Assembly: GCA_017615655.1 (NCBI GenBank) | Contig: JAFZZS010000005.1 | Coordinates: 80,445 to 144,444, forward strand | Direction: 5' to 3' | Origin: Alphaproteobacteria bacterium | GTDB taxonomy: Bacteria > Pseudomonadota > Alphaproteobacteria > Rs-D84 | Length of the DNA stretch: 64,000 nucleotides | Shown here: piece by piece, positions 1 to 64,000 of the stretch | Layout: every line of letters begins with the position of its first letter | Numbering within the stretch: position 1 is the first letter of the stretch | Notes under the pieces: generated by a model | What the model saw: the letters and a program-made list of their open reading frames with translations, nothing else | What the model was told of the DNA's origin: nothing | The model's database searches: none | Program-made: the position numbers and the translations under genes

Positions 1-1
1 T

Positions 2-535
2 GCCCAGGCAACAGATAAAAAGGTGAACGAGGTCACGCCTGCTCTGTTCCGCGTTGCGCCAACGCCACGAAAAATGTTGGCGTTGGGATTGGATGGGTTA
101 AAGAAATATATAAAGGTTATTTCTTTCTTCAATAACAAGGCAAAAAATATCATTGCGTTATCCAAAGAATTAGCGGATATTAAAACAGATGGTGACAATT
201 TTGTGTTTCCACCTAGGTATCATAATCGTGATATTCTTATGAAATTGCCGGGTATCGGCCAAAAAACCGCAAATGTAATAATGAATGTTTTATGGGATGC
301 ACCAAATATCGGTGTTGATACACATGTATTCCGCTTGGCACATAGGTATGGGTGGGTTGATGATGGTGCGAATACACCGGAAAAAGTCGAAACAGAATTA
401 TTAAAGAAAATTCCGAAAAAGTATCATTCAATTGTAAATCACGTAATGGTCCTGTTTGGGCGGTATACATGTACCGCGTTGCGTCCAAAATGTGCAAACT
501 GTCCCATCGCCAAATGGTGCAATTATAAAAGGTAA
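2..535 (+). CDS. nth: Endonuclease III (5' partial)
   Basis: Frame is open from base 2 (AQATDKKVNEV). HhH motif LPGIGQKTAN, VDTH, and C-x6-C-x2-C-x5-C 4Fe-4S motif. Confidence 0.95.
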   Translation, partial: AQATDKKVNEVTPALFRVAPTPRKMLALGLDGLKKYIKVISFFNNKAKNIIALSKELADIKTDGDNFVFPPRYHNRDILMKLPGIGQKTANVIMNVLWDAPNIGVDTHVFRLAHRYGWVDDGANTPEKVETELLKKIPKKYHSIVNHVMVLFGRYTCTALRPKCANCPIAKWCNYKR

Positions 536-564
536 AAAAACACCGGCATTACCGGTGTTTTTTT
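534..564. terminator. Bidirectional intrinsic terminator between nth and mreB
   Basis: A7-caccgg-catta-ccggtg-T7 between convergent genes. Confidence 0.85.
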
Positions 565-576
565 AATCACTAACCA

Positions 577-1710
<1,134 letters not shown>

Positions 1711-1738
1711 TTATGTATATTCTGGTATTATTAAACAC

Positions 1739-2095
1739 ATGCGAGACACAATAAAAAAATATCAAGATTTTCGTACTGCTGATTCTGACCCATCGGCACG
1801 TTCGGCATATTTTACAATTCGTGCCAAAAAAGCCAAATTTCAGGATGATGCAAGGGTCGGTTTTGTGGCTACAAAGCGCACATTTAAACTAGCCACAGAT
1901 CGTAATCGTGCAAAACGGTTATTGCGTGATTGGGTTCGTTTTTGTTCTGATTTGATGCTGCCGCAATATGACTATATTTTTATTGCTTGTGCAAATATTT
2001 TGCACACAGAACGTGAGACAGGACGAGCTGCGATGGCCAAGGCATTGCAACATATCGTGCGCAAATATAATAAAAATGCAGGACAAGATTCTTAA
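1739..2095 (+). CDS. rnpA: Ribonuclease P protein component
   Basis: RVGFVATKR and ATDRNRAKRLLR (RNR motif). Confidence 0.9.
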   Translation: MRDTIKKYQDFRTADSDPSARSAYFTIRAKKAKFQDDARVGFVATKRTFKLATDRNRAKRLLRDWVRFCSDLMLPQYDYIFIACANILHTERETGRAAMAKALQHIVRKYNKNAGQDS

Positions 2096-2315
2096 ACTTC
2101 CACGGATGTTTGGTGTTTTTATGATACGCATATATCAATGCGTTATATCACCTGTGTTTGGTGGGCGTGCGGTTTGCAGATTTACACCAACGTGCAGTGA
2201 ATACGCAAAAATAGCAATTACACGATATGGTTTAATACGTGGAACTATTATGGGAATCCGTAGAATTCTGCGGTGCAGACCGGGTGGCGACTTTGGTTTT
2301 GACCCTGTTCCTTGA
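2076..2315 (+). CDS. yidD: Membrane protein insertion efficiency factor YidD
   Basis: YQCVISP...CRFTPTCSEY...RILRCRP...DPVP. ATG at 2076 overlaps the rnpA end. Confidence 0.92.
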   Translation: MQDKILKLPRMFGVFMIRIYQCVISPVFGGRAVCRFTPTCSEYAKIAITRYGLIRGTIMGIRRILRCRPGGDFGFDPVP

Positions 2316-2339
2316 CAAGTTATGGTTTTATGTTAAAAT
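2312..2339 (+). promoter_or_regulatory. Sigma70-type promoter for accBC
   Basis: TTGACA-16 nt-TAAAAT with a TGn extended -10. Confidence 0.6.
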
Positions 2340-2378
2340 CTTGGGGATATAGAAGTAATTTTACAAAAGGATTTTGAA

Positions 2379-2825
2379 ATGTCATTTCGTTCAACCGTAG
2401 AATCCATGTCGAAAATTATGGATGATATGGGGATTACAGAACTTGATTTAGAACGCCAGTTTTTGTTCGGCGTATACCGTAAACATATACATTTGTCAAA
2501 GCAAACCGGAACCACGGTTACTATGCCAACATTACCGGTCTCAGAAAACGCAAAACATACTACTAGCGAGCCAGCTGATGCGACAACGGCTGGTTATTCG
2601 TTAAAATCACCAATGGTTGGTGTCGCATATCTTGCTCCGGAACCAGGTGCGAAACCGTTTACCAAGGTCGGTGCCCAGATTAAAGCTGGTGATACGGTTA
2701 TATTAATCGAGGCCATGAAGACCTTTAATCCGATAAAATCTGATAAGGATGGTGTTGTCAAAGAAATTCTGGTTTCAGATGGACAGGCTGTTGAATTTGA
2801 TCAACCTTTAATCATTATTGAATAA
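2379..2825 (+). CDS. accB: Acetyl-CoA carboxylase biotin carboxyl carrier protein
   Basis: SPMVG and EAMKT biotinylation motif. Confidence 0.95.
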   Translation: MSFRSTVESMSKIMDDMGITELDLERQFLFGVYRKHIHLSKQTGTTVTMPTLPVSENAKHTTSEPADATTAGYSLKSPMVGVAYLAPEPGAKPFTKVGAQIKAGDTVILIEAMKTFNPIKSDKDGVVKEILVSDGQAVEFDQPLIIIE

Positions 2826-2831
2826 TAAACT

Positions 2832-4208
2832 ATGCCAAAAATAAAAAAAGTTTTAATCGCCAATCGTGGTGAAATTGCATTACGAATAATTCGCGCATGT
2901 CGTGATATGGGAATCAGGACGGTTGCTGTCTATTCTACCTCGGATCGTAATGCTATGCATGTTCAACTTGCTGATGAATCTGTATGTATTGGGCCGGCGG
3001 CGTCAAAAGATTCATATCTTAATGAATCTGCGATTCTTACCGCGGCACTTTTAACAAATGCTGATGCGATACATCCTGGATACGGCTTTCTATCTGAACG
3101 TGCGGATTTTGTTCAAAAGGTCGAACAACATGGTCTTATTTGGATTGGTCCAGATGCGGCGATGATAAACAAAATGGGTGATAAGGTTAATGCGAAACAG
3201 ACGGCAATCGAGTGTGGATTGCCTGTTGTCCCTGGGTCAGAGGGTGCGGTTAATAGTCTAGAAGATGCGTTAAAATGGGGTGAAAAAATTGGTTACCCTG
3301 TTATGTTAAAAGCGTCAGCTGGTGGTGGCGGGCGAGGAATGCGCCCAGTTATGTCTGCTGATCAAATGGCCGAGGCTTTCGAAATTACAAAGAACGAAGC
3401 ACGCAGTGGTTTTGGTGATGATACATTGTATATGGAAAAGCTTTTGTTGCATCCACGCCATATCGAATTTCAAGTTTTAGGCGACAAGCATGGTAATGTC
3501 GTGATATTTGGTGAACGCGATTGTTCCTTGCAGCGTAAAAATCAAAAAGTTATGGAAGAATGTCCGGCTGCGACACTTACACAAAAGCAACGTGATGATA
3601 TGATCGAAATTTGTAAGAGTGCAGCTAAAAAAATGGGTTATACAAATGCCGGAACATTCGAATTTATGTATGAAAACGGCAAATTTTATTTCTTGGAAAT
3701 GAACACCAGACTTCAAGTCGAACACCCTGTGACAGAGATGGTATATGGGGTTGATTTGGTTCGTGAGCAAATAAGAATTGCTGCAGGCGAAAAACTTGGT
3801 TATACGCAGGCGAATGTTATTCCACACGGACACGCTATTGAATTTAGAATAAATGCTGAAGATTCTGATACATTTGTTCCGTGTCCCGGTAAAATTTCGC
3901 TTTACGCCCCGTCAGGTGGTTTGGGGGTGCGCGTAGATAGTGCTGTTTATACTGGATATACAATTCCAGCAACTTACGATTCTATGATTGCGAAGTTGAT
4001 TGTTCATGCACAATCCCGTTCGGCATGTATCATGCGCGCAGAACGTGCATTAGATGAATTTGTTATCGAAGGGGTAAAAACTACGATTCCACTTCAAAAA
4101 AAGTTGCTAGGGAATCGTGATGTTCGTACATTAAACTTTGATAATCACTGGTTAGAAGAGTATTTAAAAAAAGAAACAAAGAAAGAACCCAAAAAAGAAT
4201 CAAAGTAA
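2832..4208 (+). CDS. accC: Biotin carboxylase
   Basis: LIANRGEIA, HPGYGFLSE, GGGGRGM, EMNTRLQVEHPVTE. Confidence 0.97.
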   Translation: MPKIKKVLIANRGEIALRIIRACRDMGIRTVAVYSTSDRNAMHVQLADESVCIGPAASKDSYLNESAILTAALLTNADAIHPGYGFLSERADFVQKVEQHGLIWIGPDAAMINKMGDKVNAKQTAIECGLPVVPGSEGAVNSLEDALKWGEKIGYPVMLKASAGGGGRGMRPVMSADQMAEAFEITKNEARSGFGDDTLYMEKLLLHPRHIEFQVLGDKHGNVVIFGERDCSLQRKNQKVMEECPAATLTQKQRDDMIEICKSAAKKMGYTNAGTFEFMYENGKFYFLEMNTRLQVEHPVTEMVYGVDLVREQIRIAAGEKLGYTQANVIPHGHAIEFRINAEDSDTFVPCPGKISLYAPSGGLGVRVDSAVYTGYTIPATYDSMIAKLIVHAQSRSACIMRAERALDEFVIEGVKTTIPLQKKLLGNRDVRTLNFDNHWLEEYLKKETKKEPKKESK

Positions 4209-4235
4209 AAAGACCGGTAATGCCGGTCTTTTTTT
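4207..4235. terminator. Bidirectional intrinsic terminator between accC and sspB
   Basis: A5-gaccgg-taatg-ccggtc-T7. Confidence 0.85.
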
Positions 4236-4701
4236 ATTGTTTTTTACGCCGTCTAAATTCATCCAAAGAAACGACGCGCCCATTATCAGGAATGGTATCA
4301 CCGGTTCCATCCAACGGTAACTCAATATCATTATCTGGTGCAGCGGATTCAGCACGTTTATGGAAAGATAACATAAAATCCACGGATGGATCTTTGAATT
4401 CAACCAATGCCGAAAAAGGCACACGAATAAAGAATGGGCGCCCATCAAATGTAAGTTGTACACCAAATTCTTTGTCAGAAACATGTAAATTGTTATATGA
4501 ATATTGTAAAACTATGGTCATCACATCTGGATAGCGTATACGCAAGAAATCTGGCAAAACGACACCGGTATCATGGGTCCTGAATGTTATAAAAAAGTGC
4601 ATACCATCGCCAAGACCGTTTATTTGTGCAAAAATCAACGCTTCACGCACCACAGATTTTAACGCGTTATCCAACAGTAATTGATAATCTATTTTTGCCA
4701 T
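4234..4701 (-). CDS. sspB: Alphaproteobacterial SspB-like ClpXP adaptor
   Basis: HFFITFRT..GV.LPDFL..RYPD.MTIVLQ, and a C-terminal VVSLDEFRRRK tail. Confidence 0.88.
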   Translation of the reverse strand: MAKIDYQLLLDNALKSVVREALIFAQINGLGDGMHFFITFRTHDTGVVLPDFLRIRYPDVMTIVLQYSYNNLHVSDKEFGVQLTFDGRPFFIRVPFSALVEFKDPSVDFMLSFHKRAESAAPDNDIELPLDGTGDTIPDNGRVVSLDEFRRRKKQ

Positions 4702-4711
4702 TTCTTCCTCT

Positions 4712-5788
4712 TTAACATCTATGAATTATATTATTTATTATTCCGTCAGTGCAAGAAACAAATATTGCATCTGGTACATTTGTAAAAGCGCCAGCGTCTA
4801 TTCCGGTTGCCCAAACTTGTGCATTGGCATCACCAAGTTCCGAGAATAATTTTTCTTTGGATTCTTGATCAAGATGCGCAATCGCCTCATCCAGTAATAT
4901 TATTGGGTGTGCCCCTGTTTTGGTATAAACAAGTTTTGCATGTGCCAATATTAGTTTTAAAATAGTTGTTTTTTGCTGACCCGTACTGGTCAAGTTTGCC
5001 GGCAAATTTAATGCCATATTAAATATACCAAAATCAGATTTATTTACACCATCTAGAACCATTTTATCATTAACGAGTGCACGATTTGATTTAAGATATG
5101 ATAAATAATCACGTTCTGCACTTGCGGCATTAGTTGTTAATATCATAGATTCAACCATACCATCAACAGATACCGCAATGTCTTTTAAAAAATAATTTAT
5201 TTCACCAGCATATTGAATGCGGGTCGCCGCGATAGCAACAGATACGGCGGCAATTTGAATATCCAATGCGTCAATCCAATTACCATCGGCACCATTTTTT
5301 AGTGCCCCTGCCCTTTCGTTCATAAGTTTTGTATATCTGGTAATGCGCCCCGCATGTGCAGAATCAAAACTTGCGGCAAGTCTATCAAAAAATGCCCGTC
5401 TATCAGCCGCATTGTCTACAAATATTCTATCTTCACGTGGGGTTATCCACACTATACGTAAATGACGTGCCAAATTAGATAATGGTGCGGAATCCCCATC
5501 TATTTTTGCATGTCGATTTGTATCGCCAGCATTAAAATACACACTTAGTTCTGTTTCATCAGAAATTCCTGCAAAAATAGAAAAACCACCATTACCATTA
5601 AAACGTGCAATATCAGTCATTGGTGCACCACGCATGCCACGTTCACCACCAAGCATCGAAACAGCCTCTAATATCGCAGTTTTGCCTGCGCCATTTGGTC
5701 CGGTTATAATAACATTTTTTCGCCCCATCGTTTCAATACGACAGGTTTTATGATTTCTAAAATCTGTAAGAGTAAGATATTCAATCAT
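4712..5788 (-). CDS. recF: DNA replication/repair protein RecF
   Basis: LTDFRNH, Walker A GPNGAGKT, STGQQK, LLDE. Confidence 0.93.
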   Translation of the reverse strand: MIEYLTLTDFRNHKTCRIETMGRKNVIITGPNGAGKTAILEAVSMLGGERGMRGAPMTDIARFNGNGGFSIFAGISDETELSVYFNAGDTNRHAKIDGDSAPLSNLARHLRIVWITPREDRIFVDNAADRRAFFDRLAASFDSAHAGRITRYTKLMNERAGALKNGADGNWIDALDIQIAAVSVAIAATRIQYAGEINYFLKDIAVSVDGMVESMILTTNAASAERDYLSYLKSNRALVNDKMVLDGVNKSDFGIFNMALNLPANLTSTGQQKTTILKLILAHAKLVYTKTGAHPIILLDEAIAHLDQESKEKLFSELGDANAQVWATGIDAGAFTNVPDAIFVSCTDGIINNIIHRC

Positions 5789-5852
5789 GTTACGCTTTCA
5801 GATTAAGAATTTTAACCTTTTTTTGCAAGAATAAAAGCACGATTTTTATAAG

Positions 5853-5877
5853 AAAAAAAGCGGCACAAACCGCTTTT
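5853..5877 (-). terminator. Terminator downstream of tRNA-Cys
   Basis: gcgg-tttgtg-ccgc followed by T7 on the minus strand. Confidence 0.65.
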
Positions 5878-5881
5878 ATTT

Positions 5882-5955
5882 TGGAGGCTTGGGTCGGAAT
5901 CGAACCGGCATACAAGGATTTGCAGTCCTCTGCATAACCACTCTGCCACCAAGCC
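5882..5955 (-). tRNA. tRNA-Cys(GCA)
   Basis: Cloverleaf GGCTTGG...CCAAGCC-T-CCA, anticodon loop CT-GCA-AA, TTCGATT T-loop, encoded CCA. Confidence 0.96.
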
Positions 5956-6019
5956 GTCAAACTGACTCAACAATCCTATCAAAAAAAAATACTTTTTCAA
6001 CTATAATTTTTTATATTGG

Positions 6020-7354
6020 ATGATACCGATGAAAATTACAAAATTTATGGGTGTTTTTGTAATTATACCGGCAGTATCTTTCGCGGCAGAAAATAATTGT
6101 ATGAACCGTACAACTGTACCAGATAAGGTTCTTGATTTGGTTTCGGTTGTTGAACTTGGGTTATGCAGAAACCCTGAAACAGCATCGGCATACTATTCAT
6201 TGGAATCTGCGCGATTTAATAAAAACGCCGGTTACGCAAATTATTTGCCGTCTATAAATGCCAACGTAACACTAGGAAAAAATTACCAAAATAAGAATTG
6301 GGACGAATCTCAATATGGTGCATCAATTTCTGCATCGTATTTGATTTTTGATTTTGGTAAAAGATTAGCGGATTTAAATCAATTATCTGCAATATGGCGT
6401 GCCACGGGTTTTGAATATAACGAAAGAGTTCAAAATTATATTTATGGTATAATCGGTGCATATTACGCATTGCTTAATGCGGATGCGGATATTATAAGTG
6501 CCAAAAAATCACAAGAGGTTGCAAAAACTGCACTGGATATCGCAAAAAAGAAATTTAATGCCGGCGTTGTTGCACGTGCAGACGTGTTAAAAGCCGAAAC
6601 AACATTAGCAAGTCGCGATTTAGATTTAGAACGCGCAAAAAATAATCGCGAAATCACCAAGGGCACATTACTAACGAAATTGTCTTTCTCGGCCAACCAA
6701 CATATTACAATTGCCGATATGCCCAATGAATTCGGATCCCCACATGAAAACGAAAGTATAGATAAATTAATTGAAATTGCGCGTACTAAACGCCCTGACC
6801 TGTTACGTGCAATGGCAAATAAAGATGCCGCCTGGCATAGACGTAACAGTGCGTTTCTTAAAAATTTACCATCTATAACTGCAACAGGCACAATTACATG
6901 GAATGATGATGACGCACAATTTTTTGCCACTGGTGGAAGTCATGTAAACGGTACTATTGGTATACGTGCGTCTATGCCGATATTTGCCGGATTTGCAAAT
7001 ATGTATGGCGTCCGCAGTGCAAATGCATTATACGAAGGTTCAAATGAAAATCTGCGTATCACAAATGACACTGCTGTATTGGATGTTTTTACAGCATATC
7101 AAAATTATAAAACAGCACAAAATGTCTTGGAACAGACAAAAACGTTACTTAAATCCGCAACAGAATCAGAACGCGTAACCGCGGGTATGTACCGTGTAGG
7201 GCGGGCAACGATGTTGGATTGGCAAACAGCCCAGGCCGAACTTGTTTCAGCCCAAAAGCAAAATAATGCGGCAAAATACGATTTGTTTACAAAACGTGCG
7301 GCGGTTGCGCTGGCTATTGGTGATATTAAATCAGAATTAGAAAAGGAAAAATAA
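6020..7354 (+). CDS. TolC-family outer membrane efflux protein
   Basis: Signal peptide, duplicated OEP repeats (YLPSI/NLPSI; YLIFDFG/MPIFAGF), first gene of the efflux operon. Confidence 0.9.
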   Translation: MIPMKITKFMGVFVIIPAVSFAAENNCMNRTTVPDKVLDLVSVVELGLCRNPETASAYYSLESARFNKNAGYANYLPSINANVTLGKNYQNKNWDESQYGASISASYLIFDFGKRLADLNQLSAIWRATGFEYNERVQNYIYGIIGAYYALLNADADIISAKKSQEVAKTALDIAKKKFNAGVVARADVLKAETTLASRDLDLERAKNNREITKGTLLTKLSFSANQHITIADMPNEFGSPHENESIDKLIEIARTKRPDLLRAMANKDAAWHRRNSAFLKNLPSITATGTITWNDDDAQFFATGGSHVNGTIGIRASMPIFAGFANMYGVRSANALYEGSNENLRITNDTAVLDVFTAYQNYKTAQNVLEQTKTLLKSATESERVTAGMYRVGRATMLDWQTAQAELVSAQKQNNAAKYDLFTKRAAVALAIGDIKSELEKEK

Positions 7355-8544
7355 TGGATAAAAATCAAGAATCAAAACCATCTTTTTTTAGACGAATATT
7401 TGCATTTTTATGGCGTCATAAATGGTGGTCTTTGATAACAATAATAATTTTAGTTTCTGGTTCTATATGGTGGTTTATCGCAACACGTGTTCCAAAGGCT
7501 GAATATGTAACAGTAAATGTATCACGTGGTGATATTCGTCATGTTGTAACTGCAACTGGTGAGATAAACCCGGTAAATACAGTAAGTGTCGGTTCACAAG
7601 TTTCCGGGACAATCCAAGAAATTGCGGTTGATTATAATTCTGCTGTCAAAAAAGGGGATTTATTATTAAAAATTGAACCGTCCGTACTGCAGGCAACCGT
7701 TGATGAATCCAAGGCCGCACTTGATGCTGCACAATCACAACTAAATCTTTCAAAAAATGATTATGAAAGAAATAGAACTCTTTATAACGATGGCTTTATT
7801 GCACGTGCAGAAATGGAACAATCACAGGCAAATTATGAACAAGCGATCCAATCTGTTAAACGTGCACAATCACAATATGAACGTGCCGTAACTAATCTTG
7901 GGTATGCAACAATTACATCACCTGTTGATGGAACCGTGATTGCACGTAAAGTAGACAAAGGACAAACTGTTGCGGCATCGTTTCAAACACCAGATTTATT
8001 CGAAATTGCCGAAGATTTATCTAAAATGCAAATTGAAACCGCTGTATCCGAGGCAGACATTGGTGTTATCAAAGAAGGTCAAGATGTTACGTTTACCGTA
8101 GATGCATACCCACAAAAGAAATTCAATGGTGTTGTTCGTCAAATTCGTCTTTCGCCGACAATGACATCAAATGTCGTCGTATACACGGTGGTTATTGATG
8201 TTGATAATTCTGATTTAAGTTTAATGCCAGGTATGACAGCGTTTGTTACAATACTTGTATCCGAAGCAAAGGATATATGGAAAACACAAAATGCCGCGTT
8301 TTTGGTTCGTGATTATAAAAATATAATTCAAGATATAGCAAATGATATAAAACCATCGGAAAAATTAGCAATATTGCGTGATGGTAAAATTGTATATATC
8401 CCATATACCAAGGGGTTAACAACCGCAACGGAAACACAAATTATTTCGGATAACTTAAAAATGGGCGACCAAGTTATTGTTGGGCGCATAGGACAATCTA
8501 CCAGTTCTGCAGCGACACAGGCACGCCGGCGTGGGCCATTATGA
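7354..8544 (+). CDS. MacA-like periplasmic adaptor (membrane fusion protein)
   Basis: N-terminal TM segment, VGSQVSG, ITSPVDGTV, LMPGMTA. Confidence 0.92.
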   Translation: MDKNQESKPSFFRRIFAFLWRHKWWSLITIIILVSGSIWWFIATRVPKAEYVTVNVSRGDIRHVVTATGEINPVNTVSVGSQVSGTIQEIAVDYNSAVKKGDLLLKIEPSVLQATVDESKAALDAAQSQLNLSKNDYERNRTLYNDGFIARAEMEQSQANYEQAIQSVKRAQSQYERAVTNLGYATITSPVDGTVIARKVDKGQTVAASFQTPDLFEIAEDLSKMQIETAVSEADIGVIKEGQDVTFTVDAYPQKKFNGVVRQIRLSPTMTSNVVVYTVVIDVDNSDLSLMPGMTAFVTILVSEAKDIWKTQNAAFLVRDYKNIIQDIANDIKPSEKLAILRDGKIVYIPYTKGLTTATETQIISDNLKMGDQVIVGRIGQSTSSAATQARRRGPL

Positions 8545-9272
8545 TGAAAGAAAATATAATTTTTATGAATAAAATTTGTAAGAGTTTTCCTTTGGAAATC
8601 GGTGGGGTTCAACAGGTTTTGTTTGATGTTACTTTTAATGTTCTTTCGGGTGAGTTCATCGCAATTATGGGACCATCTGGATCGGGAAAATCTACGTGTA
8701 TGAATATAATTGGTGCATTGGATACACCAACATCAGGCGTCTATGAATTATATGGAAAAAATATAACAAATATGACAAATGATGAATTGGCAAAAATAAG
8801 AAATGAATATATTGGATTTGTGTTTCAGAATTTTAACCTATTATCCAAACGTAATGTTTTAGATAACGTGATGTTGCCATTGATGTATCGCGGAATATCT
8901 ACAGAAGATCGTATTGCGCGGGCACGTGAAATGCTACGTCGAGTTGGACTTGAAAATTTTGAAACATATTTACCAACACAACTTTCCGGTGGAATGAAGC
9001 AACGTGTAGCAATTGCGCGTGCATTGGCAGGCAATCCGAAACTTATACTTGCAGACGAGCCTACTGGGGCACTAGACAGCAAGATGGGAAACGAAATCTT
9101 AAAGTTTTTTAAGCAGTTAAACAAAGACATGGGTATAACGATTATTATGATTACTCATGAATTTGAAATTGCTAAATATGCCCATCGGATTGTGCATATT
9201 TATGATGGTCGGATAAACTATGATGGTCCAGTACCGCAAAAGGAAAGCATTCTTATGAAAAACGTGAGATAA
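8541..9272 (+). CDS. MacB-type ABC transporter ATP-binding subunit
   Basis: GPSGSGKST, LSGGMKQRVAIARAL, ADEPTGALD. Confidence 0.95.
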   Translation: MMKENIIFMNKICKSFPLEIGGVQQVLFDVTFNVLSGEFIAIMGPSGSGKSTCMNIIGALDTPTSGVYELYGKNITNMTNDELAKIRNEYIGFVFQNFNLLSKRNVLDNVMLPLMYRGISTEDRIARAREMLRRVGLENFETYLPTQLSGGMKQRVAIARALAGNPKLILADEPTGALDSKMGNEILKFFKQLNKDMGITIIMITHEFEIAKYAHRIVHIYDGRINYDGPVPQKESILMKNVR

Positions 9273-9276
9273 TTTT

Positions 9277-10494
9277 ATGAGTTTTAATGATATATTAAAA
9301 GAATCTTGGTTGTCTATTAGTGGTAACAAAATTCGGTCTTTTTTGACCGTTCTTGGTATTATTATTGGTGTACTGGCGGTTGTAATAATGGTTGCTGTTG
9401 GTGAAACAGTTCAAACAGAAATTACTGATCAATTTTCATCACTTGGCACAAATACGATAGTTATACGCGCTGGTGCTGCAAGAATCGGTGGGGTTCGCAG
9501 TGGTAATATACAAACATTAACTACCGATGACGCCGAAGTAATTGCGAAATTACCCGATGTTGCAGCAGTTACACCTGTCCAGGCATCCGGTGTGCAAATT
9601 GTCTATGGAAATCAGAATTGGTCCACATCAATGATAGGTGTTTACCCTGATTATACAACCGTTCAAAGTGTAGAAATAGAACACGGTGCCTTTTTTGATC
9701 AAAGCGCAGTTAGAAACGCATCTACCCACGCTGTAATTGGTCCTAAAACAGCATTAGAACTTGGAATGGGAAAAGACCCTGTTGGTGAAGTAATTCGTGT
9801 CCAGAATGTTCCTTTTGTTATTGTTGGGGTTGCAAAAGAACGTGGTGATACCGCCATGGGTTCGCAAGACGATATGTTGATGGTACCTATAACAACATTA
9901 AAAAAACGTTTACAAGGCAGCAAATTCCCAAATTCTGTTAGTATGATTGCGCTGAAATTATTTCAAGATGCCGATAATTCCGTGGTCATTGATCAAATTT
10001 CTGCCCTGCTTCGTGATAGACACAGATTAAAAGATGGTGATGAAGATGATTTTCAGGTTATGGATATGCGACAAATTATGGAAACAATGACAACAGTTAC
10101 TGGGTATTTGAAACTTTTACTTATTGCTATTGCGGCGGTATCTTTACTTGTGGGGGCAATCGGTATTATGAATATGATGTTAGTATCTGTAGCGGAACGC
10201 ACACGTGAAATTGGTATACGCAAGGCTATCGGTGCACGCGAAAGTAATATAATAATTCAATTTCTTGCAGAATCTATCATGATATCTTTCATTGGTTCAA
10301 TGATCGGATTAGTTTTTGGGGTCGGGCTATCTCAGGGTGTGGGACGTTTTATATTGGGATACAATGTCCCATTTAGTTTGTGGCCTGTTGCACTTTCAAT
10401 CACCGTTGCTGTTGTTGTCGGGCTTGCGTCTGGGGTTATGCCTGCAATAAAAGCCGCAAAATTAAACCCAATTGACAGTTTGCGATATGAATAG
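9277..10494 (+). CDS. MacB/FtsX-type ABC transporter permease
   Basis: RSFLTVLGIIIGV, GIMNMMLVSVAERTREIGIRKAIGA, PIDSLRYE. Confidence 0.95.
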   Translation: MSFNDILKESWLSISGNKIRSFLTVLGIIIGVLAVVIMVAVGETVQTEITDQFSSLGTNTIVIRAGAARIGGVRSGNIQTLTTDDAEVIAKLPDVAAVTPVQASGVQIVYGNQNWSTSMIGVYPDYTTVQSVEIEHGAFFDQSAVRNASTHAVIGPKTALELGMGKDPVGEVIRVQNVPFVIVGVAKERGDTAMGSQDDMLMVPITTLKKRLQGSKFPNSVSMIALKLFQDADNSVVIDQISALLRDRHRLKDGDEDDFQVMDMRQIMETMTTVTGYLKLLLIAIAAVSLLVGAIGIMNMMLVSVAERTREIGIRKAIGARESNIIIQFLAESIMISFIGSMIGLVFGVGLSQGVGRFILGYNVPFSLWPVALSITVAVVVGLASGVMPAIKAAKLNPIDSLRYE

Positions 10495-10497
10495 TTT

Positions 10498-12096
10498 TTA
10501 TTTAACTTTGCGCAGTTTTTTACGTATTTTGGGTGCAACGCTTAGTCCATCTGATGATAATTCTATGGCGCGTATATATGCCTCACTAGCCATTTTTTTA
10601 TCACCATTCCTTGCATATGCATCACCTAAGTGTTCAAATAAAGATGAACAACTATTTGCGGTGCGCCCTACCCTTGTCAATATGTCCAGTGCGGCATCAT
10701 TTCCTTCGCGTTCTGATACTACAAACGCAAGTGTATCCCATGCAACAATATCTGTTGGATCGTGTTTTACCATTGTCATCGCATAATCATATGCATTTTC
10801 AATTTCACGTTTTTGAATTGTCCAAATACGTGCCTGAATAGTAAGAATTTCAGAGTCTGTTTTAGAAGATTTTGCAGCCTCGTGAATATCGGACTGTGCG
10901 CGGTTTAGATCATCAAAAAGCAAATAAACCAATGCGCGTCTTTTAAGTAGATATATACGTCCTGAATCCGACAATGCCGGGTTTTTTAATGCATTATGTA
11001 ATACACGTAATGCGGCACTTTTGTCACCTTTCCCGGTATAAATTGCGACTAATTTATTAATTGCCGGTATGAACAATGGTTGTTTTTCAAGAATATTTTT
11101 TAATGCATCCACAGAATCAGATTCATCTGCTGCATGCATTTGCGCAAACAGAAAAAACGGGTTGCTCTGACTAAGATTTTCAAAATGTAAAGTCCCATTT
11201 CTGCCCGTATTAGAAAAAAACTGTCCCATATAGTAATTTATACTATCATTGAACCAGGGACTGTTATCAGTAATAATTTGTGCGAAACGTAACATCAATA
11301 CTGATAAGTCAGAAAAAAGCATAACTTTTGTATGAGATACACTTTGTATCAAATCAAAAGCAAGTGCATTCTGGGGACCAGAAAATGTTTTCCAATCAGG
11401 AAAATCATCATAACTTGTCATAAACATTCCACCGGCATTTGATGTAAAATCTTTACGCAACAATTCCGCCAAGTCGGTAAAATTATGCGATTTGTAAAAT
11501 GACATTATATAGGTGTAGTCATTTATATTCATAAATTCACTTTGAACTTTTTCAAATTCCTTGGTAGCGCGCTGTATATCCCCTGTTTCAGCGTAAATTT
11601 GTCCACGAATAAAAGATTTCCACGAAGAATTAGAATCTAATGAATCAATATATTTCAAGGTTTCTGTTACGCGTTTTTTTGCGATTCCAGACCATATACG
11701 AAACGGTGCGTATAATGCGGATTTATCACTGTTATGACGATTATACAGTGCATCCCACTTAGAATTTTTAACCAAATATGCGTCATAAATGATACGTGAT
11801 GCAGCATCAGTTTCTTTTGCTAAATTTTCTGGATTATCTGGCATAACACCGTTTAAAAATTGAGCCAGATAGTATGTTCTGCGAGGTGTTTTATAAGATA
11901 CATCAGAAAACTGACTGGCAAAATTTGATGCAGATTCAAAATCATTAACATATATAGCGTGTTGTGATGCAAGAAACGCCCCATATTTTGTTGTAATATC
12001 ATCCGGTTCTATTTTGACTGGTATTGGGCGTGTAAGCGTCCACATACCCGCAAAAATGACAACAAAAACAAAAAAGTAAAATAACGTTTTTTTCAT
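10498..12096 (-). CDS. TPR-repeat exported/membrane-anchored protein
   Basis: N-terminal hydrophobic segment; C-terminal TPR with alpha-type EHLGDAYARNG motif. Confidence 0.7.
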   Translation of the reverse strand: MKKTLFYFFVFVVIFAGMWTLTRPIPVKIEPDDITTKYGAFLASQHAIYVNDFESASNFASQFSDVSYKTPRRTYYLAQFLNGVMPDNPENLAKETDAASRIIYDAYLVKNSKWDALYNRHNSDKSALYAPFRIWSGIAKKRVTETLKYIDSLDSNSSWKSFIRGQIYAETGDIQRATKEFEKVQSEFMNINDYTYIMSFYKSHNFTDLAELLRKDFTSNAGGMFMTSYDDFPDWKTFSGPQNALAFDLIQSVSHTKVMLFSDLSVLMLRFAQIITDNSPWFNDSINYYMGQFFSNTGRNGTLHFENLSQSNPFFLFAQMHAADESDSVDALKNILEKQPLFIPAINKLVAIYTGKGDKSAALRVLHNALKNPALSDSGRIYLLKRRALVYLLFDDLNRAQSDIHEAAKSSKTDSEILTIQARIWTIQKREIENAYDYAMTMVKHDPTDIVAWDTLAFVVSEREGNDAALDILTRVGRTANSCSSLFEHLGDAYARNGDKKMASEAYIRAIELSSDGLSVAPKIRKKLRKVK

Positions 12097-12121
12097 GGTG
12101 AAATTATGCTACAATAATAAT

Positions 12122-12706
12122 ATGAATAGTAAAGAAAAATTTATACGTTATGCGGACTTGTTGCGAGAATGGTCGCAAAGAATGAATCTTGTTGCGCCAA
12201 GTACATTGGCTGACATAGAAACACGTCATTTTGCCGATTCTGCACAATTGGCAGAGATTTTACCAAAAGATGTTAGCGTCATAGATTTTGGCAGTGGTGC
12301 GGGTTTTCCAGGGGTTGTGCTTGCCATCTTGGGATGGAATGTAACCTGTATAGAATCCATCGGCAAAAAAGCACTTTTTCTTAATGAGTTAAAGAAAAGC
12401 CTCGCACTTGATAATTTAATAATTTATCATGGTAGAGTAGAAGATTTTTTACCGGCATTTTTTATAAAAAACAAAGAAAAAGCCGGTAAATTTTATTCGG
12501 GTTTTGTGATTACAGCACGTGCGTTTGCGCCATTAATTAAAATTTTAGACTATGTTCGAGATATAAATTGCCGGCTTTTTTTGCTAAAAGGCCGGGAAAT
12601 TGAAAAAGAAATAGATGTTGCAAAACGCAAATACAAATTTGATTATCAACTTGTTCCGTCAAAGACCGGTGATGGTTTTATAATAATCGTTGATTACAAG
12701 CATTAA
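12122..12706 (+). CDS. rsmG: 16S rRNA m7G527 methyltransferase RsmG (GidB)
   Basis: MNLVA, RHFADS, DFGSGAGFPG, ITARAFA, LKG. Start placed at MNSKEK. Confidence 0.95.
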   Translation: MNSKEKFIRYADLLREWSQRMNLVAPSTLADIETRHFADSAQLAEILPKDVSVIDFGSGAGFPGVVLAILGWNVTCIESIGKKALFLNELKKSLALDNLIIYHGRVEDFLPAFFIKNKEKAGKFYSGFVITARAFAPLIKILDYVRDINCRLFLLKGREIEKEIDVAKRKYKFDYQLVPSKTGDGFIIIVDYKH

Positions 12707-12790
12707 TTTCATATGAAACAAGGTGTAACTTACTAAAATTACGTGTTTTTGTCCCTTTTTCTGTGTTACGGTTTAATTTCGTGTGAAATA
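12705..12790. promoter_or_regulatory. Two degenerate parS-like palindromes (TTTCATATGAAA, TTTCGTGTGAAA)
   Basis: 12/16 and 11/16 matches to TGTTTCACGTGAAACA, in the rsmG-parA intergenic region. Confidence 0.4.
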
Positions 12791-12896
12791 AAATATAATA
12801 TTTTGATATTAGTGATTTTTTGTATTTTTAAAATTTATAACTTGACCCTTGTGTTTATTTCGTTGTATGTTTACTTTAACAAAAGGAAGGTTTGTT

Positions 12897-13670
12897 ATGA
12901 CGGAAATAATCGCTTTTGCAAATCAAAAAGGTGGTGTAGGTAAAACAACAACGGCTATAAACCTTGGATCGTCACTTGCAGCAATTAAAAAACGGGTTTT
13001 GTTAATAGACTTAGATTCACAGGGTAATGCTGGGACTGGGCTTGGGTTTATACGTTCTTCGCATTCACAAAGTGTTTACGGCGTATTGATGGGGACCTCA
13101 ACAGCGGCAGAAAACATACTGTCAACGGCGGTTCCTGGACTACATATACTGCCATCTACCCAGGCTTTATCTGGTGCAGCGGTTGAATTATTAGATATGG
13201 AAAATAAAGAATATCGTTTGCGCGATGCGTTGGAACCAATTATGTCACATTATGATTATATTTTGCTGGATTGCCCCCCTGCCCTTGATTATGTAACACT
13301 TAATGCGTTAACTACGGCAAATCATGTTATTATACCCCTACAATGTGAATTTTTTTCGTTAGAAGGCGTTTTACACCTTGTAAACAGTATTAAAGGAGTA
13401 CGTCAAAAATGGAATCCGACACTTGATGTTCTGGGGGTTTTGTTGACAATGTATGATCGGCGATATGCCATGACGCGTGAGGTTGAGGAAAATGTTCGTG
13501 CTACATTTGGTGACAAGGTTTTTAAAACGGTGATACCCAGAAATGTACGAGTAGCCGAGGCGCCAAGTCATGGCAAACCGGCGTTATTTTATGATTTTAA
13601 TTCAACGGGTGCGCAGGCATATTTACGTGTTGCAACCGAAGTTGTTCAAAAATTAGAGAAGGGGAAATAG
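12897..13670 (+). CDS. parA: Chromosome partitioning ATPase ParA
   Basis: NQKGGVGKTTT, DLDSQGN, DCPP, PRNVRVAEAPSHG. RBS AAGGAAGG before ATG 12897. Confidence 0.97.
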   Translation: MTEIIAFANQKGGVGKTTTAINLGSSLAAIKKRVLLIDLDSQGNAGTGLGFIRSSHSQSVYGVLMGTSTAAENILSTAVPGLHILPSTQALSGAAVELLDMENKEYRLRDALEPIMSHYDYILLDCPPALDYVTLNALTTANHVIIPLQCEFFSLEGVLHLVNSIKGVRQKWNPTLDVLGVLLTMYDRRYAMTREVEENVRATFGDKVFKTVIPRNVRVAEAPSHGKPALFYDFNSTGAQAYLRVATEVVQKLEKGK

Positions 13671-13671
13671 T

Positions 13672-14553
13672 ATGTCAAGATTTGGATTAGGACGAAATTT
13701 AGACGATTTACAGAATGAAATTGGGGTTGCCCCAGATATTTCAATTTTATCGGGAACAGAACGCGTTGTTGTTCGACAAATACCGCTTGTTCAAATAGGT
13801 ATAAATCCTGATCAGCCACGTAAAACATTTGTGCAGGCAGATTTAGAAGATTTAGCGGCGTCTATTCGCGAAAAGGGTGTTTTAACACCGATTTTATTAC
13901 GACCAGTCAAGGGCAGGGCGTACAGCTATGAAATCGTTGCAGGTGAACGTCGTTTTCGTGCTAGTAAAATGGCGGGTTTAAATGAGATTCCTGCATTTGT
14001 TAAGAATTTGGCTGATGACAATGCAATGGAAATAGCGCTTATTGAAAATGTGCAACGTGAAAATTTGAACCCCATAGAAGAATCTGCAGGCTATGTAAAT
14101 TTGATGAACAAGTGCAAATATACACTGCAAGATGTTGCACGTTTGATTGGTAAATCTGAAAGTTACATAAGAAATTCGATTCGTTTGAATGGGTTACCGG
14201 CATCTGTTAAGAAAATGGTAGAGCAGGGTGAACTTTCCGCATCGCATGCACGTGCAATCGCAGTTGCAGAAAACCCCGAACAATTAGCGCAAGAAATTCT
14301 TACAAAGAAAATGACTGTCGCAGAGACCGAAATGCGCGTAAAAAAAGTTGCTCGTTCCACCAATACTCGTAAATTCACTGACAAGACAATGGATGCTAAA
14401 ACTGTTCGCGAATTAATTGGGCGTGCTGAACGCGCATTATCTGCAGCGGTAAGAATAACAGAACGTCGTGGTGGTGCGGGGATTATAACAATATCATTTA
14501 ATACCCGTAATCAATTAAATGAAATAATTGACAAAATCGCCGGCAAAAAATGA
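13672..14553 (+). CDS. parB: Chromosome partitioning protein ParB
   Basis: NPDQPRK, GERRFRA (CTP motif), ENVQRENL, HTH. Confidence 0.96.
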   Translation: MSRFGLGRNLDDLQNEIGVAPDISILSGTERVVVRQIPLVQIGINPDQPRKTFVQADLEDLAASIREKGVLTPILLRPVKGRAYSYEIVAGERRFRASKMAGLNEIPAFVKNLADDNAMEIALIENVQRENLNPIEESAGYVNLMNKCKYTLQDVARLIGKSESYIRNSIRLNGLPASVKKMVEQGELSASHARAIAVAENPEQLAQEILTKKMTVAETEMRVKKVARSTNTRKFTDKTMDAKTVRELIGRAERALSAAVRITERRGGAGIITISFNTRNQLNEIIDKIAGKK

Positions 14554-14648
14554 TAAAATATTAAAAAATGCCGGTCGTTGACAAAATTTGTACCTAAAGA
14601 TAAACGGGGAACCTGTTTGAATAGTTATAGATTTGCCTAAGAAAAAAG

Positions 14649-14676
14649 AAAACACCGACAGACATCGGTGTTTTTT
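14649..14676 (+). terminator. Intrinsic terminator
   Basis: aaaacaccga-cagaca-tcggtg-T6. Confidence 0.75.
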
Positions 14677-14679
14677 GGT

Positions 14680-14707
14680 AAAAAAAAACGCCCAGACGGG
14701 CGTTTTT
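14680..14707 (-). terminator. Intrinsic terminator for pal (bidirectional)
   Basis: A9-cgccc-agac-gggcg-T5. Confidence 0.8.
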
Positions 14708-14708
14708 A

Positions 14709-15125
14709 TTATTTGACAGTCGTTGTTGCGTTACGATTGAATTTCCAAACATCTTCGCCGGTACCTTTGACCAATGGACGTTCTTTACCATAAGAAATGG
14801 TAGAGATACGTTTTGCATCGATACCTTCATCAACGATAACCTTCTTGGCTGCGTTAGCACGACGTGCACCTAATGCCAAGTTGTATTCTGTAGAACCGCG
14901 TTCGTCGCAGTTACCAGCAATTTGAACTTTGACATCATCGTGTGACTTCATGTACAAAGCCTGACCCAACAAGTTATCACGCGCCGCTTCAGAGATTTCC
15001 GAAGAGTTAAACGCAAAGAAAACGCGTTGGCCGTTCAAATCTTCTGGTTCAACAACACTTGAACCACCACATGCCGCCAGCAATCCAGCAGCACCAGCTA
15101 ATAAAGCAAAGTTTTTTATTTTCAT
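14709..15125 (-). CDS. pal: Peptidoglycan-associated lipoprotein Pal
   Basis: Lipobox LAAC, GNCDERGSTEYNLALGARRA, ISYGKERP, NRNA. Confidence 0.93.
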   Translation of the reverse strand: MKIKNFALLAGAAGLLAACGGSSVVEPEDLNGQRVFFAFNSSEISEAARDNLLGQALYMKSHDDVKVQIAGNCDERGSTEYNLALGARRANAAKKVIVDEGIDAKRISTISYGKERPLVKGTGEDVWKFNRNATTTVK

Positions 15126-15217
15126 GAAAATACTCCCTTGAGTTTCTGTTGCTCATGGTTTAGTGTATAATAAAAATTTTCAAAAATCAAGAAAAACAAA
15201 ATGGAAAGTGTAATAAA

Positions 15218-15961
15218 ATGCAAAATGTGTTGAAAGATTTGATAATGGCGGGTGTTAAATGGGAGATTTGTGACACTTCCCTGGGGTTTGCAGAATTAAT
15301 ATCACATTCTGAAAACAAACCAGAAAGAACCCGCACAATATCAACAGTGGTTCCACCCATAGATCCGATTGTACCAATGTCGATAGATACGGCATCTGCA
15401 ATGGCGAATCGCCCAACAACAGTTGATGCACTTTTACGCATGATTCTAGAATTTAATCATCCACTACGCAATGGCGCATCAAATGTTGTTTTACCAGCGG
15501 CCGCAAAAAATTCAAATGGCGTAATGATAATTACAGACATTCCATCAAGTGATGATGATGCTACTGGAAATATTCTTTCAGGAAATGCTGGTGACTTGTT
15601 AAATAAAATGTTATATGCCATTGAAATGTCACGCGATACAGTGTCAATATCCCCGCTATTATTTTGGCGAACACCAGGTGGACGAACACCATCGCGTTTA
15701 GAATTAGATTTGGCGCGTCCATTTGTAAATAAATTTATAGAATTAGTGAATCCACGAATAATTATAACACTGGGAACCGTCGCAGCATCTGAAATTGCAA
15801 ATATTGACCTTGCACATCACCATGGTGCCAAGACAGTTTTGCACAATAATGTCTGTGTGTTTTCTATATATCACCCAAATTACATAATTTTAAAACCTGA
15901 TACCAAGCGAGATGTATGGACGGTTTTACAAAGTGTACAAAATTTGTTGAAAAATTCTTAG
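15218..15961 (+). CDS. Uracil-DNA glycosylase family 4-like protein, degenerate active-site motifs
   Basis: GNAGDLLNKML.AI, WRTPGGRTP, IITLG, HPNY motifs retained. Confidence 0.8.
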   Translation: MQNVLKDLIMAGVKWEICDTSLGFAELISHSENKPERTRTISTVVPPIDPIVPMSIDTASAMANRPTTVDALLRMILEFNHPLRNGASNVVLPAAAKNSNGVMIITDIPSSDDDATGNILSGNAGDLLNKMLYAIEMSRDTVSISPLLFWRTPGGRTPSRLELDLARPFVNKFIELVNPRIIITLGTVAASEIANIDLAHHHGAKTVLHNNVCVFSIYHPNYIILKPDTKRDVWTVLQSVQNLLKNS

Positions 15962-16004
15962 AAATGTTTAATACTTGGCGCATAGACATTAAAAGGAGCG
16001 TACA

Positions 16005-16562
16005 ATTAAACCAGTAAACAACCGTGATAATCGTCGTGACATGGGTCCGCGTATAAATAATCGTATAACTGCAAAAACTGTGCAAGTTATCAGTAATGAT
16101 GGACAAAATCTTGGCATAATGCAAACCACTGATGCCATTCAGACAGCAATGGATTTGGGGTTTGATTTGGTAGAGTTAAACGGGAATACCGCAACACCTG
16201 TTGTTAAAATAATGGATTTTGGAAAATATAAGTACGAGCAGAAAAAACGTGCAAATGAAGCCAAGAAGAAACAAAAAATCGTTGAAATGAAAGAGGTTTG
16301 GATAAAACCATTTATTGAAGAGAACGATTTGCAAATAAAGTTGAAAAAGGTTTTTGAATTCCTGGATAATGGTGACAAGGTTAAAATCGCGGTTATGACA
16401 CATGGTTCAAAACGCGTTTTGGCAATGGGTAAAGATGCGATTCCCGGTCTTTTTGCGCATGTTGTGGAACTAATTGGTGATCGTGGAACGCTAGAGAGCA
16501 GATCAAAACCAGATGAAAGAACAAAGTCGATTATTATTGCGCCTGCCAAGGCAGTCAAATAG
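16005..16562 (+). CDS. infC: Translation initiation factor IF-3, probable ATT start
   Basis: RINNRI, DLVE, KIMDFGKYKYE. AGGAG SD lies 6 nt upstream of an in-frame ATT at 16005. Confidence 0.93.
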   Translation: MKPVNNRDNRRDMGPRINNRITAKTVQVISNDGQNLGIMQTTDAIQTAMDLGFDLVELNGNTATPVVKIMDFGKYKYEQKKRANEAKKKQKIVEMKEVWIKPFIEENDLQIKLKKVFEFLDNGDKVKIAVMTHGSKRVLAMGKDAIPGLFAHVVELIGDRGTLESRSKPDERTKSIIIAPAKAVK

Positions 16563-16563
16563 T

Positions 16564-16588
16564 AAAACGCCCAGGTGGGCGTTTTTTT
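16564..16588 (+). terminator. Terminator after infC
   Basis: aaaacgccca-gg-tgggcg-T7. Confidence 0.8.
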
Positions 16589-16673
16589 GCATGTAAAAGA
16601 AAATATAGATTTATCATTTGATTTTTTACCGATGTTTTTGTATTGTTCCTTTTGATTTCAAGAGGTTTAAATA

Positions 16674-16877
16674 ATGGATACAGAAAAACTGTCATTTGAA
16701 GAAGCGTACAAGCAATTAAGTGAATTGGTCAAAAAAATGGAATCTGGCGAATTACCATTGGCGGATTCTGTGGCGGCGTATGAACAAGGTATAAAATTAA
16801 AAGCATATTGTGAACAATTATTAAAAGAAGCCGAATTAAAGATAGAAACCTTGAAAATTACAAACCCAAATGATTAA
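16674..16877 (+). CDS. xseB: Exodeoxyribonuclease VII small subunit
   Basis: SFEEAYKQL..LV..MESGELPLADS..YEQG..L..CEQLL.EAE.KI. Confidence 0.93.
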   Translation: MDTEKLSFEEAYKQLSELVKKMESGELPLADSVAAYEQGIKLKAYCEQLLKEAELKIETLKITNPND

Positions 16878-19393
16878 TGGATTTGGCAATGTCCGAAAAA
16901 AGTAAACTTACCCCGGTAATGCAACAATATGTGGATTTTAAAAATGAAAATCCTGATGCATTGCTAATGTTTCGTCTTGGGGATTTTTATGAATCTTTTT
17001 TCGAAGATGCAAAAGTAATTAGTTCAAAACTTGGACTTGTTTTAACATCACGTGGTACGGATGGTGATGGGGCGGATATTCCAATGTGTGGTATTCCATG
17101 GCATGCATCAGATAATTACTTTGGACGACTTGTCAGTGCGGGTTTCAAACTTGCACTAGTAGAGCAGATGGAAACACCGGCTCAGGCTAAAGAACGTGGG
17201 CATAAATTCATAGAACGCAAAATAGTACGAGTCTTGACCCCTGGCACACTTACAGATGAAAATTTGTTATCACCCAAGAGTTCTAATTTTTTAATTGCGG
17301 TTATGCCATCAGGAGATAAGTTTGATATAGCGGGCTGTGATATATCAACAGGTGAATTTTTTATTGGTCAAACAGGTGATATAATCGACGATTTAGTTCG
17401 CGTCTCACCGGCCGAGGTAATATATCCATCATTAGATGCAGAAAATAACACTATTTTGCATATTCGTGATACATTTAAATCAACACCGGTTTTTGAAAAG
17501 ATATATCGTCGGACAGATATAAGTACAATAGTATCATCAATTTTTATGGACGCAGATTACAAAAATAACCAGGCTGTTGGATTGCTGGCGGGGTATCTGT
17601 TTAATACTCAGCGTGGTGCGGCACTGGCATTTCGGGCACCATACACATTTAAATCTGGTGCGCAGATGTTAATAGATTCTGCGACATGGAAAAGTCTTGA
17701 GATAGATGCACCAATAAATGACGGCGGTAAATGTTTACTTGATGTTCTGGATAATACAAAAACCGCTGCGGGCGGTCGTAAACTGCGTTCGTATTTGCGC
17801 AATCTTTCGGCAAATATTAGTGAAATTTGTGCAAGACAAGAACATATTGGGCATTTTGTAAGAAATTCTGATGTGCGGATGATGGTTGGCAAGATGTTAG
17901 CACGTGTTCCAGATGTTGGCCGTGCATTATCACGATTGCTTTCGGGGCGTGGTACCCCCCGAGATATGCGGAATGTAACAGATTTTCTAATTGAATTACC
18001 AAATATAAAAATGATATCTACACGTCTTGATTCGGCCCTGGCCACGCAGATGGGGAATATAAAGACACATGATAATATCGCATTGCAATTAAATTCGGCA
18101 CTTGCAGACGATTTGCCAACATTTTTTCGTGATGGTGATGTTATACGCGATGGTTTTGATTTATCACTAGATAACATGCGTGCGCTTTCACACGGTGCCA
18201 AAGAGGCTATTGCGGCAATGCAGGCACAATATGCCACCGAAACGGGTATTCATACTTTAAAAGTCAAGTTTAATAATGTTCTGGGATATTTTATCGAGGT
18301 CCCATCCGCACGCGCAGATTCTATGATGCGTCCAGATTCTGGGTTTATACACCGTCAAACAATGTCTGGGAATGTGCGTTTTACGACGGAACGTTTAATA
18401 GAATTAGATAACGATATTCGAACCGCCGCAGACAAGGCAGCCGCCATAGAGGCAGAAATCATAGACAAATTCATTGAGCAAATTCGTGAGATTTCAAATG
18501 ATTTGCTGTTGGCGGCGGATGCAATCGCTGATATGGATGTGTGGTATGCATTGTCAATATGTGCGGTTAAATGTAATTGGGTACAACCAGAAATAACTAA
18601 TGGATTTGATTTTAATATTGTTGGTGGGCGCCACCCTGTTATAGAATCTGTATTGCGTTCACATGGGGACAGTTTTGTTAGAAACAATTGTAATCTAGAC
18701 AATGAATCTATTGCATTACTTACTGGACCTAATATGGCGGGAAAATCAACATATTTGCGTCAAAATGCATTATTGATTGTACTTGCGCATCTGGGTTCTT
18801 TTGTGCCAGCGAGAAGCGCCAAGATCGGAATTTGTGATCAGTTATTTAGTCGTGTTGGTGCATCAGATAACCTTGCGGCAGGGCAATCAACATTTATGGT
18901 TGAAATGGGTGAAACTGCGAATATTTTGCGACGTGCAACACCGCATTCTTTTATCATTTTTGATGAAATAGGGCGTGGAACCGCGACTTACGATGGTATG
19001 GCTATTGCACAGGCGGTCCTAGAATATCTTGACATGTTACGGGCACGGACATTATTTGCAACTCATTATCATGAATTGACGCATTTGGCGGCACAAAATG
19101 GTGGAAATTTAAAAAATGTTTTGTGTCTTACCATTGATGTACGCGAACACAATAATGAAATCGTATTTATGCACCGTATTATGCCGGGGGTTGCAAACCG
19201 TTCATATGGTATCCATGTTGCAAAAATGGCGGGAATGCCGGATTCAGTGGTTGCACGTGCAGAATCTGTACTGTCCGGACTTGAGGGGCCACAACCCCAA
19301 AATATGTCACTTAATGAACCCAAGAAACATAGTACGGATAATCGTACCGATAATCAGCCAAAAAATAAGTCGCAACTTTCACTATTTGAATAA
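16877..19393 (+). CDS. mutS: DNA mismatch repair protein MutS
   Basis: TPVMQQY, FRLGDFYESF, GPNMAGKST, STFMVEM, DEIGRGT, FATHYHEL. Confidence 0.98.
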   Translation: MDLAMSEKSKLTPVMQQYVDFKNENPDALLMFRLGDFYESFFEDAKVISSKLGLVLTSRGTDGDGADIPMCGIPWHASDNYFGRLVSAGFKLALVEQMETPAQAKERGHKFIERKIVRVLTPGTLTDENLLSPKSSNFLIAVMPSGDKFDIAGCDISTGEFFIGQTGDIIDDLVRVSPAEVIYPSLDAENNTILHIRDTFKSTPVFEKIYRRTDISTIVSSIFMDADYKNNQAVGLLAGYLFNTQRGAALAFRAPYTFKSGAQMLIDSATWKSLEIDAPINDGGKCLLDVLDNTKTAAGGRKLRSYLRNLSANISEICARQEHIGHFVRNSDVRMMVGKMLARVPDVGRALSRLLSGRGTPRDMRNVTDFLIELPNIKMISTRLDSALATQMGNIKTHDNIALQLNSALADDLPTFFRDGDVIRDGFDLSLDNMRALSHGAKEAIAAMQAQYATETGIHTLKVKFNNVLGYFIEVPSARADSMMRPDSGFIHRQTMSGNVRFTTERLIELDNDIRTAADKAAAIEAEIIDKFIEQIREISNDLLLAADAIADMDVWYALSICAVKCNWVQPEITNGFDFNIVGGRHPVIESVLRSHGDSFVRNNCNLDNESIALLTGPNMAGKSTYLRQNALLIVLAHLGSFVPARSAKIGICDQLFSRVGASDNLAAGQSTFMVEMGETANILRRATPHSFIIFDEIGRGTATYDGMAIAQAVLEYLDMLRARTLFATHYHELTHLAAQNGGNLKNVLCLTIDVREHNNEIVFMHRIMPGVANRSYGIHVAKMAGMPDSVVARAESVLSGLEGPQPQNMSLNEPKKHSTDNRTDNQPKNKSQLSLFE

Positions 19394-19470
19394 TTGATTA
19401 CATATGTATAGTTATTAAGATAACATAAAAAATATGTTGTAAATTTATTATTTTATTCAATAATGTCAAT

Positions 19471-20343
19471 ATGTCAGATGGTTGGATTATTTTAGACAAG
19501 GCTTCCGGTGTTTTTTCAAAAAGTGCCGCTGCGCGTGTTGCACGTATTTTTGGAACGAAAAAGAATGGGCATATTGGAACGTTGGACCCGATGGCATCAG
19601 GGGTGTTACCAATTGCACTTGGTAAAGCAACGAAAATGGTGCCATTTATCGAAGAATACGCGGATAGAGCCAAGGAATATTTGTTTTCGGTTAAATTTGG
19701 GTTCGAAACAGATACACTGGATATAACTGGCAAAGAAATAAAGCGCACAAATGTTGTTCCGTCTATAGATTTAGTGCAACGAAATTTATCAAAATTTATT
19801 GGCAAAATTTCACAAATTCCCCCCATTTACAGTGCAGTTCATATTGATGGATGTCGGGCATACGAATTGGCACGCAAAGGCGAAATTCCGGAAATTCCTC
19901 CGCGAATAATCGAAGTTCACCTTTTAGAATTATTAGACTCTATTGACGATACATTTAATTTTCGTATGATTTGTGCACCTGGGACATATGTTCGTAGTAT
20001 TGCACGTGATTTAGCATATGCGTGTGGAACTTTTGCTACTGTTACAATGATTTGTCGCACATCCACAAGTGGTTTTAAATTAAAAAATGCTGTTGGACTT
20101 GATTTTCTAGAAAATTTGTTTAATAATGGCACGGATGTCAGTAAATATCTGGCACCAGTGGATTTCGGACTGGGGGACATTCCGGTTCTTAATCTTAACG
20201 ATCAATCCGTCAATCTGTACAGAAATGGCGGGTTCATAGGAGTTGCGAGTGCCGATGGAATATACCGTGTTTATTCTGAGAAAGAATTTATTGGAATAGG
20301 TACAGTTTCATCAGGGGTTCTGCGACCAAAACGAACAATTTAA
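19471..20343 (+). CDS. truB: tRNA pseudouridine(55) synthase
   Basis: [32 protein letters not shown]. Confidence 0.96.
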
Positions 20344-20360
20344 AACATAAGGAATCAATA

Positions 20361-20633
20361 ATGTCCATAACAAAAACCAAAAAGACAGAAATTATCAATG
20401 CATTTAAGGCAAGCGATAAGGACAATGGCGGTTCAGTTGAATCTCAGGTTGCTGTTTTAACAGAACGTATCCGTAATTTAACAGAACACATGAAACAGAA
20501 CCACAAAGATTTACATTCGCGTCGTGGTTTGCTTATGATGGTTAATCGTCGTAAAAAATTGTTGGCGTACATCAAAAAGCGTAATGAAAGTGAATACGAA
20601 GAGCTGATTAAGAAATTAGGTCTGCGTAAATAA
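20361..20633 (+). CDS. rpsO: 30S ribosomal protein S15
   Basis: [34 protein letters not shown]. Confidence 0.98.
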
Positions 20634-20638
20634 TTTTT

Positions 20639-20662
20639 GGCCGACGGATTGTCGGCCTTTTT
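20639..20662 (+). terminator. Terminator after rpsO
   Basis: ggccgac-ggatt-gtcggcc-T5. Confidence 0.85.
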
Positions 20663-20675
20663 ATTTATAAAATAT

Positions 20676-20704
20676 TTGCAAACAGTTAAATATGAAAGTA
20701 TAAT
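20676..20704 (+). promoter_or_regulatory. pnp promoter
   Basis: TTGCAA-17 nt-TATAAT. Confidence 0.75.
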
Positions 20705-20712
20705 CGGCATCA

Positions 20713-20788
20713 GCGAAGGAGAAATTGTTCATTTTTGCATTTGCTTAGAACCATGTTCAGAATGCAATAACGAATGATTTTTCTTCGC
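20713..20788 (+). promoter_or_regulatory. Long hairpin in the pnp 5' leader (putative RNase III/PNPase autoregulatory element)
   Basis: gcgaaggagaa pairs with ttttt-cttcgc; ttgttcatttttgcatt pairs with aatgcaataacgaatga; apical gaac-cat-gttc. Confidence 0.65.
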
Positions 20789-20829
20789 ATGTTGAAAGTG
20801 AAACAAACCAATTAAAACGGAGGAAAATT

Positions 20830-22995
20830 ATGTTATTTGGTTTAATAAAGAAAGATGAAAAAAGTCATCTTAACAACCCAGTTGCGGTTGAAATAAAATA
20901 TGGTGATGAAACATTGCGTTTGGAAACGGGTCGTTTTGCAAAACAGGCAAACGGTTCGGTTATGGCGACAATGGGTGGAACAATGGTTTTGGCGACTGTG
21001 TGTGCAGAAAAGACCGCAGTCGAGGGGCAAGATTTTTTCCCATTAACCGTCGATTATCAAGAAAAATTTGCGTCAGCTGGTCGTATACCTGGGTCGCGTG
21101 ATCGCCGTGAAGGCAAGGCATCAATAGGCGAAACGCTTATTGCGCGTTTGATTGATCGTCCAATACGTCCACTTTTCCCAGAAACATTTAAAAACAAAGT
21201 TCAGGTCATCGCCCAAGTTTTCTCGTACGATAGAAAGAACCAGCCAGATATTTTGGCAATGATTGCATCATCGGCGGCACTGGCATTATCAGGTGTTCCT
21301 TTCCAAGGACCAATTGGTGCCGCACGTGTCGGTTACATAGATGGCAAATACGTTTTGAATCCGTCTAAAAAGGATTTAGAAAAATCAGAAATGGATTTGG
21401 TCGTTGCGGCCACAAAAGATGGTGTTTTGATGGTTGAATCTGAAATTGGTGAATTGGACGAAGCAACCACACTAGGTGCTGTTAAATTTGGTTTTGATGA
21501 ACAGCAGGCGGTTATTTCTGCTATTAATGAATTGACGGAAAATGCGGGCAAAGAACGTTGGGCTGTGCCAGAGAAAACGCCAGAATATCTTGCAATGGAA
21601 AAAAAATTTGAAGACTTTGCCGGGGATATTGAATCTGCGTTGTCTATCAAAGAAAAGCTGAATCGTTTGGAAACATTGGCTAATATCCACAGTAGTGCCA
21701 AGGCATTAATTCCAGAAATGTTCCCAGACACAGTTGTTGCAACGTCAACATTAGAATCATTTGCTGATGAAATTGTTGAAAATATTACCGCGCGTATTAT
21801 GCGTTCTAATATTTTGGCAGGTAAACCGCGTATTGATGGACGTGATACCAAAACAGTTCGTCCAATTGAGATTGAACTAGGTGTGTTGCCTCGTGCACAT
21901 GGGTCTGCGTTGTTTACACGCGGAGAAACACAGGCATTGGTATCGTTAACTCTTGGTGGGGGCAAAGACGCATTACCGTTGGAAACACTTGATGGTGCCG
22001 AAGATCGTGATTTCATTTTGAACTATAACTTCCCAGGATTTTCAGTTGGTGAAGCCAAAGGTTTGAAAGCCCCAGGTCGTCGTGAAATTGGCCACGGTAA
22101 TTTGGCATGGCGTGCAGTTCATCCAATGATACCAAGTCGCAGTGAATTTGATTACGTAATTCGTTTGTGTTCCGATATTTTGGAATCTAACGGTTCGTCA
22201 TCAATGGCGACCACATGTGGTGCGACACTTGCCATGATGGATGGGGGTGTTCCAATGAAACGTCCTGTTGCCGGTATTGCGATGGGGCTTATCAAAGAAG
22301 GTAAAGATTACGCAATCTTGACAGATATCTTGGGTGACGAAGATCACCTTGGGGATATGGATTTCAAGGTAACAGGAACAGACCACGGTATCACTGCCTT
22401 GCAGATGGATATCAAAATCACATCTATTACATTTGAAATTATGGAAAAGGCATTGGCTCAGGCAAAAGATGGCCGTATGCACATCTTGGGCAAGATTACC
22501 AGTGCAATAAAGAAACCACGTGCACATGTTTCTGAATATGCGCCGCAAATGTATACTATGAAAATCAATCCAGACAAGGTTCGTGAAGTCATAGGCAAGG
22601 GCGGCGTTGTTATCCAGGCATTAACACGTGATACAAATACAACCATAGATTTGGAAGATGATGGAACGGTCAAGATTATGGCAGTAACGCGTGAAGATGC
22701 AGATGCGGCAATTGCGCGTATCAAAGAAATTGTTGCCGAACCCGAGGTTGGTGAAATCTATGCCGGTGTGGTTTCCGGAATGAAGGATTTCGGGTTGTTC
22801 GTTAAAATCTTGAACGGGTTTGAAGCCATGGTCCACATTTCTGAAATCACGGGCAAACGTCTTGAAAAAATCGAAGACGCCGGATTCAAAGAAGGCGATG
22901 CGGTATATGTAAAATACCTTGGTGCCGACAAACGTGGTAAAACACGTATGTCTATGGTCGGTATCGATCAGAAAACCGGGAAAGAAACAAAATAG
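20830..22995 (+). CDS. pnp: Polyribonucleotide nucleotidyltransferase (PNPase)
   Basis: FFPLTVDYQE, RLIDRPIRPLF, ESNGSSSMA, DHLGDMDFKV, KH and S1 domains. Confidence 0.98.
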   Translation: MLFGLIKKDEKSHLNNPVAVEIKYGDETLRLETGRFAKQANGSVMATMGGTMVLATVCAEKTAVEGQDFFPLTVDYQEKFASAGRIPGSRDRREGKASIGETLIARLIDRPIRPLFPETFKNKVQVIAQVFSYDRKNQPDILAMIASSAALALSGVPFQGPIGAARVGYIDGKYVLNPSKKDLEKSEMDLVVAATKDGVLMVESEIGELDEATTLGAVKFGFDEQQAVISAINELTENAGKERWAVPEKTPEYLAMEKKFEDFAGDIESALSIKEKLNRLETLANIHSSAKALIPEMFPDTVVATSTLESFADEIVENITARIMRSNILAGKPRIDGRDTKTVRPIEIELGVLPRAHGSALFTRGETQALVSLTLGGGKDALPLETLDGAEDRDFILNYNFPGFSVGEAKGLKAPGRREIGHGNLAWRAVHPMIPSRSEFDYVIRLCSDILESNGSSSMATTCGATLAMMDGGVPMKRPVAGIAMGLIKEGKDYAILTDILGDEDHLGDMDFKVTGTDHGITALQMDIKITSITFEIMEKALAQAKDGRMHILGKITSAIKKPRAHVSEYAPQMYTMKINPDKVREVIGKGGVVIQALTRDTNTTIDLEDDGTVKIMAVTREDADAAIARIKEIVAEPEVGEIYAGVVSGMKDFGLFVKILNGFEAMVHISEITGKRLEKIEDAGFKEGDAVYVKYLGADKRGKTRMSMVGIDQKTGKETK

Positions 22996-23007
22996 TAAGG
23001 TTTTTAT

Positions 23008-23385
23008 ATGACAACGCAGGTATTAGCGCAACAAAAACCTAGATTATTATGGACAGATTTAGATTGGGCAACCTATTTAGATTGCCCAATTTATGAGATA
23101 CCTGTGTATAAACATCGTCTTTCTGAAAATTTGCGTATGAAGATAAAGTTTTTAGAAGCAAACAGAAAATACGAGTTTCAAGTATTTCAATTGGTTGTTG
23201 GATCAAAGGGCAGACGTGTAGAACGTTATGTGTGGGCGGATTGTTTTAATCAGTCGTTTGATAAATCTCAGGTGATTTGCAATGCCAACAATCATATTTC
23301 GGAGTTAAAATTGAAACCCAGTGTGGCGATTAAATTTGGTGTCCCACAACGGGCGGTTCAAATGATGTTAATACATGAAAAATAA
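23008..23385 (+). CDS. Hypothetical protein
   Basis: 125-aa ORF between pnp and ybaB on the operon strand. No recognisable motif. Confidence 0.7.
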   Translation: MTTQVLAQQKPRLLWTDLDWATYLDCPIYEIPVYKHRLSENLRMKIKFLEANRKYEFQVFQLVVGSKGRRVERYVWADCFNQSFDKSQVICNANNHISELKLKPSVAIKFGVPQRAVQMMLIHEK

Positions 23386-23395
23386 GGAGTAAAAT

Positions 23396-23695
23396 ATGGA
23401 TATGGAAGCATTAATGGCTCAGGCATCAGAATTACAGTCCAAGGTTGCCGCTGCACAGGATAAATTGGCGGGTATGCGTGTCAAAGGTATTGCTGCAGGG
23501 GGGGCGTGCATTGTTGATATGACCGGTAAGTATGATATTTTATCTGTAACGATAAATCCATCAGTTGTTCAAAATGGCGTGTCTGCAGTTGAAGATGCGG
23601 TCTTGGCGGCGATGCGTGATGCCAAGCAAAAGGCGGACACATTGATTGATGGTGTTATGGCTGATGCAACTGCGGGCATGCCATTACCAAATTAA
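23396..23695 (+). CDS. ybaB: YbaB/EbfC family nucleoid-associated protein
   Basis: LMAQA.ELQ.K...AQ, G.AAGG...V.MTG, A.RDAK.KAD. AAGGAG RBS. Confidence 0.88.
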   Translation: MDMEALMAQASELQSKVAAAQDKLAGMRVKGIAAGGACIVDMTGKYDILSVTINPSVVQNGVSAVEDAVLAAMRDAKQKADTLIDGVMADATAGMPLPN

Positions 23696-23745
23696 AAAAA
23701 TCTGGACAATAGCGAAAATATAATTTACTATTGCCTGGGTATTTC

Positions 23746-23822
23746 GGATGTTTAGCTCAGTTGGCTAGAGCATCTGCTTTACACGCAGAGGGTCAGGGGT
23801 TCGAGTCCCTTAACATCCACCA
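23746..23822 (+). tRNA. tRNA-Val(TAC)
   Basis: GGATGTT...AACATCC-A-CCA, anticodon arm tctgc-tttacac-gcaga, TTCGAGT T-loop. Confidence 0.96.
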
Positions 23823-23827
23823 CAAAT

Positions 23828-23854
23828 AAAAAATGCACCATTTGGTGCATTTTT
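23828..23854. terminator. Bidirectional terminator after tRNA-Val
   Basis: A6-tgcacca-t-tggtgca-T5. Confidence 0.8.
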
Positions 23855-24938
23855 ATCTTGTTTTTCTTGGAAAGACGCCACGATTTATACCTAATTCGAC
23901 CGACGGTGCAAATTTGCCAAAGTTTTCATTTGGTGTTCCATCTGCATTTGGTTGGTATACCGGGTCATGATATGTTGCGCCAACCGCGACATATGCACCG
24001 CTGGCTGTGTGGTATATACCGATAGTTCCACCCTTGATTCCATCATCAGATTGTGCAAACCCGGTTAATGCGATGGATGCAACATTGTCTTTTAACTTGT
24101 ATTGATATGTTCCAAAAAACGCTGGCCGTTCACCCATATTCAAGAATTCCAACAACATTGAACTATTGTATGATGGGTTGCACATTATGTGAATATTGCC
24201 AATTGTGCGTTCTTTATCCAGTATAAGAATGCCACCAAATTTAAAATTATCTTCGATTTTCTGTTGCAAAACAAATACAACAGCACCATTCCCGGTGAAT
24301 TTTAACCCTGGGGTATATTCGGCATATCCGCCCGAAACAGTAGTTTCATCACCAGTGTATGTTGCAATTGCCGCGCGTGGAAAGTAATGACCAGCGCTTA
24401 GATAAGCCGCATTTATGAAATAATGGCTTACAGGCATAACTTTTGAAAAATTGATAGAATAGTTTAGTGCGGAAAATTTGCCATATTTGACATCAAATGT
24501 TCCAACCGACGTCCACAATGCAACAGTCATATACATATCGTGCGTAATAGATGTCATGTTTTGCCCAGTGTAATTTTGAATCATTTGCGTTGTCGTGGCG
24601 CCAATGGTTAGTTTATCTTTGATACGAACAAAAGGCTTAACCACAACCAACGGTGAAAAAACAGTCCGCAAATTATCTTGTGATGTATGCGTAAAAGATT
24701 CTAATTCGACATACAGCGCATCTTCGGGATGTGAAAATTTAACGGTTGGATTTTTAGGTTTTGGTGGTTCGTTCAAATTTATTGGGTTTTTATGTGTCAA
24801 TGTTTCCATTGGATCAAAATGTGAAATTGTATCACTATTAACATTTTGTGCGGCAACATTACCACCAAATAACATCGCTAAAACATAGGCAGCTAAATAT
24901 TTCCTGTTGATGAAAAAAAGTCTATTTTTCTTGTTCAT
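23853..24938 (-). CDS. Hypothetical exported protein, probable beta-strand-rich outer-membrane protein
   Basis: Signal peptide after MNKKNR; many alternating hydrophobic/polar strand-like segments. Confidence 0.6.
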   Translation of the reverse strand: MNKKNRLFFINRKYLAAYVLAMLFGGNVAAQNVNSDTISHFDPMETLTHKNPINLNEPPKPKNPTVKFSHPEDALYVELESFTHTSQDNLRTVFSPLVVVKPFVRIKDKLTIGATTTQMIQNYTGQNMTSITHDMYMTVALWTSVGTFDVKYGKFSALNYSINFSKVMPVSHYFINAAYLSAGHYFPRAAIATYTGDETTVSGGYAEYTPGLKFTGNGAVVFVLQQKIEDNFKFGGILILDKERTIGNIHIMCNPSYNSSMLLEFLNMGERPAFFGTYQYKLKDNVASIALTGFAQSDDGIKGGTIGIYHTASGAYVAVGATYHDPVYQPNADGTPNENFGKFAPSVELGINRGVFPRKTR

Positions 24939-25060
24939 GCAAAGCAAAATAATACACAAAATAACATTTGTCAAGTAATTAGACAGAATTATATAATTTG
25001 CACCGATGGGCTTTTTATGATATAATTACCAACATAAAAGACAAAAAAGGATGGGAGATT

Positions 25061-26659
25061 ATGAAGAAAATAGCAAAATTTTTGGCGATTTTTTCGGCCA
25101 TTGCCGGAATGGGTATTTGTGATGCCAGTGCCGACTGTAATTGGCTATATTGGACCCGTGGGGCACGTGGTGTTGATAGAAACGATTATTTATGGAAAAA
25201 TGCCCGTGAATATAACGATACTGCCGTAAGAGATGGGCAGGCCTATGCGGTTGTTTGTGGTGGTTTACAGAAAGGTACCTGTTGGGATGGCGATGTTATA
25301 ACCGCGCCAGCTGAGCACGTCTTTGAGGGACAAGTAGTACCCTATTCACGAAAGTATAAGTGTGTAGCAGGTCTGAGTGCGGATCACCGTTGGGAACCCC
25401 TTAGTGATGGTAATGTATGCCCTTCATTTAGATTTGAGAGGGCCACTATAAGACTGGCCAAGGGTCAAACGTATCCAAACCAAAATGATGTCACAATGAC
25501 CCGTGAAGGATGTCAGAAAATTACAAATGAATCATTGGATCCGTACGGCATCAGATATCAAGTGAAATGCAATAATAGTTTAAAATTAGAATGTGTTTTA
25601 AAAGATTGCAAGGGTGGTTATGTTCCAAGTGGTAATAGATGTGTCGAGAAAACCACACCACCAAAACCAAATAATTGCAAAGTGACACTCAAAGGAAAAA
25701 GTGTTACGGTTGAGGCTGGGCATCCTTATTCAGAATGGCTTACCGCGCAAGAATGTAAAAGTGTAGTGCCTTCGGCGGTAGTCGATGAAAATGCTTTATA
25801 TCAATTTTGGTGTGGACCAGAATGTAAAGAAATTGCATGCAAGGATGGTTATGTACACAACGAAAAAGGTAATTGTATCAAAAAAGGCAGTGGCAAGACA
25901 TGTCGCGAAAGTCGCGCAGGCATGAGTGTCGAGGCCATTGCATGTTGCGATACAGGCACTGCGGCAAAATGGGATGGAAGCAGATGTAACTGCAAAGATT
26001 TAAACACTCATTTTGAAATTGTAAATGGTCGTGGTCAGTGTGTGGCAAATGGTGGTGGCAATACAAATCGATGCCCATCAGATGCGGTCCCAAGTGCAGA
26101 TAACACAACATGTATATGTACCGATCAGAACAAGGAATTTAATTCAACTCTCAGACAATGCGTTGCCAAGGGTAACGTTGTACACACGTGTCCAGATCAT
26201 ATGGTATGGGACGAATCCAAAAACCAGTGTGAATGCATCGAATTAAATCAGCGCAAACAAGGTGACAAGTGCGTATGTGCTGTTCCGGATGCGAAAAATG
26301 ATGAAAACGGTATTTGCCAATGCAATGACAAAGAAAAGGTTGTCAAAGATGGCAAGTGCGAATACGATGAATCTATATTGGCGAAAATACGTGCCGAAAT
26401 TAGCGCAACATATGGTCGTTTGAATGCATCAGTCGGTGGATTTGAAAAGTCCGTATGGAAAGACGAGGATGGTAACTTTAATACCGCACGTTTGGCATCT
26501 GATAGTATCGCGGGCGTTGTGCTTGGAACGGCGGGTGGTATTATCACGTCCAAGATTGTCAAAAAGAACCAATTGAAACAGGGTTTCGAAGATATTAAAT
26601 GTTCAATTGGTGGTCAAACAGTTGCAAGTTATGGCGATACATTCAGTGTAGGAATGTAA
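25061..26659 (+). CDS. Cysteine-rich secreted protein with a C-terminal Gly-rich hydrophobic domain
   Basis: Signal peptide MKKIAKFLAIFSAIAG, about 36 Cys with repeated CxC units, tail RLASDSIAGVVLGTAGGIITS. GGGAG RBS. Confidence 0.8.
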   Translation: MKKIAKFLAIFSAIAGMGICDASADCNWLYWTRGARGVDRNDYLWKNAREYNDTAVRDGQAYAVVCGGLQKGTCWDGDVITAPAEHVFEGQVVPYSRKYKCVAGLSADHRWEPLSDGNVCPSFRFERATIRLAKGQTYPNQNDVTMTREGCQKITNESLDPYGIRYQVKCNNSLKLECVLKDCKGGYVPSGNRCVEKTTPPKPNNCKVTLKGKSVTVEAGHPYSEWLTAQECKSVVPSAVVDENALYQFWCGPECKEIACKDGYVHNEKGNCIKKGSGKTCRESRAGMSVEAIACCDTGTAAKWDGSRCNCKDLNTHFEIVNGRGQCVANGGGNTNRCPSDAVPSADNTTCICTDQNKEFNSTLRQCVAKGNVVHTCPDHMVWDESKNQCECIELNQRKQGDKCVCAVPDAKNDENGICQCNDKEKVVKDGKCEYDESILAKIRAEISATYGRLNASVGGFEKSVWKDEDGNFNTARLASDSIAGVVLGTAGGIITSKIVKKNQLKQGFEDIKCSIGGQTVASYGDTFSVGM

Positions 26660-26682
26660 ATCCATAAAAGTTTGATAATAAT

Positions 26683-26707
26683 TACCCCGGCTTTTGCCGG
26701 GGTATTT
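26683..26707. terminator. Intrinsic terminator between convergent genes
   Basis: taccccggc-tttt-gccggggta. Confidence 0.8.
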
Positions 26708-26712
26708 CTTAC

Positions 26713-27456
26713 TTATCTGTGTCGTAATCCCCAGTAATATGCCGTATTGATATATTGGGCGGCACGTTCAATATCAAATTGATTCGTTTCTGGGTTCTTT
26801 AATTTTCCCTCGGCGTCTATCCATGTGGTATAATCAGCAGGCAGTACATAATTTATCTTATCAAGATTATTTGCAATGTTTTCTGGTGATAAACCGCCAC
26901 TGTAACCCATTTTATGTTTGTCCATAACAGGTGCACGCCAACTTTTCGGGCTGATACCGCGACCACCCGATGCATCAAACAATAATGAAAAAGGAACCCC
27001 GGTTTTACTCAGTGCATGAATCCGTTCGCGTTGCGCAGGCGCGTATTGAAATATAAATTCAATGTCTGGGTATGCACGAATAATATCTGCAACTTTTTGC
27101 GCATAGAAACGGTATTTATTGCTGCCACCGTTGATGTTTATTTGAATCCGACCAATTACATGTTTGCCATTGTCGCGTTTCAAATCAATCATACGCTTTA
27201 TTTCATATGGAATTATCCCGTTACAAATTTCTGTGCGCCATTCCGAATTAACGTGCATTGCAAGATTTATGTTATTTACACGTGATGCATGCAAAAGCGT
27301 ATCAAACCAAACATATCGTGGCATATGTGCAGAAAATTTAGTTGGATGTGCCTGAATTGCGAATTCTGCCATTGGGTACTGTTTACCAAGGTTGATAATG
27401 TCATCTATGGTATTATATTCACGCATATCGCTGCAGGTTATTTTTTCTAAAATCAT
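26713..27456 (-). CDS. Stand-alone TrpF/PRAI-like TIM-barrel protein
   Basis: LFDASGGRG, GYSGGLSPENI, WIDAEGKLK..FD motifs. Confidence 0.7.
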   Translation of the reverse strand: MILEKITCSDMREYNTIDDIINLGKQYPMAEFAIQAHPTKFSAHMPRYVWFDTLLHASRVNNINLAMHVNSEWRTEICNGIIPYEIKRMIDLKRDNGKHVIGRIQININGGSNKYRFYAQKVADIIRAYPDIEFIFQYAPAQRERIHALSKTGVPFSLLFDASGGRGISPKSWRAPVMDKHKMGYSGGLSPENIANNLDKINYVLPADYTTWIDAEGKLKNPETNQFDIERAAQYINTAYYWGLRHR

Positions 27457-27492
27457 TTCATTTTCCTTTTTGTTACTTGCATCCTCTGCTTG

Positions 27493-28572
27493 TTAACCAC
27501 TTATTCTTAATTGACCACATGCAGAACCTATATCTGTGCCACGTTCCCGGCGTATGCGTGTATGTACCCCATTTTTTATCAATATATCTTGAAATCTGTG
27601 AACAGCGTTTCCCGATGGTGATGAAAATTCTCGTTCAGTAACAGCATTCCATGGAATAAGATTAACCATACAGTTCTTGTCACGAACTATTTCAACCAAT
27701 TCGTTTGCGCATTCAGGTGTTGCGTTCAACAAGTTACCCTGGGCATCCCCCAGTAATATATATTCTATCATCAATTGACGGTTATGGGTGTTAGTAAATC
27801 GCCATGCGGCGTCCATTATCTCAGCAATAGAATATTTGTTCGCTATGGGCATTATTTTACGCCGTAATTCATCATTTGGTGCATGTAAAGATATCGCAAG
27901 GTTAATTGGTCGTCCCCATTCAATAAGTCTATCTATGCCCGGAACAATACCACATGTAGAAACAGTGATTCTGCGCCAACCGATGCCCATATCTTGATTT
28001 GCACGTTCCATAAACCCAATAACGTTTTCGGTATTTTGCAATGGTTCGCCAGTTCCCATAACAACAATATGTGAAACATCATTATTGTTTGCATCACCAT
28101 TTGGATGTACGGGCTTTTCGTTGAATTTATCGGTACGCAATTCCCACTGTGCCACAAGTATTTGCGCAAAAATCTCGTTTGCAGTCAAATTGCGCTTTAG
28201 TCCAAGTAGTGTGCTGGCACAAAATTTACAACCCATTGCGCATCCCGCCTGGGAACTGACACAAACACTGTTACCATAACTTGTTCGCATTAAAACGCAT
28301 TCGATTCTTTCACTGTCGTGTAATTCTAGTAAGAATTTTATGGTTTGTCTGTCTGATGATTCAAGTTTTTTTATAACCTGAACAGGTAATGTTTGGGCAA
28401 CCCTGTCCAAATCATTCCGTAATGTCTCAGGAATATTTTTCATAACAGAAAAATTTGGCGCCCCACGATTAATCCATTCAGAAATTTGCTTTGCGCGAAA
28501 CCGTGGCTGCCCCATATCAGTCACAAACTTTTCAAGTTCCGCATTCGTTAAATTAAAAAGAATGGTTTTCAT
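27493..28572 (-). CDS. rlmN: Dual-specificity RNA methyltransferase RlmN
   Basis: CVSSQAGCAMGCKFC radical SAM motif, MGTGEP, SLHAP, SACGQL. Confidence 0.96.
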   Translation of the reverse strand: MKTILFNLTNAELEKFVTDMGQPRFRAKQISEWINRGAPNFSVMKNIPETLRNDLDRVAQTLPVQVIKKLESSDRQTIKFLLELHDSERIECVLMRTSYGNSVCVSSQAGCAMGCKFCASTLLGLKRNLTANEIFAQILVAQWELRTDKFNEKPVHPNGDANNNDVSHIVVMGTGEPLQNTENVIGFMERANQDMGIGWRRITVSTCGIVPGIDRLIEWGRPINLAISLHAPNDELRRKIMPIANKYSIAEIMDAAWRFTNTHNRQLMIEYILLGDAQGNLLNATPECANELVEIVRDKNCMVNLIPWNAVTEREFSSPSGNAVHRFQDILIKNGVHTRIRRERGTDIGSACGQLRISG

Positions 28573-29393
28573 AGTTTATATCTGTTGTCGTTGATAATAA
28601 CTACGGCCTTGCGACGCAGTTGTTTTAATTGTTGGTCGGCGATAAACATCGCTTGTTTATAAATCGCATTTTGCTTAATCATATCATCTAATTTCCCATA
28701 TTCATTGGTCTTTTTAGTGCTGCATACCAAGAATATTGTCCCATCAGACGGCTTTGACCAGGTTAGTGCAGGCAATCCTGCAACTTTTTCGCGTATCTCG
28801 GGTGCCAATTCATATTGTAATGCACTAAATTTCTGGGGTATTCCACCAAGATTTTCCGCCATATTAACCGCATTATCGCAACTTTTAGGCTTAGTTAGTT
28901 TTTTAGCAACATCATCTGGGACATCAGTCAATCGTACAAGTGTCATTTCTATCGGTAACCCATGTTCACGCTCAATAGATAACTTTTCGGCGGCAATATC
29001 TTCCTTGCTTACCTCGATAGTCGGCATAATGGTGCGCCCCACAATAACCTGCCATGCAATGTTTGCACGTGTAGCCGAAATGGCCATGCTAAGTTCAGAT
29101 GCGCTAAGGTTATCAAGATTCATACGTTTCAGTTCTGCAATTGCATCTTTTTCACTTGGGACCGCATTAAAATTACCGGCATATTTAAGTTTAACATTAT
29201 CATCTATGATATTTTGTAATGCCTGGCGACGATTATCCGTAGAAGTATTTCCTTGGCGTGCCATAAGTTTTGTGCGTGCGGTTATGTCGGTATCGGTAAT
29301 TGGTTTGCCGTCAACCGTCGCAACAACGGTTGTAGCATTTGCACAATAAATACAAGCGAAACATAATATAATAAATGCAAATATTTTTTTCAT
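28569..29393 (-). CDS. surA: SurA-like periplasmic chaperone
   Basis: Signal peptide, VVATVDG.PIT..DI..R, C-terminal L..LRRKAV.I; lies downstream of lptD. Confidence 0.8.
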   Translation of the reverse strand: MKKIFAFIILCFACIYCANATTVVATVDGKPITDTDITARTKLMARQGNTSTDNRRQALQNIIDDNVKLKYAGNFNAVPSEKDAIAELKRMNLDNLSASELSMAISATRANIAWQVIVGRTIMPTIEVSKEDIAAEKLSIEREHGLPIEMTLVRLTDVPDDVAKKLTKPKSCDNAVNMAENLGGIPQKFSALQYELAPEIREKVAGLPALTWSKPSDGTIFLVCSTKKTNEYGKLDDMIKQNAIYKQAMFIADQQLKQLRRKAVVIINDNRYKL

Positions 29394-29404
29394 ACATTCT
29401 CCTT

Positions 29405-31417
29405 TTAATAATGTTTGCCGTCTACACTTATACCAAATCTGAATTGGAACGTTGTTGTTCCTACATAATCTTCTTTGACTGTGTTATCACGACGGTAACC
29501 AAAACTTAGATAATAACACGGATGTTCGTAATACAATCCCCCCGAGTGCTGTTGAAAACGTTCATTTGTTACATTGTATATCGCATTCCAACGTACCGAC
29601 CATCTGTCTGTAATTGCAAACCCAATTCCACCCATTATTTCATGAATTGATTCCGTTTGTGCAAGAACATTATCAAATTGTTTGGACCAAATGTGTCCGA
29701 CATTAAGGAAATTTTGTTCTGTTCCAACAACAGCATTAGTCTCTGTATGCCGTAATCCAAGATTAGATTGAGATAGACGAAAACGCGTATAAAGGTTCAA
29801 CCATTTCATATTATTATAACCAATACGCCCAACATAATCGGATTGACCGTTGTGGAATCCGCTGTTTGGATCAGTATCTTCGCGTTTGGTAAAATCGTAT
29901 GTTTGTCCTAAAAATGTTTCTATGGTTTGTCCATCAGAATCAAATGCAGCCCACCGGACACCATAATCAGCAAACGTTCCGTTTTCCCACAAATCCAGCC
30001 CAGCAAAACGATTTGATGAAAATAAAGTTGCATCTGAAAGCAGGGCGCCCACAGAATCATTGTTGGATGCAAATTGACTATCGTGAATATGTCGCATAAC
30101 TGTCATACGGGCGCGTGGTTCAATAACCTGGGTCCATTCGGTCAATGGTTTAAATAGTGGTAGCCCCCATTCCAAATAGCCACTGGGCAGGAAACGATTT
30201 TTCATTCCAGAATACATTTCACCATCTATCATTTCGGTATTGTCAAAATTGTATAAATCATAACGTGTTGCTAAACTTGCTGTTATACGATTTCCGCCCC
30301 ATATGGTCCATGGCGATGTTACCCGTGCCTCGCCAATAAGGCGTTGTGATGCAAATCCATCCCCCGATATTCCCAATACATCGCCCATAAAAGTTGCATA
30401 TGTCGCCGCAAACAGCGGTTGCGTTTGATAAATTCCGCGAATATTAGGTAAAATATTACCTGTTGGTACAGAATAATGGTGTGCTTTGCTACGCAATTCC
30501 TGGAATATATGGGCGTCTGCAATCATGTATCCCGATTGACCGAATAATTCAATCCTTGCACCAGAATCAAGGTATGGTTGCTCATCATAAAATCCATATT
30601 TTTGTAAATACGTTTTATCTGATGCACGTTCCAAGAATATATTCGCGCGTGCATTTTCCCCAAGTTCAATTACATCGTTATGGAATATATGCCAACGGTT
30701 TTTACCTTCGCGATTGTGTGTAAATGATCCACGTGTACGAAATTCAGAGTGATCACTATTAAGACGGTGTTCAAGTTGAAATAGTGGGTTTTCACGTGTT
30801 AAATATGAAAATGTCGCTGTAACATCATGTGTATCCGAGATATACAAATAAAATGGTATATTTATCTGGGTTCCCATTTTATTAGTGGATTCAAGATACG
30901 GCGTTAAAAATCCAGTTTTATGTTTAACGCTGGGGTCAGGCATATCAAAATAAGGCAACCACATAACCGGCAAATCATAGATATAAAATATCATATTATA
31001 AAAAGCCAGCATGTGCGTATCTAAGTTGTGTTTAATTTTTTTTGCGGATATTTCCCATGCCTCACCAAAACTATCACAGTTCTTACATGCGGTAAAAGAC
31101 GAATTTTTTGCAATAGTTATAGAATCATCTTTGGTTACGTTTTCTGATTCTATGTATACATGAGGTCCAAGCCATATTTGAATGTCACTGCCGGATAAAT
31201 CGGTACCATTTTTTGAAATATAAGAATCTTTCAGGGTCATTTTTTGACCAGATTTATTAGATATTTCTGTTTTACCGGTCGTTTTTATGGTTTCAGATTT
31301 CAGGTCATATTCAATTTTATCTGCCTTGATAACAGTTGGTTCATTTAAATCAACGGACACCGCATTTGCGGTGTGCGATATCAAGAACATACAAAGAACA
31401 CAATAACCCCATTTCAT
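29405..31417 (-). CDS. lptD: LPS assembly protein LptD
   Basis: OstA-like N-terminus (IKADKIEYD), FTAC..C, P...P.P...TGFL.P, beta-barrel C-terminus. Confidence 0.93.
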   Translation of the reverse strand: MKWGYCVLCMFLISHTANAVSVDLNEPTVIKADKIEYDLKSETIKTTGKTEISNKSGQKMTLKDSYISKNGTDLSGSDIQIWLGPHVYIESENVTKDDSITIAKNSSFTACKNCDSFGEAWEISAKKIKHNLDTHMLAFYNMIFYIYDLPVMWLPYFDMPDPSVKHKTGFLTPYLESTNKMGTQINIPFYLYISDTHDVTATFSYLTRENPLFQLEHRLNSDHSEFRTRGSFTHNREGKNRWHIFHNDVIELGENARANIFLERASDKTYLQKYGFYDEQPYLDSGARIELFGQSGYMIADAHIFQELRSKAHHYSVPTGNILPNIRGIYQTQPLFAATYATFMGDVLGISGDGFASQRLIGEARVTSPWTIWGGNRITASLATRYDLYNFDNTEMIDGEMYSGMKNRFLPSGYLEWGLPLFKPLTEWTQVIEPRARMTVMRHIHDSQFASNNDSVGALLSDATLFSSNRFAGLDLWENGTFADYGVRWAAFDSDGQTIETFLGQTYDFTKREDTDPNSGFHNGQSDYVGRIGYNNMKWLNLYTRFRLSQSNLGLRHTETNAVVGTEQNFLNVGHIWSKQFDNVLAQTESIHEIMGGIGFAITDRWSVRWNAIYNVTNERFQQHSGGLYYEHPCYYLSFGYRRDNTVKEDYVGTTTFQFRFGISVDGKHY

Positions 31418-32472
31418 TTTTTTAATAATATCACCATCATAATTACCAGTAATACAACCTGTCCCCCCGCAAGCATTAACAGGTCACTAACGCTTTCAAG
31501 CATATTTGATGCCGACATAAATGCAGCCATAACCACCGACATTGCAACAACCGCAAGCGCAGGTGCAAAACTTGTTCGTCTTCGAAGCAAAGACGACCGT
31601 AACAAAATTGCCAGACAAAGTACCGCCAAGATAAAATTCATTACTGGTTGCAAAAATCTTGTGCATAATTCTGTGAACACGGTTTTGCGTTGTTTTTGAT
31701 TGAGATCTTGTGAGATTGATTTTATCAAATCATAAGTTGGCATTCTGCGAGATTTAAATGAAGAATTGTTACTTTTTTCTGTAACACTTAAATCCATATC
31801 AAAACTATCAAATGTGCCTATAATATCACCATTACCGGTTGCTTGCAATGAACCATTAGTCATAACAATGGAAAGTCCACGCATACTTGTAACAAGTTTT
31901 CCGTTTTCAGCAAAAATAATCATTTGAGATTTATCTTTGCGAATATCCGATAACATAACGTGTTTAAGGTCATATCCAGATACTTTATCCACATATACAA
32001 CCAAACCACGCGACATTTCGGTAAATGCCCCCTCTTGCAATTTCAAATGTGCCAAACCGTATCGCAGATTCCACTGTGTGTCGTAAAATTTGGCCTGGGT
32101 TGCCGGTACAATCCAGACATTTAATATCAGATTTACCACCGTTAAAATTCCTGCCAATACAAGCGCGGGACGCGCGATTTTACCAGGTGATGTTCCAGAT
32201 GCCGCCATGACAATAACCTCGTTATCACCAATCATTTTGTTGTATACGAACAATATGGTAATAAATGTCACAAATGGAACGATAATAGACAGTATAAAAG
32301 GGACCATCATTACGGTTAATCCCAAAAAGTTACTTAACTTAACACCGTAATTTATCAGGAATTTCATCATAGCCATAATCTGGACCATCCATGCCAGTCC
32401 AGTTAATATCAGCAACAACATTGCAAAAATACCAATCAGTTGTCGCGTAAAATACTTGTCCAGTGTTTTCAT
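31414..32472 (-). CDS. lptF: LptF/LptG family LPS export permease (LptF-like)
   Basis: LDKYF.RQ, DNEVIVMAASG.S, multiple TM segments; overlaps the lptD start. Confidence 0.82.
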   Translation of the reverse strand: MKTLDKYFTRQLIGIFAMLLLILTGLAWMVQIMAMMKFLINYGVKLSNFLGLTVMMVPFILSIIVPFVTFITILFVYNKMIGDNEVIVMAASGTSPGKIARPALVLAGILTVVNLILNVWIVPATQAKFYDTQWNLRYGLAHLKLQEGAFTEMSRGLVVYVDKVSGYDLKHVMLSDIRKDKSQMIIFAENGKLVTSMRGLSIVMTNGSLQATGNGDIIGTFDSFDMDLSVTEKSNNSSFKSRRMPTYDLIKSISQDLNQKQRKTVFTELCTRFLQPVMNFILAVLCLAILLRSSLLRRRTSFAPALAVVAMSVVMAAFMSASNMLESVSDLLMLAGGQVVLLVIMMVILLKK

Positions 32473-32537
32473 CAAATAAAGTATAGAGTCCAAAAACAAC
32501 GGCGTCAAATATATTTAATAAAATATGTAAAAAAGAT

Positions 32538-32565
32538 TTGCATTTGTGCGATTCGGTGTTATAAT
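32538..32565 (+). promoter_or_regulatory. nusA-infB promoter
   Basis: TTGCAT-16 nt-TATAAT with TGn extension. Confidence 0.6.
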
Positions 32566-32590
32566 CCACTTGTTCTTGAAAGTTAAATTT

Positions 32591-32620
32591 TAGGGGCGGG
32601 GTTGAAGAACCCCGCCCTTA
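32591..32620 (+). promoter_or_regulatory. rimP-leader-like GC-rich hairpin upstream of nusA
   Basis: taggggcggggtt-gaag-aaccccgccctta, containing GGGC...GCCC. Confidence 0.6.
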
Positions 32621-32663
32621 TAGATAAACAAGACGTCAAACAAAATACCAAGGGAGATAACGA

Positions 32664-34211
32664 ATGTCTTTTGTTTCTATGCCGCGTCAAGACTTGTTGT
32701 TGGCTATTGATTCTTTGGCCAGTGAAAAACAAATTGATCGCGAAACTGTTTTTAATTCGCTTGAGGCGGCGATTGCAAAAATCGCAAAACATAAATATGG
32801 TGAAGAATTTAATATTGTCGCAAATATTGACCATAAAAATGGTGCAATTTATGTCAAGCGATTGTTTGATGTTATTGAATCACCCGAGGCCGCAGGTGAT
32901 GACTATAATCCATTTACTATGCTTACCGTAGAAGAGGCTAAAAAGTACGCATCAAATCCATCTGTAGGTGATGTTGTCGAAGATTCATTGCCTGAACCAG
33001 AATTTGGCCGTATGGCGTTTCAAACCGCGCGTCAAATTATGACTGCGCGTGTCCGTGATGCAGAACGTGGTCGTCAATACGAAGAATTCAAAGATAGTAT
33101 TGGGGATATCGTAAGTGGCGTCGTAAAGCGTATAGAATTTGGTAATGTATTTGTTGATATCAATGGTAAAGCCGAAGGGTATATCAAAGGCAGCGAACTT
33201 ATCCCAGGTGAACGTTTGGCGGTTGGCGACCGTGTTCGTGCCTTGATTATGGATGTTGCGCGTTCTAATTCTGGTCCACAAATCTTTTTGACACGTACGC
33301 ATCCGATGTTTATGGAAAAATTGTTTGTCCAAGAAGTTCCAGAAATCTATGAAGGCATAATCAAAATTAAATCTGTTTCACGTGCCCCAGGTTCGCACGC
33401 AAAAATAGCAGTGGAAACGGCTGATCCATCAATTGATGCAGTTGGTATGACCGTTGGTATCAAAGGAACACGTATTCAACCGGTTATCAATGAATGCCAT
33501 GGTGAAAAGATTGATGTTATCTTGTATTCTGAAGATCCTGCGGTGTTTATTGTTAACGCAATGCAACCGGCCAAAGTTGCCAAGATAATCGTTGACGAAG
33601 ATACACGCAGCGCTGTTATCGTTGTAAACGAAGATCAACAATCTTTGGCAATTGGTCGTCGTGGTCAAAATGTTCGTCTTGCGTCACAGTTAACAGGTTG
33701 GAACATAGACGTTGTTAACGAAGCCGAAGAACAAGAACGTCGTACAAAAGAGGTCAAAGAAAAAACAGAACTCTTTATCAAAGGATTGGATGTCGATGAA
33801 ATGATTGCACACCTGTTGGTATCCGAAGGTTTCCGTACAATCGAAGAAATCGCATTTGTGGAACTTAAAGAACTTGAGGCTATCGAAGGGTTTAATACAG
33901 AACTTGCGATGGAATTACAAAATCGTGCCAAGGCATACCTTGAAAAACTTGAACGCGAATATTTCGAACAAGGGCATAAATTGGGTATGTCAGATGATTT
34001 GCTTTCATTTGATTTTATCAAGCGTCCAATTATTATGAAACTTGGCGAAGCTGGTATCAAGACATTGTCTGATTTGGCTGATTTGGCATCAGACGAACTG
34101 GTCGAAATATTGGGCGAAGAAACCATGAGCGCACACCTTGCGGGACGTGTTATTATGAAGGCGCGTGAAATTGCATTTGGTATCGTTCAAGCAGAAGAAA
34201 CCGAAGAATAA
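32664..34211 (+). CDS. nusA: Transcription factor NusA
   Basis: FGRMAFQTARQ, S1/KH domains, SLAIGRRGQNVRLASQLTGW. Confidence 0.98.
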   Translation: MSFVSMPRQDLLLAIDSLASEKQIDRETVFNSLEAAIAKIAKHKYGEEFNIVANIDHKNGAIYVKRLFDVIESPEAAGDDYNPFTMLTVEEAKKYASNPSVGDVVEDSLPEPEFGRMAFQTARQIMTARVRDAERGRQYEEFKDSIGDIVSGVVKRIEFGNVFVDINGKAEGYIKGSELIPGERLAVGDRVRALIMDVARSNSGPQIFLTRTHPMFMEKLFVQEVPEIYEGIIKIKSVSRAPGSHAKIAVETADPSIDAVGMTVGIKGTRIQPVINECHGEKIDVILYSEDPAVFIVNAMQPAKVAKIIVDEDTRSAVIVVNEDQQSLAIGRRGQNVRLASQLTGWNIDVVNEAEEQERRTKEVKEKTELFIKGLDVDEMIAHLLVSEGFRTIEEIAFVELKELEAIEGFNTELAMELQNRAKAYLEKLEREYFEQGHKLGMSDDLLSFDFIKRPIIMKLGEAGIKTLSDLADLASDELVEILGEETMSAHLAGRVIMKAREIAFGIVQAEETEE

Positions 34212-34236
34212 AATCATATAAAACCGGAGGCTAAAC

Positions 34237-36645
34237 ATGGCGACATTGACACTTGGAAAATCTGTGACACTGGATGCTGTTCAAAGCAAAAAAGGCGATT
34301 CTGTTTTCGTCGAGCGTCGTCGTCGTGTTGTTGCCCCGGGGCGAAATGAATTGCGTGAAGAGCCGGCAAAACCAGTGCAATCACGTAATCCGGCGGATGA
34401 AAAGTTGCGTGCCGTCCTAGAGGCTGCACGTGCACGTGAAGAAGAACGCAAAAAACGTGAAGCCGAAGAAGCCGCAGCACGTGCTGCGCGTGAGGCTGAA
34501 ATTGCCCGTGAAAATCGTGAATACGAACAGGTCAAAGAACAATTAGCGGCACGTGAAAATTCTGTTTCGGTAACCCAAGAAGAATATGTGGAACCAACAT
34601 CCGTTCCACGTTCTGTGCAATCTGGGGGAAAAAAGAACCAAGGGCGCCGTATGGACATTGATGATGAATCTGATAATGCATCTATGCAACCGCGTCGCAA
34701 TAACAAATTTGGTGGTGGTAAAAAAGAATTTGCCAAAACCGGAAAAATATCGTTACAAGATATTGTCATTGGTGGTGATGATGACGATGATGATTCAATC
34801 GGGTTACGTGGCGCAAATCGCCGTCGTTCCGAGGCATCATTAAAGCGATTTCGTGAAAAAGCGCGTGCAATGTTCAATGCGCCACAAAAGGTTTCGCACG
34901 AGGTTGTACTTGGTGATACTATTGTGGTTAAAGATTTAGCGGCGGCAATGGCAGAAAAGGTTGGTAATGTCGTAAAGAAATTGATGGAAATGGGGATGAT
35001 GGTTTCCCAGAACCAATCTATTGACGCAGATACTGCGGAAATTATTGCAGGTGAATTTGGTGCAACGGTAAAACGGGTCGAAGTTAAGCCTTATGCCGAT
35101 CAAATTGAACGTGCACCAAACCCAGATAATCTTAAACCTCGTGCCCCGGTTGTTACTGTTGTTGGACATGTTGATCATGGCAAAACATCATTGCTGGATG
35201 CGTTCCGTAATGCGAATGTAGTTGCAGGCGAAGCGGGCGGTATCACCCAACATATTTCTTCGTACGAAGTTAAAACAAAATCGGGTGCGATTATAACTTT
35301 CCTTGATACCCCAGGACATGAAACATTTACTGCAATGCGTGCGCGTGGTGCGCAAATGGCAGATATTGTCGTACTAGTCGTTGCAGCGAACGATTCAATT
35401 ATGCCGCAAACCATTGAGGCAATAAACCATATTCGTGCCGCCAAGGTTCCTTTTATTGTTGCAATAAACAAAATTGATTTGCCCGAGGCAAATCCGCAAA
35501 AGGTCAAAACTGATTTGTTGCAGCAAGAAGTCCAAGTCGAAGAAATGGGTGGTGATGTTCAATGTGTTGAAATATCAGCAAAACAAAAAATCGGCCTTGA
35601 TAAATTAGAAGATGCAATATTGTTACAGGCAGAAATGATGGATTTAAAAGCAGATCCTGATATGCCAGCAATTGCCACCGTGGTCGAGGCAAAGATGGAA
35701 CGTGGCCTGGGTGCAGTTGCAACCGTTATCATCCGCCAGGGAACATTAAAGATTGGCGATGTATTTGTTGTCGGCGAGACATTTGGCCGCGTGCGTGGTT
35801 TGATAATGTCAAATGGGGAACGTGTAAAATCTGTTCGTCCGGCACAGCCAGTAATGGTATTGGGACTTGATTCTGTACCTGCAGCAGGGGATCAGTTAAA
35901 TGTTATGGAAACCGAGGCACAAACCAGGGAAGTTGCTGCATATCGTATACAGCGTGCACGTGACAAAGCGAATGCGGTTAAACGTTCATCTTTGGAAGAA
36001 TTATTTGCACGTCAAACAACCGATGACAAGAAATTGACATTACCGGTTATATTGCGTGCGGATGTCCAAGGCAGTGTCGAGGCGATAACTGATATGTTGC
36101 GTGGTATAAAAACAGATAAAGTGTCGGTGGACATATTGTCGGCGGGCGTCGGTCAAATTACCGAAGGTGATGTACGTCTGGCAATTGCATCAGGTGCGGT
36201 CATAATTGCATTTAATGTTCGTGCAGATTCCGCGGTTCGTGACATGGCGCGTGCATCGGGTGTTGATATTCGCTATCACAGTGTTGTGTATCGCATTACC
36301 GATGAAATCAAAGAAATATTGTCGGGAAAACTGGCCCCAGAAAAGAAAGAGAACTTTATTGGATACGCCGATGTTATCGCATTGTTTACCGTTGGCAAAG
36401 GCATACGCGTTGCTGGTTGTCGCATGACCGAAGGTACAATAAAGAAAGATGCGTTTGTCCGTCTGTTGCGTAATAATGTTGTTATATATGACGGTAAAAT
36501 CGGTGAATTGCGCCGCGAAAAGAACGAAGTCAAAGAAGTTTCTGGTGGTGTTGAATTCGGTATGAGTTTTGATAAATATAACGATTTGAAAGAGGGTGAC
36601 CGCGTAGAATGTTACGAGGTCCAAGAAATAAAAGCACAATTATAG
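34237..36645 (+). CDS. infB: Translation initiation factor IF-2
   Basis: [30 protein letters not shown]. Confidence 0.98.
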
Positions 36646-36648
36646 ACA

Positions 36649-36673
36649 TTAGTTGTTAGTGTTAGTGGTTAGT
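36649..36673 (+). repeat. Short tandem (G)TTAGT repeat after the infB stop
   Basis: ttagt-tgttagt-gttagt-ggttagt. Confidence 0.6.
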
Positions 36674-36704
36674 AAAAATGGTTGCAGAAATGCAACCGTT
36701 TTTT
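36674..36704 (+). terminator. Terminator after infB
   Basis: aaaaatggttgca-gaaa-tgcaaccg-T6. Confidence 0.85.
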
Positions 36705-36788
36705 GTTAGTTTCGAATCGTTATATCGGACATAAAAACACGTTATACCGCACACTGATGCGGTACCCCCCTTTTTATAATATTGTGCG

Positions 36789-36856
36789 TAAATCATTGAT
36801 ACTTCGTTTTTTTTTTTTTTTTTGAACTTGATTCAACGGGTTGTGTCTGATATAAT
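36789..36856 (+). promoter_or_regulatory. IHF-consensus site, T17 tract and sigma70 promoter
   Basis: Minus-strand TATCAATGATTTA (WATCAANNNNTTR) at 36789-36801; T17 at 36807-36823; TTGATT-17 nt-TATAAT at 36828-36856. Confidence 0.6.
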
Positions 36857-36886
36857 TCATATGAACAAACGAAGAGGGAAATTTCC

Positions 36887-37396
36887 ATGAAAAAGATATT
36901 ACTAACATCAATACTTGCGGTTATTGTTGGAACAACAGTGGCAAATGCAGATAATAATACCGGTGATAAGAAAGTAACATCAAAAAGTTATGTTGATACA
37001 AAATTTCAAGAAAAAATACCAGTAAACAGTGCTACGATTACAAGCAAAGCAGGCACTGTAAATATACCAAATACTTTGGTGTTGTCCCCAAATGATACAC
37101 CTGGAGAAGTCGGAGAAAGGGGCGTCCTTGACTACGATCTTATTAATATTCCGGCAGTAGCGGCAACAATTACAGGCAATTATAATACTCCGCCTGAAGA
37201 TGTTATTGACTTGCTTAGCTTGGATGCTTTTGAAGGTTTAGTACCCACTGCAGAAATTATAGCTGTGGCCGCCGCTAATTCTCTTGATGAAAAGCAAAAC
37301 AAAATGACATGTGTCGGATGGCTGGACGGAACAATAACACCCGATGCAACACATACTAATGCAAATTGTGCACTGTGGAATTTTGAAGCGCAATAA
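36887..37396 (+). CDS. Small secreted protein with K.YVD motif and C-terminal Cys pair
   Basis: Signal peptide, VTSKSYVDTKFQEKI, KQNKMTC...NCALW. GAGGG RBS. Confidence 0.75.
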   Translation: MKKILLTSILAVIVGTTVANADNNTGDKKVTSKSYVDTKFQEKIPVNSATITSKAGTVNIPNTLVLSPNDTPGEVGERGVLDYDLINIPAVAATITGNYNTPPEDVIDLLSLDAFEGLVPTAEIIAVAAANSLDEKQNKMTCVGWLDGTITPDATHTNANCALWNFEAQ

Positions 37397-37402
37397 TTTT
37401 AG

Positions 37403-37426
37403 AACTGCCCGGATGGGCGGTTTTTT
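37403..37426. terminator. Terminator between convergent ORFs
   Basis: aactgccc-ggat-gggcgg-T6. Confidence 0.75.
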
Positions 37427-37431
37427 GTTAT

Positions 37432-37788
37432 CTATTTTTTGTCGTTGGTATTACGTAGATGCAGAAATTCTGCAGATATCTTATCGGCGCGCGCAACGCG
37501 TTGTTTTAATGCCTTTTCATTTGCCTGGTTATATCCAATTGTGCGCATCTGATTAAAGAACGCCGCCAACATCGTTTGGTCGGTATCTAATTCTTTACCG
37601 TTAATTGTGACACTATAGACCGCTGCGCCATCAATAAACTTCTGTGTGGCGACAACCGTTTTGCCATCCGGTGTTTTCATTTCGCACTTTTTTATCGGGC
37701 GAACCGTCATTTTAATTTCGGTTTTTGGGTCTTGTAATGCCATAATTAATTCGTTAATAGTTTTTAAATTTTGATTAGTGTTTGCCAT
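37432..37788 (-). CDS. Hypothetical protein
   Basis: 118-aa ORF filling the gap between a terminator and the dnaX promoter region. Confidence 0.7.
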   Translation of the reverse strand: MANTNQNLKTINELIMALQDPKTEIKMTVRPIKKCEMKTPDGKTVVATQKFIDGAAVYSVTINGKELDTDQTMLAAFFNQMRTIGYNQANEKALKQRVARADKISAEFLHLRNTNDKK

Positions 37789-37924
37789 TGAAATATCCTT
37801 AATTTCCTTATATAAACAATTATATATGAAAAAATCGCCCCAGTCCAGAAATTATAATGATGGACAACCAATTTGCCCTTGAAATTTGATATATGTTTGC
37901 TATGCTTTGGCAAAAGGAAGTTTT

Positions 37925-39448
37925 ATGGATACGAATTACACTGTTTTGGCACGTAAATATCGCAGTCAGGATTTTCAATCACTTATCGGTCAGGATGTTT
38001 TGGTAAAAACGCTTACAACCGCGATAAAAACTGGGCGTATTGCGCATGCCTATATTTTTACAGGTATCCGTGGAACCGGTAAAACCAGTACGGCACGTAT
38101 CTTGGCCAAGGCATTGAATTGCATGTCTTCTGATGGACCGACGGCAACACCATGCGGAAAATGCGAGAATTGCCGTGCAATCGCCGCAGGTCAGCATATT
38201 GATGTTTTGGAAATTGACGCCGCGTCACACACCGGTGTTGATAATATGCGCGAAATACTAGATGCTGCGCAATACCGTCCAACAAATGGACGCTATAAGG
38301 TATATATAATCGACGAAGTTCATATGTTATCAACTAGCGCGTTCAATGCGCTGCTTAAAACACTAGAAGAACCACCTGCACATGTGATTTTTATCCTGGC
38401 TACAACCGAAATTCGCAAAGTGCCGGTAACAATTCTTTCACGATGCCAACGCTTTGATTTAGTACGTGTTCCGGTGGAAACACTGAAAAAACATTTTGCA
38501 TGGATTGCTGAACAGGAAAAAGTAGAACTTAGTGATGCCGCAAATGAATTGTTGGCGCGTGCCGCCGATGGTTCTGTGCGTGATGGGTTGTCATTGCTGG
38601 ACCAGGCGATTGCGCAAACTGGTGGCCATGTTGATGAAAGTGCAGTAATGGATATGCTAAAACGCGCTGATCGTGGTGTGGTTGTTGATTTTATGCAGAC
38701 GATACTTTCTGGGAATGTCGCAACCGCTATTGCCAAGGCAGATGAAATATATACCAATGGCGCAGATTTAAGTATGTTGCTTACTGATATGATGGAATGG
38801 ACACACTGGGCAACGCGTATGCATCCTGTGCTGCGTGCCGGTGATGGAAATAATATCCCCTATACTGCCGATCAACGTGCGCGTATAAATGAAATAAATA
38901 AACATGTGTCATTAAATACTCTTTCAAGAATATGGCAGGTAATGGTTGCATCAGTGCCAGAAATGGCGGCGGCAACAAATCAAAAACAGTGTTTTGATAT
39001 GTTGATAATTCGTCTGATGCATATTGCAGATATGCCGGCGTTAACGGATATGTTGAAATCAGATAATAAACCAACTACGCAACCTGCACCACAACCTGTA
39101 CCACAAAAAGAGAATATAAAAACAGCATCAGATTTAGCGGATTTATTGAAAGACTCGCGCGAGATAATGCTTTATTCTTATTTTACCAAGAATATAGAGG
39201 TATCAGAAATATCAGGGCACAAGATATCATATTATGATCGTGGCAATGACCAAGATTTTCAAAAGAAATTTGTTTTGTGGCTGAACAGCAAAACAAGTGA
39301 AAATTGGGAATTAAACAAAATAGAAGAATCACACCAGGATAAGACAGTTAACGAACAAATCAAAACAGATGTAGAATCTGATCCAATGGTCGCAGATGCA
39401 ATGTCTTTGTTCGAAGGTGCCGAAATAGTCGGGGTATCAAAACAGTAA
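37925..39448 (+). CDS. dnaX: DNA polymerase III subunit gamma/tau
   Basis: LARKYR, GIRGTGKTSTAR, Zn Cys cluster, DEVHMLS..AFNALLKTLEEPP, SRC. Confidence 0.97.
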   Translation: MDTNYTVLARKYRSQDFQSLIGQDVLVKTLTTAIKTGRIAHAYIFTGIRGTGKTSTARILAKALNCMSSDGPTATPCGKCENCRAIAAGQHIDVLEIDAASHTGVDNMREILDAAQYRPTNGRYKVYIIDEVHMLSTSAFNALLKTLEEPPAHVIFILATTEIRKVPVTILSRCQRFDLVRVPVETLKKHFAWIAEQEKVELSDAANELLARAADGSVRDGLSLLDQAIAQTGGHVDESAVMDMLKRADRGVVVDFMQTILSGNVATAIAKADEIYTNGADLSMLLTDMMEWTHWATRMHPVLRAGDGNNIPYTADQRARINEINKHVSLNTLSRIWQVMVASVPEMAAATNQKQCFDMLIIRLMHIADMPALTDMLKSDNKPTTQPAPQPVPQKENIKTASDLADLLKDSREIMLYSYFTKNIEVSEISGHKISYYDRGNDQDFQKKFVLWLNSKTSENWELNKIEESHQDKTVNEQIKTDVESDPMVADAMSLFEGAEIVGVSKQ

Positions 39449-39468
39449 GTCATTAAATGGGGGGACAA

Positions 39469-39927
39469 ATGAAAACAGAATATGGCAGAAGTTTAATAGA
39501 AATGATAGGTGTCTTGGCGGTAACAGGCGTGATGACGGCAAGTGCAATTGCAATATATAACACAATCCGTCATAATCAGCATAATACAATCGCGGCGGCA
39601 ACATTACGTGAAACCGCCAAAAATACAAAATTATTGATGCAAATGCGTGGCGATTATACCGGTGTTTCGGTTGATTACTTGGTCAAAGCCGGGGCACTTA
39701 CATCTGATGCAGCACCTGTTGGAAAAACATGGTCAATTGATGTTGGTGCCGTAGATATCGCAACATTTGAAATTAAATTGCATGGTTTATCACACGGTGA
39801 ATGTGATTTCTTTGTCGCAACAATTCCGGCATGGGCCGAGGCAATGTTCGTAAACGGTGTCTCATCCACAGAATATGTGCAATGTATTTCTGCATCAGAA
39901 AATGATATAACTTTTGTTGTAAGATAA
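39469..39927 (+). CDS. Type IV pilin (PilS-like)
   Basis: MKTEYG|RSLIEM plus hydrophobic helix; GDYTG..LVKAG..P.G, two C-terminal Cys. Confidence 0.75.
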   Translation: MKTEYGRSLIEMIGVLAVTGVMTASAIAIYNTIRHNQHNTIAAATLRETAKNTKLLMQMRGDYTGVSVDYLVKAGALTSDAAPVGKTWSIDVGAVDIATFEIKLHGLSHGECDFFVATIPAWAEAMFVNGVSSTEYVQCISASENDITFVVR

Positions 39928-39929
39928 AG

Positions 39930-40604
39930 ATGAATAAAAGTTTCTTTGCCTTTATATTGGTTTTATTATCTGCATGCGCAGGGTACAAAAGTCCAGATCG
40001 TGCGACATGGGGAACATACCTGCATGGCGCAAGTTTTACTGATATGACTGCCAGTGCACAAATTGCAAAAAAACCGATATACCTTGGTGATGGTGGGCGG
40101 ACAGTTTCTGATTCAATTGATAAAAATGCCGAGATGAATTATGGCGATAAATCTGATAACGAATCGGCGATGAATATAAAGTATATGTCCGAACTAGAAT
40201 ACAAATTATATGACGCATTGCGTCGTCCAGGGATGTCAGTACAACGTGCCGGAACAGATGTCGTAATTATTTTGGTTCGTGACGCCATTATGGAATTAAA
40301 TGCGCCGGAAATATCCACGGATGGTGATGAAAACCTTGGGACCATTGCAAAAATATTGAAAAAATATGATGCTACATTTATTGAAATCGCCGGATATACC
40401 GATTCCATGCGTGACGCATCTGCGGCGCGCGCATTCACATTAGATATGGCGGAAAGGGTGGGGGTATATCTTGCGCAGCATGGGGTTAAACAGACGCGCA
40501 TGTTTATTACTGGACGTGGTTCTGCGCGCCCGATTGCATCACAAGATGAATGGGGGCGTTTAACAAACCGTCGTGTTGAAATACGAATCACGCCCGTGCG
40601 ATAA
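39930..40604 (+). CDS. OmpA-family lipoprotein
   Basis: Lipobox LSAC, GYTDS, G.GSARPIA, NRRVEI. Confidence 0.88.
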   Translation: MNKSFFAFILVLLSACAGYKSPDRATWGTYLHGASFTDMTASAQIAKKPIYLGDGGRTVSDSIDKNAEMNYGDKSDNESAMNIKYMSELEYKLYDALRRPGMSVQRAGTDVVIILVRDAIMELNAPEISTDGDENLGTIAKILKKYDATFIEIAGYTDSMRDASAARAFTLDMAERVGVYLAQHGVKQTRMFITGRGSARPIASQDEWGRLTNRRVEIRITPVR

Positions 40605-40682
40605 TTTCTGATAAGTTTCTCTTTTATTTTATAAATTTTATTGCTATAGTGAACTCGTTAACAAAACAAAAAGGATGAAAAC

Positions 40683-41345
40683 ATGGTCGAAACAAAAACA
40701 AATACTGAAAATTCAGTTGTAAAAAAGTATGTCAAATTTGGCATTGTTGCTGCGGTGATAGTTATTATTGCTATCATTGGTATTTTTGCACTTCGCGGTG
40801 GTAAGAATGTTAGTGCCGCCGAAGCAGTCAGCGAAGTTACCACAGATGCACCTACGGGCGCGGATCTTCGTTTAGCAGTAATTCGTATGGACGCAATTCA
40901 AACAGATGCCAAGGCATTACAGGATTTGCGCAAACAAAAAGAATCATACGAAGATAAATTGCGCAGTGAATTAGAAAAGAAACAAAAAGCATTGGAAAAA
41001 GAAAAAGCAGAAATTGAAAAATCTCAAGACGTTTTGTCGCGTGATGCATTGCAACGTCGCGTTGTTGAATATCAAGGCAAGGTTACAAAATTGCAACGTG
41101 AATTAACTGAACGTGCACAATCAATCGAAGCTTCTTTCCAAAAGGCGCTTGGCAGTATCCAAGAAAAACATCTTGACCCGGTTATTGGTGCAATCATCGA
41201 AAAGAAAAATCTGTCTTTGGTTATCGATGGTCGTTTTGCACGTACAGGTGTAAACGTTAACAACTTGGATATCACAGATGAAGTTATTAATGCATTGGAT
41301 AAAAAGGTTTCATCATTCAAAATGGATAAACCAAAAGGCTTTTAA
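40683..41345 (+). CDS. skp: Skp/OmpH periplasmic chaperone with N-terminal anchor
   Basis: LAVIRMDAI, long coiled coil, LDITDEVI..LD; upstream of lpxD. Confidence 0.85.
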   Translation: MVETKTNTENSVVKKYVKFGIVAAVIVIIAIIGIFALRGGKNVSAAEAVSEVTTDAPTGADLRLAVIRMDAIQTDAKALQDLRKQKESYEDKLRSELEKKQKALEKEKAEIEKSQDVLSRDALQRRVVEYQGKVTKLQRELTERAQSIEASFQKALGSIQEKHLDPVIGAIIEKKNLSLVIDGRFARTGVNVNNLDITDEVINALDKKVSSFKMDKPKGF

Positions 41346-41353
41346 TTAGTCAT

Positions 41354-41433
41354 TAGTATATAATGGTTAGTGATTTCTGGAATATCTTTACAATCATGTA
41401 TGCTTTCCGGAAATTTACTAACCATTAATACTA
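41354..41433. repeat. Imperfect inverted repeat, about 28-bp arms
   Basis: tagtatataatggttagtgatttctggaa ... ttccggaaatttactaaccattaatacta, with a 22-nt spacer. Confidence 0.75.
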
Positions 41434-41457
41434 GTTATTAAATAGTTTGGGGCGATT

Positions 41458-42504
41458 ATGCTAGAAATAATAAAATCTTTGTTTGGTCCGCGAGCAAATA
41501 AAACTACTGCGGGTGAGATTGCCAAAAAATTTGGTTTGGAATTACGTGGTAATCCTGATGTGATTGTAAGTGGTGTTGCACCGATTGCAGATGCACGCCC
41601 AGGGCAAATTGCTTTTTATTCTACGGAACAAAATACAAATGCGTTTAAAATATTACCAATAACAGTTTTGGAAAATACGCGTGCATCTGTAATTTTATTA
41701 CAACCAGAAACCGTATCACATGCACCGACGGGTGCAACGTTACTTGTTTGTAAAAGTCCGCGCGGTGAAATTGTAAAAATTCTTGGTGAAATATATCGTG
41801 AGGCCCCACGTCGTGGTGTGTCCGCAGATGCGTACATAGAAAGTGGCGTATTCTTTCGTAATAAACGCAGTGTTTATGTTGGTCAATTTTCAACAATTGA
41901 GCGCGGAACAGTAATCGAACCAGATGTGAAAATATACCCAAATGTATATATCGGAAAAAATGTTACAATTGGACGTGGAACAATAGTGTATTCTGGGGCT
42001 CATATTGAAAATGCTACAATTGGTGCCGAGTGTGTGATTCATAATGGGGCATCTATTGGCAAAGATGGTTTTGGATATACACGCCAAGACGGTCATAATG
42101 TGTTTATTCCGCACGTTGCTCGTGTTGTTTTAGGTGATCGTGTTTCTGTTGGTGCAAATACCTGCATAGACAGGGGCGCGTTAACTGATACAATGGTCGG
42201 TGACGGAACAAAGATAGATAATTTATGCCAGATTGCACATGGGGTCATTATCGGTAAAGAATGTTTCTTGGCTGGTGGTGTTGGAATTGCCGGTGGTGTC
42301 AAAATTGGTGATCGGGCATTGTTGGCTGGACATGTTGGAATTGCAAATGGTGTAAAAATTGGTAATGATGCGGAAATTGGCGCAAATAGTGGGGTCTTTC
42401 GTGATGTCCCAGATGGTGCACGCCACATGGGATATCCTGCTGCCCCTGGAACAGAATTCTTACGTCATTACGCGTGGGTAAAAAAGCATGTAAATCAAGA
42501 TTAA
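41458..42504 (+). CDS. lpxD: UDP-3-O-acyl-glucosamine N-acyltransferase LpxD
   Basis: Hexapeptide repeats, IG.DGFGY, DRGAL.DT, KIDNL.QIAH. Confidence 0.93.
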   Translation: MLEIIKSLFGPRANKTTAGEIAKKFGLELRGNPDVIVSGVAPIADARPGQIAFYSTEQNTNAFKILPITVLENTRASVILLQPETVSHAPTGATLLVCKSPRGEIVKILGEIYREAPRRGVSADAYIESGVFFRNKRSVYVGQFSTIERGTVIEPDVKIYPNVYIGKNVTIGRGTIVYSGAHIENATIGAECVIHNGASIGKDGFGYTRQDGHNVFIPHVARVVLGDRVSVGANTCIDRGALTDTMVGDGTKIDNLCQIAHGVIIGKECFLAGGVGIAGGVKIGDRALLAGHVGIANGVKIGNDAEIGANSGVFRDVPDGARHMGYPAAPGTEFLRHYAWVKKHVNQD

Positions 42505-42515
42505 AAGGGTTGTAA

Positions 42516-42956
42516 ATGATAGATGCAAAGGGTATAGAGAAAGTTATACCACACCGTGGTGATATGCGCCTTGTTGATGAAATTCGTGAATTCACCGATA
42601 AAAGTGCGGTAGGGGTCAAATATGTGGGTAAGGATGAATTTTGGTGCGCAGGTCATTTCCCAGTGAAATCAATTATGCCTGGCGTTTTGATTATCGAGGC
42701 ATTGGCGCAAACCGCATGTTTTATGGTCATGGGTTCAGGGGGTAATAATGATGGTAAAATGCTAGGATATTTTGTTTCAATTGAAAGCGCCCGTTTTTCT
42801 CATATGGTTTTACCTGGTGATACATTAGAATTGCACGTTGAAGAGATTGCGGCAAAATTAAAGATGCATAAATTCGTTGGAAATGCGTTTGTAAATGGTG
42901 TACGTGTAGCATCCGCAACTTTTTCCGCAATAATGGACTGTGAACCCAAAATTTAA
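42516..42956 (+). CDS. fabZ: 3-hydroxyacyl-ACP dehydratase FabZ
   Basis: IPHR..LVD, GHFP...MPGVLIIEALAQ, V.PGD.L. Confidence 0.95.
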   Translation: MIDAKGIEKVIPHRGDMRLVDEIREFTDKSAVGVKYVGKDEFWCAGHFPVKSIMPGVLIIEALAQTACFMVMGSGGNNDGKMLGYFVSIESARFSHMVLPGDTLELHVEEIAAKLKMHKFVGNAFVNGVRVASATFSAIMDCEPKI

Positions 42957-42980
42957 AAAATGCCCTGATGGGCATTTTTT
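42955..42980. terminator. Bidirectional terminator
   Basis: A6-tgccc-tgat-gggca-T6. Confidence 0.8.
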
Positions 42981-43492
42981 CATATCTCGATACCCAGAAA
43001 TAATTTTGCGCCTTCACCAATTAGAAATGCGATTGATGTCACTGCGGCGCAAATGATTAACATTCGCGCAAGGCACGACCAGAATTGTGTGCCACAAAGT
43101 TTAGACTTTATAAAATTAAAAAAGAAGATTATTGCGATGGCGGTTATATATGTCATCGTAATTGCAATAAAAGGATTGTTAATTAACAGAAAAGGTATTA
43201 ATAGCATACTTGCGGTAAATAAATATGCGATGCCTGTCGACATACCATGCCAGATTGCGATTTCTGAATTATTTTCATGTTTCGCCAAATATTGAGAGGC
43301 GGCCATAGATAATGCGGCACTGCATGATGCAATAATACCTGTCAGTAAAACCACATGCGCGGATGCAGATGCGAATACTAAACCAGTAATTAAACCAATT
43401 GTCGATACAATTGCATCATGCATTCCCAGTATGATTGAATCCCAAAAATAATTTTTACATTGCATAGGTAAAAAATAATCGAAAAAATACAT
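42980..43492 (-). CDS. VIT1/CCC1-family membrane protein
   Basis: ILGMHDAIV...GL, AALSMAASQYL, several TM helices. Confidence 0.8.
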   Translation of the reverse strand: MYFFDYFLPMQCKNYFWDSIILGMHDAIVSTIGLITGLVFASASAHVVLLTGIIASCSAALSMAASQYLAKHENNSEIAIWHGMSTGIAYLFTASMLLIPFLLINNPFIAITMTYITAIAIIFFFNFIKSKLCGTQFWSCLARMLIICAAVTSIAFLIGEGAKLFLGIEI

Positions 43493-43516
43493 TCGATTCT
43501 ATCGGAAGATAATCAT

Positions 43517-43549
43517 AAAAAAATCCCCCAAAATATATGGGGGATTTTT
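43517..43549 (-). terminator. Terminator after the lpoB-like gene
   Basis: A7-tccccca-aaatata-tggggga-T5. Confidence 0.8.
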
Positions 43550-43563
43550 AATTCAAGATAATC

Positions 43564-44181
43564 TTACCATGTTGGTGCATGATCACCTTCTTTGACGATT
43601 GGTTGTTCATCTTCCCATACAGAAAGTCCGGTTTTTACATCGCTTAATGTCAATTGCAGATAATATTCAACACGGGTATCCACAGACGAGAACCAACCTG
43701 AATTTAACTTTAAGTTACGTTGAATCATTTTACCTGTTAGTGACATATTTGGCGCGATCAGCGTCCCTTTGCCAACAATTGTTGATGCATCATATTCTGC
43801 GTTGCCACGCGTTTCACGAACCGCATAAGTTGTTTCATCTTCGGCGGATTTATAATTTTTAAATCCTGTGGTAACCTGGGCGCGACCAGAATTAACTAAT
43901 GTTTTGCGAATCTTTTTAATCAAAATATCTGTATCAAAGCGTTGCATAGTATCGTTTTTAATTTCACCAATAGCAATTACTGGATTCTTTATGCGTGCAA
44001 ATGCGCCACTTGCTAACATAGAATTCGTCATTTTCTCTGCGGTTGCCGTCCAATCACGATATTCCAATTCCATAACATTTTGCATTGCGGCGACTTCTTC
44101 GGAATTGTTAAGGTCAACAACAGTTGTTTCCCCACAGCCACAAAGAACAGCACACAAAGCAATTGGTAATATTTTTTTCAT
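43564..44181 (-). CDS. lpoB: PBP activator LpoB-like lipoprotein
   Basis: Lipobox LCGC, I.N.T...FDTD.L..KIR..L..SG, Y.LQLTL.D..TG..VW. Confidence 0.8.
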   Translation of the reverse strand: MKKILPIALCAVLCGCGETTVVDLNNSEEVAAMQNVMELEYRDWTATAEKMTNSMLASGAFARIKNPVIAIGEIKNDTMQRFDTDILIKKIRKTLVNSGRAQVTTGFKNYKSAEDETTYAVRETRGNAEYDASTIVGKGTLIAPNMSLTGKMIQRNLKLNSGWFSSVDTRVEYYLQLTLSDVKTGLSVWEDEQPIVKEGDHAPTW

Positions 44182-44196
44182 GTTTTCCCCCTTGGT

Positions 44197-45435
44197 TTAT
44201 TTTAATTTCATTGTTTTAATGTCATATTTACCCATTGCAGAACGAACATAGATTAGATAATTTCCATTCGTTCCCACTGAAATCTTTTTAATAACATTAC
44301 CATTTGAATATAATTCAATCAAGCCACTTTTATTGTTCGGTACACGTAATACAGATATTGTTTTTGGTAGTGTTGCCCATGTGCGTACCTCGGCACTATT
44401 GGTAAATTCAGAATAAAGTGTAGATATTATGCCAAGCAACGGGGCGGTGTCAGAATGCGAATTATAAAGTGATGTTTGCAACGCCACGCGTGATATGGCG
44501 GATGTAAATGCACGTAACGCATCATTCGTTCTGTATTCAGTGTATTCTGTCATAAACATTGCATCAACATCGGATAAAATTTCTGCGGTATCTATTTTTG
44601 TCTGTGATTCAATGAATTGTGGTTCTGAAATAGCAATGGTTACCAATGTTGCCCCCCGACCAGCAGAAATTGGTAAACTAACGCGTTTTTCAGTTAATTT
44701 TGGTGCAAAACTATCCTCGATAAAAATCCAAACAGTATTATTTGGTTTTTGTTTTAATTCTGCCAACTTTAAATCACGTACAATAAAATTATTTTCTGGC
44801 ATCATACCATTAGCGCGACGCAAATATGTAATTGCATCTGAAAAATCACTGGATGTTAAAAAGTATATACCAGATAGGTACATTAATGCTGGATTCATAA
44901 TATCACGATATGCCGTCCATTGTGAATTATCATTTTTGAGTGTTTGTAACAGGTCGCTTTCATCAGAAATTTTTGATTGATTGGATTCAATTAGCTTTTT
45001 ATAGGCTATGGACATATCTTGTTGCCGAGCGTACGACTGGTTTATTATCACACGTGCATCATCCCAACGTGAATCAGAAATTGCTGCCAGCAACTGATAA
45101 TAAGATACAAACAGCGAATCCATCATATATGGTCTATAGTCATTTGCATTGGTACCAAGGGTTAAGGTTTTCGCTTCGCGCAGTATGTTACCATCAACGA
45201 TTTTAAGATTTCTTTTATTAAATATTTCATATGCCTTATCTGCATTGGTTATATCACCCTGGTGAAAAAGTGCATCTGCAGTTATAAGTAATTCAAGATT
45301 ATTTTTATCTTCTAGTTCTGTATCTGCAGTCGATTCCATATAATTTGTACGGATACTATCAAGGTGCGATTCAACTGTGGCACTGCAACTAATCAACAAG
45401 AGGGCGAAAATTAAAAGAGATAATATTTTACGCAT
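44197..45435 (-). CDS. COG3014-like TPR lipoprotein
   Basis: Lipobox LISC, YRPY, NPA..YLSG, EVRTWATLP; adjacent to lpoB. Confidence 0.7.
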   Translation of the reverse strand: MRKILSLLIFALLLISCSATVESHLDSIRTNYMESTADTELEDKNNLELLITADALFHQGDITNADKAYEIFNKRNLKIVDGNILREAKTLTLGTNANDYRPYMMDSLFVSYYQLLAAISDSRWDDARVIINQSYARQQDMSIAYKKLIESNQSKISDESDLLQTLKNDNSQWTAYRDIMNPALMYLSGIYFLTSSDFSDAITYLRRANGMMPENNFIVRDLKLAELKQKPNNTVWIFIEDSFAPKLTEKRVSLPISAGRGATLVTIAISEPQFIESQTKIDTAEILSDVDAMFMTEYTEYRTNDALRAFTSAISRVALQTSLYNSHSDTAPLLGIISTLYSEFTNSAEVRTWATLPKTISVLRVPNNKSGLIELYSNGNVIKKISVGTNGNYLIYVRSAMGKYDIKTMKLK

Positions 45436-45437
45436 TG

Positions 45438-47696
45438 TTATAATGTGACTGGGGTCAAATCTTTCAATTCGTTTGTCTGAGGGTTATAATACCGTGGTAT
45501 ACCTGCGTATTCCAAAATTGCATGATGTGTCGGTATAAGGAATTCCGGTAATGGTGATGACCGCCCCATCTTTATATACGATGCCATTTTCGGATCGCTG
45601 AATGCCATGCGCATTTCAGCTTTGATTGGACGATGGTTATAACCTTCGTATAATATAACTGCTTCGGCAGGTTTTCCACCAACAGTGACTTTAAGTTTCA
45701 TTAAATCAAATGCACTAAATACTGGTTCTTCCTTCTTTTCTTTGTTTTCGGTTTCTTTGCCGTCAGGTCCCTTGACCTTTTTCTTTTCGGTGGTTATCTT
45801 CATTGGCATCATATCAGCAAAGCGTTTTGCTGTATCTATGTCGTTTTGACGGAATACAATCTTGGCAGCAGTAGTTGACATGATTGTCGAAGCGGCGTCT
45901 GGACCATATTTCTCTTGAATTTGGTGTATGTCCTGACCGATGAACATATACGATATTTTTTGGCTACGGCCGACGTCTGGTCCCTGAATAACAGCTTGCA
46001 TCTTTTGCATTTTTGGCATTTCATCAAGCAAGAATAACACTGGATAGGGTCCCATTTTTTCGCCACTGCGTCCAATCGCGTCAGGTGGATTTGCAAGCAA
46101 GAAATTAGACATTGTCTCAACAAACATTGATGTAATTGGGGTTAACGCCTTGGCATCCACCATATTCACCGACAGGTAAACCGTGACAGGTTTCATTTTG
46201 CCGTCTCGGGGGTCAACCATTCCACGCATATCACAAAAATGAAAATCAGAGTGGCTAGTACGATTGCGGACGGCAGCATTACGGAATATTGCAAGCCCGG
46301 TCAAAATCGTTGAAATAATAGAACCACGTTCTGTTGAAGGTGTGTTAGCAAGCTTTGTTAACTCAGCAATTGCACGATTAGAGTATGCAAAAGAACGACA
46401 TTCGTTCACGGCACTTTCTAACCAATCTTTCATTGGATCCGCCATCATAACGGTTTGGTCCCCTTGTTTTTGACGTTCGGCCAAATCGGCAGCAACGGAA
46501 ATTTGTGCTTCGGTCATCCAATCTAACATCATTGAAAACGATGCTTCTTTACCTAGCCATGCTTGTGGTATATTTGCCCATGTACCGATATGAACATAAT
46601 TCATTGCATTCAATTCGCCTTTGTTAATCATTCCCATTGCGGCGAATGCGTTTGGATCGTTTACCATGGAAAAATAATAGTCTGATAAAACTGCCGCGTC
46701 ATCCGCATCAAATGTTCCAGATTGCAGGCGACTATAGAAATAATCATCTGCCTTGGCTCGTTCAATTTTAGAAACGATAAACTGTATAAATCCGGCAAGT
46801 CCAGCGCGTCCAGCTTGGGTCCAGTGCGGATCGGCGCTGCTGCCTACGGCATCTGGAACTAGCACATCACAGATATAGTCAACATACAATTCGCGTTGTT
46901 CAGTACTGAATGGTATATGCCCTGGTGAAAGCGGATTCCACGATGGATAATAAATACCTTTTTCGGGTTCATCTTGCCCCGCCCAGTTCATAATAAACAC
47001 CGGTCCGACTTTTTCGGAACGATAGCCACTGGAATAGACATCTATTTCTGGTTTTGGGTCGTTTATAATCATCGAAACTTCTGGACATTCAAAAATAGTT
47101 GGCAACACAATACCTTGTGTTTTACCGGTTCCCGGAGGCGCTAAACAAAGAATAGAAGTTGTTTTTGGTAGTTTTAATGGTTTTTTCTTAAAATACCCAA
47201 GAACCATCATAAAACCATCAAATAATCCCATTTCTTTGACGTCTTTTTCATTTGCTTCGCGTCCAGATTTTTTATCGTATTCATCTTTTCCGTTGGGATT
47301 GAATTCTTTTTTTAATGTATCATCATTTAGCAAAAAGAACGCAATTATCGGGAAAAATGGAACGATGCATGCAAAGTCTGGATGCATGATACAGCGCAAC
47401 ACCCAATAAGGAATTTCGGCAACAACTGACAGTCCAAGGCTTGAAAAAGCGTTTACCAGATAAATTTTTATCCAAACGGCTGTTGCTGGTGACCAACCAT
47501 ACCGCCAGATGTGTTCTAAAATGAATGATGCGCAAAACGCAATAGCACATATAATCCACACAATAACAGCCCAACGCAATGCCCAAAACGTCTGTGCCAT
47601 TGGGGTTTGTTCGTGTTCTTTATAGGCACTGGATTTGAATATATTCAAACCCTTGCTATCTTTGCCTGCAGATAAAATCTTGAACTTTTCAACCAT
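45438..47696 (-). CDS. virD4: VirD4/TraG-like type IV coupling protein
   Basis: Two N-terminal TM regions, Walker A APPGTGKT, DPKPE, WNPL, DPHW, Walker B LLDE, GRS.KI, Q...KYG. Confidence 0.88.
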   Translation of the reverse strand: MVEKFKILSAGKDSKGLNIFKSSAYKEHEQTPMAQTFWALRWAVIVWIICAIAFCASFILEHIWRYGWSPATAVWIKIYLVNAFSSLGLSVVAEIPYWVLRCIMHPDFACIVPFFPIIAFFLLNDDTLKKEFNPNGKDEYDKKSGREANEKDVKEMGLFDGFMMVLGYFKKKPLKLPKTTSILCLAPPGTGKTQGIVLPTIFECPEVSMIINDPKPEIDVYSSGYRSEKVGPVFIMNWAGQDEPEKGIYYPSWNPLSPGHIPFSTEQRELYVDYICDVLVPDAVGSSADPHWTQAGRAGLAGFIQFIVSKIERAKADDYFYSRLQSGTFDADDAAVLSDYYFSMVNDPNAFAAMGMINKGELNAMNYVHIGTWANIPQAWLGKEASFSMMLDWMTEAQISVAADLAERQKQGDQTVMMADPMKDWLESAVNECRSFAYSNRAIAELTKLANTPSTERGSIISTILTGLAIFRNAAVRNRTSHSDFHFCDMRGMVDPRDGKMKPVTVYLSVNMVDAKALTPITSMFVETMSNFLLANPPDAIGRSGEKMGPYPVLFLLDEMPKMQKMQAVIQGPDVGRSQKISYMFIGQDIHQIQEKYGPDAASTIMSTTAAKIVFRQNDIDTAKRFADMMPMKITTEKKKVKGPDGKETENKEKKEEPVFSAFDLMKLKVTVGGKPAEAVILYEGYNHRPIKAEMRMAFSDPKMASYIKMGRSSPLPEFLIPTHHAILEYAGIPRYYNPQTNELKDLTPVTL

Positions 47697-47753
47697 TGTG
47701 TTATGATTATATCAGAAAAAACAAATTTTATAAAGTGTGGAAATAAGTTTTTC

Positions 47754-48437
47754 ATGAAAAATGTTCCAAGAATTTTTGCGGGTGAAAATATAAAAACAGG
47801 TGATGTTTTACCAGCATCGCATGAGATATCGCATTATTTAACACATGTTATGCGAACAAAAGAATGCCTTGTTTTTGGAGGGGGCAATGAATTTGTTGGT
47901 GAATTATCCGATGATGGTAAAAGCATAATTGTTAAAGAAAAAACTGTCCACAACGATGTATCAAATGATATTACACTTTACTTTGCCCCAATTAAACGTA
48001 CTGATGATTTGATAAACATGGCAACCCAAATGGGAATTGCAAAATTCCAACCAGTTATTACTGAAAGAACGGTGAATAATCATGTGAATTGGGAACGCAT
48101 GAAGAAAATTGCGATTGAGGCCGCAGAACAATCTAATCGCAACAGCGTCCCTGAAATATTATCGCCGATACCCTTTGCAAAATTAAATTTATCAAATTTG
48201 TGTTTTGCAGATGAACGCTTTGCATATTTTGCAGATGAACGTTTTGCACATAATGACAAGAATTCTGCCGTGATTCCAAGTAGTATCAAAGGGGTTCTTA
48301 TTGGGCCTGAAGGTGGTTTTTCTGATAAAGAATTTTCTATATTAGATGCCGCAGGGGTAATACCAATATCACTGGGTAGGACAATTTTACGTGCCGAGGT
48401 CGCCGCCGTAATCGCAATAGAAAAGATAAGAAAATGA
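47754..48437 (+). CDS. rsmE: 16S rRNA m3U1498 methyltransferase RsmE
   Basis: HYLTHVMR, EAAEQS.R, IGPEGGFS, LGRTILRAEVA. Confidence 0.93.
   Translation: MKNVPRIFAGENIKTGDVLPASHEISHYLTHVMRTKECLVFGGGNEFVGELSDDGKSIIVKEKTVHNDVSNDITLYFAPIKRTDDLINMATQMGIAKFQPVITERTVNNHVNWERMKKIAIEAAEQSNRNSVPEILSPIPFAKLNLSNLCFADERFAYFADERFAHNDKNSAVIPSSIKGVLIGPEGGFSDKEFSILDAAGVIPISLGRTILRAEVAAVIAIEKIRK
48203..48250 (+). repeat. 24-nt in-frame tandem duplication within rsmE
   Basis: ttttgcagatgaacgctttgcata / ttttgcagatgaacgttttgcaca (FADERFAY-FADERFAH). Confidence 0.85.
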
Positions 48438-49135
48438 AGATGAGAATCGCAAAATTTATTGCGGATAGCGGGGTGACATCACGTCGGGGCGCGGAACAGA
48501 TAATTGCGGATGGACGTGTATCAGTGAATGGGATAACCATAAATACACCTGTATATTTTGTTGATGATAGTGACGAAATTAAAATTGATAACAAACGCAT
48601 AGAGCCACGTCATGACATCCGTGTTTATGCATTTCATAAACCCATAGATACCGTTACAACAACGCGTGATCCACGTGGGCGCAATACTATTTACGATGTA
48701 CTGCCACGTGAATATCATAACCTGCGATATGTTGGGCGCCTGGACTACAAAACTACGGGGCTCTTATTGATGACAAATGATGGATTATTGGCGCGTAAAT
48801 TGACACACCCCGATTCAAAAATCCCACGCGTATATGTCGCGGATGTTATTGGTACAAATATGTCAAAACTTGATAGAGCACGTCGTGGTGCCACAGTAGA
48901 TGGAATAAAATATCGGCCAATGAAAATAGAAATTATGCCAGATAAGCGTTTGCGTATAACTGTTATCGAGGGTAAAAAAAACGAAATTCGCATAGTTTTG
49001 AAATTTTGTGGCTTACCCGTGCGCACTTTACATCGAATAATGTATGGTCCAGTTAGTATAAAAAATATACCATCAGGAAAAATTGTTGAATTGGATGAAA
49101 AAACAATTGACGCGCTTATGAAATCTTCTCTATAA
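48434..49135 (+). CDS. RluB/RsuA-family rRNA pseudouridine synthase
   Basis: S4 domain SRRGAEQII..GRV.VNG, VGRLDYKTTGLLL.TNDG, EGKKNEIR. Confidence 0.92.
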   Translation: MKMRIAKFIADSGVTSRRGAEQIIADGRVSVNGITINTPVYFVDDSDEIKIDNKRIEPRHDIRVYAFHKPIDTVTTTRDPRGRNTIYDVLPREYHNLRYVGRLDYKTTGLLLMTNDGLLARKLTHPDSKIPRVYVADVIGTNMSKLDRARRGATVDGIKYRPMKIEIMPDKRLRITVIEGKKNEIRIVLKFCGLPVRTLHRIMYGPVSIKNIPSGKIVELDEKTIDALMKSSL

Positions 49136-49161
49136 TGCATTTATAAGGAAGGGAGTTTCAC

Positions 49162-50145
49162 ATGAAGAAAAAAGTTACAAGACAAACACAGACCAAGGTG
49201 GCTGCGGCTCGTGGCGTTCAAATTAAAACATCTGAACGTGCATCGCGTAGTACATCATCATGGTCAATGTCGATTTATGTTTACTGGTTTATCATTTTAT
49301 TCTTTATTGCAGCAACGTTTTATATTTTGGGACGTAGTCATGTGATTCAGCACACAAGCAATGTCGCGTCAACTGAAATTACCGAAGAAAACTTAATGCG
49401 TGCTGGTGACTTTTATACACGTGGCAAGAGCGAAATATTGGCAGGCAATATGGACGAAGCAATTGCTGATTTGACTGCTGCGGTCAAGGCGGACGAAGGA
49501 ATGATTGATGCATATATATTACGTGGCGAGGCCTATATGCAAATCGGTGATTATCAATCCGCGATGATTGATTTTAATACGGCACTTGTGATTGATGAAA
49601 CAAATTCAATTGCATATTACGATCGTTCTTTATTGAACACCCGTTTAGAAGATTTCAACGCCGCGATGAATGATATAAACAATGCGCTGGCCACATATGC
49701 GGCGAAACCAAATGATATATTGCAGATGCGCGATTTATATGCAAAACGTGGGCAGTTAAATTTGTGGTTAAAGAATTGGGAAGGTGCAATCGCAGACTAT
49801 ACGAATTCACTTGCTCGCCCAGAAGGTACAGTTAGTGCATCTGTTTATGCAGAACGTGCCGAGGCATATACCGCACTTGGTGCATATAATGATGCAATCA
49901 ATGATTATACATCGGCGATTCGCGTGATTTCAGAACAAATCCAAGGCACTACAACGATGGAGCAAAAAGAAGATTTATCTATGCATGCAATGACATATTT
50001 TGAAAAATCTGCCGGATTAAATCTTAATATTGGTAACATTGCGGGTGCAAAATCTGATTTGGAATCTGCATATGCAATAGCAACATCATTGAATGATGAA
50101 GATACCGCAGATAGATTACAAAAGCTTATTGAAGCATTACAGTGA
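49162..50145 (+). CDS. Membrane-anchored TPR protein
   Basis: One TM helix followed by multiple TPRs (AY..RG, A..D..A). Confidence 0.8.
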   Translation: MKKKVTRQTQTKVAAARGVQIKTSERASRSTSSWSMSIYVYWFIILFFIAATFYILGRSHVIQHTSNVASTEITEENLMRAGDFYTRGKSEILAGNMDEAIADLTAAVKADEGMIDAYILRGEAYMQIGDYQSAMIDFNTALVIDETNSIAYYDRSLLNTRLEDFNAAMNDINNALATYAAKPNDILQMRDLYAKRGQLNLWLKNWEGAIADYTNSLARPEGTVSASVYAERAEAYTALGAYNDAINDYTSAIRVISEQIQGTTTMEQKEDLSMHAMTYFEKSAGLNLNIGNIAGAKSDLESAYAIATSLNDEDTADRLQKLIEALQ

Positions 50146-50160
50146 AACCAAAACATGTAT

Positions 50161-50191
50161 AAAAAAAGCATCCCTTTTGGGATGCTTTTTT
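50161..50191. terminator. Bidirectional terminator
   Basis: A7-gcatccc-tttt-gggatgc-T6. Confidence 0.85.
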
Positions 50192-50193
50192 AA

Positions 50194-51216
50194 TTAAAAT
50201 GTTACACGCAAACCTGCGGCTAAGAAAGGTTCTGCACGCGATATACCGACCGATGTCCAACCATCTATGTATTTACTGTATTTATATCTAAATGAAGCCA
50301 GGGCAGTGTGATCATTATGATTTTTAAATTCATCATGCCATATACCTGTTTCGGAAAATATGTATGACAATGATAGAGTATAATTTAATAAATCATAACT
50401 GATGCCGGCACCAGCAGTTATACCATCGGCTGCAACATCAATGGGGTTTTCGTCATAAATCAAACGCCCATTAAGTGCAAAAATCCAACTGTTATATTGA
50501 ATGTTTGTACCAATTGCCAGTTGTCCACGCCAATCGGCTGTAACTTTTGGAACAAATGTTGCAGTTTCATAATCATCAAGATGATTCATAAATGATGCAC
50601 CAATTGAAAACGCATATTTTGTTTTGCTTGATGATTGTTTAATTTTTATTCCAGCATCGACACCAAAATCATAATCACCGGTAATTCCCGCAACGGATAC
50701 ACCATATTGAATATTATTACGCGATGCAGAGACGATATTCAATCTTAGCGCATCGGTGCCATTGGTAATTTCATTATTTGCGATAACCGGTCCACCGGTT
50801 CCCATTTTACGATAAATAAGAGAATCGTGATTTATTCGCATTCCACCGACATCTGGCAGCCCAAGCCCCAGTTTGTGAGCAACAGAATCTGTGAATCCAG
50901 CCTCTATGCGACCAACGCCACGCCATTGCCAGAAACCAAATGCATCATGTAGCCAATTATCTTCATACACAGCATCTTCGTCTATCATATATACTAAACC
51001 AAAGGCATGTGTATCAGAAGGTGTGTACATCACCTGACCACGAACACGAAAATCACCAATAAAATCTGGCTTGTCAAAGTTCGGCTCAATAATACCCGCG
51101 GTTCCATAACCCGTCAGCGAGAAATTAAAATTATCTGTTTTATAACCAAGTGCGTTTGCATTAAACGGCGCGACTGCCGCCAAAATTACACCAATAGAAC
51201 ATAATTTATTCGTCAT
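50194..51216 (-). CDS. Outer-membrane porin
   Basis: Signal peptide, GRIEAG..DSVA..L motif of alpha porins, C-terminal Phe (AGLRVTF). Confidence 0.8.
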   Translation of the reverse strand: MTNKLCSIGVILAAVAPFNANALGYKTDNFNFSLTGYGTAGIIEPNFDKPDFIGDFRVRGQVMYTPSDTHAFGLVYMIDEDAVYEDNWLHDAFGFWQWRGVGRIEAGFTDSVAHKLGLGLPDVGGMRINHDSLIYRKMGTGGPVIANNEITNGTDALRLNIVSASRNNIQYGVSVAGITGDYDFGVDAGIKIKQSSSKTKYAFSIGASFMNHLDDYETATFVPKVTADWRGQLAIGTNIQYNSWIFALNGRLIYDENPIDVAADGITAGAGISYDLLNYTLSLSYIFSETGIWHDEFKNHNDHTALASFRYKYSKYIDGWTSVGISRAEPFLAAGLRVTF

Positions 51217-52129
51217 CGTTTTTACCCATGGTTTCTGCCAAAATTGCATCACGCAATTTATTATAGGCGCGTTCTTCGATTTGTCTTACACGTTCACGCG
51301 AAATATTATACTTTTTTGATAACATTTCAAGTGTAGCCGCTGGTTCGCTAAGTCTGCGTGCTTTTAATATTTCTCTATCTCGTTCAGGCAAATTTGCAAA
51401 ATGTTTTTTTAACAGCACACCACCGCGTGTCAAAAGTTCATTTCGTTCACTGTCTTCAACTATACTGGTGCCAGTATCTGCCATATTAGAAAGCATATCT
51501 GCACTATCTTGTTCTGCGGTTCTTGCGGGTGCATTAAGTGACAGGTCGCGTGCAACGATTCGTGTTGACATACGTCTTACATCTTCGGCAGGCACACTAA
51601 GGTATTCTGCAATTTTCTCGGTCTGTTCATCCGATAGGTTACCGTCCATGATTCCTAATGCACGTTTTGCCCGTGCAAGATTAAAGAAAACACGTTTTTG
51701 ATTTGCAGATGTCCCGATTTTTACAATAGACCAATTATTTAATATTGTTTCATATATCTCTGCGCGAATCCAAAACATTGCATAGGTTGAAAATCTAAAA
51801 CCACGTTCAGGATCAAATTTTTGTAATGCTTGCATTAATCCCATATTACCACTTGCCACAAGTTCTTGGACTGGAATCCCATAATTACGGAAATCATAGG
51901 CAACCGATACGACGAGCCGCAAGTGACTAACTAGTAATTTTTCTGCTGCGGTATTATCTTTGTCTTTTACCCATTTTGTTGCGTATTCATATTCTTCTTC
52001 GGCAGAAAGTATAGGAAACTGGCTTATTGTGCGAATATAACTTGTTAAACTGGTATCATCACCATAGGTTGGTATGGCGATGCTGGTTTCTGATTTTGGT
52101 ACTAATGCGTTCTTGATTTGCTTTTTCAT
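51206..52129 (-). CDS. rpoH: RNA polymerase sigma-32 factor
   Basis: SHLRLVV, KFDPERGFRFSTYA, RpoH box WSIVKIGTSANQKRVFFNL, SRERVRQIE. Confidence 0.96.
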   Translation of the reverse strand: MKKQIKNALVPKSETSIAIPTYGDDTSLTSYIRTISQFPILSAEEEYEYATKWVKDKDNTAAEKLLVSHLRLVVSVAYDFRNYGIPVQELVASGNMGLMQALQKFDPERGFRFSTYAMFWIRAEIYETILNNWSIVKIGTSANQKRVFFNLARAKRALGIMDGNLSDEQTEKIAEYLSVPAEDVRRMSTRIVARDLSLNAPARTAEQDSADMLSNMADTGTSIVEDSERNELLTRGGVLLKKHFANLPERDREILKARRLSEPAATLEMLSKKYNISRERVRQIEERAYNKLRDAILAETMGKNDDE

Positions 52130-52196
52130 AACGTTTATAGTATAGCAATAAAATAGAAATTATCAAGATACCAAAAAAAATACAGGAGAATTTTAT

Positions 52197-52847
52197 ATGG
52201 CAAACATGCTTGAAAGAAATAAAAAGGTCAAAGCCCCACAGAAAACCTACCAAGAACACGCCGAAGATGCTCTTTATCGTGAGGTGTGGGAAGATGTGAA
52301 TAATGAAAAAACTCAGCAGTTTTTGAAAAAATATGGCAAATATATTGTTGCAGGTGCAATTGCTATTATGATTATTGTTACGTCAATCCAAATTGGTATT
52401 CGGGCGCATAATGCAGCAAAAATGGCTACGGCTGAAAATTATGAAACTGCTCTTGAAAATACGGATGTAAACGCATTGGTGGGAATTTCTAAGAACGCAT
52501 CAGGTGCAACGGCAGATTTAGCACTGTTCCAAGCGTATGTTTTAGACCAAGATGTTTCGAAATTAGATGATTTGGTTAAAAATGGTAATACCGAGGAATT
52601 TCGTGATTTGGCGCGCATGCATGTGGTCAGTATACGTGGTGATGAAATGGATGCCAAGGCGGTAGAGGAATACCTGGCACCATTGAACACAAAAAGTTCG
52701 CCATTCTATTATACGGCGTTGCTTACGGTTGCTCAAAAATATTTATCAATTGGCGAACGCGATGCCGCAAATCAGTGGCTTGATAAAATTTTGAATGATT
52801 CAAATGCCCCGGCAGTTATTCGTTCAAATGCTGAAAGCTTAAGGTAG
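52197..52847 (+). CDS. YfgM-like TPR membrane protein
   Basis: LYREV.EDV..EK..F.KKYG, TM helix, TPR-like helices; in the yfgM-bamB-der position. Confidence 0.75.
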   Translation: MANMLERNKKVKAPQKTYQEHAEDALYREVWEDVNNEKTQQFLKKYGKYIVAGAIAIMIIVTSIQIGIRAHNAAKMATAENYETALENTDVNALVGISKNASGATADLALFQAYVLDQDVSKLDDLVKNGNTEEFRDLARMHVVSIRGDEMDAKAVEEYLAPLNTKSSPFYYTALLTVAQKYLSIGERDAANQWLDKILNDSNAPAVIRSNAESLR

Positions 52848-52854
52848 AAATTAA

Positions 52855-53583
52855 ATGCGCAAATGGGTGCTTTTTTGTGGTGCAGTCGTGCTTGTTACCG
52901 CGTGTGACAAACATGATCCTATTTTACCCGGGGTGCGCAGTGATATATTTGCGACTAATTCCCTAAATATTTTGGATAAGCCTGTTCCAAATGTGGTTGA
53001 TAATATCGCACAATCAGATGTCGAAGATTGTCCATATATCCAAAAATCAGACAATACAGTATGGGATGGAACGCGAAAGATATTTTCTGGATTTGCAACA
53101 AATAATTCTGTGGCGGGTGAAAAAACGCCAATTTGTCGGGGAAATTTCGTGTATGCCGGATTATCTACGGGTGAGTTGGTAAAATTTAATGCCAAGACAC
53201 GGCAAATTGTATGGATTGCAGATGTATACAGGGCAAGCAATATGACGGGTGGTGCATCGGTTGTTGATATTGTTGCGCCTGCGCAAATTTACAAAAACAA
53301 TGTCTATGTTGGCGGACTTGGGGATGCGTTTTGTAAAATATCGGATAAAACCGGAAACACCGCGTGGTGTATAGAGATTGGTGTGGAAAAGCCTTTTATA
53401 ATCGCCGATACCGTGGCATATGTTTTAGATACGGAAAAAAATTTAAATGCGGTCCGTTTATCTGATGGCGCAATATATTGGCGTACTGGGGTTAAAAAAT
53501 CCAGGGTTCCAAAATACAAGGATAAAACAATCAATGTTGGTCATGAAAAGATTGATGCCGAAACAGGTAAAATATTGAAATAA
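52855..53583 (+). CDS. bamB: Short BamB-like PQQ beta-propeller lipoprotein
   Basis: Lipobox VTAC, LPG.R, PQQ-like repeats (GELVKFNAKT..W; LNAV..DG.IYW); only 242 aa. Confidence 0.65.
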   Translation: MRKWVLFCGAVVLVTACDKHDPILPGVRSDIFATNSLNILDKPVPNVVDNIAQSDVEDCPYIQKSDNTVWDGTRKIFSGFATNNSVAGEKTPICRGNFVYAGLSTGELVKFNAKTRQIVWIADVYRASNMTGGASVVDIVAPAQIYKNNVYVGGLGDAFCKISDKTGNTAWCIEIGVEKPFIIADTVAYVLDTEKNLNAVRLSDGAIYWRTGVKKSRVPKYKDKTINVGHEKIDAETGKILK

Positions 53584-53584
53584 T

Positions 53585-53608
53585 AAATCCCGCAAATGCG
53601 GGATATTT
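53585..53608. terminator. Terminator between bamB-like and YIP1 genes
   Basis: aaatcccgc-aaat-gcgggatattt. Confidence 0.7.
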
Positions 53609-53610
53609 AT

Positions 53611-54204
53611 TTATAACAAACATGATAATGCGGCACTGGTGTTCTTCATCAGTAACCATCCAATATGATAATCGGATAGATATACAGTTAATAAAAACAA
53701 CGCAAAGATTCCAACAACAGTTATTACTGCGCCACGCTTGCCACGCATACAATATAACGCGATATTATAGAATAAAAATAATACATACAAATCACCAATA
53801 ATGCTGATTATCCATAAAGAAATACAATTAAAAGCCAACGCATTCATAACAAGTATAACAGGATAAATAAAGAATATAGATGCTAAACCTTTTATCGCAA
53901 TTTCCCAATCACGCTCGCCACCAGTAATCTCAGATACCAGCATCATAAGACCACCGCCAACAAAAAGCAATGCCACCGCTACAACTGGAACAATAACAAT
54001 TGCGGTAAATACAGAATTAATAGTCACTGTTGCGCCACCAATCAAACGCAACCCCAAAACCAAAACACCACCAATTAGCCCATATATAAATGCCTTTAAC
54101 ATTGATTCTTCGATATCACCATCTGCGACAATTTTCGAAAAGAAACGACGCGGGTTTATAATTACGTCTTTGGTCGAGTTATACCATTTTTTTATTTTTT
54201 TCAT
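53611..54204 (-). CDS. YIP1-family membrane protein
   Basis: DVIINPRRFF N-terminus and about 5 TM helices. Confidence 0.7.
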   Translation of the reverse strand: MKKIKKWYNSTKDVIINPRRFFSKIVADGDIEESMLKAFIYGLIGGVLVLGLRLIGGATVTINSVFTAIVIVPVVAVALLFVGGGLMMLVSEITGGERDWEIAIKGLASIFFIYPVILVMNALAFNCISLWIISIIGDLYVLFLFYNIALYCMRGKRGAVITVVGIFALFLLTVYLSDYHIGWLLMKNTSAALSCLL

Positions 54205-54274
54205 GTTCGCGTCCCCCTTTATTTGATTATTTATATTTTTGCTTTATAATTATAAAAAATCAATGGAAAAAGCA

Positions 54275-55609
54275 ATGATAAAAATAACAATAGCCGGACG
54301 GCCAAATACAGGTAAATCTACATTGTTTAATGCGTTGACAGGAACGCGAGATGCGCTTGTGCATGATCGTCCAGGGGTAACGCGCGATACGATATACGGA
54401 ACCCTTTCAATACGCTCAGATTGTCAGATTTGTGATACCGCTGGATTAGAAAATGCACGCAAAGGTATTGCTGCTGATTCAACGGGCATGGCATTGGACG
54501 CAATTTCTTCGGCAGATGCTATTTTGTTCGTTGTTGATGGGCGCGCAGGTTTATTGTCCGAAGATATGGATTGGGCGCGAACTGTACGTCGCAAGACGCG
54601 TGCGCCAGTATTATTATTAGTTAATAAATCAGAATCTGGCAAAAGATTAAATAATATTCACGATTTCTATAAATTAGGTTTTGGAGAGCCTGTTTTGATA
54701 TCTGCAGAACATAAAACTGGTTTTGATTCCATATTTGAATTTTTAGAGCATATTGCACCTGTGACCAAAGGTGATAATACCAAGGAGGAACCCGAAAGAC
54801 GTGTTAAAATAGCAGTCTTGGGACAACCAAATGTCGGCAAATCTACACTGGTAAATCGGGTACTGGGGGAAAATCGCCAAATAGTCAAAGATGAACCCGG
54901 TGTAACACGCGATACAGTCAAAATTCCTGTGAAATTTTACGGACGTGATATTTTATTAATGGATACCGCTGGATTACGTCGTAAATCAAATGTTCATGAT
55001 GATGTTGAAACATTGTCCGCACTAAAATCACTGGATGCGATTGAAAAGTCTGATGTGGTTATTTTAGTTGTTGATGCAACGCGCGATATTGAAAATCAAG
55101 CACTAGGGATTGCTGCACGTGTATATGATGCGGGTAAAATTCTGTGTGTTGCATTAAATAAATGGGACCTTGTTGATGCGGATGAACGTGACGAAAAATT
55201 ATTAAAATTGAAACATCATTTTACAAATTCTTTTCATCAGATAATAAAGCCGATGATACTTGCAATATCTGCCGAAACGGGAACAGGCGTTCAAAATATG
55301 TTTAAACGTATTTATGAACAATGGGATATTTCAAATACAACCGCCCCAACAAGTTTGCTAAACAAGATAATTGGCGAATTAGTCGAATCACGCCAGCCCC
55401 CAATGTCGCGCCTAAAACGGCCGATGAGAATTAAGTTTGCATCACAAACTGGACGTCATCCGATGCGTATAACCATAAATGTTGGTGGGGCATCTGATAT
55501 CCCAGAATCATACACCAGGTATCTGCGGCGTGGCATTGCGTCGGCATTAAAGTGGGAACATTTGCCCATCACAATTGAATATAAAAAAGCAGATAACCCG
55601 TTTGATTAA
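54275..55609 (+). CDS. der: Ribosome biogenesis GTPase Der (EngA)
   Basis: Two G domains: GRPNTGKSTLFN/DTAG/NKSE and GQPNVGKSTL/DTAG/NKWD. Confidence 0.95.
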   Translation: MIKITIAGRPNTGKSTLFNALTGTRDALVHDRPGVTRDTIYGTLSIRSDCQICDTAGLENARKGIAADSTGMALDAISSADAILFVVDGRAGLLSEDMDWARTVRRKTRAPVLLLVNKSESGKRLNNIHDFYKLGFGEPVLISAEHKTGFDSIFEFLEHIAPVTKGDNTKEEPERRVKIAVLGQPNVGKSTLVNRVLGENRQIVKDEPGVTRDTVKIPVKFYGRDILLMDTAGLRRKSNVHDDVETLSALKSLDAIEKSDVVILVVDATRDIENQALGIAARVYDAGKILCVALNKWDLVDADERDEKLLKLKHHFTNSFHQIIKPMILAISAETGTGVQNMFKRIYEQWDISNTTAPTSLLNKIIGELVESRQPPMSRLKRPMRIKFASQTGRHPMRITINVGGASDIPESYTRYLRRGIASALKWEHLPITIEYKKADNPFD

Positions 55610-55616
55610 ATATTTA

Positions 55617-55961
55617 CTAATTTAATGTAGTCAAAAACATTGGAAAGGCGTTTTCTTCGTCATCAACATTTTCGGTTGATTCGGCTTGTTCTTGGGCATC
55701 AGTGACCACGGTATCACTGGCGGGTAAATCCACCGGTGTTTTAGGATCACGAGTCGAATCAATTTTGCTTTGTTCTTCGTTTACTATACGTCCATAATGT
55801 TCCGCCGCCTGAAGCAAGCGTTCCCGTTCAATTTCGTCGGTTGCCACGCGTGCCTGGTCCATGTATTGTTTACGTTTTTGGCGCCATTTATGACAGCGTT
55901 GAATCATCATGCCAACAGACGATTGGTTCTTTGCAGAAGGTTGATTTTTTCGATTTAACAT
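55617..55961 (-). CDS. DUF4167 domain protein
   Basis: Y.DQAR.A..E.ER.LQ.AEHY.RI signature, acidic tail. Confidence 0.7.
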   Translation of the reverse strand: MLNRKNQPSAKNQSSVGMMIQRCHKWRQKRKQYMDQARVATDEIERERLLQAAEHYGRIVNEEQSKIDSTRDPKTPVDLPASDTVVTDAQEQAESTENVDDEENAFPMFLTTLN

Positions 55962-56106
55962 ATTTTTTCTTTTGTTTTGGAAATAAGTTATGGACGAAGG
56001 CTTTTGCCACACCGTCCCCATCAAACAAGAGTAATGTTAAAACATCTTAAAAGCGATTGCAATATTTTTTTTCAATTGCTATGCTTTCATTATACAAGGG
56101 GGGATT

Positions 56107-57474
56107 GTGCATACACAACGCGGTAATTTTTTACTTCAGGCATTACTTGCACTGACATTGGTGTTTGTGTTTATACCGTTTTTTGCAAAACGTTTAGCAC
56201 TAAGTGACATCAGCTCCCAAATGTATGCCACAACACGTCAGGTTGATGTGGCAAAGACCGCGTCTCGAATTTATATCCAAGAAAATGCTGATTCATTACC
56301 TTATAACAAGGTTGTATTATCTGGCGATAAGTTTTCCGATGTTCTTGAACCTTATGGTTTGCCATTGGGATTTATTGCGCGAACTGCGCTGGGTCAGGAC
56401 ATAAGTTTGATTATAAACAAGGATAGCGAAGAAATTACCGCATTTTTGCGTCTAAGCGGTGGAAACCTAAATACTATTCAACGTGCAGAACTGGCCCGCA
56501 GAATCGGATTTTACGCTGTGTACAATGTAAATGAACCTGATGGCGATATAGATGTTGGTATACAGCTTGGTGATACTTATTCTGACGTTGTAAAAAGAAA
56601 TGAAAAAAATTCTGATTTTGTTGGTTTTTTGACAGATCTTGATATGGGCGGATTTCGTTTTGATAATGCCGCAAATATTTTAGGGATGCGTGCGGCCTTT
56701 GATACGGGTGAAATAACAACACTTTCAATAACAGGAAATGAAGTAGGTCGCAAAGAAAGAAACAATATAAAAGCAATAAATGCGAACAAAGTTGTATTTC
56801 AAACTGGGTCTGGGGAATCAGCATTGTCACTTACGCGTGGAACATTAAAAGCAGATGCATTAGTTGCGCGCACAATATCAAAATTTGGTGAAACAGGAAA
56901 CTTAATAGCGGTCGATGCTGCGTTTGATAATTTTGATATGACTACTGGTCGAACTGGCTTTACCGGACCAGACAAATGGAATATTGGTGGTAATGTCGTA
57001 ACCAGTCGCATAACATTCAGTCTTGAAAGATTGGAAGTTTCGTCGTTTGTGAATGCAACACGGGGTCAAGATGTTTTCATAGATGCTGATACCCTTTCTT
57101 ACAGCACCGCCAGTGGTATAGAAACAAATAACATCTATTCATCGCATATAACTCTGCGTGACCAAACATCTGATAGTTTGTCGCGTGGCGGCAGTGGGGC
57201 TGTTATTTTAGATATTCGTCCTGCAGGCGCATCAGTTTTACCGGATGCACTAGTTGATACAATAAATAACGAATCTTTTTCAATTTTAGCAAATCCGACA
57301 ACTGATAATGATAATACCATAAAGTGCGAGTCAATTATTAGTGATTTGGGCAGTACTTATAATCAAAAATCACTAGCGCAATATATAATTTGTCAGTATG
57401 TGTTCTGGCAAAGACTTGAACACAGAATAAGTGTGAAACAATGTCTAATGGAGGGCGGTAATGATTGCAAGTAA
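56107..57474 (+). CDS. PilV-like minor pilin/adhesin 1
   Basis: GTG start, QRG|NFLLQ plus hydrophobic helix with P18-F19, TDLDMGG...NA motif. Confidence 0.7.
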   Translation: MHTQRGNFLLQALLALTLVFVFIPFFAKRLALSDISSQMYATTRQVDVAKTASRIYIQENADSLPYNKVVLSGDKFSDVLEPYGLPLGFIARTALGQDISLIINKDSEEITAFLRLSGGNLNTIQRAELARRIGFYAVYNVNEPDGDIDVGIQLGDTYSDVVKRNEKNSDFVGFLTDLDMGGFRFDNAANILGMRAAFDTGEITTLSITGNEVGRKERNNIKAINANKVVFQTGSGESALSLTRGTLKADALVARTISKFGETGNLIAVDAAFDNFDMTTGRTGFTGPDKWNIGGNVVTSRITFSLERLEVSSFVNATRGQDVFIDADTLSYSTASGIETNNIYSSHITLRDQTSDSLSRGGSGAVILDIRPAGASVLPDALVDTINNESFSILANPTTDNDNTIKCESIISDLGSTYNQKSLAQYIICQYVFWQRLEHRISVKQCLMEGGNDCK

Positions 57475-58666
57475 ATTAAGAATCTTTTCGCCCAAATCAA
57501 AACAAGAAATTGTTGCACAGCACGGTGGTGGGTTGGTGGAAATTTTATTGGCATTGGTAATTGTTTCTGTGGCGGCACCTTTTACGTATTCAATGATTTC
57601 AGAAACGACACATACGATGCATAACATGGCCATGGCAAATGATATAATAAGTTTGCGTAATGGGGTTTTGAACTTTATTCGTGTAAATCAAGACTTATGG
57701 CCAGAAACCGCGCAAATAAAACTATCTGACGAAGAGTTAGCAGAATTTTCAGATTCTATTTCTGCTGGTTTTATAGATAAATATTCAGTATATGGTGGTT
57801 TGGTCATAGATGTATATTTATCATTTGATTTTCAACTGCCGACAAAACGCGTTGCGCAAATTGCTAATAATATTGGTTCAGATGCTGCAATTGTGGGTAT
57901 TGATGGTGTGGCGTATGGTGATACCTGGGCGGTAACCAGTCCAGATTTTAGACCAGGAAATTTAATTTATAAAATAACACGCAGTTTATCCGATTTGGAT
58001 ACCGCGCGTTTCTTGCATCGTGGTTCATCAGGTGAAGATAATTTGAATGTTATGGAACGTGATTTAAATATGGGTGGACACGATGTTTATAATGTCGGGG
58101 GCATAGATGCGAAATCTATTCGTGTTCGTAATTTAGATGCAACGTTTGTTGATGCAGAAAGCATAAATGCCAAGAATGTGTATTTTTCATCGGGGGCAAA
58201 TGTAAATGGTGATAATGTAAAAATTGGAACATTACGTGTTTCTGGTGATGTAACAGGTTTTAGAAATATAGAAGCCCAAAGAATTAATAATTCTGCATAT
58301 ACGGTGAATGGGCGCATAATAGCTGACCGTGCAACGATAAATAAATCTGTCAATGTTGCACGTGATTTTAAACTTAAATCTACATCGTTAAAAACAATCA
58401 GCGGTTTTGCGGGTATGACAGTTGGGTCTGTTTATGCACCATATATTTCTACGGACGAGATAATATTTTATGAAAGTTTCGGATTGACGGTGTCTGGGGA
58501 ATTATTGGTATCGACAACCGCGCCAATAAAGTTTGGCAGTTGGGTATTTCCGTCTACGACACCACCATCATTTAGTGCATTAAATTTAACACGGGCGACA
58601 ATGCCCCTTCCGCCAGAAACAGAAGAATTCAAGGCGATATTAACAAAAGATTGGAAAACGAAATGA
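57461..58666 (+). CDS. PilV-like minor pilin/adhesin 2
   Basis: QHG|GGLVE, P18-F19, RFLHR...LNVMERDLNMGGHDVYNVG (shufflon-N-like). Confidence 0.75.
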   Translation: MIASKLRIFSPKSKQEIVAQHGGGLVEILLALVIVSVAAPFTYSMISETTHTMHNMAMANDIISLRNGVLNFIRVNQDLWPETAQIKLSDEELAEFSDSISAGFIDKYSVYGGLVIDVYLSFDFQLPTKRVAQIANNIGSDAAIVGIDGVAYGDTWAVTSPDFRPGNLIYKITRSLSDLDTARFLHRGSSGEDNLNVMERDLNMGGHDVYNVGGIDAKSIRVRNLDATFVDAESINAKNVYFSSGANVNGDNVKIGTLRVSGDVTGFRNIEAQRINNSAYTVNGRIIADRATINKSVNVARDFKLKSTSLKTISGFAGMTVGSVYAPYISTDEIIFYESFGLTVSGELLVSTTAPIKFGSWVFPSTTPPSFSALNLTRATMPLPPETEEFKAILTKDWKTK

Positions 58667-59976
58667 AATCACATAATCGCATTTTTTCAAATTTCTTTTC
58701 AAATCGTGGAACGGTGCTGATAGAGTTTTTATTAACAATCGGGCTTGCTGCGACATTAATGCCTTTTATATACAGTTATCAACAGCGCGCTTTGACACGT
58801 GCAGAAAATGTTAAAGTAACCAAGAGTATGCAAAAAATTCAATCTATTTTAGAGCGCTATATCGTTGAAAACAAGGATCGTATGTTGATAACTGTTGGCA
58901 GAACAATATTCAAATTGAATTTGTCGGATTTGATAGACTATGGTTTAGACGAAGAATTTGTACGTGCCGCAGAAAATAAATACCAATTAAGAGTATTAAA
59001 GTCGATGGATTCGAGTGACCAGGCTACTCTTCAAGGTGTCATAGTTCTTAATGATGCGGATATTACCCCATTGCGTACACGTGAAATTGTTTTGCTGGGC
59101 GATGAAAAAATAGGTTTTATTGATGGAACACGTGCATATGGAGGATTTGGAACATGGCGCACAGATACAGTTGATTTGGGAATCGAAGGAACATCTGGAA
59201 TTGTCCAAACAACAAATATAAATCGTGATAATTCATTATATTTGTGGCGTGTTCCATCTGATTCTGCGGCAGATGCTACAATGCTTTCTGCGTTAAATCT
59301 TGGTGAACGTGATATTAAAAATGCAACATTTGTAAATACGATGGGACTTTCATTAGGTGAAACACTAGAAATAAAAAAAGCCGTGGTGAATGATTTAATC
59401 TTTAAAAATCGTACCACCATAGATACAGAATTTAAAACCCCCAGTGGTGTAGTATCAGGGACGTTAGCGGGCGATTCAAAAAATATAGCAATTTCAGGAA
59501 CACTAAATTTGGCGGACATAGCAAAGGTTTCAAATCTTACAGCAGATAATTTATGGGTAAATGAATTGACGTTGGCGGGTCTTTCTACACCATCTGATAC
59601 TGCGTCTACATTGCGTTCAGCGGGTTCATTAGATATGACCGAGGGTCGTATCAGCGCGCTTTATATCACAGTTGGTTTTACTGGTTCATTAACATCGCGC
59701 CTTGTAGTTAAAAATAAAATTATGGATTCGGTAAACAAAGATTATTTTTGGGATGTTAAATCCAGAACAGCAAATTTGGCGGATATAACGTCACCAACCT
59801 TGAATGATTTAGCATACAAAATACTGCGGCGTGAATCGATATCTGGTTCTGCGTCTACACGCATTTTTAGCAGTGTTGTGTCAAATAAAAACGCAACGGT
59901 TGCAGACTTTATGAATGCTATAAATGAAATTCAACAAAATGTGCGTGGGAAATATCACATGTTGAAATTAGAATAA
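58663..59976 (+). CDS. PilV-like minor pilin/adhesin 3
   Basis: NRG|TVLIE, P18-F19, YLWR...TMLSALNLG..DI.NA. ATGA overlap with the previous gene. Confidence 0.75.
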   Translation: MKSHNRIFSNFFSNRGTVLIEFLLTIGLAATLMPFIYSYQQRALTRAENVKVTKSMQKIQSILERYIVENKDRMLITVGRTIFKLNLSDLIDYGLDEEFVRAAENKYQLRVLKSMDSSDQATLQGVIVLNDADITPLRTREIVLLGDEKIGFIDGTRAYGGFGTWRTDTVDLGIEGTSGIVQTTNINRDNSLYLWRVPSDSAADATMLSALNLGERDIKNATFVNTMGLSLGETLEIKKAVVNDLIFKNRTTIDTEFKTPSGVVSGTLAGDSKNIAISGTLNLADIAKVSNLTADNLWVNELTLAGLSTPSDTASTLRSAGSLDMTEGRISALYITVGFTGSLTSRLVVKNKIMDSVNKDYFWDVKSRTANLADITSPTLNDLAYKILRRESISGSASTRIFSSVVSNKNATVADFMNAINEIQQNVRGKYHMLKLE

Positions 59977-59999
59977 TTTATGATATAACAGGATATGCC

Positions 60000-60521
60000 A
60001 TGAAGATAAAATGTGAAGTTTGTAAAACAGAATATGCATTACCAAACGATACTACGTGCCCTGTACGTTGTGCGGTTTGTGGTAATGTTTGGACACCACC
60101 ACGTGCAAATCGGCGCAGTGGTATAATGGTTTTCATTGCATCACTTTGTGCGTTACTTGCGGCCACAATTTTTGCAGTCGCTGTTATTGTTACATCACGT
60201 CGCGATGATCCGAATAAACGCCCACTTGTTGCGACAATAACAGATGTTTCAACAATAAACGAGGATGAAAATACCCCAAAGATTGTCGTAAAGGGAACAG
60301 TAACCAATCGTTCCGATGATATCTATGGTTTACCAGATTTGATAATCGTTCTTTATGATGCTGCGGGTGCGCCTGTGGTCAGACAGAAATTTATGCCATC
60401 TGCAACCTTATTAGATGCGGGACAATCTGTTGAATTCTCGCATACATTATCTGGAATCGAAGGCGGTGTAAAACGCGTTTCCGTCGAACTGATGGAAGCA
60501 GAACAAGGAGGGACGAAATAA
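60000..60521 (+). CDS. zitP: ZitP-like zinc-ribbon / TM / DUF3426 protein
   Basis: MKIKCEVCKTEY...VRCAVCGNVW zinc finger, TM helix, V.GTVTN.S..Y.LP.L...LYDA.G. Confidence 0.75.
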   Translation: MKIKCEVCKTEYALPNDTTCPVRCAVCGNVWTPPRANRRSGIMVFIASLCALLAATIFAVAVIVTSRRDDPNKRPLVATITDVSTINEDENTPKIVVKGTVTNRSDDIYGLPDLIIVLYDAAGAPVVRQKFMPSATLLDAGQSVEFSHTLSGIEGGVKRVSVELMEAEQGGTK

Positions 60522-60985
60522 TGAAAAAAATTATCGCAATATTTCTATTATTGTTGCCGATTTGTGCAGTTGCAAATGATAACCCACTACCGCCACTATC
60601 GCCACGTGTAAGCATTTTTTCCACAACAACAGATTGGGCGGCACTTACTGGATTGCCGTTGCGTCAATTTACCGGAAATTTCAGTTGGACTAATTCAGAT
60701 GTAATGCGAGGAATGGTTTTGTATTATTTAGATTCTTTCCCTTGTTATGGCGAGGCCGATAGTGTTCGTATATGGCTTGGACCGAATAGACAATCAGAGG
60801 GAAAATTGCGACTTGTCTGTGTTCATGCGCCTGATACAATTAGTTTCGCATGGCGCAATGCAACACGCGATGCAGACCAAGCAGAAAGCAAAGGTATCTT
60901 AACCTGCCCAGTAACAGGTGATTATGAATTAAAAATAGATATATCCAAATGTGTGCGCGGTCCTGAATGGAAGGAATACAAATAA
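60521..60985 (+). CDS. Hypothetical secreted protein
   Basis: Signal peptide, 4 Cys in the mature part, start overlaps the zitP stop. Confidence 0.7.
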   Translation: MKKIIAIFLLLLPICAVANDNPLPPLSPRVSIFSTTTDWAALTGLPLRQFTGNFSWTNSDVMRGMVLYYLDSFPCYGEADSVRIWLGPNRQSEGKLRLVCVHAPDTISFAWRNATRDADQAESKGILTCPVTGDYELKIDISKCVRGPEWKEYK

Positions 60986-60988
60986 CTT

Positions 60989-61942
60989 ATGGTTGATATA
61001 CGTGAATTTGTTGTTTCTGATGAATCCGCAGGATTGCGGCTAGATAAATTTTTGGTTGGGGTTTTACCAAATTTTTCACGCAGTGAAATCCAACGTTTTA
61101 CAATATATCGAAATGGTGCAAGTGCAAAGTTTTCCGACAAAGTTAAACCTAGTGATAAAATAAAAATCGAAGTGCCCGAGCATCATACTGATGTTGCGAT
61201 GGATAATATTTCGGATGAATTGGATCTGGATATCATTTACGAAGACGAAGACATTATTGTCGTGAATAAACCGCGTGGTGTTGTGATGTATCCAGCGGCG
61301 GGTAATAAAACAGGAACATTGGTTCAAAACATATTGTCATATACACACTTGTCATCACTTGGTGGGGAAACCCGCCCTGGTGTCGTTCACCGTTTGGATA
61401 AGGACACCAGTGGCATAGTTGTTTTGGCAAAATCAGATAGGGCATATCGTGAATTGATAAAAATATTTTCTGTGCATGATTTAACACGAAAATATGTGGC
61501 ATTCGTTTGGGGGGTGCCGAATTGGACAGGTGCCGATATTACCGGAAACATTGCACGGTCTTCACGTAATAGACAAAAGATGACAATGGTAAAATCTGGG
61601 GGTAAGCCAGCACATACTGTTGTTGATGTGTTAAATGTTTGGCCGCGGACAGGTGTATCAGAGTTTCGGTGCACGCTTATGACTGGACGGACGCATCAAA
61701 TAAGGGTTCATTTGTCGGCGCATGGTTTTCCGGTATTATGCGACCCCGTCTATGGTCGCGCATCATCAAGACTAGGTTCGGTTCGCAACCCAGAATTATT
61801 AGATTTTTTAAAAGAGCATCATGGTCAAATGTTGCATGCGCAGATTCTAGAGTTTAATCACCCAATTACCGGTCAAAAAATGCATTTTAAAACAGAATTA
61901 CCAGATGATATGTTGGAATTGAAAGCGATTTTAGATAGCTAA
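60989..61942 (+). CDS. rluD: RluA/RluD-family 23S rRNA pseudouridine synthase
   Basis: RLDKFL, NKPRGVV..P, RPGVVHRLDKDTSG, TGRTHQIRVH, QMLHA. Confidence 0.93.
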   Translation: MVDIREFVVSDESAGLRLDKFLVGVLPNFSRSEIQRFTIYRNGASAKFSDKVKPSDKIKIEVPEHHTDVAMDNISDELDLDIIYEDEDIIVVNKPRGVVMYPAAGNKTGTLVQNILSYTHLSSLGGETRPGVVHRLDKDTSGIVVLAKSDRAYRELIKIFSVHDLTRKYVAFVWGVPNWTGADITGNIARSSRNRQKMTMVKSGGKPAHTVVDVLNVWPRTGVSEFRCTLMTGRTHQIRVHLSAHGFPVLCDPVYGRASSRLGSVRNPELLDFLKEHHGQMLHAQILEFNHPITGQKMHFKTELPDDMLELKAILDS

Positions 61943-62040
61943 TTTTTCCCCCTAATAATAATCGCTGACACCGACCACTTTTTTCTTTTTTTTTATTCGG
62001 TTGTATGGTATAATTAATTGATACCAAAAGGGGACCGAGA

Positions 62041-64000
62041 ATGAATATTCTGACAAAATATAGTGGATTTTTGGCTGTTTTATGCCTTGTTAATGTGGCA
62101 AATGCGGCGGGCGGACTGCGTACAACTACGGGAAATACGTCGCGTATTTCTGTGGCCACAGCACCAGGTACCAATACCAAAACGATGACGGCAACCCAGG
62201 CGGCTGCGCGTCGTTTACCGACAATGATATCAACCAGTTCGGTTGTCACAACGGGTACCACAAGCACAACAACAGCGTCGCTTTTGACCAAAACAGAATG
62301 TGTCGAACAATACACAGAATGTATCAAAGAAGCGGATGTCTGTGGTTTTGAATTTGAAGAATGTACAACATCCGAATTGTTCTATGCGAAAAAACCCCAG
62401 TGTAACAACGTATTGTTGCAATGCGCGGCTGATGGTATCAATGCTCTTTTTGGAACAAACAACACAACAAATCTTGCAACCAAGAACGCAAATGGTGAAT
62501 ACGTGTATCCAACCGCAGGCAGTATTCTTGGTCAATTTATTGAGGCAGGACATATAAACAATCTTTACGACACCAGTACATGTGTAAAACGTGTTACATC
62601 ATGTTTGAAAAAAGAAAATGTATGTGGCGAGGATTTTGAACTTTGCACAACTAACAAAGAATTCAAAAAACAGAAGTTATTCTGTGAATCTACATTGGCA
62701 CGTTGCCAAGAAGGTGGTTTAACAGAATTGTTCGGTTCTGCAAGTTCATCTGCAAATCCGACCAGTGCCAGTCGTTTGGGTGTTATGATTTCCGAAGGTG
62801 CGGAACTGGCATCTGTGAATGCGGTTTCTACGTGTTACAAGGTCGCAGATCAATGTATATTGTCAGCATGTACTGCAAACCCATACAGATGTATCAAAGA
62901 CAGCAGTTTCGCCCTTTCAACAATCACTGATGCGGTTAACGAAGGCAAAGGTTTGCCACCAGAACAAGCCGAAGCATCCTCGGATGTTGTTACACAAAAA
63001 CAAGTTTCTGGATTTATCATGAATTCATGTCTTGATACTATTGGCGGAAACAAATATTGCTATGCCACCGCGAACGACGGAAAAATGCCATCAGCAGCAC
63101 AGTTAATGGATCCAGACAATCGTGACGAAGTTTATGCGAATATTTATGCATCTCGTATGAATGCGGGCATGATGGATAAGATTCAGAAAATGGCTGATAA
63201 GTTTGACAAGAAAACCAAAGATAAATGCAGCGACACAATTATGTCTTGTGCAATGCGTTCATGTGGTTCAGGTTTAGGTTCTATGTGTTATAGCTTGGTA
63301 TTCGGTCAGGGTCGTCAAATGGCCGACTTCAAGGGAACAATAAACGGTGACAATTCATACCAAGAAATTAAAAATGGGTGCGAAGCGATTGTGAATACTG
63401 ATGCAAATTGTCAGTACGCGGCCGCAACAGCAAATGCAAATACATATAATTACAACTATTCTGATTCTGGCACGTTTGGAACATTGTTCCCGTTATATTC
63501 AGAAAGCGAATCGGATCCATTGGGTGTAGTCGCAAGACTTAATGCCGCATTAGCCGATAATTATAATGATGCAGCGATTGCAGCATTGGCAAAACAGTGT
63601 AAAAACACCGCGGTTAGTTGCATTAAATCTATGTGCGGTTCTGATTACACAAATTGCTATCGTAACCGGACCGATATCATGTCCGATACATACGATACCG
63701 GCAATTCTGCATTCGACCACAGTATGAACAAGGTTGGTGGCGTACTTGACTTTACAATCGTTACCGGACTTTGCATGGAAACGGTCAAGAGTGCAACCGC
63801 CTGTGATGAGCATTTGAAAATACAATCTGTTCGTTACATGTCCGATGATGGAGCAGAAGGTTGGGGTAAAAACAGTGTTCGTACAGCGTGGGTTGATGCA
63901 GTAAAAACAGGATATAAACAAGCCACGGATGCAAATGGTAATGTAAAGAAATATACCGAAACAGTTTTGATGGGTTGTACAGTTGGTACCAGCAGTACTT
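62041..64000 (+). CDS. Large cysteine-rich secreted protein (3' partial; absent from the ORF track)
   Basis: ATG 62041, signal peptide MNILTKYSGFLAVLCLVNVANA, Thr-rich linker, repeated Cys modules. No in-frame stop before the window end. Confidence 0.9.
   Translation, partial: MNILTKYSGFLAVLCLVNVANAAGGLRTTTGNTSRISVATAPGTNTKTMTATQAAARRLPTMISTSSVVTTGTTSTTTASLLTKTECVEQYTECIKEADVCGFEFEECTTSELFYAKKPQCNNVLLQCAADGINALFGTNNTTNLATKNANGEYVYPTAGSILGQFIEAGHINNLYDTSTCVKRVTSCLKKENVCGEDFELCTTNKEFKKQKLFCESTLARCQEGGLTELFGSASSSANPTSASRLGVMISEGAELASVNAVSTCYKVADQCILSACTANPYRCIKDSSFALSTITDAVNEGKGLPPEQAEASSDVVTQKQVSGFIMNSCLDTIGGNKYCYATANDGKMPSAAQLMDPDNRDEVYANIYASRMNAGMMDKIQKMADKFDKKTKDKCSDTIMSCAMRSCGSGLGSMCYSLVFGQGRQMADFKGTINGDNSYQEIKNGCEAIVNTDANCQYAAATANANTYNYNYSDSGTFGTLFPLYSESESDPLGVVARLNAALADNYNDAAIAALAKQCKNTAVSCIKSMCGSDYTNCYRNRTDIMSDTYDTGNSAFDHSMNKVGGVLDFTIVTGLCMETVKSATACDEHLKIQSVRYMSDDGAEGWGKNSVRTAWVDAVKTGYKQATDANGNVKKYTETVLMGCTVGTSST

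Follow-up and report, generated by a model that had tools for sequence, protein, structure and literature searches.

Replaced DNA-contacting residues and a candidate variant parS in the chromosomal ParB system of Candidatus Enterousia and related gut Alphaproteobacteria

Introduction

ParB and its paralogue Noc form a model pair for the evolution of DNA-binding specificity. In ParB, R173 makes a hydrogen bond with guanine 1 of parS, and Q162 is listed among the other parS-contacting residues (Jalal et al., 2020, PMC7383237). A deep mutational scan found R173 in every variant that bound parS; C, S or T was tolerated at position 201, any residue other than P, D or E at position 179, and every residue at position 184 (PMC7383237). 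R173 and G201 were called absolutely conserved in extant ParB orthologues, while in Noc, Q173 pairs with adenine 1 (PMC7383237). The chromosomal parS site is likewise described as highly conserved in a review (PMC7022226). Few sites of protein binding in bacteria are as strongly conserved.

The clade of ParB proteins described here, known from more than 100 species-level genomes, is a natural exception to this rule, since the two residues reported as invariant, R173 and G201, are both replaced in it. In its candidate centromere, the change from G1 to A falls on the position that is normally read by residue 173, itself changed. In the literature searched, no report was found of a primary chromosomal ParB lineage in which centromere and reading residue have both changed, and no earlier description came up for the site sequences or in work on ParB specificity, co-evolution or non-canonical parS. 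A 2026 Caulobacter preprint on ParB substrate specificity is concerned with the N-terminus and not with natural variation in the helix-turn-helix (HTH).

Materials and methods

The window is the whole stretch of DNA that was analysed, 64 kb long; sequence coverage amounted to these 64 kb for the window genome and to 3–21 kb for each other genome. Genome and metagenome scans gave, after removal of duplicates, 110 loci with a clade-type ParB and 87 with an ordinary ParB, the metagenome scan yielding 16 loci only. Sources of the loci include metagenome-assembled genomes (MAGs) of rumen, horse, chicken, rabbit, mouse, human gut and termite gut, many of them labelled Candidatus Enterousia. One related locus, L022, was considered as an outgroup and dropped, as its parB has in-frame stops. 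Residues are numbered as in Caulobacter ParB. Contrasts between lineages were taken on a neighbour-joining tree built from ParB itself. The single-sequence AlphaFold model, of low overall quality (pLDDT 52), was used solely to place the ends of the helices in the DNA-binding domain.

Results

The rsmG-parA-parB locus

The window ParB is encoded in a plus-strand gene order, rsmG-parA-parB, that spans 12095–14553 with rsmG first. The rsmG gene (12095–12706, plus strand) encodes the 16S rRNA m7G527 methyltransferase (TIGR00138, 116 bits against a cut-off of 99.5), and parA (12897–13670, plus strand) encodes a Walker-type partition ATPase (Pfam AAA_31, 202 bits, plus CbiA). The start of parA was placed at ATG 12897, which is preceded by AAGGAAGG and opens the MTEIIA beginning kept in all loci; TTG 12849, the start of the longest open reading frame, was rejected because the conserved start is the ATG. 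A promoter-like element for parAB, TTGACC-18-TATGTT, was found by consensus scan at 12842–12871 on the plus strand, and a CTTGACC box stands at the same place in most related loci.

The parB gene (13672–14553, plus strand) encodes 293 amino acids with three ParB domains (Pfam; TIGR00180, 168 bits; 6t1f, E = 8.6e-55). The Pfam ParB_N domain scores 111.5 bits against a cut-off of 26.3 and the HTH_ParB domain 93 bits, and the C-terminal dimerisation domain, ParB_C, passes marginally with 25.0 bits against 23.8. Near the N-terminus, GLGRNL (13684–13701, plus strand) aligns with rGLGRgL of Caulobacter ParB and is presumably the ParA-activating peptide known from characterised ParBs. CTP-binding box II reads GERRFRA (residues 91–97; 13942–13962, plus strand), aligned to GERRWRA of 6t1f, and is intact as the first-pass annotation had said; box III, ENVQRENL, follows at 14044–14067 on the plus strand. 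No second ParB was found in the 64-kb window by tblastn.

The features of a type Ia chromosomal ParB that are present include ParB_N, the HTH, ParB_C and an adjacent Walker-type ParA in the rsmG-parA-parB order; those that are absent are the Q162/R173/G201 contacts and a canonical parS near the operon. Architecture and context identify the product as the chromosomal ParB of Candidatus Enterousia and allied uncultured Alphaproteobacteria of the gut. The lowest E-value for the window ParB comes from the NCBIfam Noc model, though with a score below its cut-off.

Residues of the DNA-binding domain

The DNA-contacting HTH and the helix next to it occupy 14125–14253 on the plus strand, as judged from ungapped alignment and column comparison. 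The best PDB match by phmmer, Caulobacter crescentus ParB (6t1f), aligns without gaps over the HTH, igksesyirnsirlnglp...gelsasharaia in the window ParB standing against igksrshvantmrllalp...geltagharaia in 6t1f; the translation of 14125–14250, within the open reading frame 13672–14553, is ...LQDVARLIGKSESYIRNSIRLNGLPASVKKMVEQGELSASHARA. In Caulobacter numbering, the codons of interest are those of L162 (14125–14127), E173 (14158–14160), R177 (14170–14172) and S201 (14242–14244), and S179 and G184 are read in the same way. The first-pass annotation had named E, S, G and S at the specificity positions together with a new arginine four residues after the first of them, working from a Caulobacter sequence that it cited; the 6t1f alignment confirms these residues, and the cited sequence was correct. 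The contact residues G170, K171, S172, N178 and R204 are kept in the window ParB, and three of the eight parS contacts of Caulobacter ParB are replaced in the clade (Q162, R173 and G201).

In the AlphaFold model, HTH helices are predicted at residues 152–159 and 163–174 of the protein; E163 (Caulobacter 173) would open the recognition helix and R167 (Caulobacter 177) would follow one turn later. From this helix periodicity, we infer that residue 177 may have a structural role at the DNA.

The same residues recur widely among relatives. Nearly all of the closest 120 database homologues (74–100% identity) read GKSESYI[RK]N..RL..LP...SASHAR. Among the best 150 cluster representatives at 50% identity, out of 1.84 billion searched, R173 is absent in the six nearest relatives only (46–73% identity), and R or K at 177 is found only in five of these six, those with an intact HTH. 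The remaining ParBs of that search have R173 in 143 of 151 aligned rows, A, T, S or G at 177 and mostly G at 201.

In the scanned loci, residue 173 of the 110 clade proteins is E in 90, D in eight, A in six, V in five and I in one, against R in all 87 other ParBs. Residue 177 is R in 95 and K in 15 clade proteins, while the other ParBs have T (44), A (34) or S (nine). Residue 201 is S in 108 and G in one of the 109 readable clade proteins, and it is G in 85 of the 87 others. Column comparison showed that Q162 is replaced by L, M or I throughout the clade, L being the residue in the window ParB. Positions 179 and 184 vary freely in clade and ordinary ParBs alike. The HTH is more conserved inside the clade than among other ParBs, with K171, S172, S174, N178 and R181 invariant and Y175 and R204 nearly so. 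The pattern is no quirk of assembly or sequencing, since the same residues are found in close homologues and R173 is absent in 110 of 110 loci.

By sequence comparison, the diagnostic changes are Q162L/M, R173E, A/T177R/K and G201S. The R-T-A-G to E-S-G-S change proposed by the first-pass annotation is thus diagnostic at R173E and G201S, while its two middle members fall at the freely varying positions 179 and 184 and the change at Q162 had been missed. S201 is a small polar residue of the kind that still allowed parS binding in the published scan (PMC7383237).

Candidate parS sites in the window

Two candidate variant parS sites, to which no strand is assigned, lie in the rsmG-parA spacer region, and both had been pointed out earlier at 12705 and 12775. 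Site 1, AATTTCATATGAAACA (12705–12720), overlaps the rsmG stop codon; it is the sole exact match to the family pattern RTTTCAYRTGAAAY in 64 kb, where shuffles lead to an expectation of 0.0, and its orthologue is present in nearly all related loci. Site 2, AATTTCGTGTGAAATA (12775–12790), has one mismatch to the pattern, a G that replaces A at position 6 in one half-site, and the same variant stands at the orthologous place in L017, L138 and L141.

Site 2 has a conserved flank (12796–12821, minus strand) that consists of TAATATTTTGATA (12796–12808) and then a T-run (12816–21). Read on the minus strand, this flank fits the IHF consensus WATCAANNNNTTR with an A-tract before it. The consensus of 98 sites is the site followed by TAA-N4-TTGAT-W, about 8 nt and T5, and this site-plus-flank pattern occurs at 67 clade sites versus only three sites in non-clade loci. 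The flank fits an IHF-type consensus, and a role as such is putative; a promoter and a hairpin were also considered and did not fit. A regular-expression search of the window found no HU or IHF proteins.

No canonical parS with two or fewer mismatches was found in the 64-kb window, and its outward extension by about 6 kb gave no further sites. A third near-site, ATTTCATATGGAAT at 27200, was rejected as a centromere site and is regarded as a coincidence, because it lies in coding sequence (codons IPYEIK), it recurs in only one (L007) of the three orthologues within reach, and about 0.4 matches with one mismatch are expected by chance.

The site family across loci

The palindromes of the clade belong to the family RTTTCAYRTGAAAY, are mostly ATTTCATATGAAAT with the consensus TWATTTCATATGAAATWA, and occupy the place that canonical parS, TGTTTCACGTGAAACA, has in other bacteria. 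Each half-site shows two transitions relative to parS, G1 to A and C7 to T. Each clade locus ascertained through its protein holds one to four RTTTCAYRTGAAAY palindromes near parAB. Loci L150–L269 were recruited by a DNA pattern that requires a site; the 30 clade loci recovered only through their protein (501 kb) contain 58 sites, almost all of which fall in the rsmG-parA region, and the degenerate 14-mer would be expected by chance about 0.1 times in 501 kb by our own estimate. In the protein-ascertained half-sites, position 1 is A in 76% and G in 22%, and position 7 is T in 74% and C in 22%. Sites were present in 37 of the 71 control loci, 89 in all, with 90% G at position 1 and 91% C at position 7.

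Taken over 1.19 Mb of clade loci, there are 198 variant-family sites, one canonical 14-mer and no perfect canonical 16-mer TGTTTCACGTGAAACA, while 0.87 Mb of R173 loci contain 87 perfect canonical 16-mers and no ATTTCAYRTGAAAT. In the DNA-pattern scan, which is neutral to site type, variant sites accompanied ParBs that lack R173, and canonical sites accompanied those that have it. This association of ParB type with site type has one evolutionary origin and counts as one event, whatever the number of loci.

Most clade loci have two sites in the rsmG-parA spacer; in several, the distal site stands upstream of rsmG and is some 1 kb farther away from parB, and the four sites of a termite-gut MAG (L121) are spread over 4.8 kb and include one downstream of parB. 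The distal sites and the spread in L121 indicate that the sites are not bound to the promoter. The parS of the control loci lies in many cases at the same distance upstream of parB (about 1 kb) as the clade sites, and the clade sites are conserved in sequence and position down to about 50% ParB identity. The suggestion that this ParB uses a non-canonical centromere is strongly supported by these comparisons, in which all loci with the ParB type have RTTTCAYRTGAAAY at the usual parS position and none has a perfect canonical parS.

Covariation of residue 177 with the outer base

Within the clade, R177 tends to go with A at the outer position of the half-site and K177 with G. Position 1 is G in 39 of 60 half-sites of K177 loci versus 49 of 350 in R177 loci. 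The neighbour-joining tree contains six K177 groups, in each of which G is more frequent than in the closest R177 relatives. The rule is broken by two R177 loci with mostly G, L003 and L138, and by two K177 loci with mostly A, L139 and L234; another K177 locus, L113, has the full canonical core GTTTCACGTGAAAC. Residue 173 shows no relation to base 1, as E, D, V and A all occur with A-rich sites. Since residue 173 is unrelated to base 1 and residue 177 tracks it, residue 177 rather than 173 is the better candidate for the new reader of the outer base, and the covariation is good but not conclusive evidence for that role.

A check for covariation in related genomes, which the first-pass annotation had called for, has in this way revealed a trend with exceptions, and the new arginine that it had remarked upon is significant, residue 177 being basic only in the clade and its identity tracking the outer base. 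One locus, L103, appears intermediate, with I173, K177, G201 and A202 in the protein and with sites that have CACGTG at the centre and a mixture of A and G at position 1. This single case hints that the change of the central CG to TA goes with G201S.

Discussion

A shifted parS specificity as the preferred reading

The reading preferred here, to which we give a probability of roughly four in five, is that the contact with the outer base has moved from residue 173 to residue 177, that the centromere has changed by two transitions per half-site and that the palindromes near parAB are the parS of the clade. ParB dimers would nucleate at these palindromes, ParB would load as a CTP clamp, and the origin would be segregated in a ParA-dependent manner as in other bacteria. 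The hydrogen bond between R173 and guanine 1 would have been abandoned, and the outer base would now be read by residue 177, with a preference for G in K177 proteins and for A in R177 proteins. G201S and Q162L would go along with the replacement of CG by TA at the centre; more speculatively, E173 may form an i, i+4 pair with R/K177 or be turned towards the adenine. Specificity would have shifted to A1/T7 while staying tolerant of G1/C7, with a purine at position 1 and a pyrimidine at position 7. Because G1 and C7 survive in between one fifth and one third of half-sites, this is probably a shift with some relaxation and not an outright switch.

The third specificity class put forward by the first-pass annotation is therefore an overstatement: one K177 member has a canonical 14-mer core, and other ParB-family specificities exist on plasmids and secondary replicons, which makes the term too strong. 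A further step can be proposed only tentatively, namely that the Enterousia-type ParB and ATTTCATATGAAAT have evolved into a pair orthogonal to the canonical one, in which the base-reading residue has moved one turn along the helix (173 to 177) and R or K there sets A or G. Were this so, the pair would be a second natural route, besides Noc, to a rewritten ParB specificity, and one taken by a primary chromosomal orthologue. L103 (I173, K177, G201 and the CACGTG centre) and the K177 lineages with near-canonical sites would then be living intermediates.

Alternative explanations

Some of the data would also be expected if AT-biased mutation had eroded the centromere, the specificity of ParB having always been broad and the changes at 162, 173, 177 and 201 being neutral or otherwise used. 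Both site changes are G:C to A:T transitions, the ancestral bases G1/C7 are kept in 21–32% of clade half-sites, and E, D, A, V and I are all found at position 173, as expected of a residue that reads no base. SAR11-type loci, moreover, have A or T at position 1 yet R173. The counter-examples L035 (Pelagibacteraceae) and L060 (MarineAlpha5) keep R173 and G201, yet two TTTCACGTGAAA cores whose first position is A or T occur in each of them, both inside rsmG in L035; these loci indicate that G1 can be lost without the loss of R173, and site drift may have come first with the protein change afterwards. Erosion as the whole explanation is nevertheless unlikely. AT-richness alone does not explain the variant sites, since R173 genomes of 26–33% GC (L033, L046, L053, L077, L204 and L243) keep perfect canonical parS and the clade loci are only at 37–54% GC. 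R/K177, S201 and L/M162 are almost fixed in the 110 clade loci and absent in the 87 other ParBs, which argues for selection rather than drift, and the choice of K or R at 177 tracks G or A at position 1. The published scan, furthermore, found no R173-less variant that bound parS (PMC7383237).

Most loci have both sites in the rsmG-parA spacer, 50–130 bp upstream of TTGACC-N18-TATGTT, and one or two sites per locus are usual within the partial genome sequence seen, a layout that would also suit operators for another regulator or for autoregulation of parAB, with the real centromere elsewhere and maybe canonical. This is very unlikely in view of the match of 12 of 16 bases, of the palindromic layout and of the location to the parS of other bacteria. 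The site positions shift relative to the promoter, some being upstream of rsmG and four being spread over 4.8 kb in L121, and the sites co-occur only with clade-type ParB and covary with residue 177. In addition, no canonical parS with up to two mismatches is present in the 64 kb, no perfect one in the 1.19 Mb, and no second ParB in the window. It is hardly credible, finally, that ParABS is decaying in a clade of reduced genomes, with a ParB that has lost specific nucleation and with sites that are relics. The clade HTH is more conserved than that of other ParBs, all three domains are intact, as are the motifs for CTP and ParA, and the sites are kept in sequence and position across ParB divergence to about 50% identity; these observations outweigh the loss of an arginine described as invariant, the apparently small genomes (circular chromosome OZ007020.1, 958,618 bp) and the in-frame stops in the parB HTH of the related MAG L022.

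Implications

Under the shifted-specificity reading, the clade would offer a natural case in which a DNA-binding protein and its site have changed together. The apparent intermediates and the correlation of R/K177 with A/G make the order and the effect of the substitutions testable with few proteins and oligonucleotides. Software that locates origins or centromeres by seeking canonical parS will miss the genomes of this clade, and a ParB/parS pair that does not cross-react would be useful for the multicolour labelling of loci.

Comparison with known systems

The closest described relatives are the chromosomal ParB/Spo0J proteins that bind parS TGTTNCACGTGAAACA, such as those of Caulobacter (6T1F/6S6H), Thermus (Spo0J, 1VZ0), Myxococcus, Bacillus and Helicobacter. 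The clade ParB has the same three-domain architecture, the GERRxRA and ENxxRxxL CTP boxes, the GLGR motif and the rsmG-parA-parB context. It differs from them in the replacement of Q162, R173 and G201 and in the gain of a basic residue at 177. The clade site likewise keeps TTTCA..TGAAA and the 16-bp palindrome of canonical parS but has A for G at position 1 and mostly TA for CG at the centre.

Noc of Bacillus subtilis, which binds the NBS site TATTTCCCGGGAAATA, is a ParB paralogue whose specificity has changed via 173/201; R173 has been lost to Q, and NBS has A at position 1. The clade, in contrast, has E/R177/S instead of Q-K-K-R, with no lysines at 179 and 184, and in its sites position 6 stays A while the centre changes instead. 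The window gene is a parA-linked orthologue in an alphaproteobacterium and not a Firmicute paralogue. No NBS-like site with three or fewer mismatches was found in the window, and a Noc identity was rejected on the TIGR04285 score (204 bits, far below the cut-off of 315), the different residues and the lack of an NBS.

The parS of plasmid P1 is a centromere accompanied by an IHF bending site. The clade palindrome resembles it in being followed by a motif that fits WATCAANNNNTTR and by an A-tract, a likeness that is a consensus match only; no chromosomal parS site is known to require IHF.

Replicon-specific pairs with non-parS palindromes include ParB2/parS2 of Vibrio cholerae, those of the secondary replicons of Burkholderia, RepB of repABC replicons and KorB/OB of RK2. 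These ParBs are paralogues carried by plasmids or secondary replicons and have diverged much further (KorB, E = 1e-14), whereas in Candidatus Enterousia and its relatives it is the primary chromosomal orthologue that has changed.

Conserved flank of the variant parS-like sites

Each palindrome of the clade (Candidatus Enterousia and relatives, in which ParB lacks R173 of Caulobacter numbering) is held in a conserved module of approximately 45 nt, in which the site is followed by TAA-N4-TTGAT-W, approximately 8 nt, and a run of five T residues. In the window, this flank occupies 12796-12821, and its equivalent accompanies nearly all sites in the compared parB loci L001-L031 and L103-L125. The opposite strand of the flank has a 5' A-tract followed by a match to WATCAANNNNTTR, the consensus for IHF. 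The combined pattern of site plus flank was found at 67 clade sites versus only three sites in non-clade loci.

A further sequence with one mismatch to the site family, ATTTCATATGGAAT, occurs at 27200-27213 of the window. It lies within a coding sequence (26713-27456, minus strand), where it spells the codons IPYEIK; it recurs in the orthologous gene of L007 and is absent from that of L008 and L015, and it is probably a coding coincidence rather than another member of the family.

ParB residues 173 and 177 and the outer base

Two clade loci bear on the relation between these residues and the outer base. L103 (JAVBPX010000005.1) encodes a ParB (6001-6873) with I173, K177, G201, and A202 that reads TAGAAR in place of SASHAR, and its two sites have the CACGTG centre of canonical parS with mixed A/G outer bases; it is apparently an intermediate lineage. 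In the other, L113 (CALXNF010000006.1), the ParB combines E173 with K177, and the 14-mer core AGTTTCACGTGAAACT, approximately 2.3 kb upstream of the HTH-coding part of parB, is canonical throughout; this suggests that K177 may be able to replace R173 at guanine 1.

Annotation of the par region

The longest parA ORF of the window begins with TTG at 12849. Automatic parA start calls may be 16 codons overlong, since the ATG at 12897 (MTEIIA...), which the ribosome-binding site AAGGAAGG precedes, is conserved in all relatives. The lowest E-value for the window ParB (13672-14553) was obtained with TIGR04285, the NCBIfam model of Noc (2.3e-60), at 204 bits, well under the 315-bit cut-off, and such a match could possibly cause misannotation of the clade ParBs. 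Downstream, two terminator-like hairpins, one on each strand (14649-14707), lie between parB and a convergent ORF of 138 amino acids (14709-15125) whose translation starts with a lipoprotein-like signal; the hairpins look like a putative bidirectional terminator.

In the metagenome-assembled genome (MAG) SRR8387716_bin.101, the parB HTH is interrupted by in-frame stops (KS*SYI*S; L022, 9-449), so that the gene is a pseudogene unless the assembly is in error. Bins named Bacteroides fragilis (L207) and Bacteroidales (L233) also contain parB loci of the clade type, together with variant sites, and are most likely contaminated by an Enterousia-like contig. An ideal basis for a complete site census would be the closed genome of clade member L251 (OZ007020.1), whose circular chromosome is only 958,618 bp and is covered here by one 8-kb tile.

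Comparison with other parS systems

Dense canonical parS clusters were found in MAGs of Lachnospiraceae (eight sites spaced by approximately 46 bp; L096, 4577-4916), Paceibacterota (six, approximately 49 bp; L198, 2463-2714), and Patescibacteria (six, more loosely spaced over approximately 1.2 kb; L221, 6285-7457). Paired parS-like cores, TTTCACGTGAAA, occur in Pelagibacteraceae (L035, 4860-5060, both inside rsmG) and MarineAlpha5 (L060, 2470-2680). Their outer position is A or T, not G, and despite this, both ParBs keep R173 and G201, so these cores may represent a separate, milder parS variant of streamlined marine Alphaproteobacteria.

Follow-up and report, generated by a model that had tools for sequence, protein, structure and literature searches.

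Three consecutive PilV-like pilin genes in the core chromosome of Rs-D84 alphaproteobacteria: a candidate minor-pilin tip complex

In plasmid mating pili, PilV is known as a one-gene adhesin that is switched by a shufflon. The minor pilins TcpB of the Vibrio cholerae TCP and CofB of ETEC CFA/III initiate filament assembly from the tip (PMC5207764), and the tip formed by GspK-GspI-GspJ has three subunits, a large one of which is without Glu5 (PMC5207764). More generally, the absence of Glu5 from a single minor pilin is recognised as a mark of the subunit that comes first in a filament (PMC5207764). It has also been reported that the DUF3426 domain of ZitP acts in pilus biogenesis (PMC5182063). 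Here we describe a locus of Candidatus Enterousia, an alphaproteobacterium of the order Rs-D84 found in the gut, in which three pilin-like genes (P1, P2 and P3, together the triad) are followed by a ZitP-like gene. Genomes of Rs-D84 are smaller than 1 Mb (PMC12306168).

Layout of the locus

The whole stretch of DNA that was analysed, the 64-kb window, contains the following features.

P1: 56107..57474, plus strand, 455-aa pilin-like protein, GTG start
P2: 57461..58666, plus strand, 401-aa pilin-like protein
P3: 58663..59976, plus strand, 437-aa pilin-like protein
ZitP-like gene: 60000..60521, plus strand, 173 aa; zinc ribbon, TM segment, DUF3426
o154: 60521..60985, plus strand, 154-aa conserved protein with a signal peptide
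Small PilS-like pilin: 39469..39927, plus strand, leader MKTEYG/RSLIE (slash after Gly(-1))
OmpA-family peptidoglycan-binding lipoprotein: 39930..40604, plus strand, lipobox LSAC
VirD4-like coupling protein: 45438-47696, 8.4 kb upstream of the triad

P1 and P2 overlap by 14 nt, and P2 and P3 overlap in an ATGA that contains the P3 ATG at 58663. The sequence AAGGGGGG precedes the P1 GTG start and GGAGGG precedes the P2 start. The zinc-ribbon (ZitP-like) gene begins 23 nt after the P3 stop, and its own stop overlaps the start of o154 (TAATG). The open reading frames, together with independent public gene calls that give the same lengths (455/401/437/173 aa), confirmed the layout put forward in a preliminary description of this DNA, namely three overlapping genes with a zinc-ribbon/TM/DUF3426 gene 23 nt on.

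The fourth gene encodes a zinc ribbon (CxxC-x15-CxxC) at the N-terminus, followed by a single TM segment and, in the periplasm, a DUF3426/FxLYD domain. Matches to DUF3426 (1.3e-6; 29.0 bits, cutoff 27.7) and Zn_ribbon_4 (6.6e-6), and a best PDB match to the ZitP zinc finger 2NB9 (E 0.0036), bear out the ZitP architecture that had been proposed for it. Zn_ribbon_4 was found in 34/34 and DUF3426 in 25/34 of the orthologs tested, and all four Cys are invariant, as is the Trp that follows the second CxxC. The next gene, o154, is present in every locus that reaches its position, and its orthologs matched no Pfam family.

Prepilin signatures and remote homology to PilV

Each triad protein displays the class III signal peptide pattern, with a hydrophobic stretch after Gly(-1) and a leader of 6 aa in P1 (MHTQRG/NFLLQ), 22 aa in P2 (..AQHG/GGLVE) and 16 aa in P3 (..SNRG/TVLIE); P2 and P3 have Glu(+5), with P1 as the Gln exception. 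G(-1) and Q(+5) of P1 are invariant among the 83 orthologs with a residue at those columns, and the P1 signature motif is kept even in the distant loci L088/L089. In P2, G22 (G(-1)) was found in 85/85 orthologs and E27 (E(+5)) in 85/86, and in P3 both G16 (G(-1)) and E21 (E(+5)) were found in 85/85. Furthermore, Pro(+18) is invariant across the orthologs of all three proteins (84-86 each), and Phe(+19), which all three window proteins have, occurs in 73-84 of the 84-86 orthologs per protein. The small PilS-like pilin has G(-1) and E(+5) in 56/56 orthologs, which leaves P1 as the sole member of the set without Glu5; the triad member g1 of outgroup L092 has Glu5. By analogy with known minor pilins, Gln(+5) in P1 would mark a first or tip subunit. 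None of the window proteins and 1/109 orthologs matched the Pfam N_methyl motif (PF07963); at +1 they have N, G/A or T/S, not F/M.

Judged by profile comparisons, P1, P2 and P3 are pilin-like paralogs and real, remote homologues of PilV/Shufflon_N. In a profile search of 1.84 billion representatives, 17/40 distant matches carried PF04917 (best 4.5e-56). Alignment with hhalign to Shufflon_N proteins gave 96.3% (E 1.5e-9) for P1, 99.2-99.4% for P2 and 99.1% (E 3.8e-19) for P3; with the N-terminal helix removed, the values were 72.7% (E 3e-5), 98.3% (E 2e-14) and 98.1%, and the negative controls, namely the resident small pilin and unrelated proteins, all remained at or below 13%. The reference protein matches annotated pilV in 2779 plasmids. 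An annotated plasmid PilV directly matched 49/85 P3 orthologs (best 2.4e-11), and the P3 HMM matched that PilV with E 4.8e-10. P3 is the paralog nearest to canonical PilV and P1 the most divergent. The Pfam model PF04917 (Shufflon_N) itself found none of P1-P3 at E<=1 and 0/109 orthologs at E<=0.01, the triad genes of the outgroups gave sub-threshold matches to it (5e-6 to 1.5e-3), and a tblastn search of plasmids with P2 returned no match. The segment [YF]LxR...M...L[DN][ML]G...N is FLHRGSSGEDNLNVMERDLNMGG in P2 and YLWRVPSDSAADATMLSALNLGE in P3, and is degenerate in P1 (...FLTDLDMGG). Taken together, these results uphold what the preliminary description had claimed of the three proteins: N-termini (G/NFLLQ, G/GGLVE, G/TVLIE) that align without gaps and share P18-F19, a common segment, present in P2 and P3 and altered in P1, and a resemblance to PilV/Shufflon_N, the last through hhalign, the PilV matches to P3 orthologs and the P3 HMM.

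In P2, the PilV-like constant region gives way to a C-terminal half rich in beta structure. Its AF2 model (pLDDT 82-90 at residues 25-177) shows a 55-residue alpha1 helix, continuous at 25-79, and a beta-sheet; the C-terminal half was poorly modelled, and residues 235-298 gave a weak Bactofilin-type match.

Conservation of the triad and its neighbours

P2 has more than 1000 homologs, and relatives are encoded in 147 GTDB species genomes. Synteny was judged on the best 80 loci from these 147 matched species genomes. The order P1-P2-P3-ZitP-like-o154-RluD was found in all examined loci with enough flank, even at ~30% P2 identity, and this arrangement recurs far beyond chance. Two outgroup alphaproteobacterial contigs keep the triad in the same order but lack the ZitP-like gene beside it, which identifies the triad as the conserved unit. 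Linkage to the ZitP-like gene, which had been expected to be conserved in relatives, thus holds across the Rs-D84 loci but not in these two outgroup lineages. Within Rs-D84, RluD, DUF4167 and DnaX are equally syntenic, so the ZitP linkage alone is no proof of functional coupling; in addition, operon membership says little because the neighbours of the triad (DUF4167, Der, RluD and DnaX) are all housekeeping genes. No popZ, cpaM or tad genes were found within the 64-kb window, and the link between the ZitP-like protein and the triad is confined to this lineage and unproven. The retention of the ordered triad in genomes of less than 1 Mb, in at least 147 species genomes and in two outgroups implies strong selection.

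The small pilin is a candidate major subunit. Among its orthologs, 27/44 matched PF08805 (PilS) and 8/44 N_methyl, and its gene is found ~2 kb upstream of P1 in most relatives, divergently oriented and in the order DnaX-pilin-OmpA-OmpH. The OmpA lipoprotein is YiaD-like (7e-27) and lies directly downstream of the small pilin wherever that pilin was seen.

Function of the triad and comparison with known systems

We consider it slightly better than an even bet, with a probability of roughly 55%, that the triad is the minor-pilin initiation/tip complex of a type IVb-like filament, made of three anciently duplicated pilin-like proteins. In each of P1-P3, a class III signal peptide leads into a long hydrophobic alpha1 helix, which is joined to a head homologous to the PilV constant region and a beta-rich C-terminal domain of ~200 aa. 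The confident model of the P2 head, whose top Foldseek match is a pseudopilin, and the PilS-like small pilin as a partner, adjacent in most relatives, speak for this reading; the non-significant Foldseek E-values and the poor model of the C-terminal half speak against it. A prepilin peptidase would cleave all three after the invariant Gly, and P1-P2-P3 would then prime and cap a filament of the small PilS-like pilin (39469-39927). P1 would be the first, distal-most subunit, since Glu5 is lost in P1 throughout Rs-D84, and the Glu5-bearing P2 and P3 would dock beneath it. A heteromeric tip would fit the fixed loss of Glu5 limited to P1; counting against this is the position of P1 at the 5' end of the cluster, as GspK-type subunits are usually encoded last (PMC5207764). 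The conserved C-terminal domains would offer a fixed, non-switching binding surface, which could plausibly let this gut bacterium, with its reduced genome, attach to a surface or a partner cell. Placement in the envelope, or assembly, may be aided by the co-transcribed ZitP-like protein and o154; this step is the weakest of the proposal. Homology, signal-peptide signatures, paralogy and synteny are thus established by the data, whereas processing, incorporation into a filament, location at the tip, adhesion and any role of ZitP are proposals.

It is rather unlikely, in our view, that P1-P3 are instead relic pilin-like proteins that form no filament and act, as bitopic inner-membrane/periplasmic proteins, at the envelope or cell pole alongside the ZitP-like protein and o154. 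Such a function would be in keeping with the housekeeping neighbourhoods, with the co-transcription of the ZitP-like gene and o154 across all Rs-D84 loci, and with a sequence conservation that is even along P1-P3, unlike that of variable adhesin tips. The 64-kb window and 1.75 Mb of related loci yielded no prepilin peptidase (A24), assembly ATPase, platform protein or secretin, and in a genome survey of Rs-D84 type IV pili come up solely in connection with a different lineage (PMC12306168). Both results agree with the loss of a filament and, like the even conservation and the housekeeping neighbours, count against the tip complex. However, without cleavage by a peptidase and docking between subunits it is difficult to account for the invariance of G(-1)/E(+5) at ~30% P2 identity; a PilS-like small pilin that bears this signature has also been retained, and the outgroups have the triad without the ZitP-like gene.

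A role of the triad as accessory adhesins, mediating target-cell contact for a chromosomal VirD4/rvh-like T4SS, appears improbable and overlaps the tip complex rather than excluding it. Canonical PilV belongs to conjugative T4SS plasmids, and in IncI and PAPI-1 the PilV pili stabilise mating pairs. The VirD4-like gene of the window has orthologs at most 10 kb from the triad in six rearranged relatives, and one directly adjoins the triad in outgroup L093, but this proximity is loose, is absent from most loci and is possibly inherited synteny in small genomes; moreover, adhesins of this kind would need a pilus assembly machine, and none was found in the window or the related loci. Equally hard to sustain is a periplasmic pseudopilus, with the triad as minor pseudopilins (comparable in function to GspI/J/K) in a piston similar to that of type II secretion: in Foldseek the P2 head matched an Xcp pseudopilin best (probability 0.92, with a non-significant E of 0.39), the small pilin has a weak GspH match (E 0.02) and, as with GspK, Glu5 is missing from one large subunit, but the homology is specifically to type IVb PilV/Shufflon_N and PilS, Pfam and NCBIfam searches with the window proteins gave no Gsp matches, the window and related loci hold no gsp genes, and 200-aa C-terminal domains are atypical for GspI/J.

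The minor-pilin tip complex can be taken further, to a picture that we regard as doubtful. An obligate heterotrimer of the PilV-like paralogs, with the Glu5-less P1 as its cap, would sit at the tip of a PilS-type filament, and this filament would serve Rs-D84 as the organelle for attachment to partner cells; it would be assembled by a highly divergent or unlinked machine, possibly with a VirD4/rvh-type system, and positioned by the ZitP-like protein and o154. Plasmid PilV would be one branch of an older chromosomal family and not its source, and the hosts would probably be symbiotic or parasitic. That bacteria which discarded most of their metabolism have kept the triad suggests that it is central to their lifestyle. 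If the triad is a tip complex, it would provide a way into how uncultured Enterousia/Rs-D84 cells contact partners in the rumen and gut, as well as a heteromeric counterpart, found in nature, to TcpB and CofB, minor pilins that each come from a single gene.

Compared to Caulobacter ZitP, the ZitP-like protein has the same three-part architecture (zinc finger/TM/DUF3426) and a common VRCAxCGxxW core in the zinc finger, but it is 173 aa long and lacks the long linker of the 311-aa Caulobacter protein. Furthermore, Caulobacter ZitP is a PopZ-binding polar factor that recruits CpaM and is required for biogenesis of a Tad (type IVc) pilus, whereas the triad is of the PilV/PilS type. GspK-GspI-GspJ resembles the triad in its three subunits, in a large member without Glu5 and in the pseudopilin fold matched by the P2 head; in GspK, however, position 5 is hydrophobic and the gene comes last, while P1 carries Gln there and its gene comes first; the protein families differ, too, and no gsp machinery is linked to the triad. 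Like the triad proteins, TcpB and CofB are large pilins whose C-terminal region is extended and beta-rich, but a single gene suffices there in place of three paralogs with one lacking Glu5, and we detected no sequence relationship.

PilV, the minor pilin and tip adhesin of the type IVb thin pili encoded by IncI1/IncI2 plasmids (R64, TP114), PAPI-1 and SPI-7, is similar in size (400-480 aa) and shares with the triad a class III signal peptide, a beta-rich C-terminal part, a PilS-like major pilin partner and a collinear constant region that includes the YLxR..LN.M..DLNMG..I.N motif. The relationship is remote. PilV is one gene, whereas the triad is three fixed paralogs, and P1 lacks Glu5. PilV has a shufflon, a recombinase and alternative C-terminal cassettes, whereas the triad has none of the three; 55500-62100 contains only chance-level short repeats, with no sfx repeats or alternative C-terminal segments, and no recombinase (Rci) was found in the triad neighbourhood. 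PilV is encoded in the pilL-V operon of a conjugative element, whereas the triad lies among housekeeping genes in the chromosomal core, and we found no PilN/O/P/Q/R homologs in related loci. The direction suggested earlier, a plasmid family that became fixed in the chromosome, is not established. In the triad, the PilV fold family takes the form of a fixed, ordered set of three genes in a core chromosome, which extends the range of this family well past mobile elements.

Gene cluster and chromosomal setting

Three adjacent pilin-like genes (P1, P2 and P3, together the triad) are followed on the same strand by a ZitP-like gene, and the overlaps of 14 nt and ATGA and the 23-nt gap that the preliminary description gave for these four genes all read as claimed. 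The protein lengths in public gene calls on identical contigs are the same as those of the open reading frames (ORFs) read here.

The triad and the genes that follow it
56107-57474, + strand: P1, GTG start, AAGGGGGG seven bases before
57461-58666, + strand: P2, ATG start, GGAGGG before; 14-nt overlap with P1
ATG at 58663, + strand: P3, start within the ATGA containing the P2 stop
60000-60521, + strand: ZitP-like gene, 173 aa, 23 nt past the P3 stop
60521-60985, + strand: o154 (154-aa conserved protein), start overlapping the ZitP-like stop (TAATG)
60989-61942, + strand: RluD, continuing the tight series after o154

Because scans for promoter-like and terminator-like sites across the cluster were at or below chance, the six genes from P1 to RluD probably form one transcription unit. 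A 26-nt direct repeat (73% identity; 58043-58068 in P2, 59293-59318 in P3), which encodes an LN.(M/G)ERD(L/I) motif in each gene, is a DNA-level trace of P2/P3 paralogy.

When one genome per GTDB species was scanned, 147 genomes had relatives, and 80 loci were retained; most of these come from MAGs of the rumen and gut, and many bear the title Candidatus Enterousia. P2 homologs number more than 1000, all without assigned names and all from Alphaproteobacteria MAGs. The order DUF4167 (-), then P1, P2, P3, ZitP-like, o154 and RluD (+) was seen in every locus of sufficient length, and is kept in L087-L089, where P2 identity is 26-31%. Since the housekeeping flanks are as fixed as the triad/ZitP-like order, conserved synteny in Rs-D84 shows ancestry more than function. 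The GTDB record 'Bacteroides fragilis isolate ... cleanbin_000047' also contains this alphaproteobacterial locus with full synteny (L071, CAVGNU010000002.1); mislabelling or contamination of that bin is the probable cause.

The remaining window is core chromosome, encoding MreB, AccC, RecF, MacAB-TolC, ParAB, MutS, PNPase, LptD, NusA and IF2, and also DnaX, LpxD, Der, a BamB-like protein and one sigma factor. Several sizeable ORFs without any Pfam or NCBIfam family lie at 23853-24974 (-), 24998-26659 (+), 26713-27456 (-), 50194-51252 (-) and 36887-37396 (+), the last with a signal peptide. The window closes (62041-64000, +) on the first part of a gene that runs past its end and encodes a secreted protein, about 1040-1090 aa long, rich in Cys, assigned to no known family and carrying a Thr-rich stretch near the N-terminus. 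Of the first 86 loci examined, 67 have this gene directly 3' of RluD, and its product is possibly a surface protein.

Two outgroup loci contain the same ordered triad, their genes g1, g2 and g3 having P1, P2 and P3, respectively, as best HMM matches. L092 is an Alphaproteobacteria MAG (37% GC) with RecO and RNase H after the triad; L093 is a 59%-GC metagenome contig whose triad is flanked by RimP-NusA-IF2 on one side and a convergent VirD4-like gene on the other. A ZitP-like gene is absent next to the triad in both, so the conserved unit is the triad, and linkage to a ZitP-like gene is restricted to Rs-D84. The proposed linkage is kept in all Rs-D84 loci long enough to show it but missing beside both outgroup triads. 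The architecture proposed for the fourth gene stood: the protein has an invariant CxxC-x15-CxxC-G-x-x-W pattern, one TM segment and DUF3426, and among solved structures its family profile matches the ZitP zinc finger 2NB9 best (E 0.0036), with AgmX behind. In Caulobacter ZitP, the DUF3426 domain is the part needed for pilus biogenesis (PMC5182063). A functional tie between the triad and the ZitP-like protein is possible but weak, and we consider it rather improbable. The o154 product is conserved and periplasmic, has four Cys and belongs to no family; its gene is present in all Rs-D84 loci reaching that position, and none was seen beside the triads of L092 and L093.

A VirD4/TraG-type T4SS coupling protein is encoded 8.4 kb upstream of the triad (45438-47696, -). 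Six relatives with rearranged loci (L075, L052, L056, L023, L025 and L028) have its ortholog <10 kb from the triad, and the VirD4-like gene of L093 (12763-14931, -) directly adjoins the triad. This proximity may reflect functional association or inherited synteny.

Relationship of the triad to PilV

The preliminary description had aligned the three N-termini after a prepilin Gly with a shared P18-F19, and had related the proteins to PilV through its constant region, Shufflon_N (PF04917). The alignment is upheld in family alignments of 84-86 orthologs each, drawn from the loci: the Gly preceding the hydrophobic helix and Pro(+18) never vary, and 73-84 of 84-86 orthologs retain Phe(+19). The PilV relationship is borne out as well; that P1-P3 are PilV-related pilins is well supported and, in our judgment, very probable.

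The relationship emerges at the level of profiles. Pairwise BLAST among P1, P2 and P3 gave marginal similarity, direct Pfam and NCBIfam scans of the three gave no useful match, PF04917 was reached alone by 0 of 109 orthologs in a Pfam scan, and no plasmid was matched significantly by P2 in tblastn. A P2 HMM built from 23 orthologs matched only 177 clusters at E<=1e-3 in a library of 1.84 billion representative proteins; among the matches were P3-family proteins (E about 1e-6) and proteins with canonical pilin N-termini, and Pfam found Shufflon_N in 17 of 40 distant matches (best 4.5e-56) and N_methyl in 5 of 40. A reference Shufflon_N protein matches 'pilus tip adhesin PilV' genes on 2779 plasmids, 88% of them conjugative. 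When a P2 alignment was compared by hhalign with eight Shufflon_N proteins, the probability was 99.2% (E 2e-19, 226 columns), and FLHRGSSGEDNLNVMERDLNMGGHDVYNVGG aligned onto YLYR..PG.PELNTM.TDLNMG.NDINNV. With the family alignments, the same eight-protein set gave 96.3% for P1, 99.4% for P2 and 99.1% for P3, and the three families matched one another at 96.5-98.8%.

The possibility that this similarity reflects only a generic pilin helix was rejected, because without the hydrophobic N-terminal helix the probabilities were 72.7% for P1 (E 3e-5), 98.3% for P2 (E 2e-14) and 98.1% for P3 (E 9e-14), and when the resident small pilin or unrelated neighbours served as controls the values were 0.1-13%. 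Furthermore, an annotated PilV of Xanthomonas citri plasmid plA matches 49 of 85 P3 orthologs in plain phmmer (best 2.4e-11). On this PilV the HMMs scored 4.8e-10 (P3), 8e-6 (P2) and 0.011 (P1), which makes P3 the closest to PilV and P1 the most derived. Outgroup g1 and g2 gave sub-threshold PF04917 matches (5e-6 to 1.5e-3). By sequence, P1-P3 are remote relatives outside the curated PF04917 boundary.

A shufflon-type PilV locus was ruled out, since only chance-level short repeats and no recombinase were found at the triad. Conservation is even along P1-P3, so their C-termini are not variable adhesin cassettes.

In the AlphaFold model of P2 (65-sequence alignment), residues 25-177 have pLDDT 82-90 and are predicted to adopt a pilin-type layout in which a 55-residue helix leads into a loop that contains a helix and then into a beta-sheet. 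The best match of P2 in the PDB by Foldseek, an Xcp minor pseudopilin (probability 0.92, TM 0.55), is consistent with this rather than decisive because its E is 0.39; two Foldseek PDB searches with AlphaFold models gave no significant match, and the P2 profile, run against PDB sequences, gave only a non-significant match to a Geobacter pilin. Residues 180-401 are predicted as many short strands at low confidence, and the C-terminal half has no clear fold in two AlphaFold models; a weak Bactofilin-type match suggests a beta-helix-like stalk.

Four library proteins from unknown organisms (P0217, P0224, P0239 and P0249; 830-3183 aa; same pilin-type N-terminus, ..QRG|SLMVEALA..) score 1e-8 to 1e-5 against the P2 profile and might be giant proteins of this pilin superfamily. 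A search started from P0211 recovered nothing beyond the query.

The small pilin and a candidate tip complex

PilS is a type IVb major pilin family, and a small pilin in the window is a PilS-like candidate major subunit, 27 of its 44 orthologs having a Pfam PilS match.

The small pilin and its neighbour
39469-39927, + strand: small pilin, N-terminus MKTEYG|RSLIE
39469-40604, + strand: pair of small pilin and OmpA-family lipoprotein, the latter always 0-3 nt 3' of the former

In most relatives P1 is preceded, about 2 kb upstream, by a divergent OmpH-OmpA-pilin-DnaX block. As this block adjoins the triad there, the 16 kb between the pair and the triad in the window indicates a local rearrangement.

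The window and 93 loci, mostly from the same chromosomal region, contained no T2SSE Walker motif or GxGDxK peptidase motif, no pilus ATPase, platform protein, secretin or peptidase by motif and phmmer searches, and no PilN/O/P/Q/R homologs by phmmer with queries from a real pilV operon; unannotated window ORFs matched no relevant pilus-machinery family. The only published Rs-D84 survey gives type IV pili for a different lineage, a mild warning, and describes Enterousia, a member of this uncultured order, as having genomes of 0.75-1.0 Mb without most biosynthesis and respiration, with dependence on partner cells proposed (PMC12306168). Our literature searches found no description of such a PilV-like triad, and its interest lies mainly in its retention in a minimal genome together with the missing machinery.

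The best mechanistic reading, to which we give a probability of about 0.5, is that P1-P3 would form a minor-pilin initiation or tip complex of a filament built from the PilS-like small pilin; it is suggested by cleavage and docking signatures that are fixed, by the one member without Glu5 (Glu at +5 after the cleavage Gly) and by retention of the small pilin. Glu occupies position +5 in P2 (85/86), P3 (85/85) and the small pilin (56/56), and Gln does so in P1 (83/83); in outgroup g1 it is Gln in L093 and Glu in L092. The P1 motif G|NFLLQALLALTLVF is retained even where P2 identity is only about 30%. Glu5 is required for a subunit to dock under the preceding one, and most systems have exactly one minor pilin without it, which is taken as the first subunit (PMC5207764). 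The Glu5-less P1 is the strongest hint here of an ordered tip complex, in which P1 would be on top.
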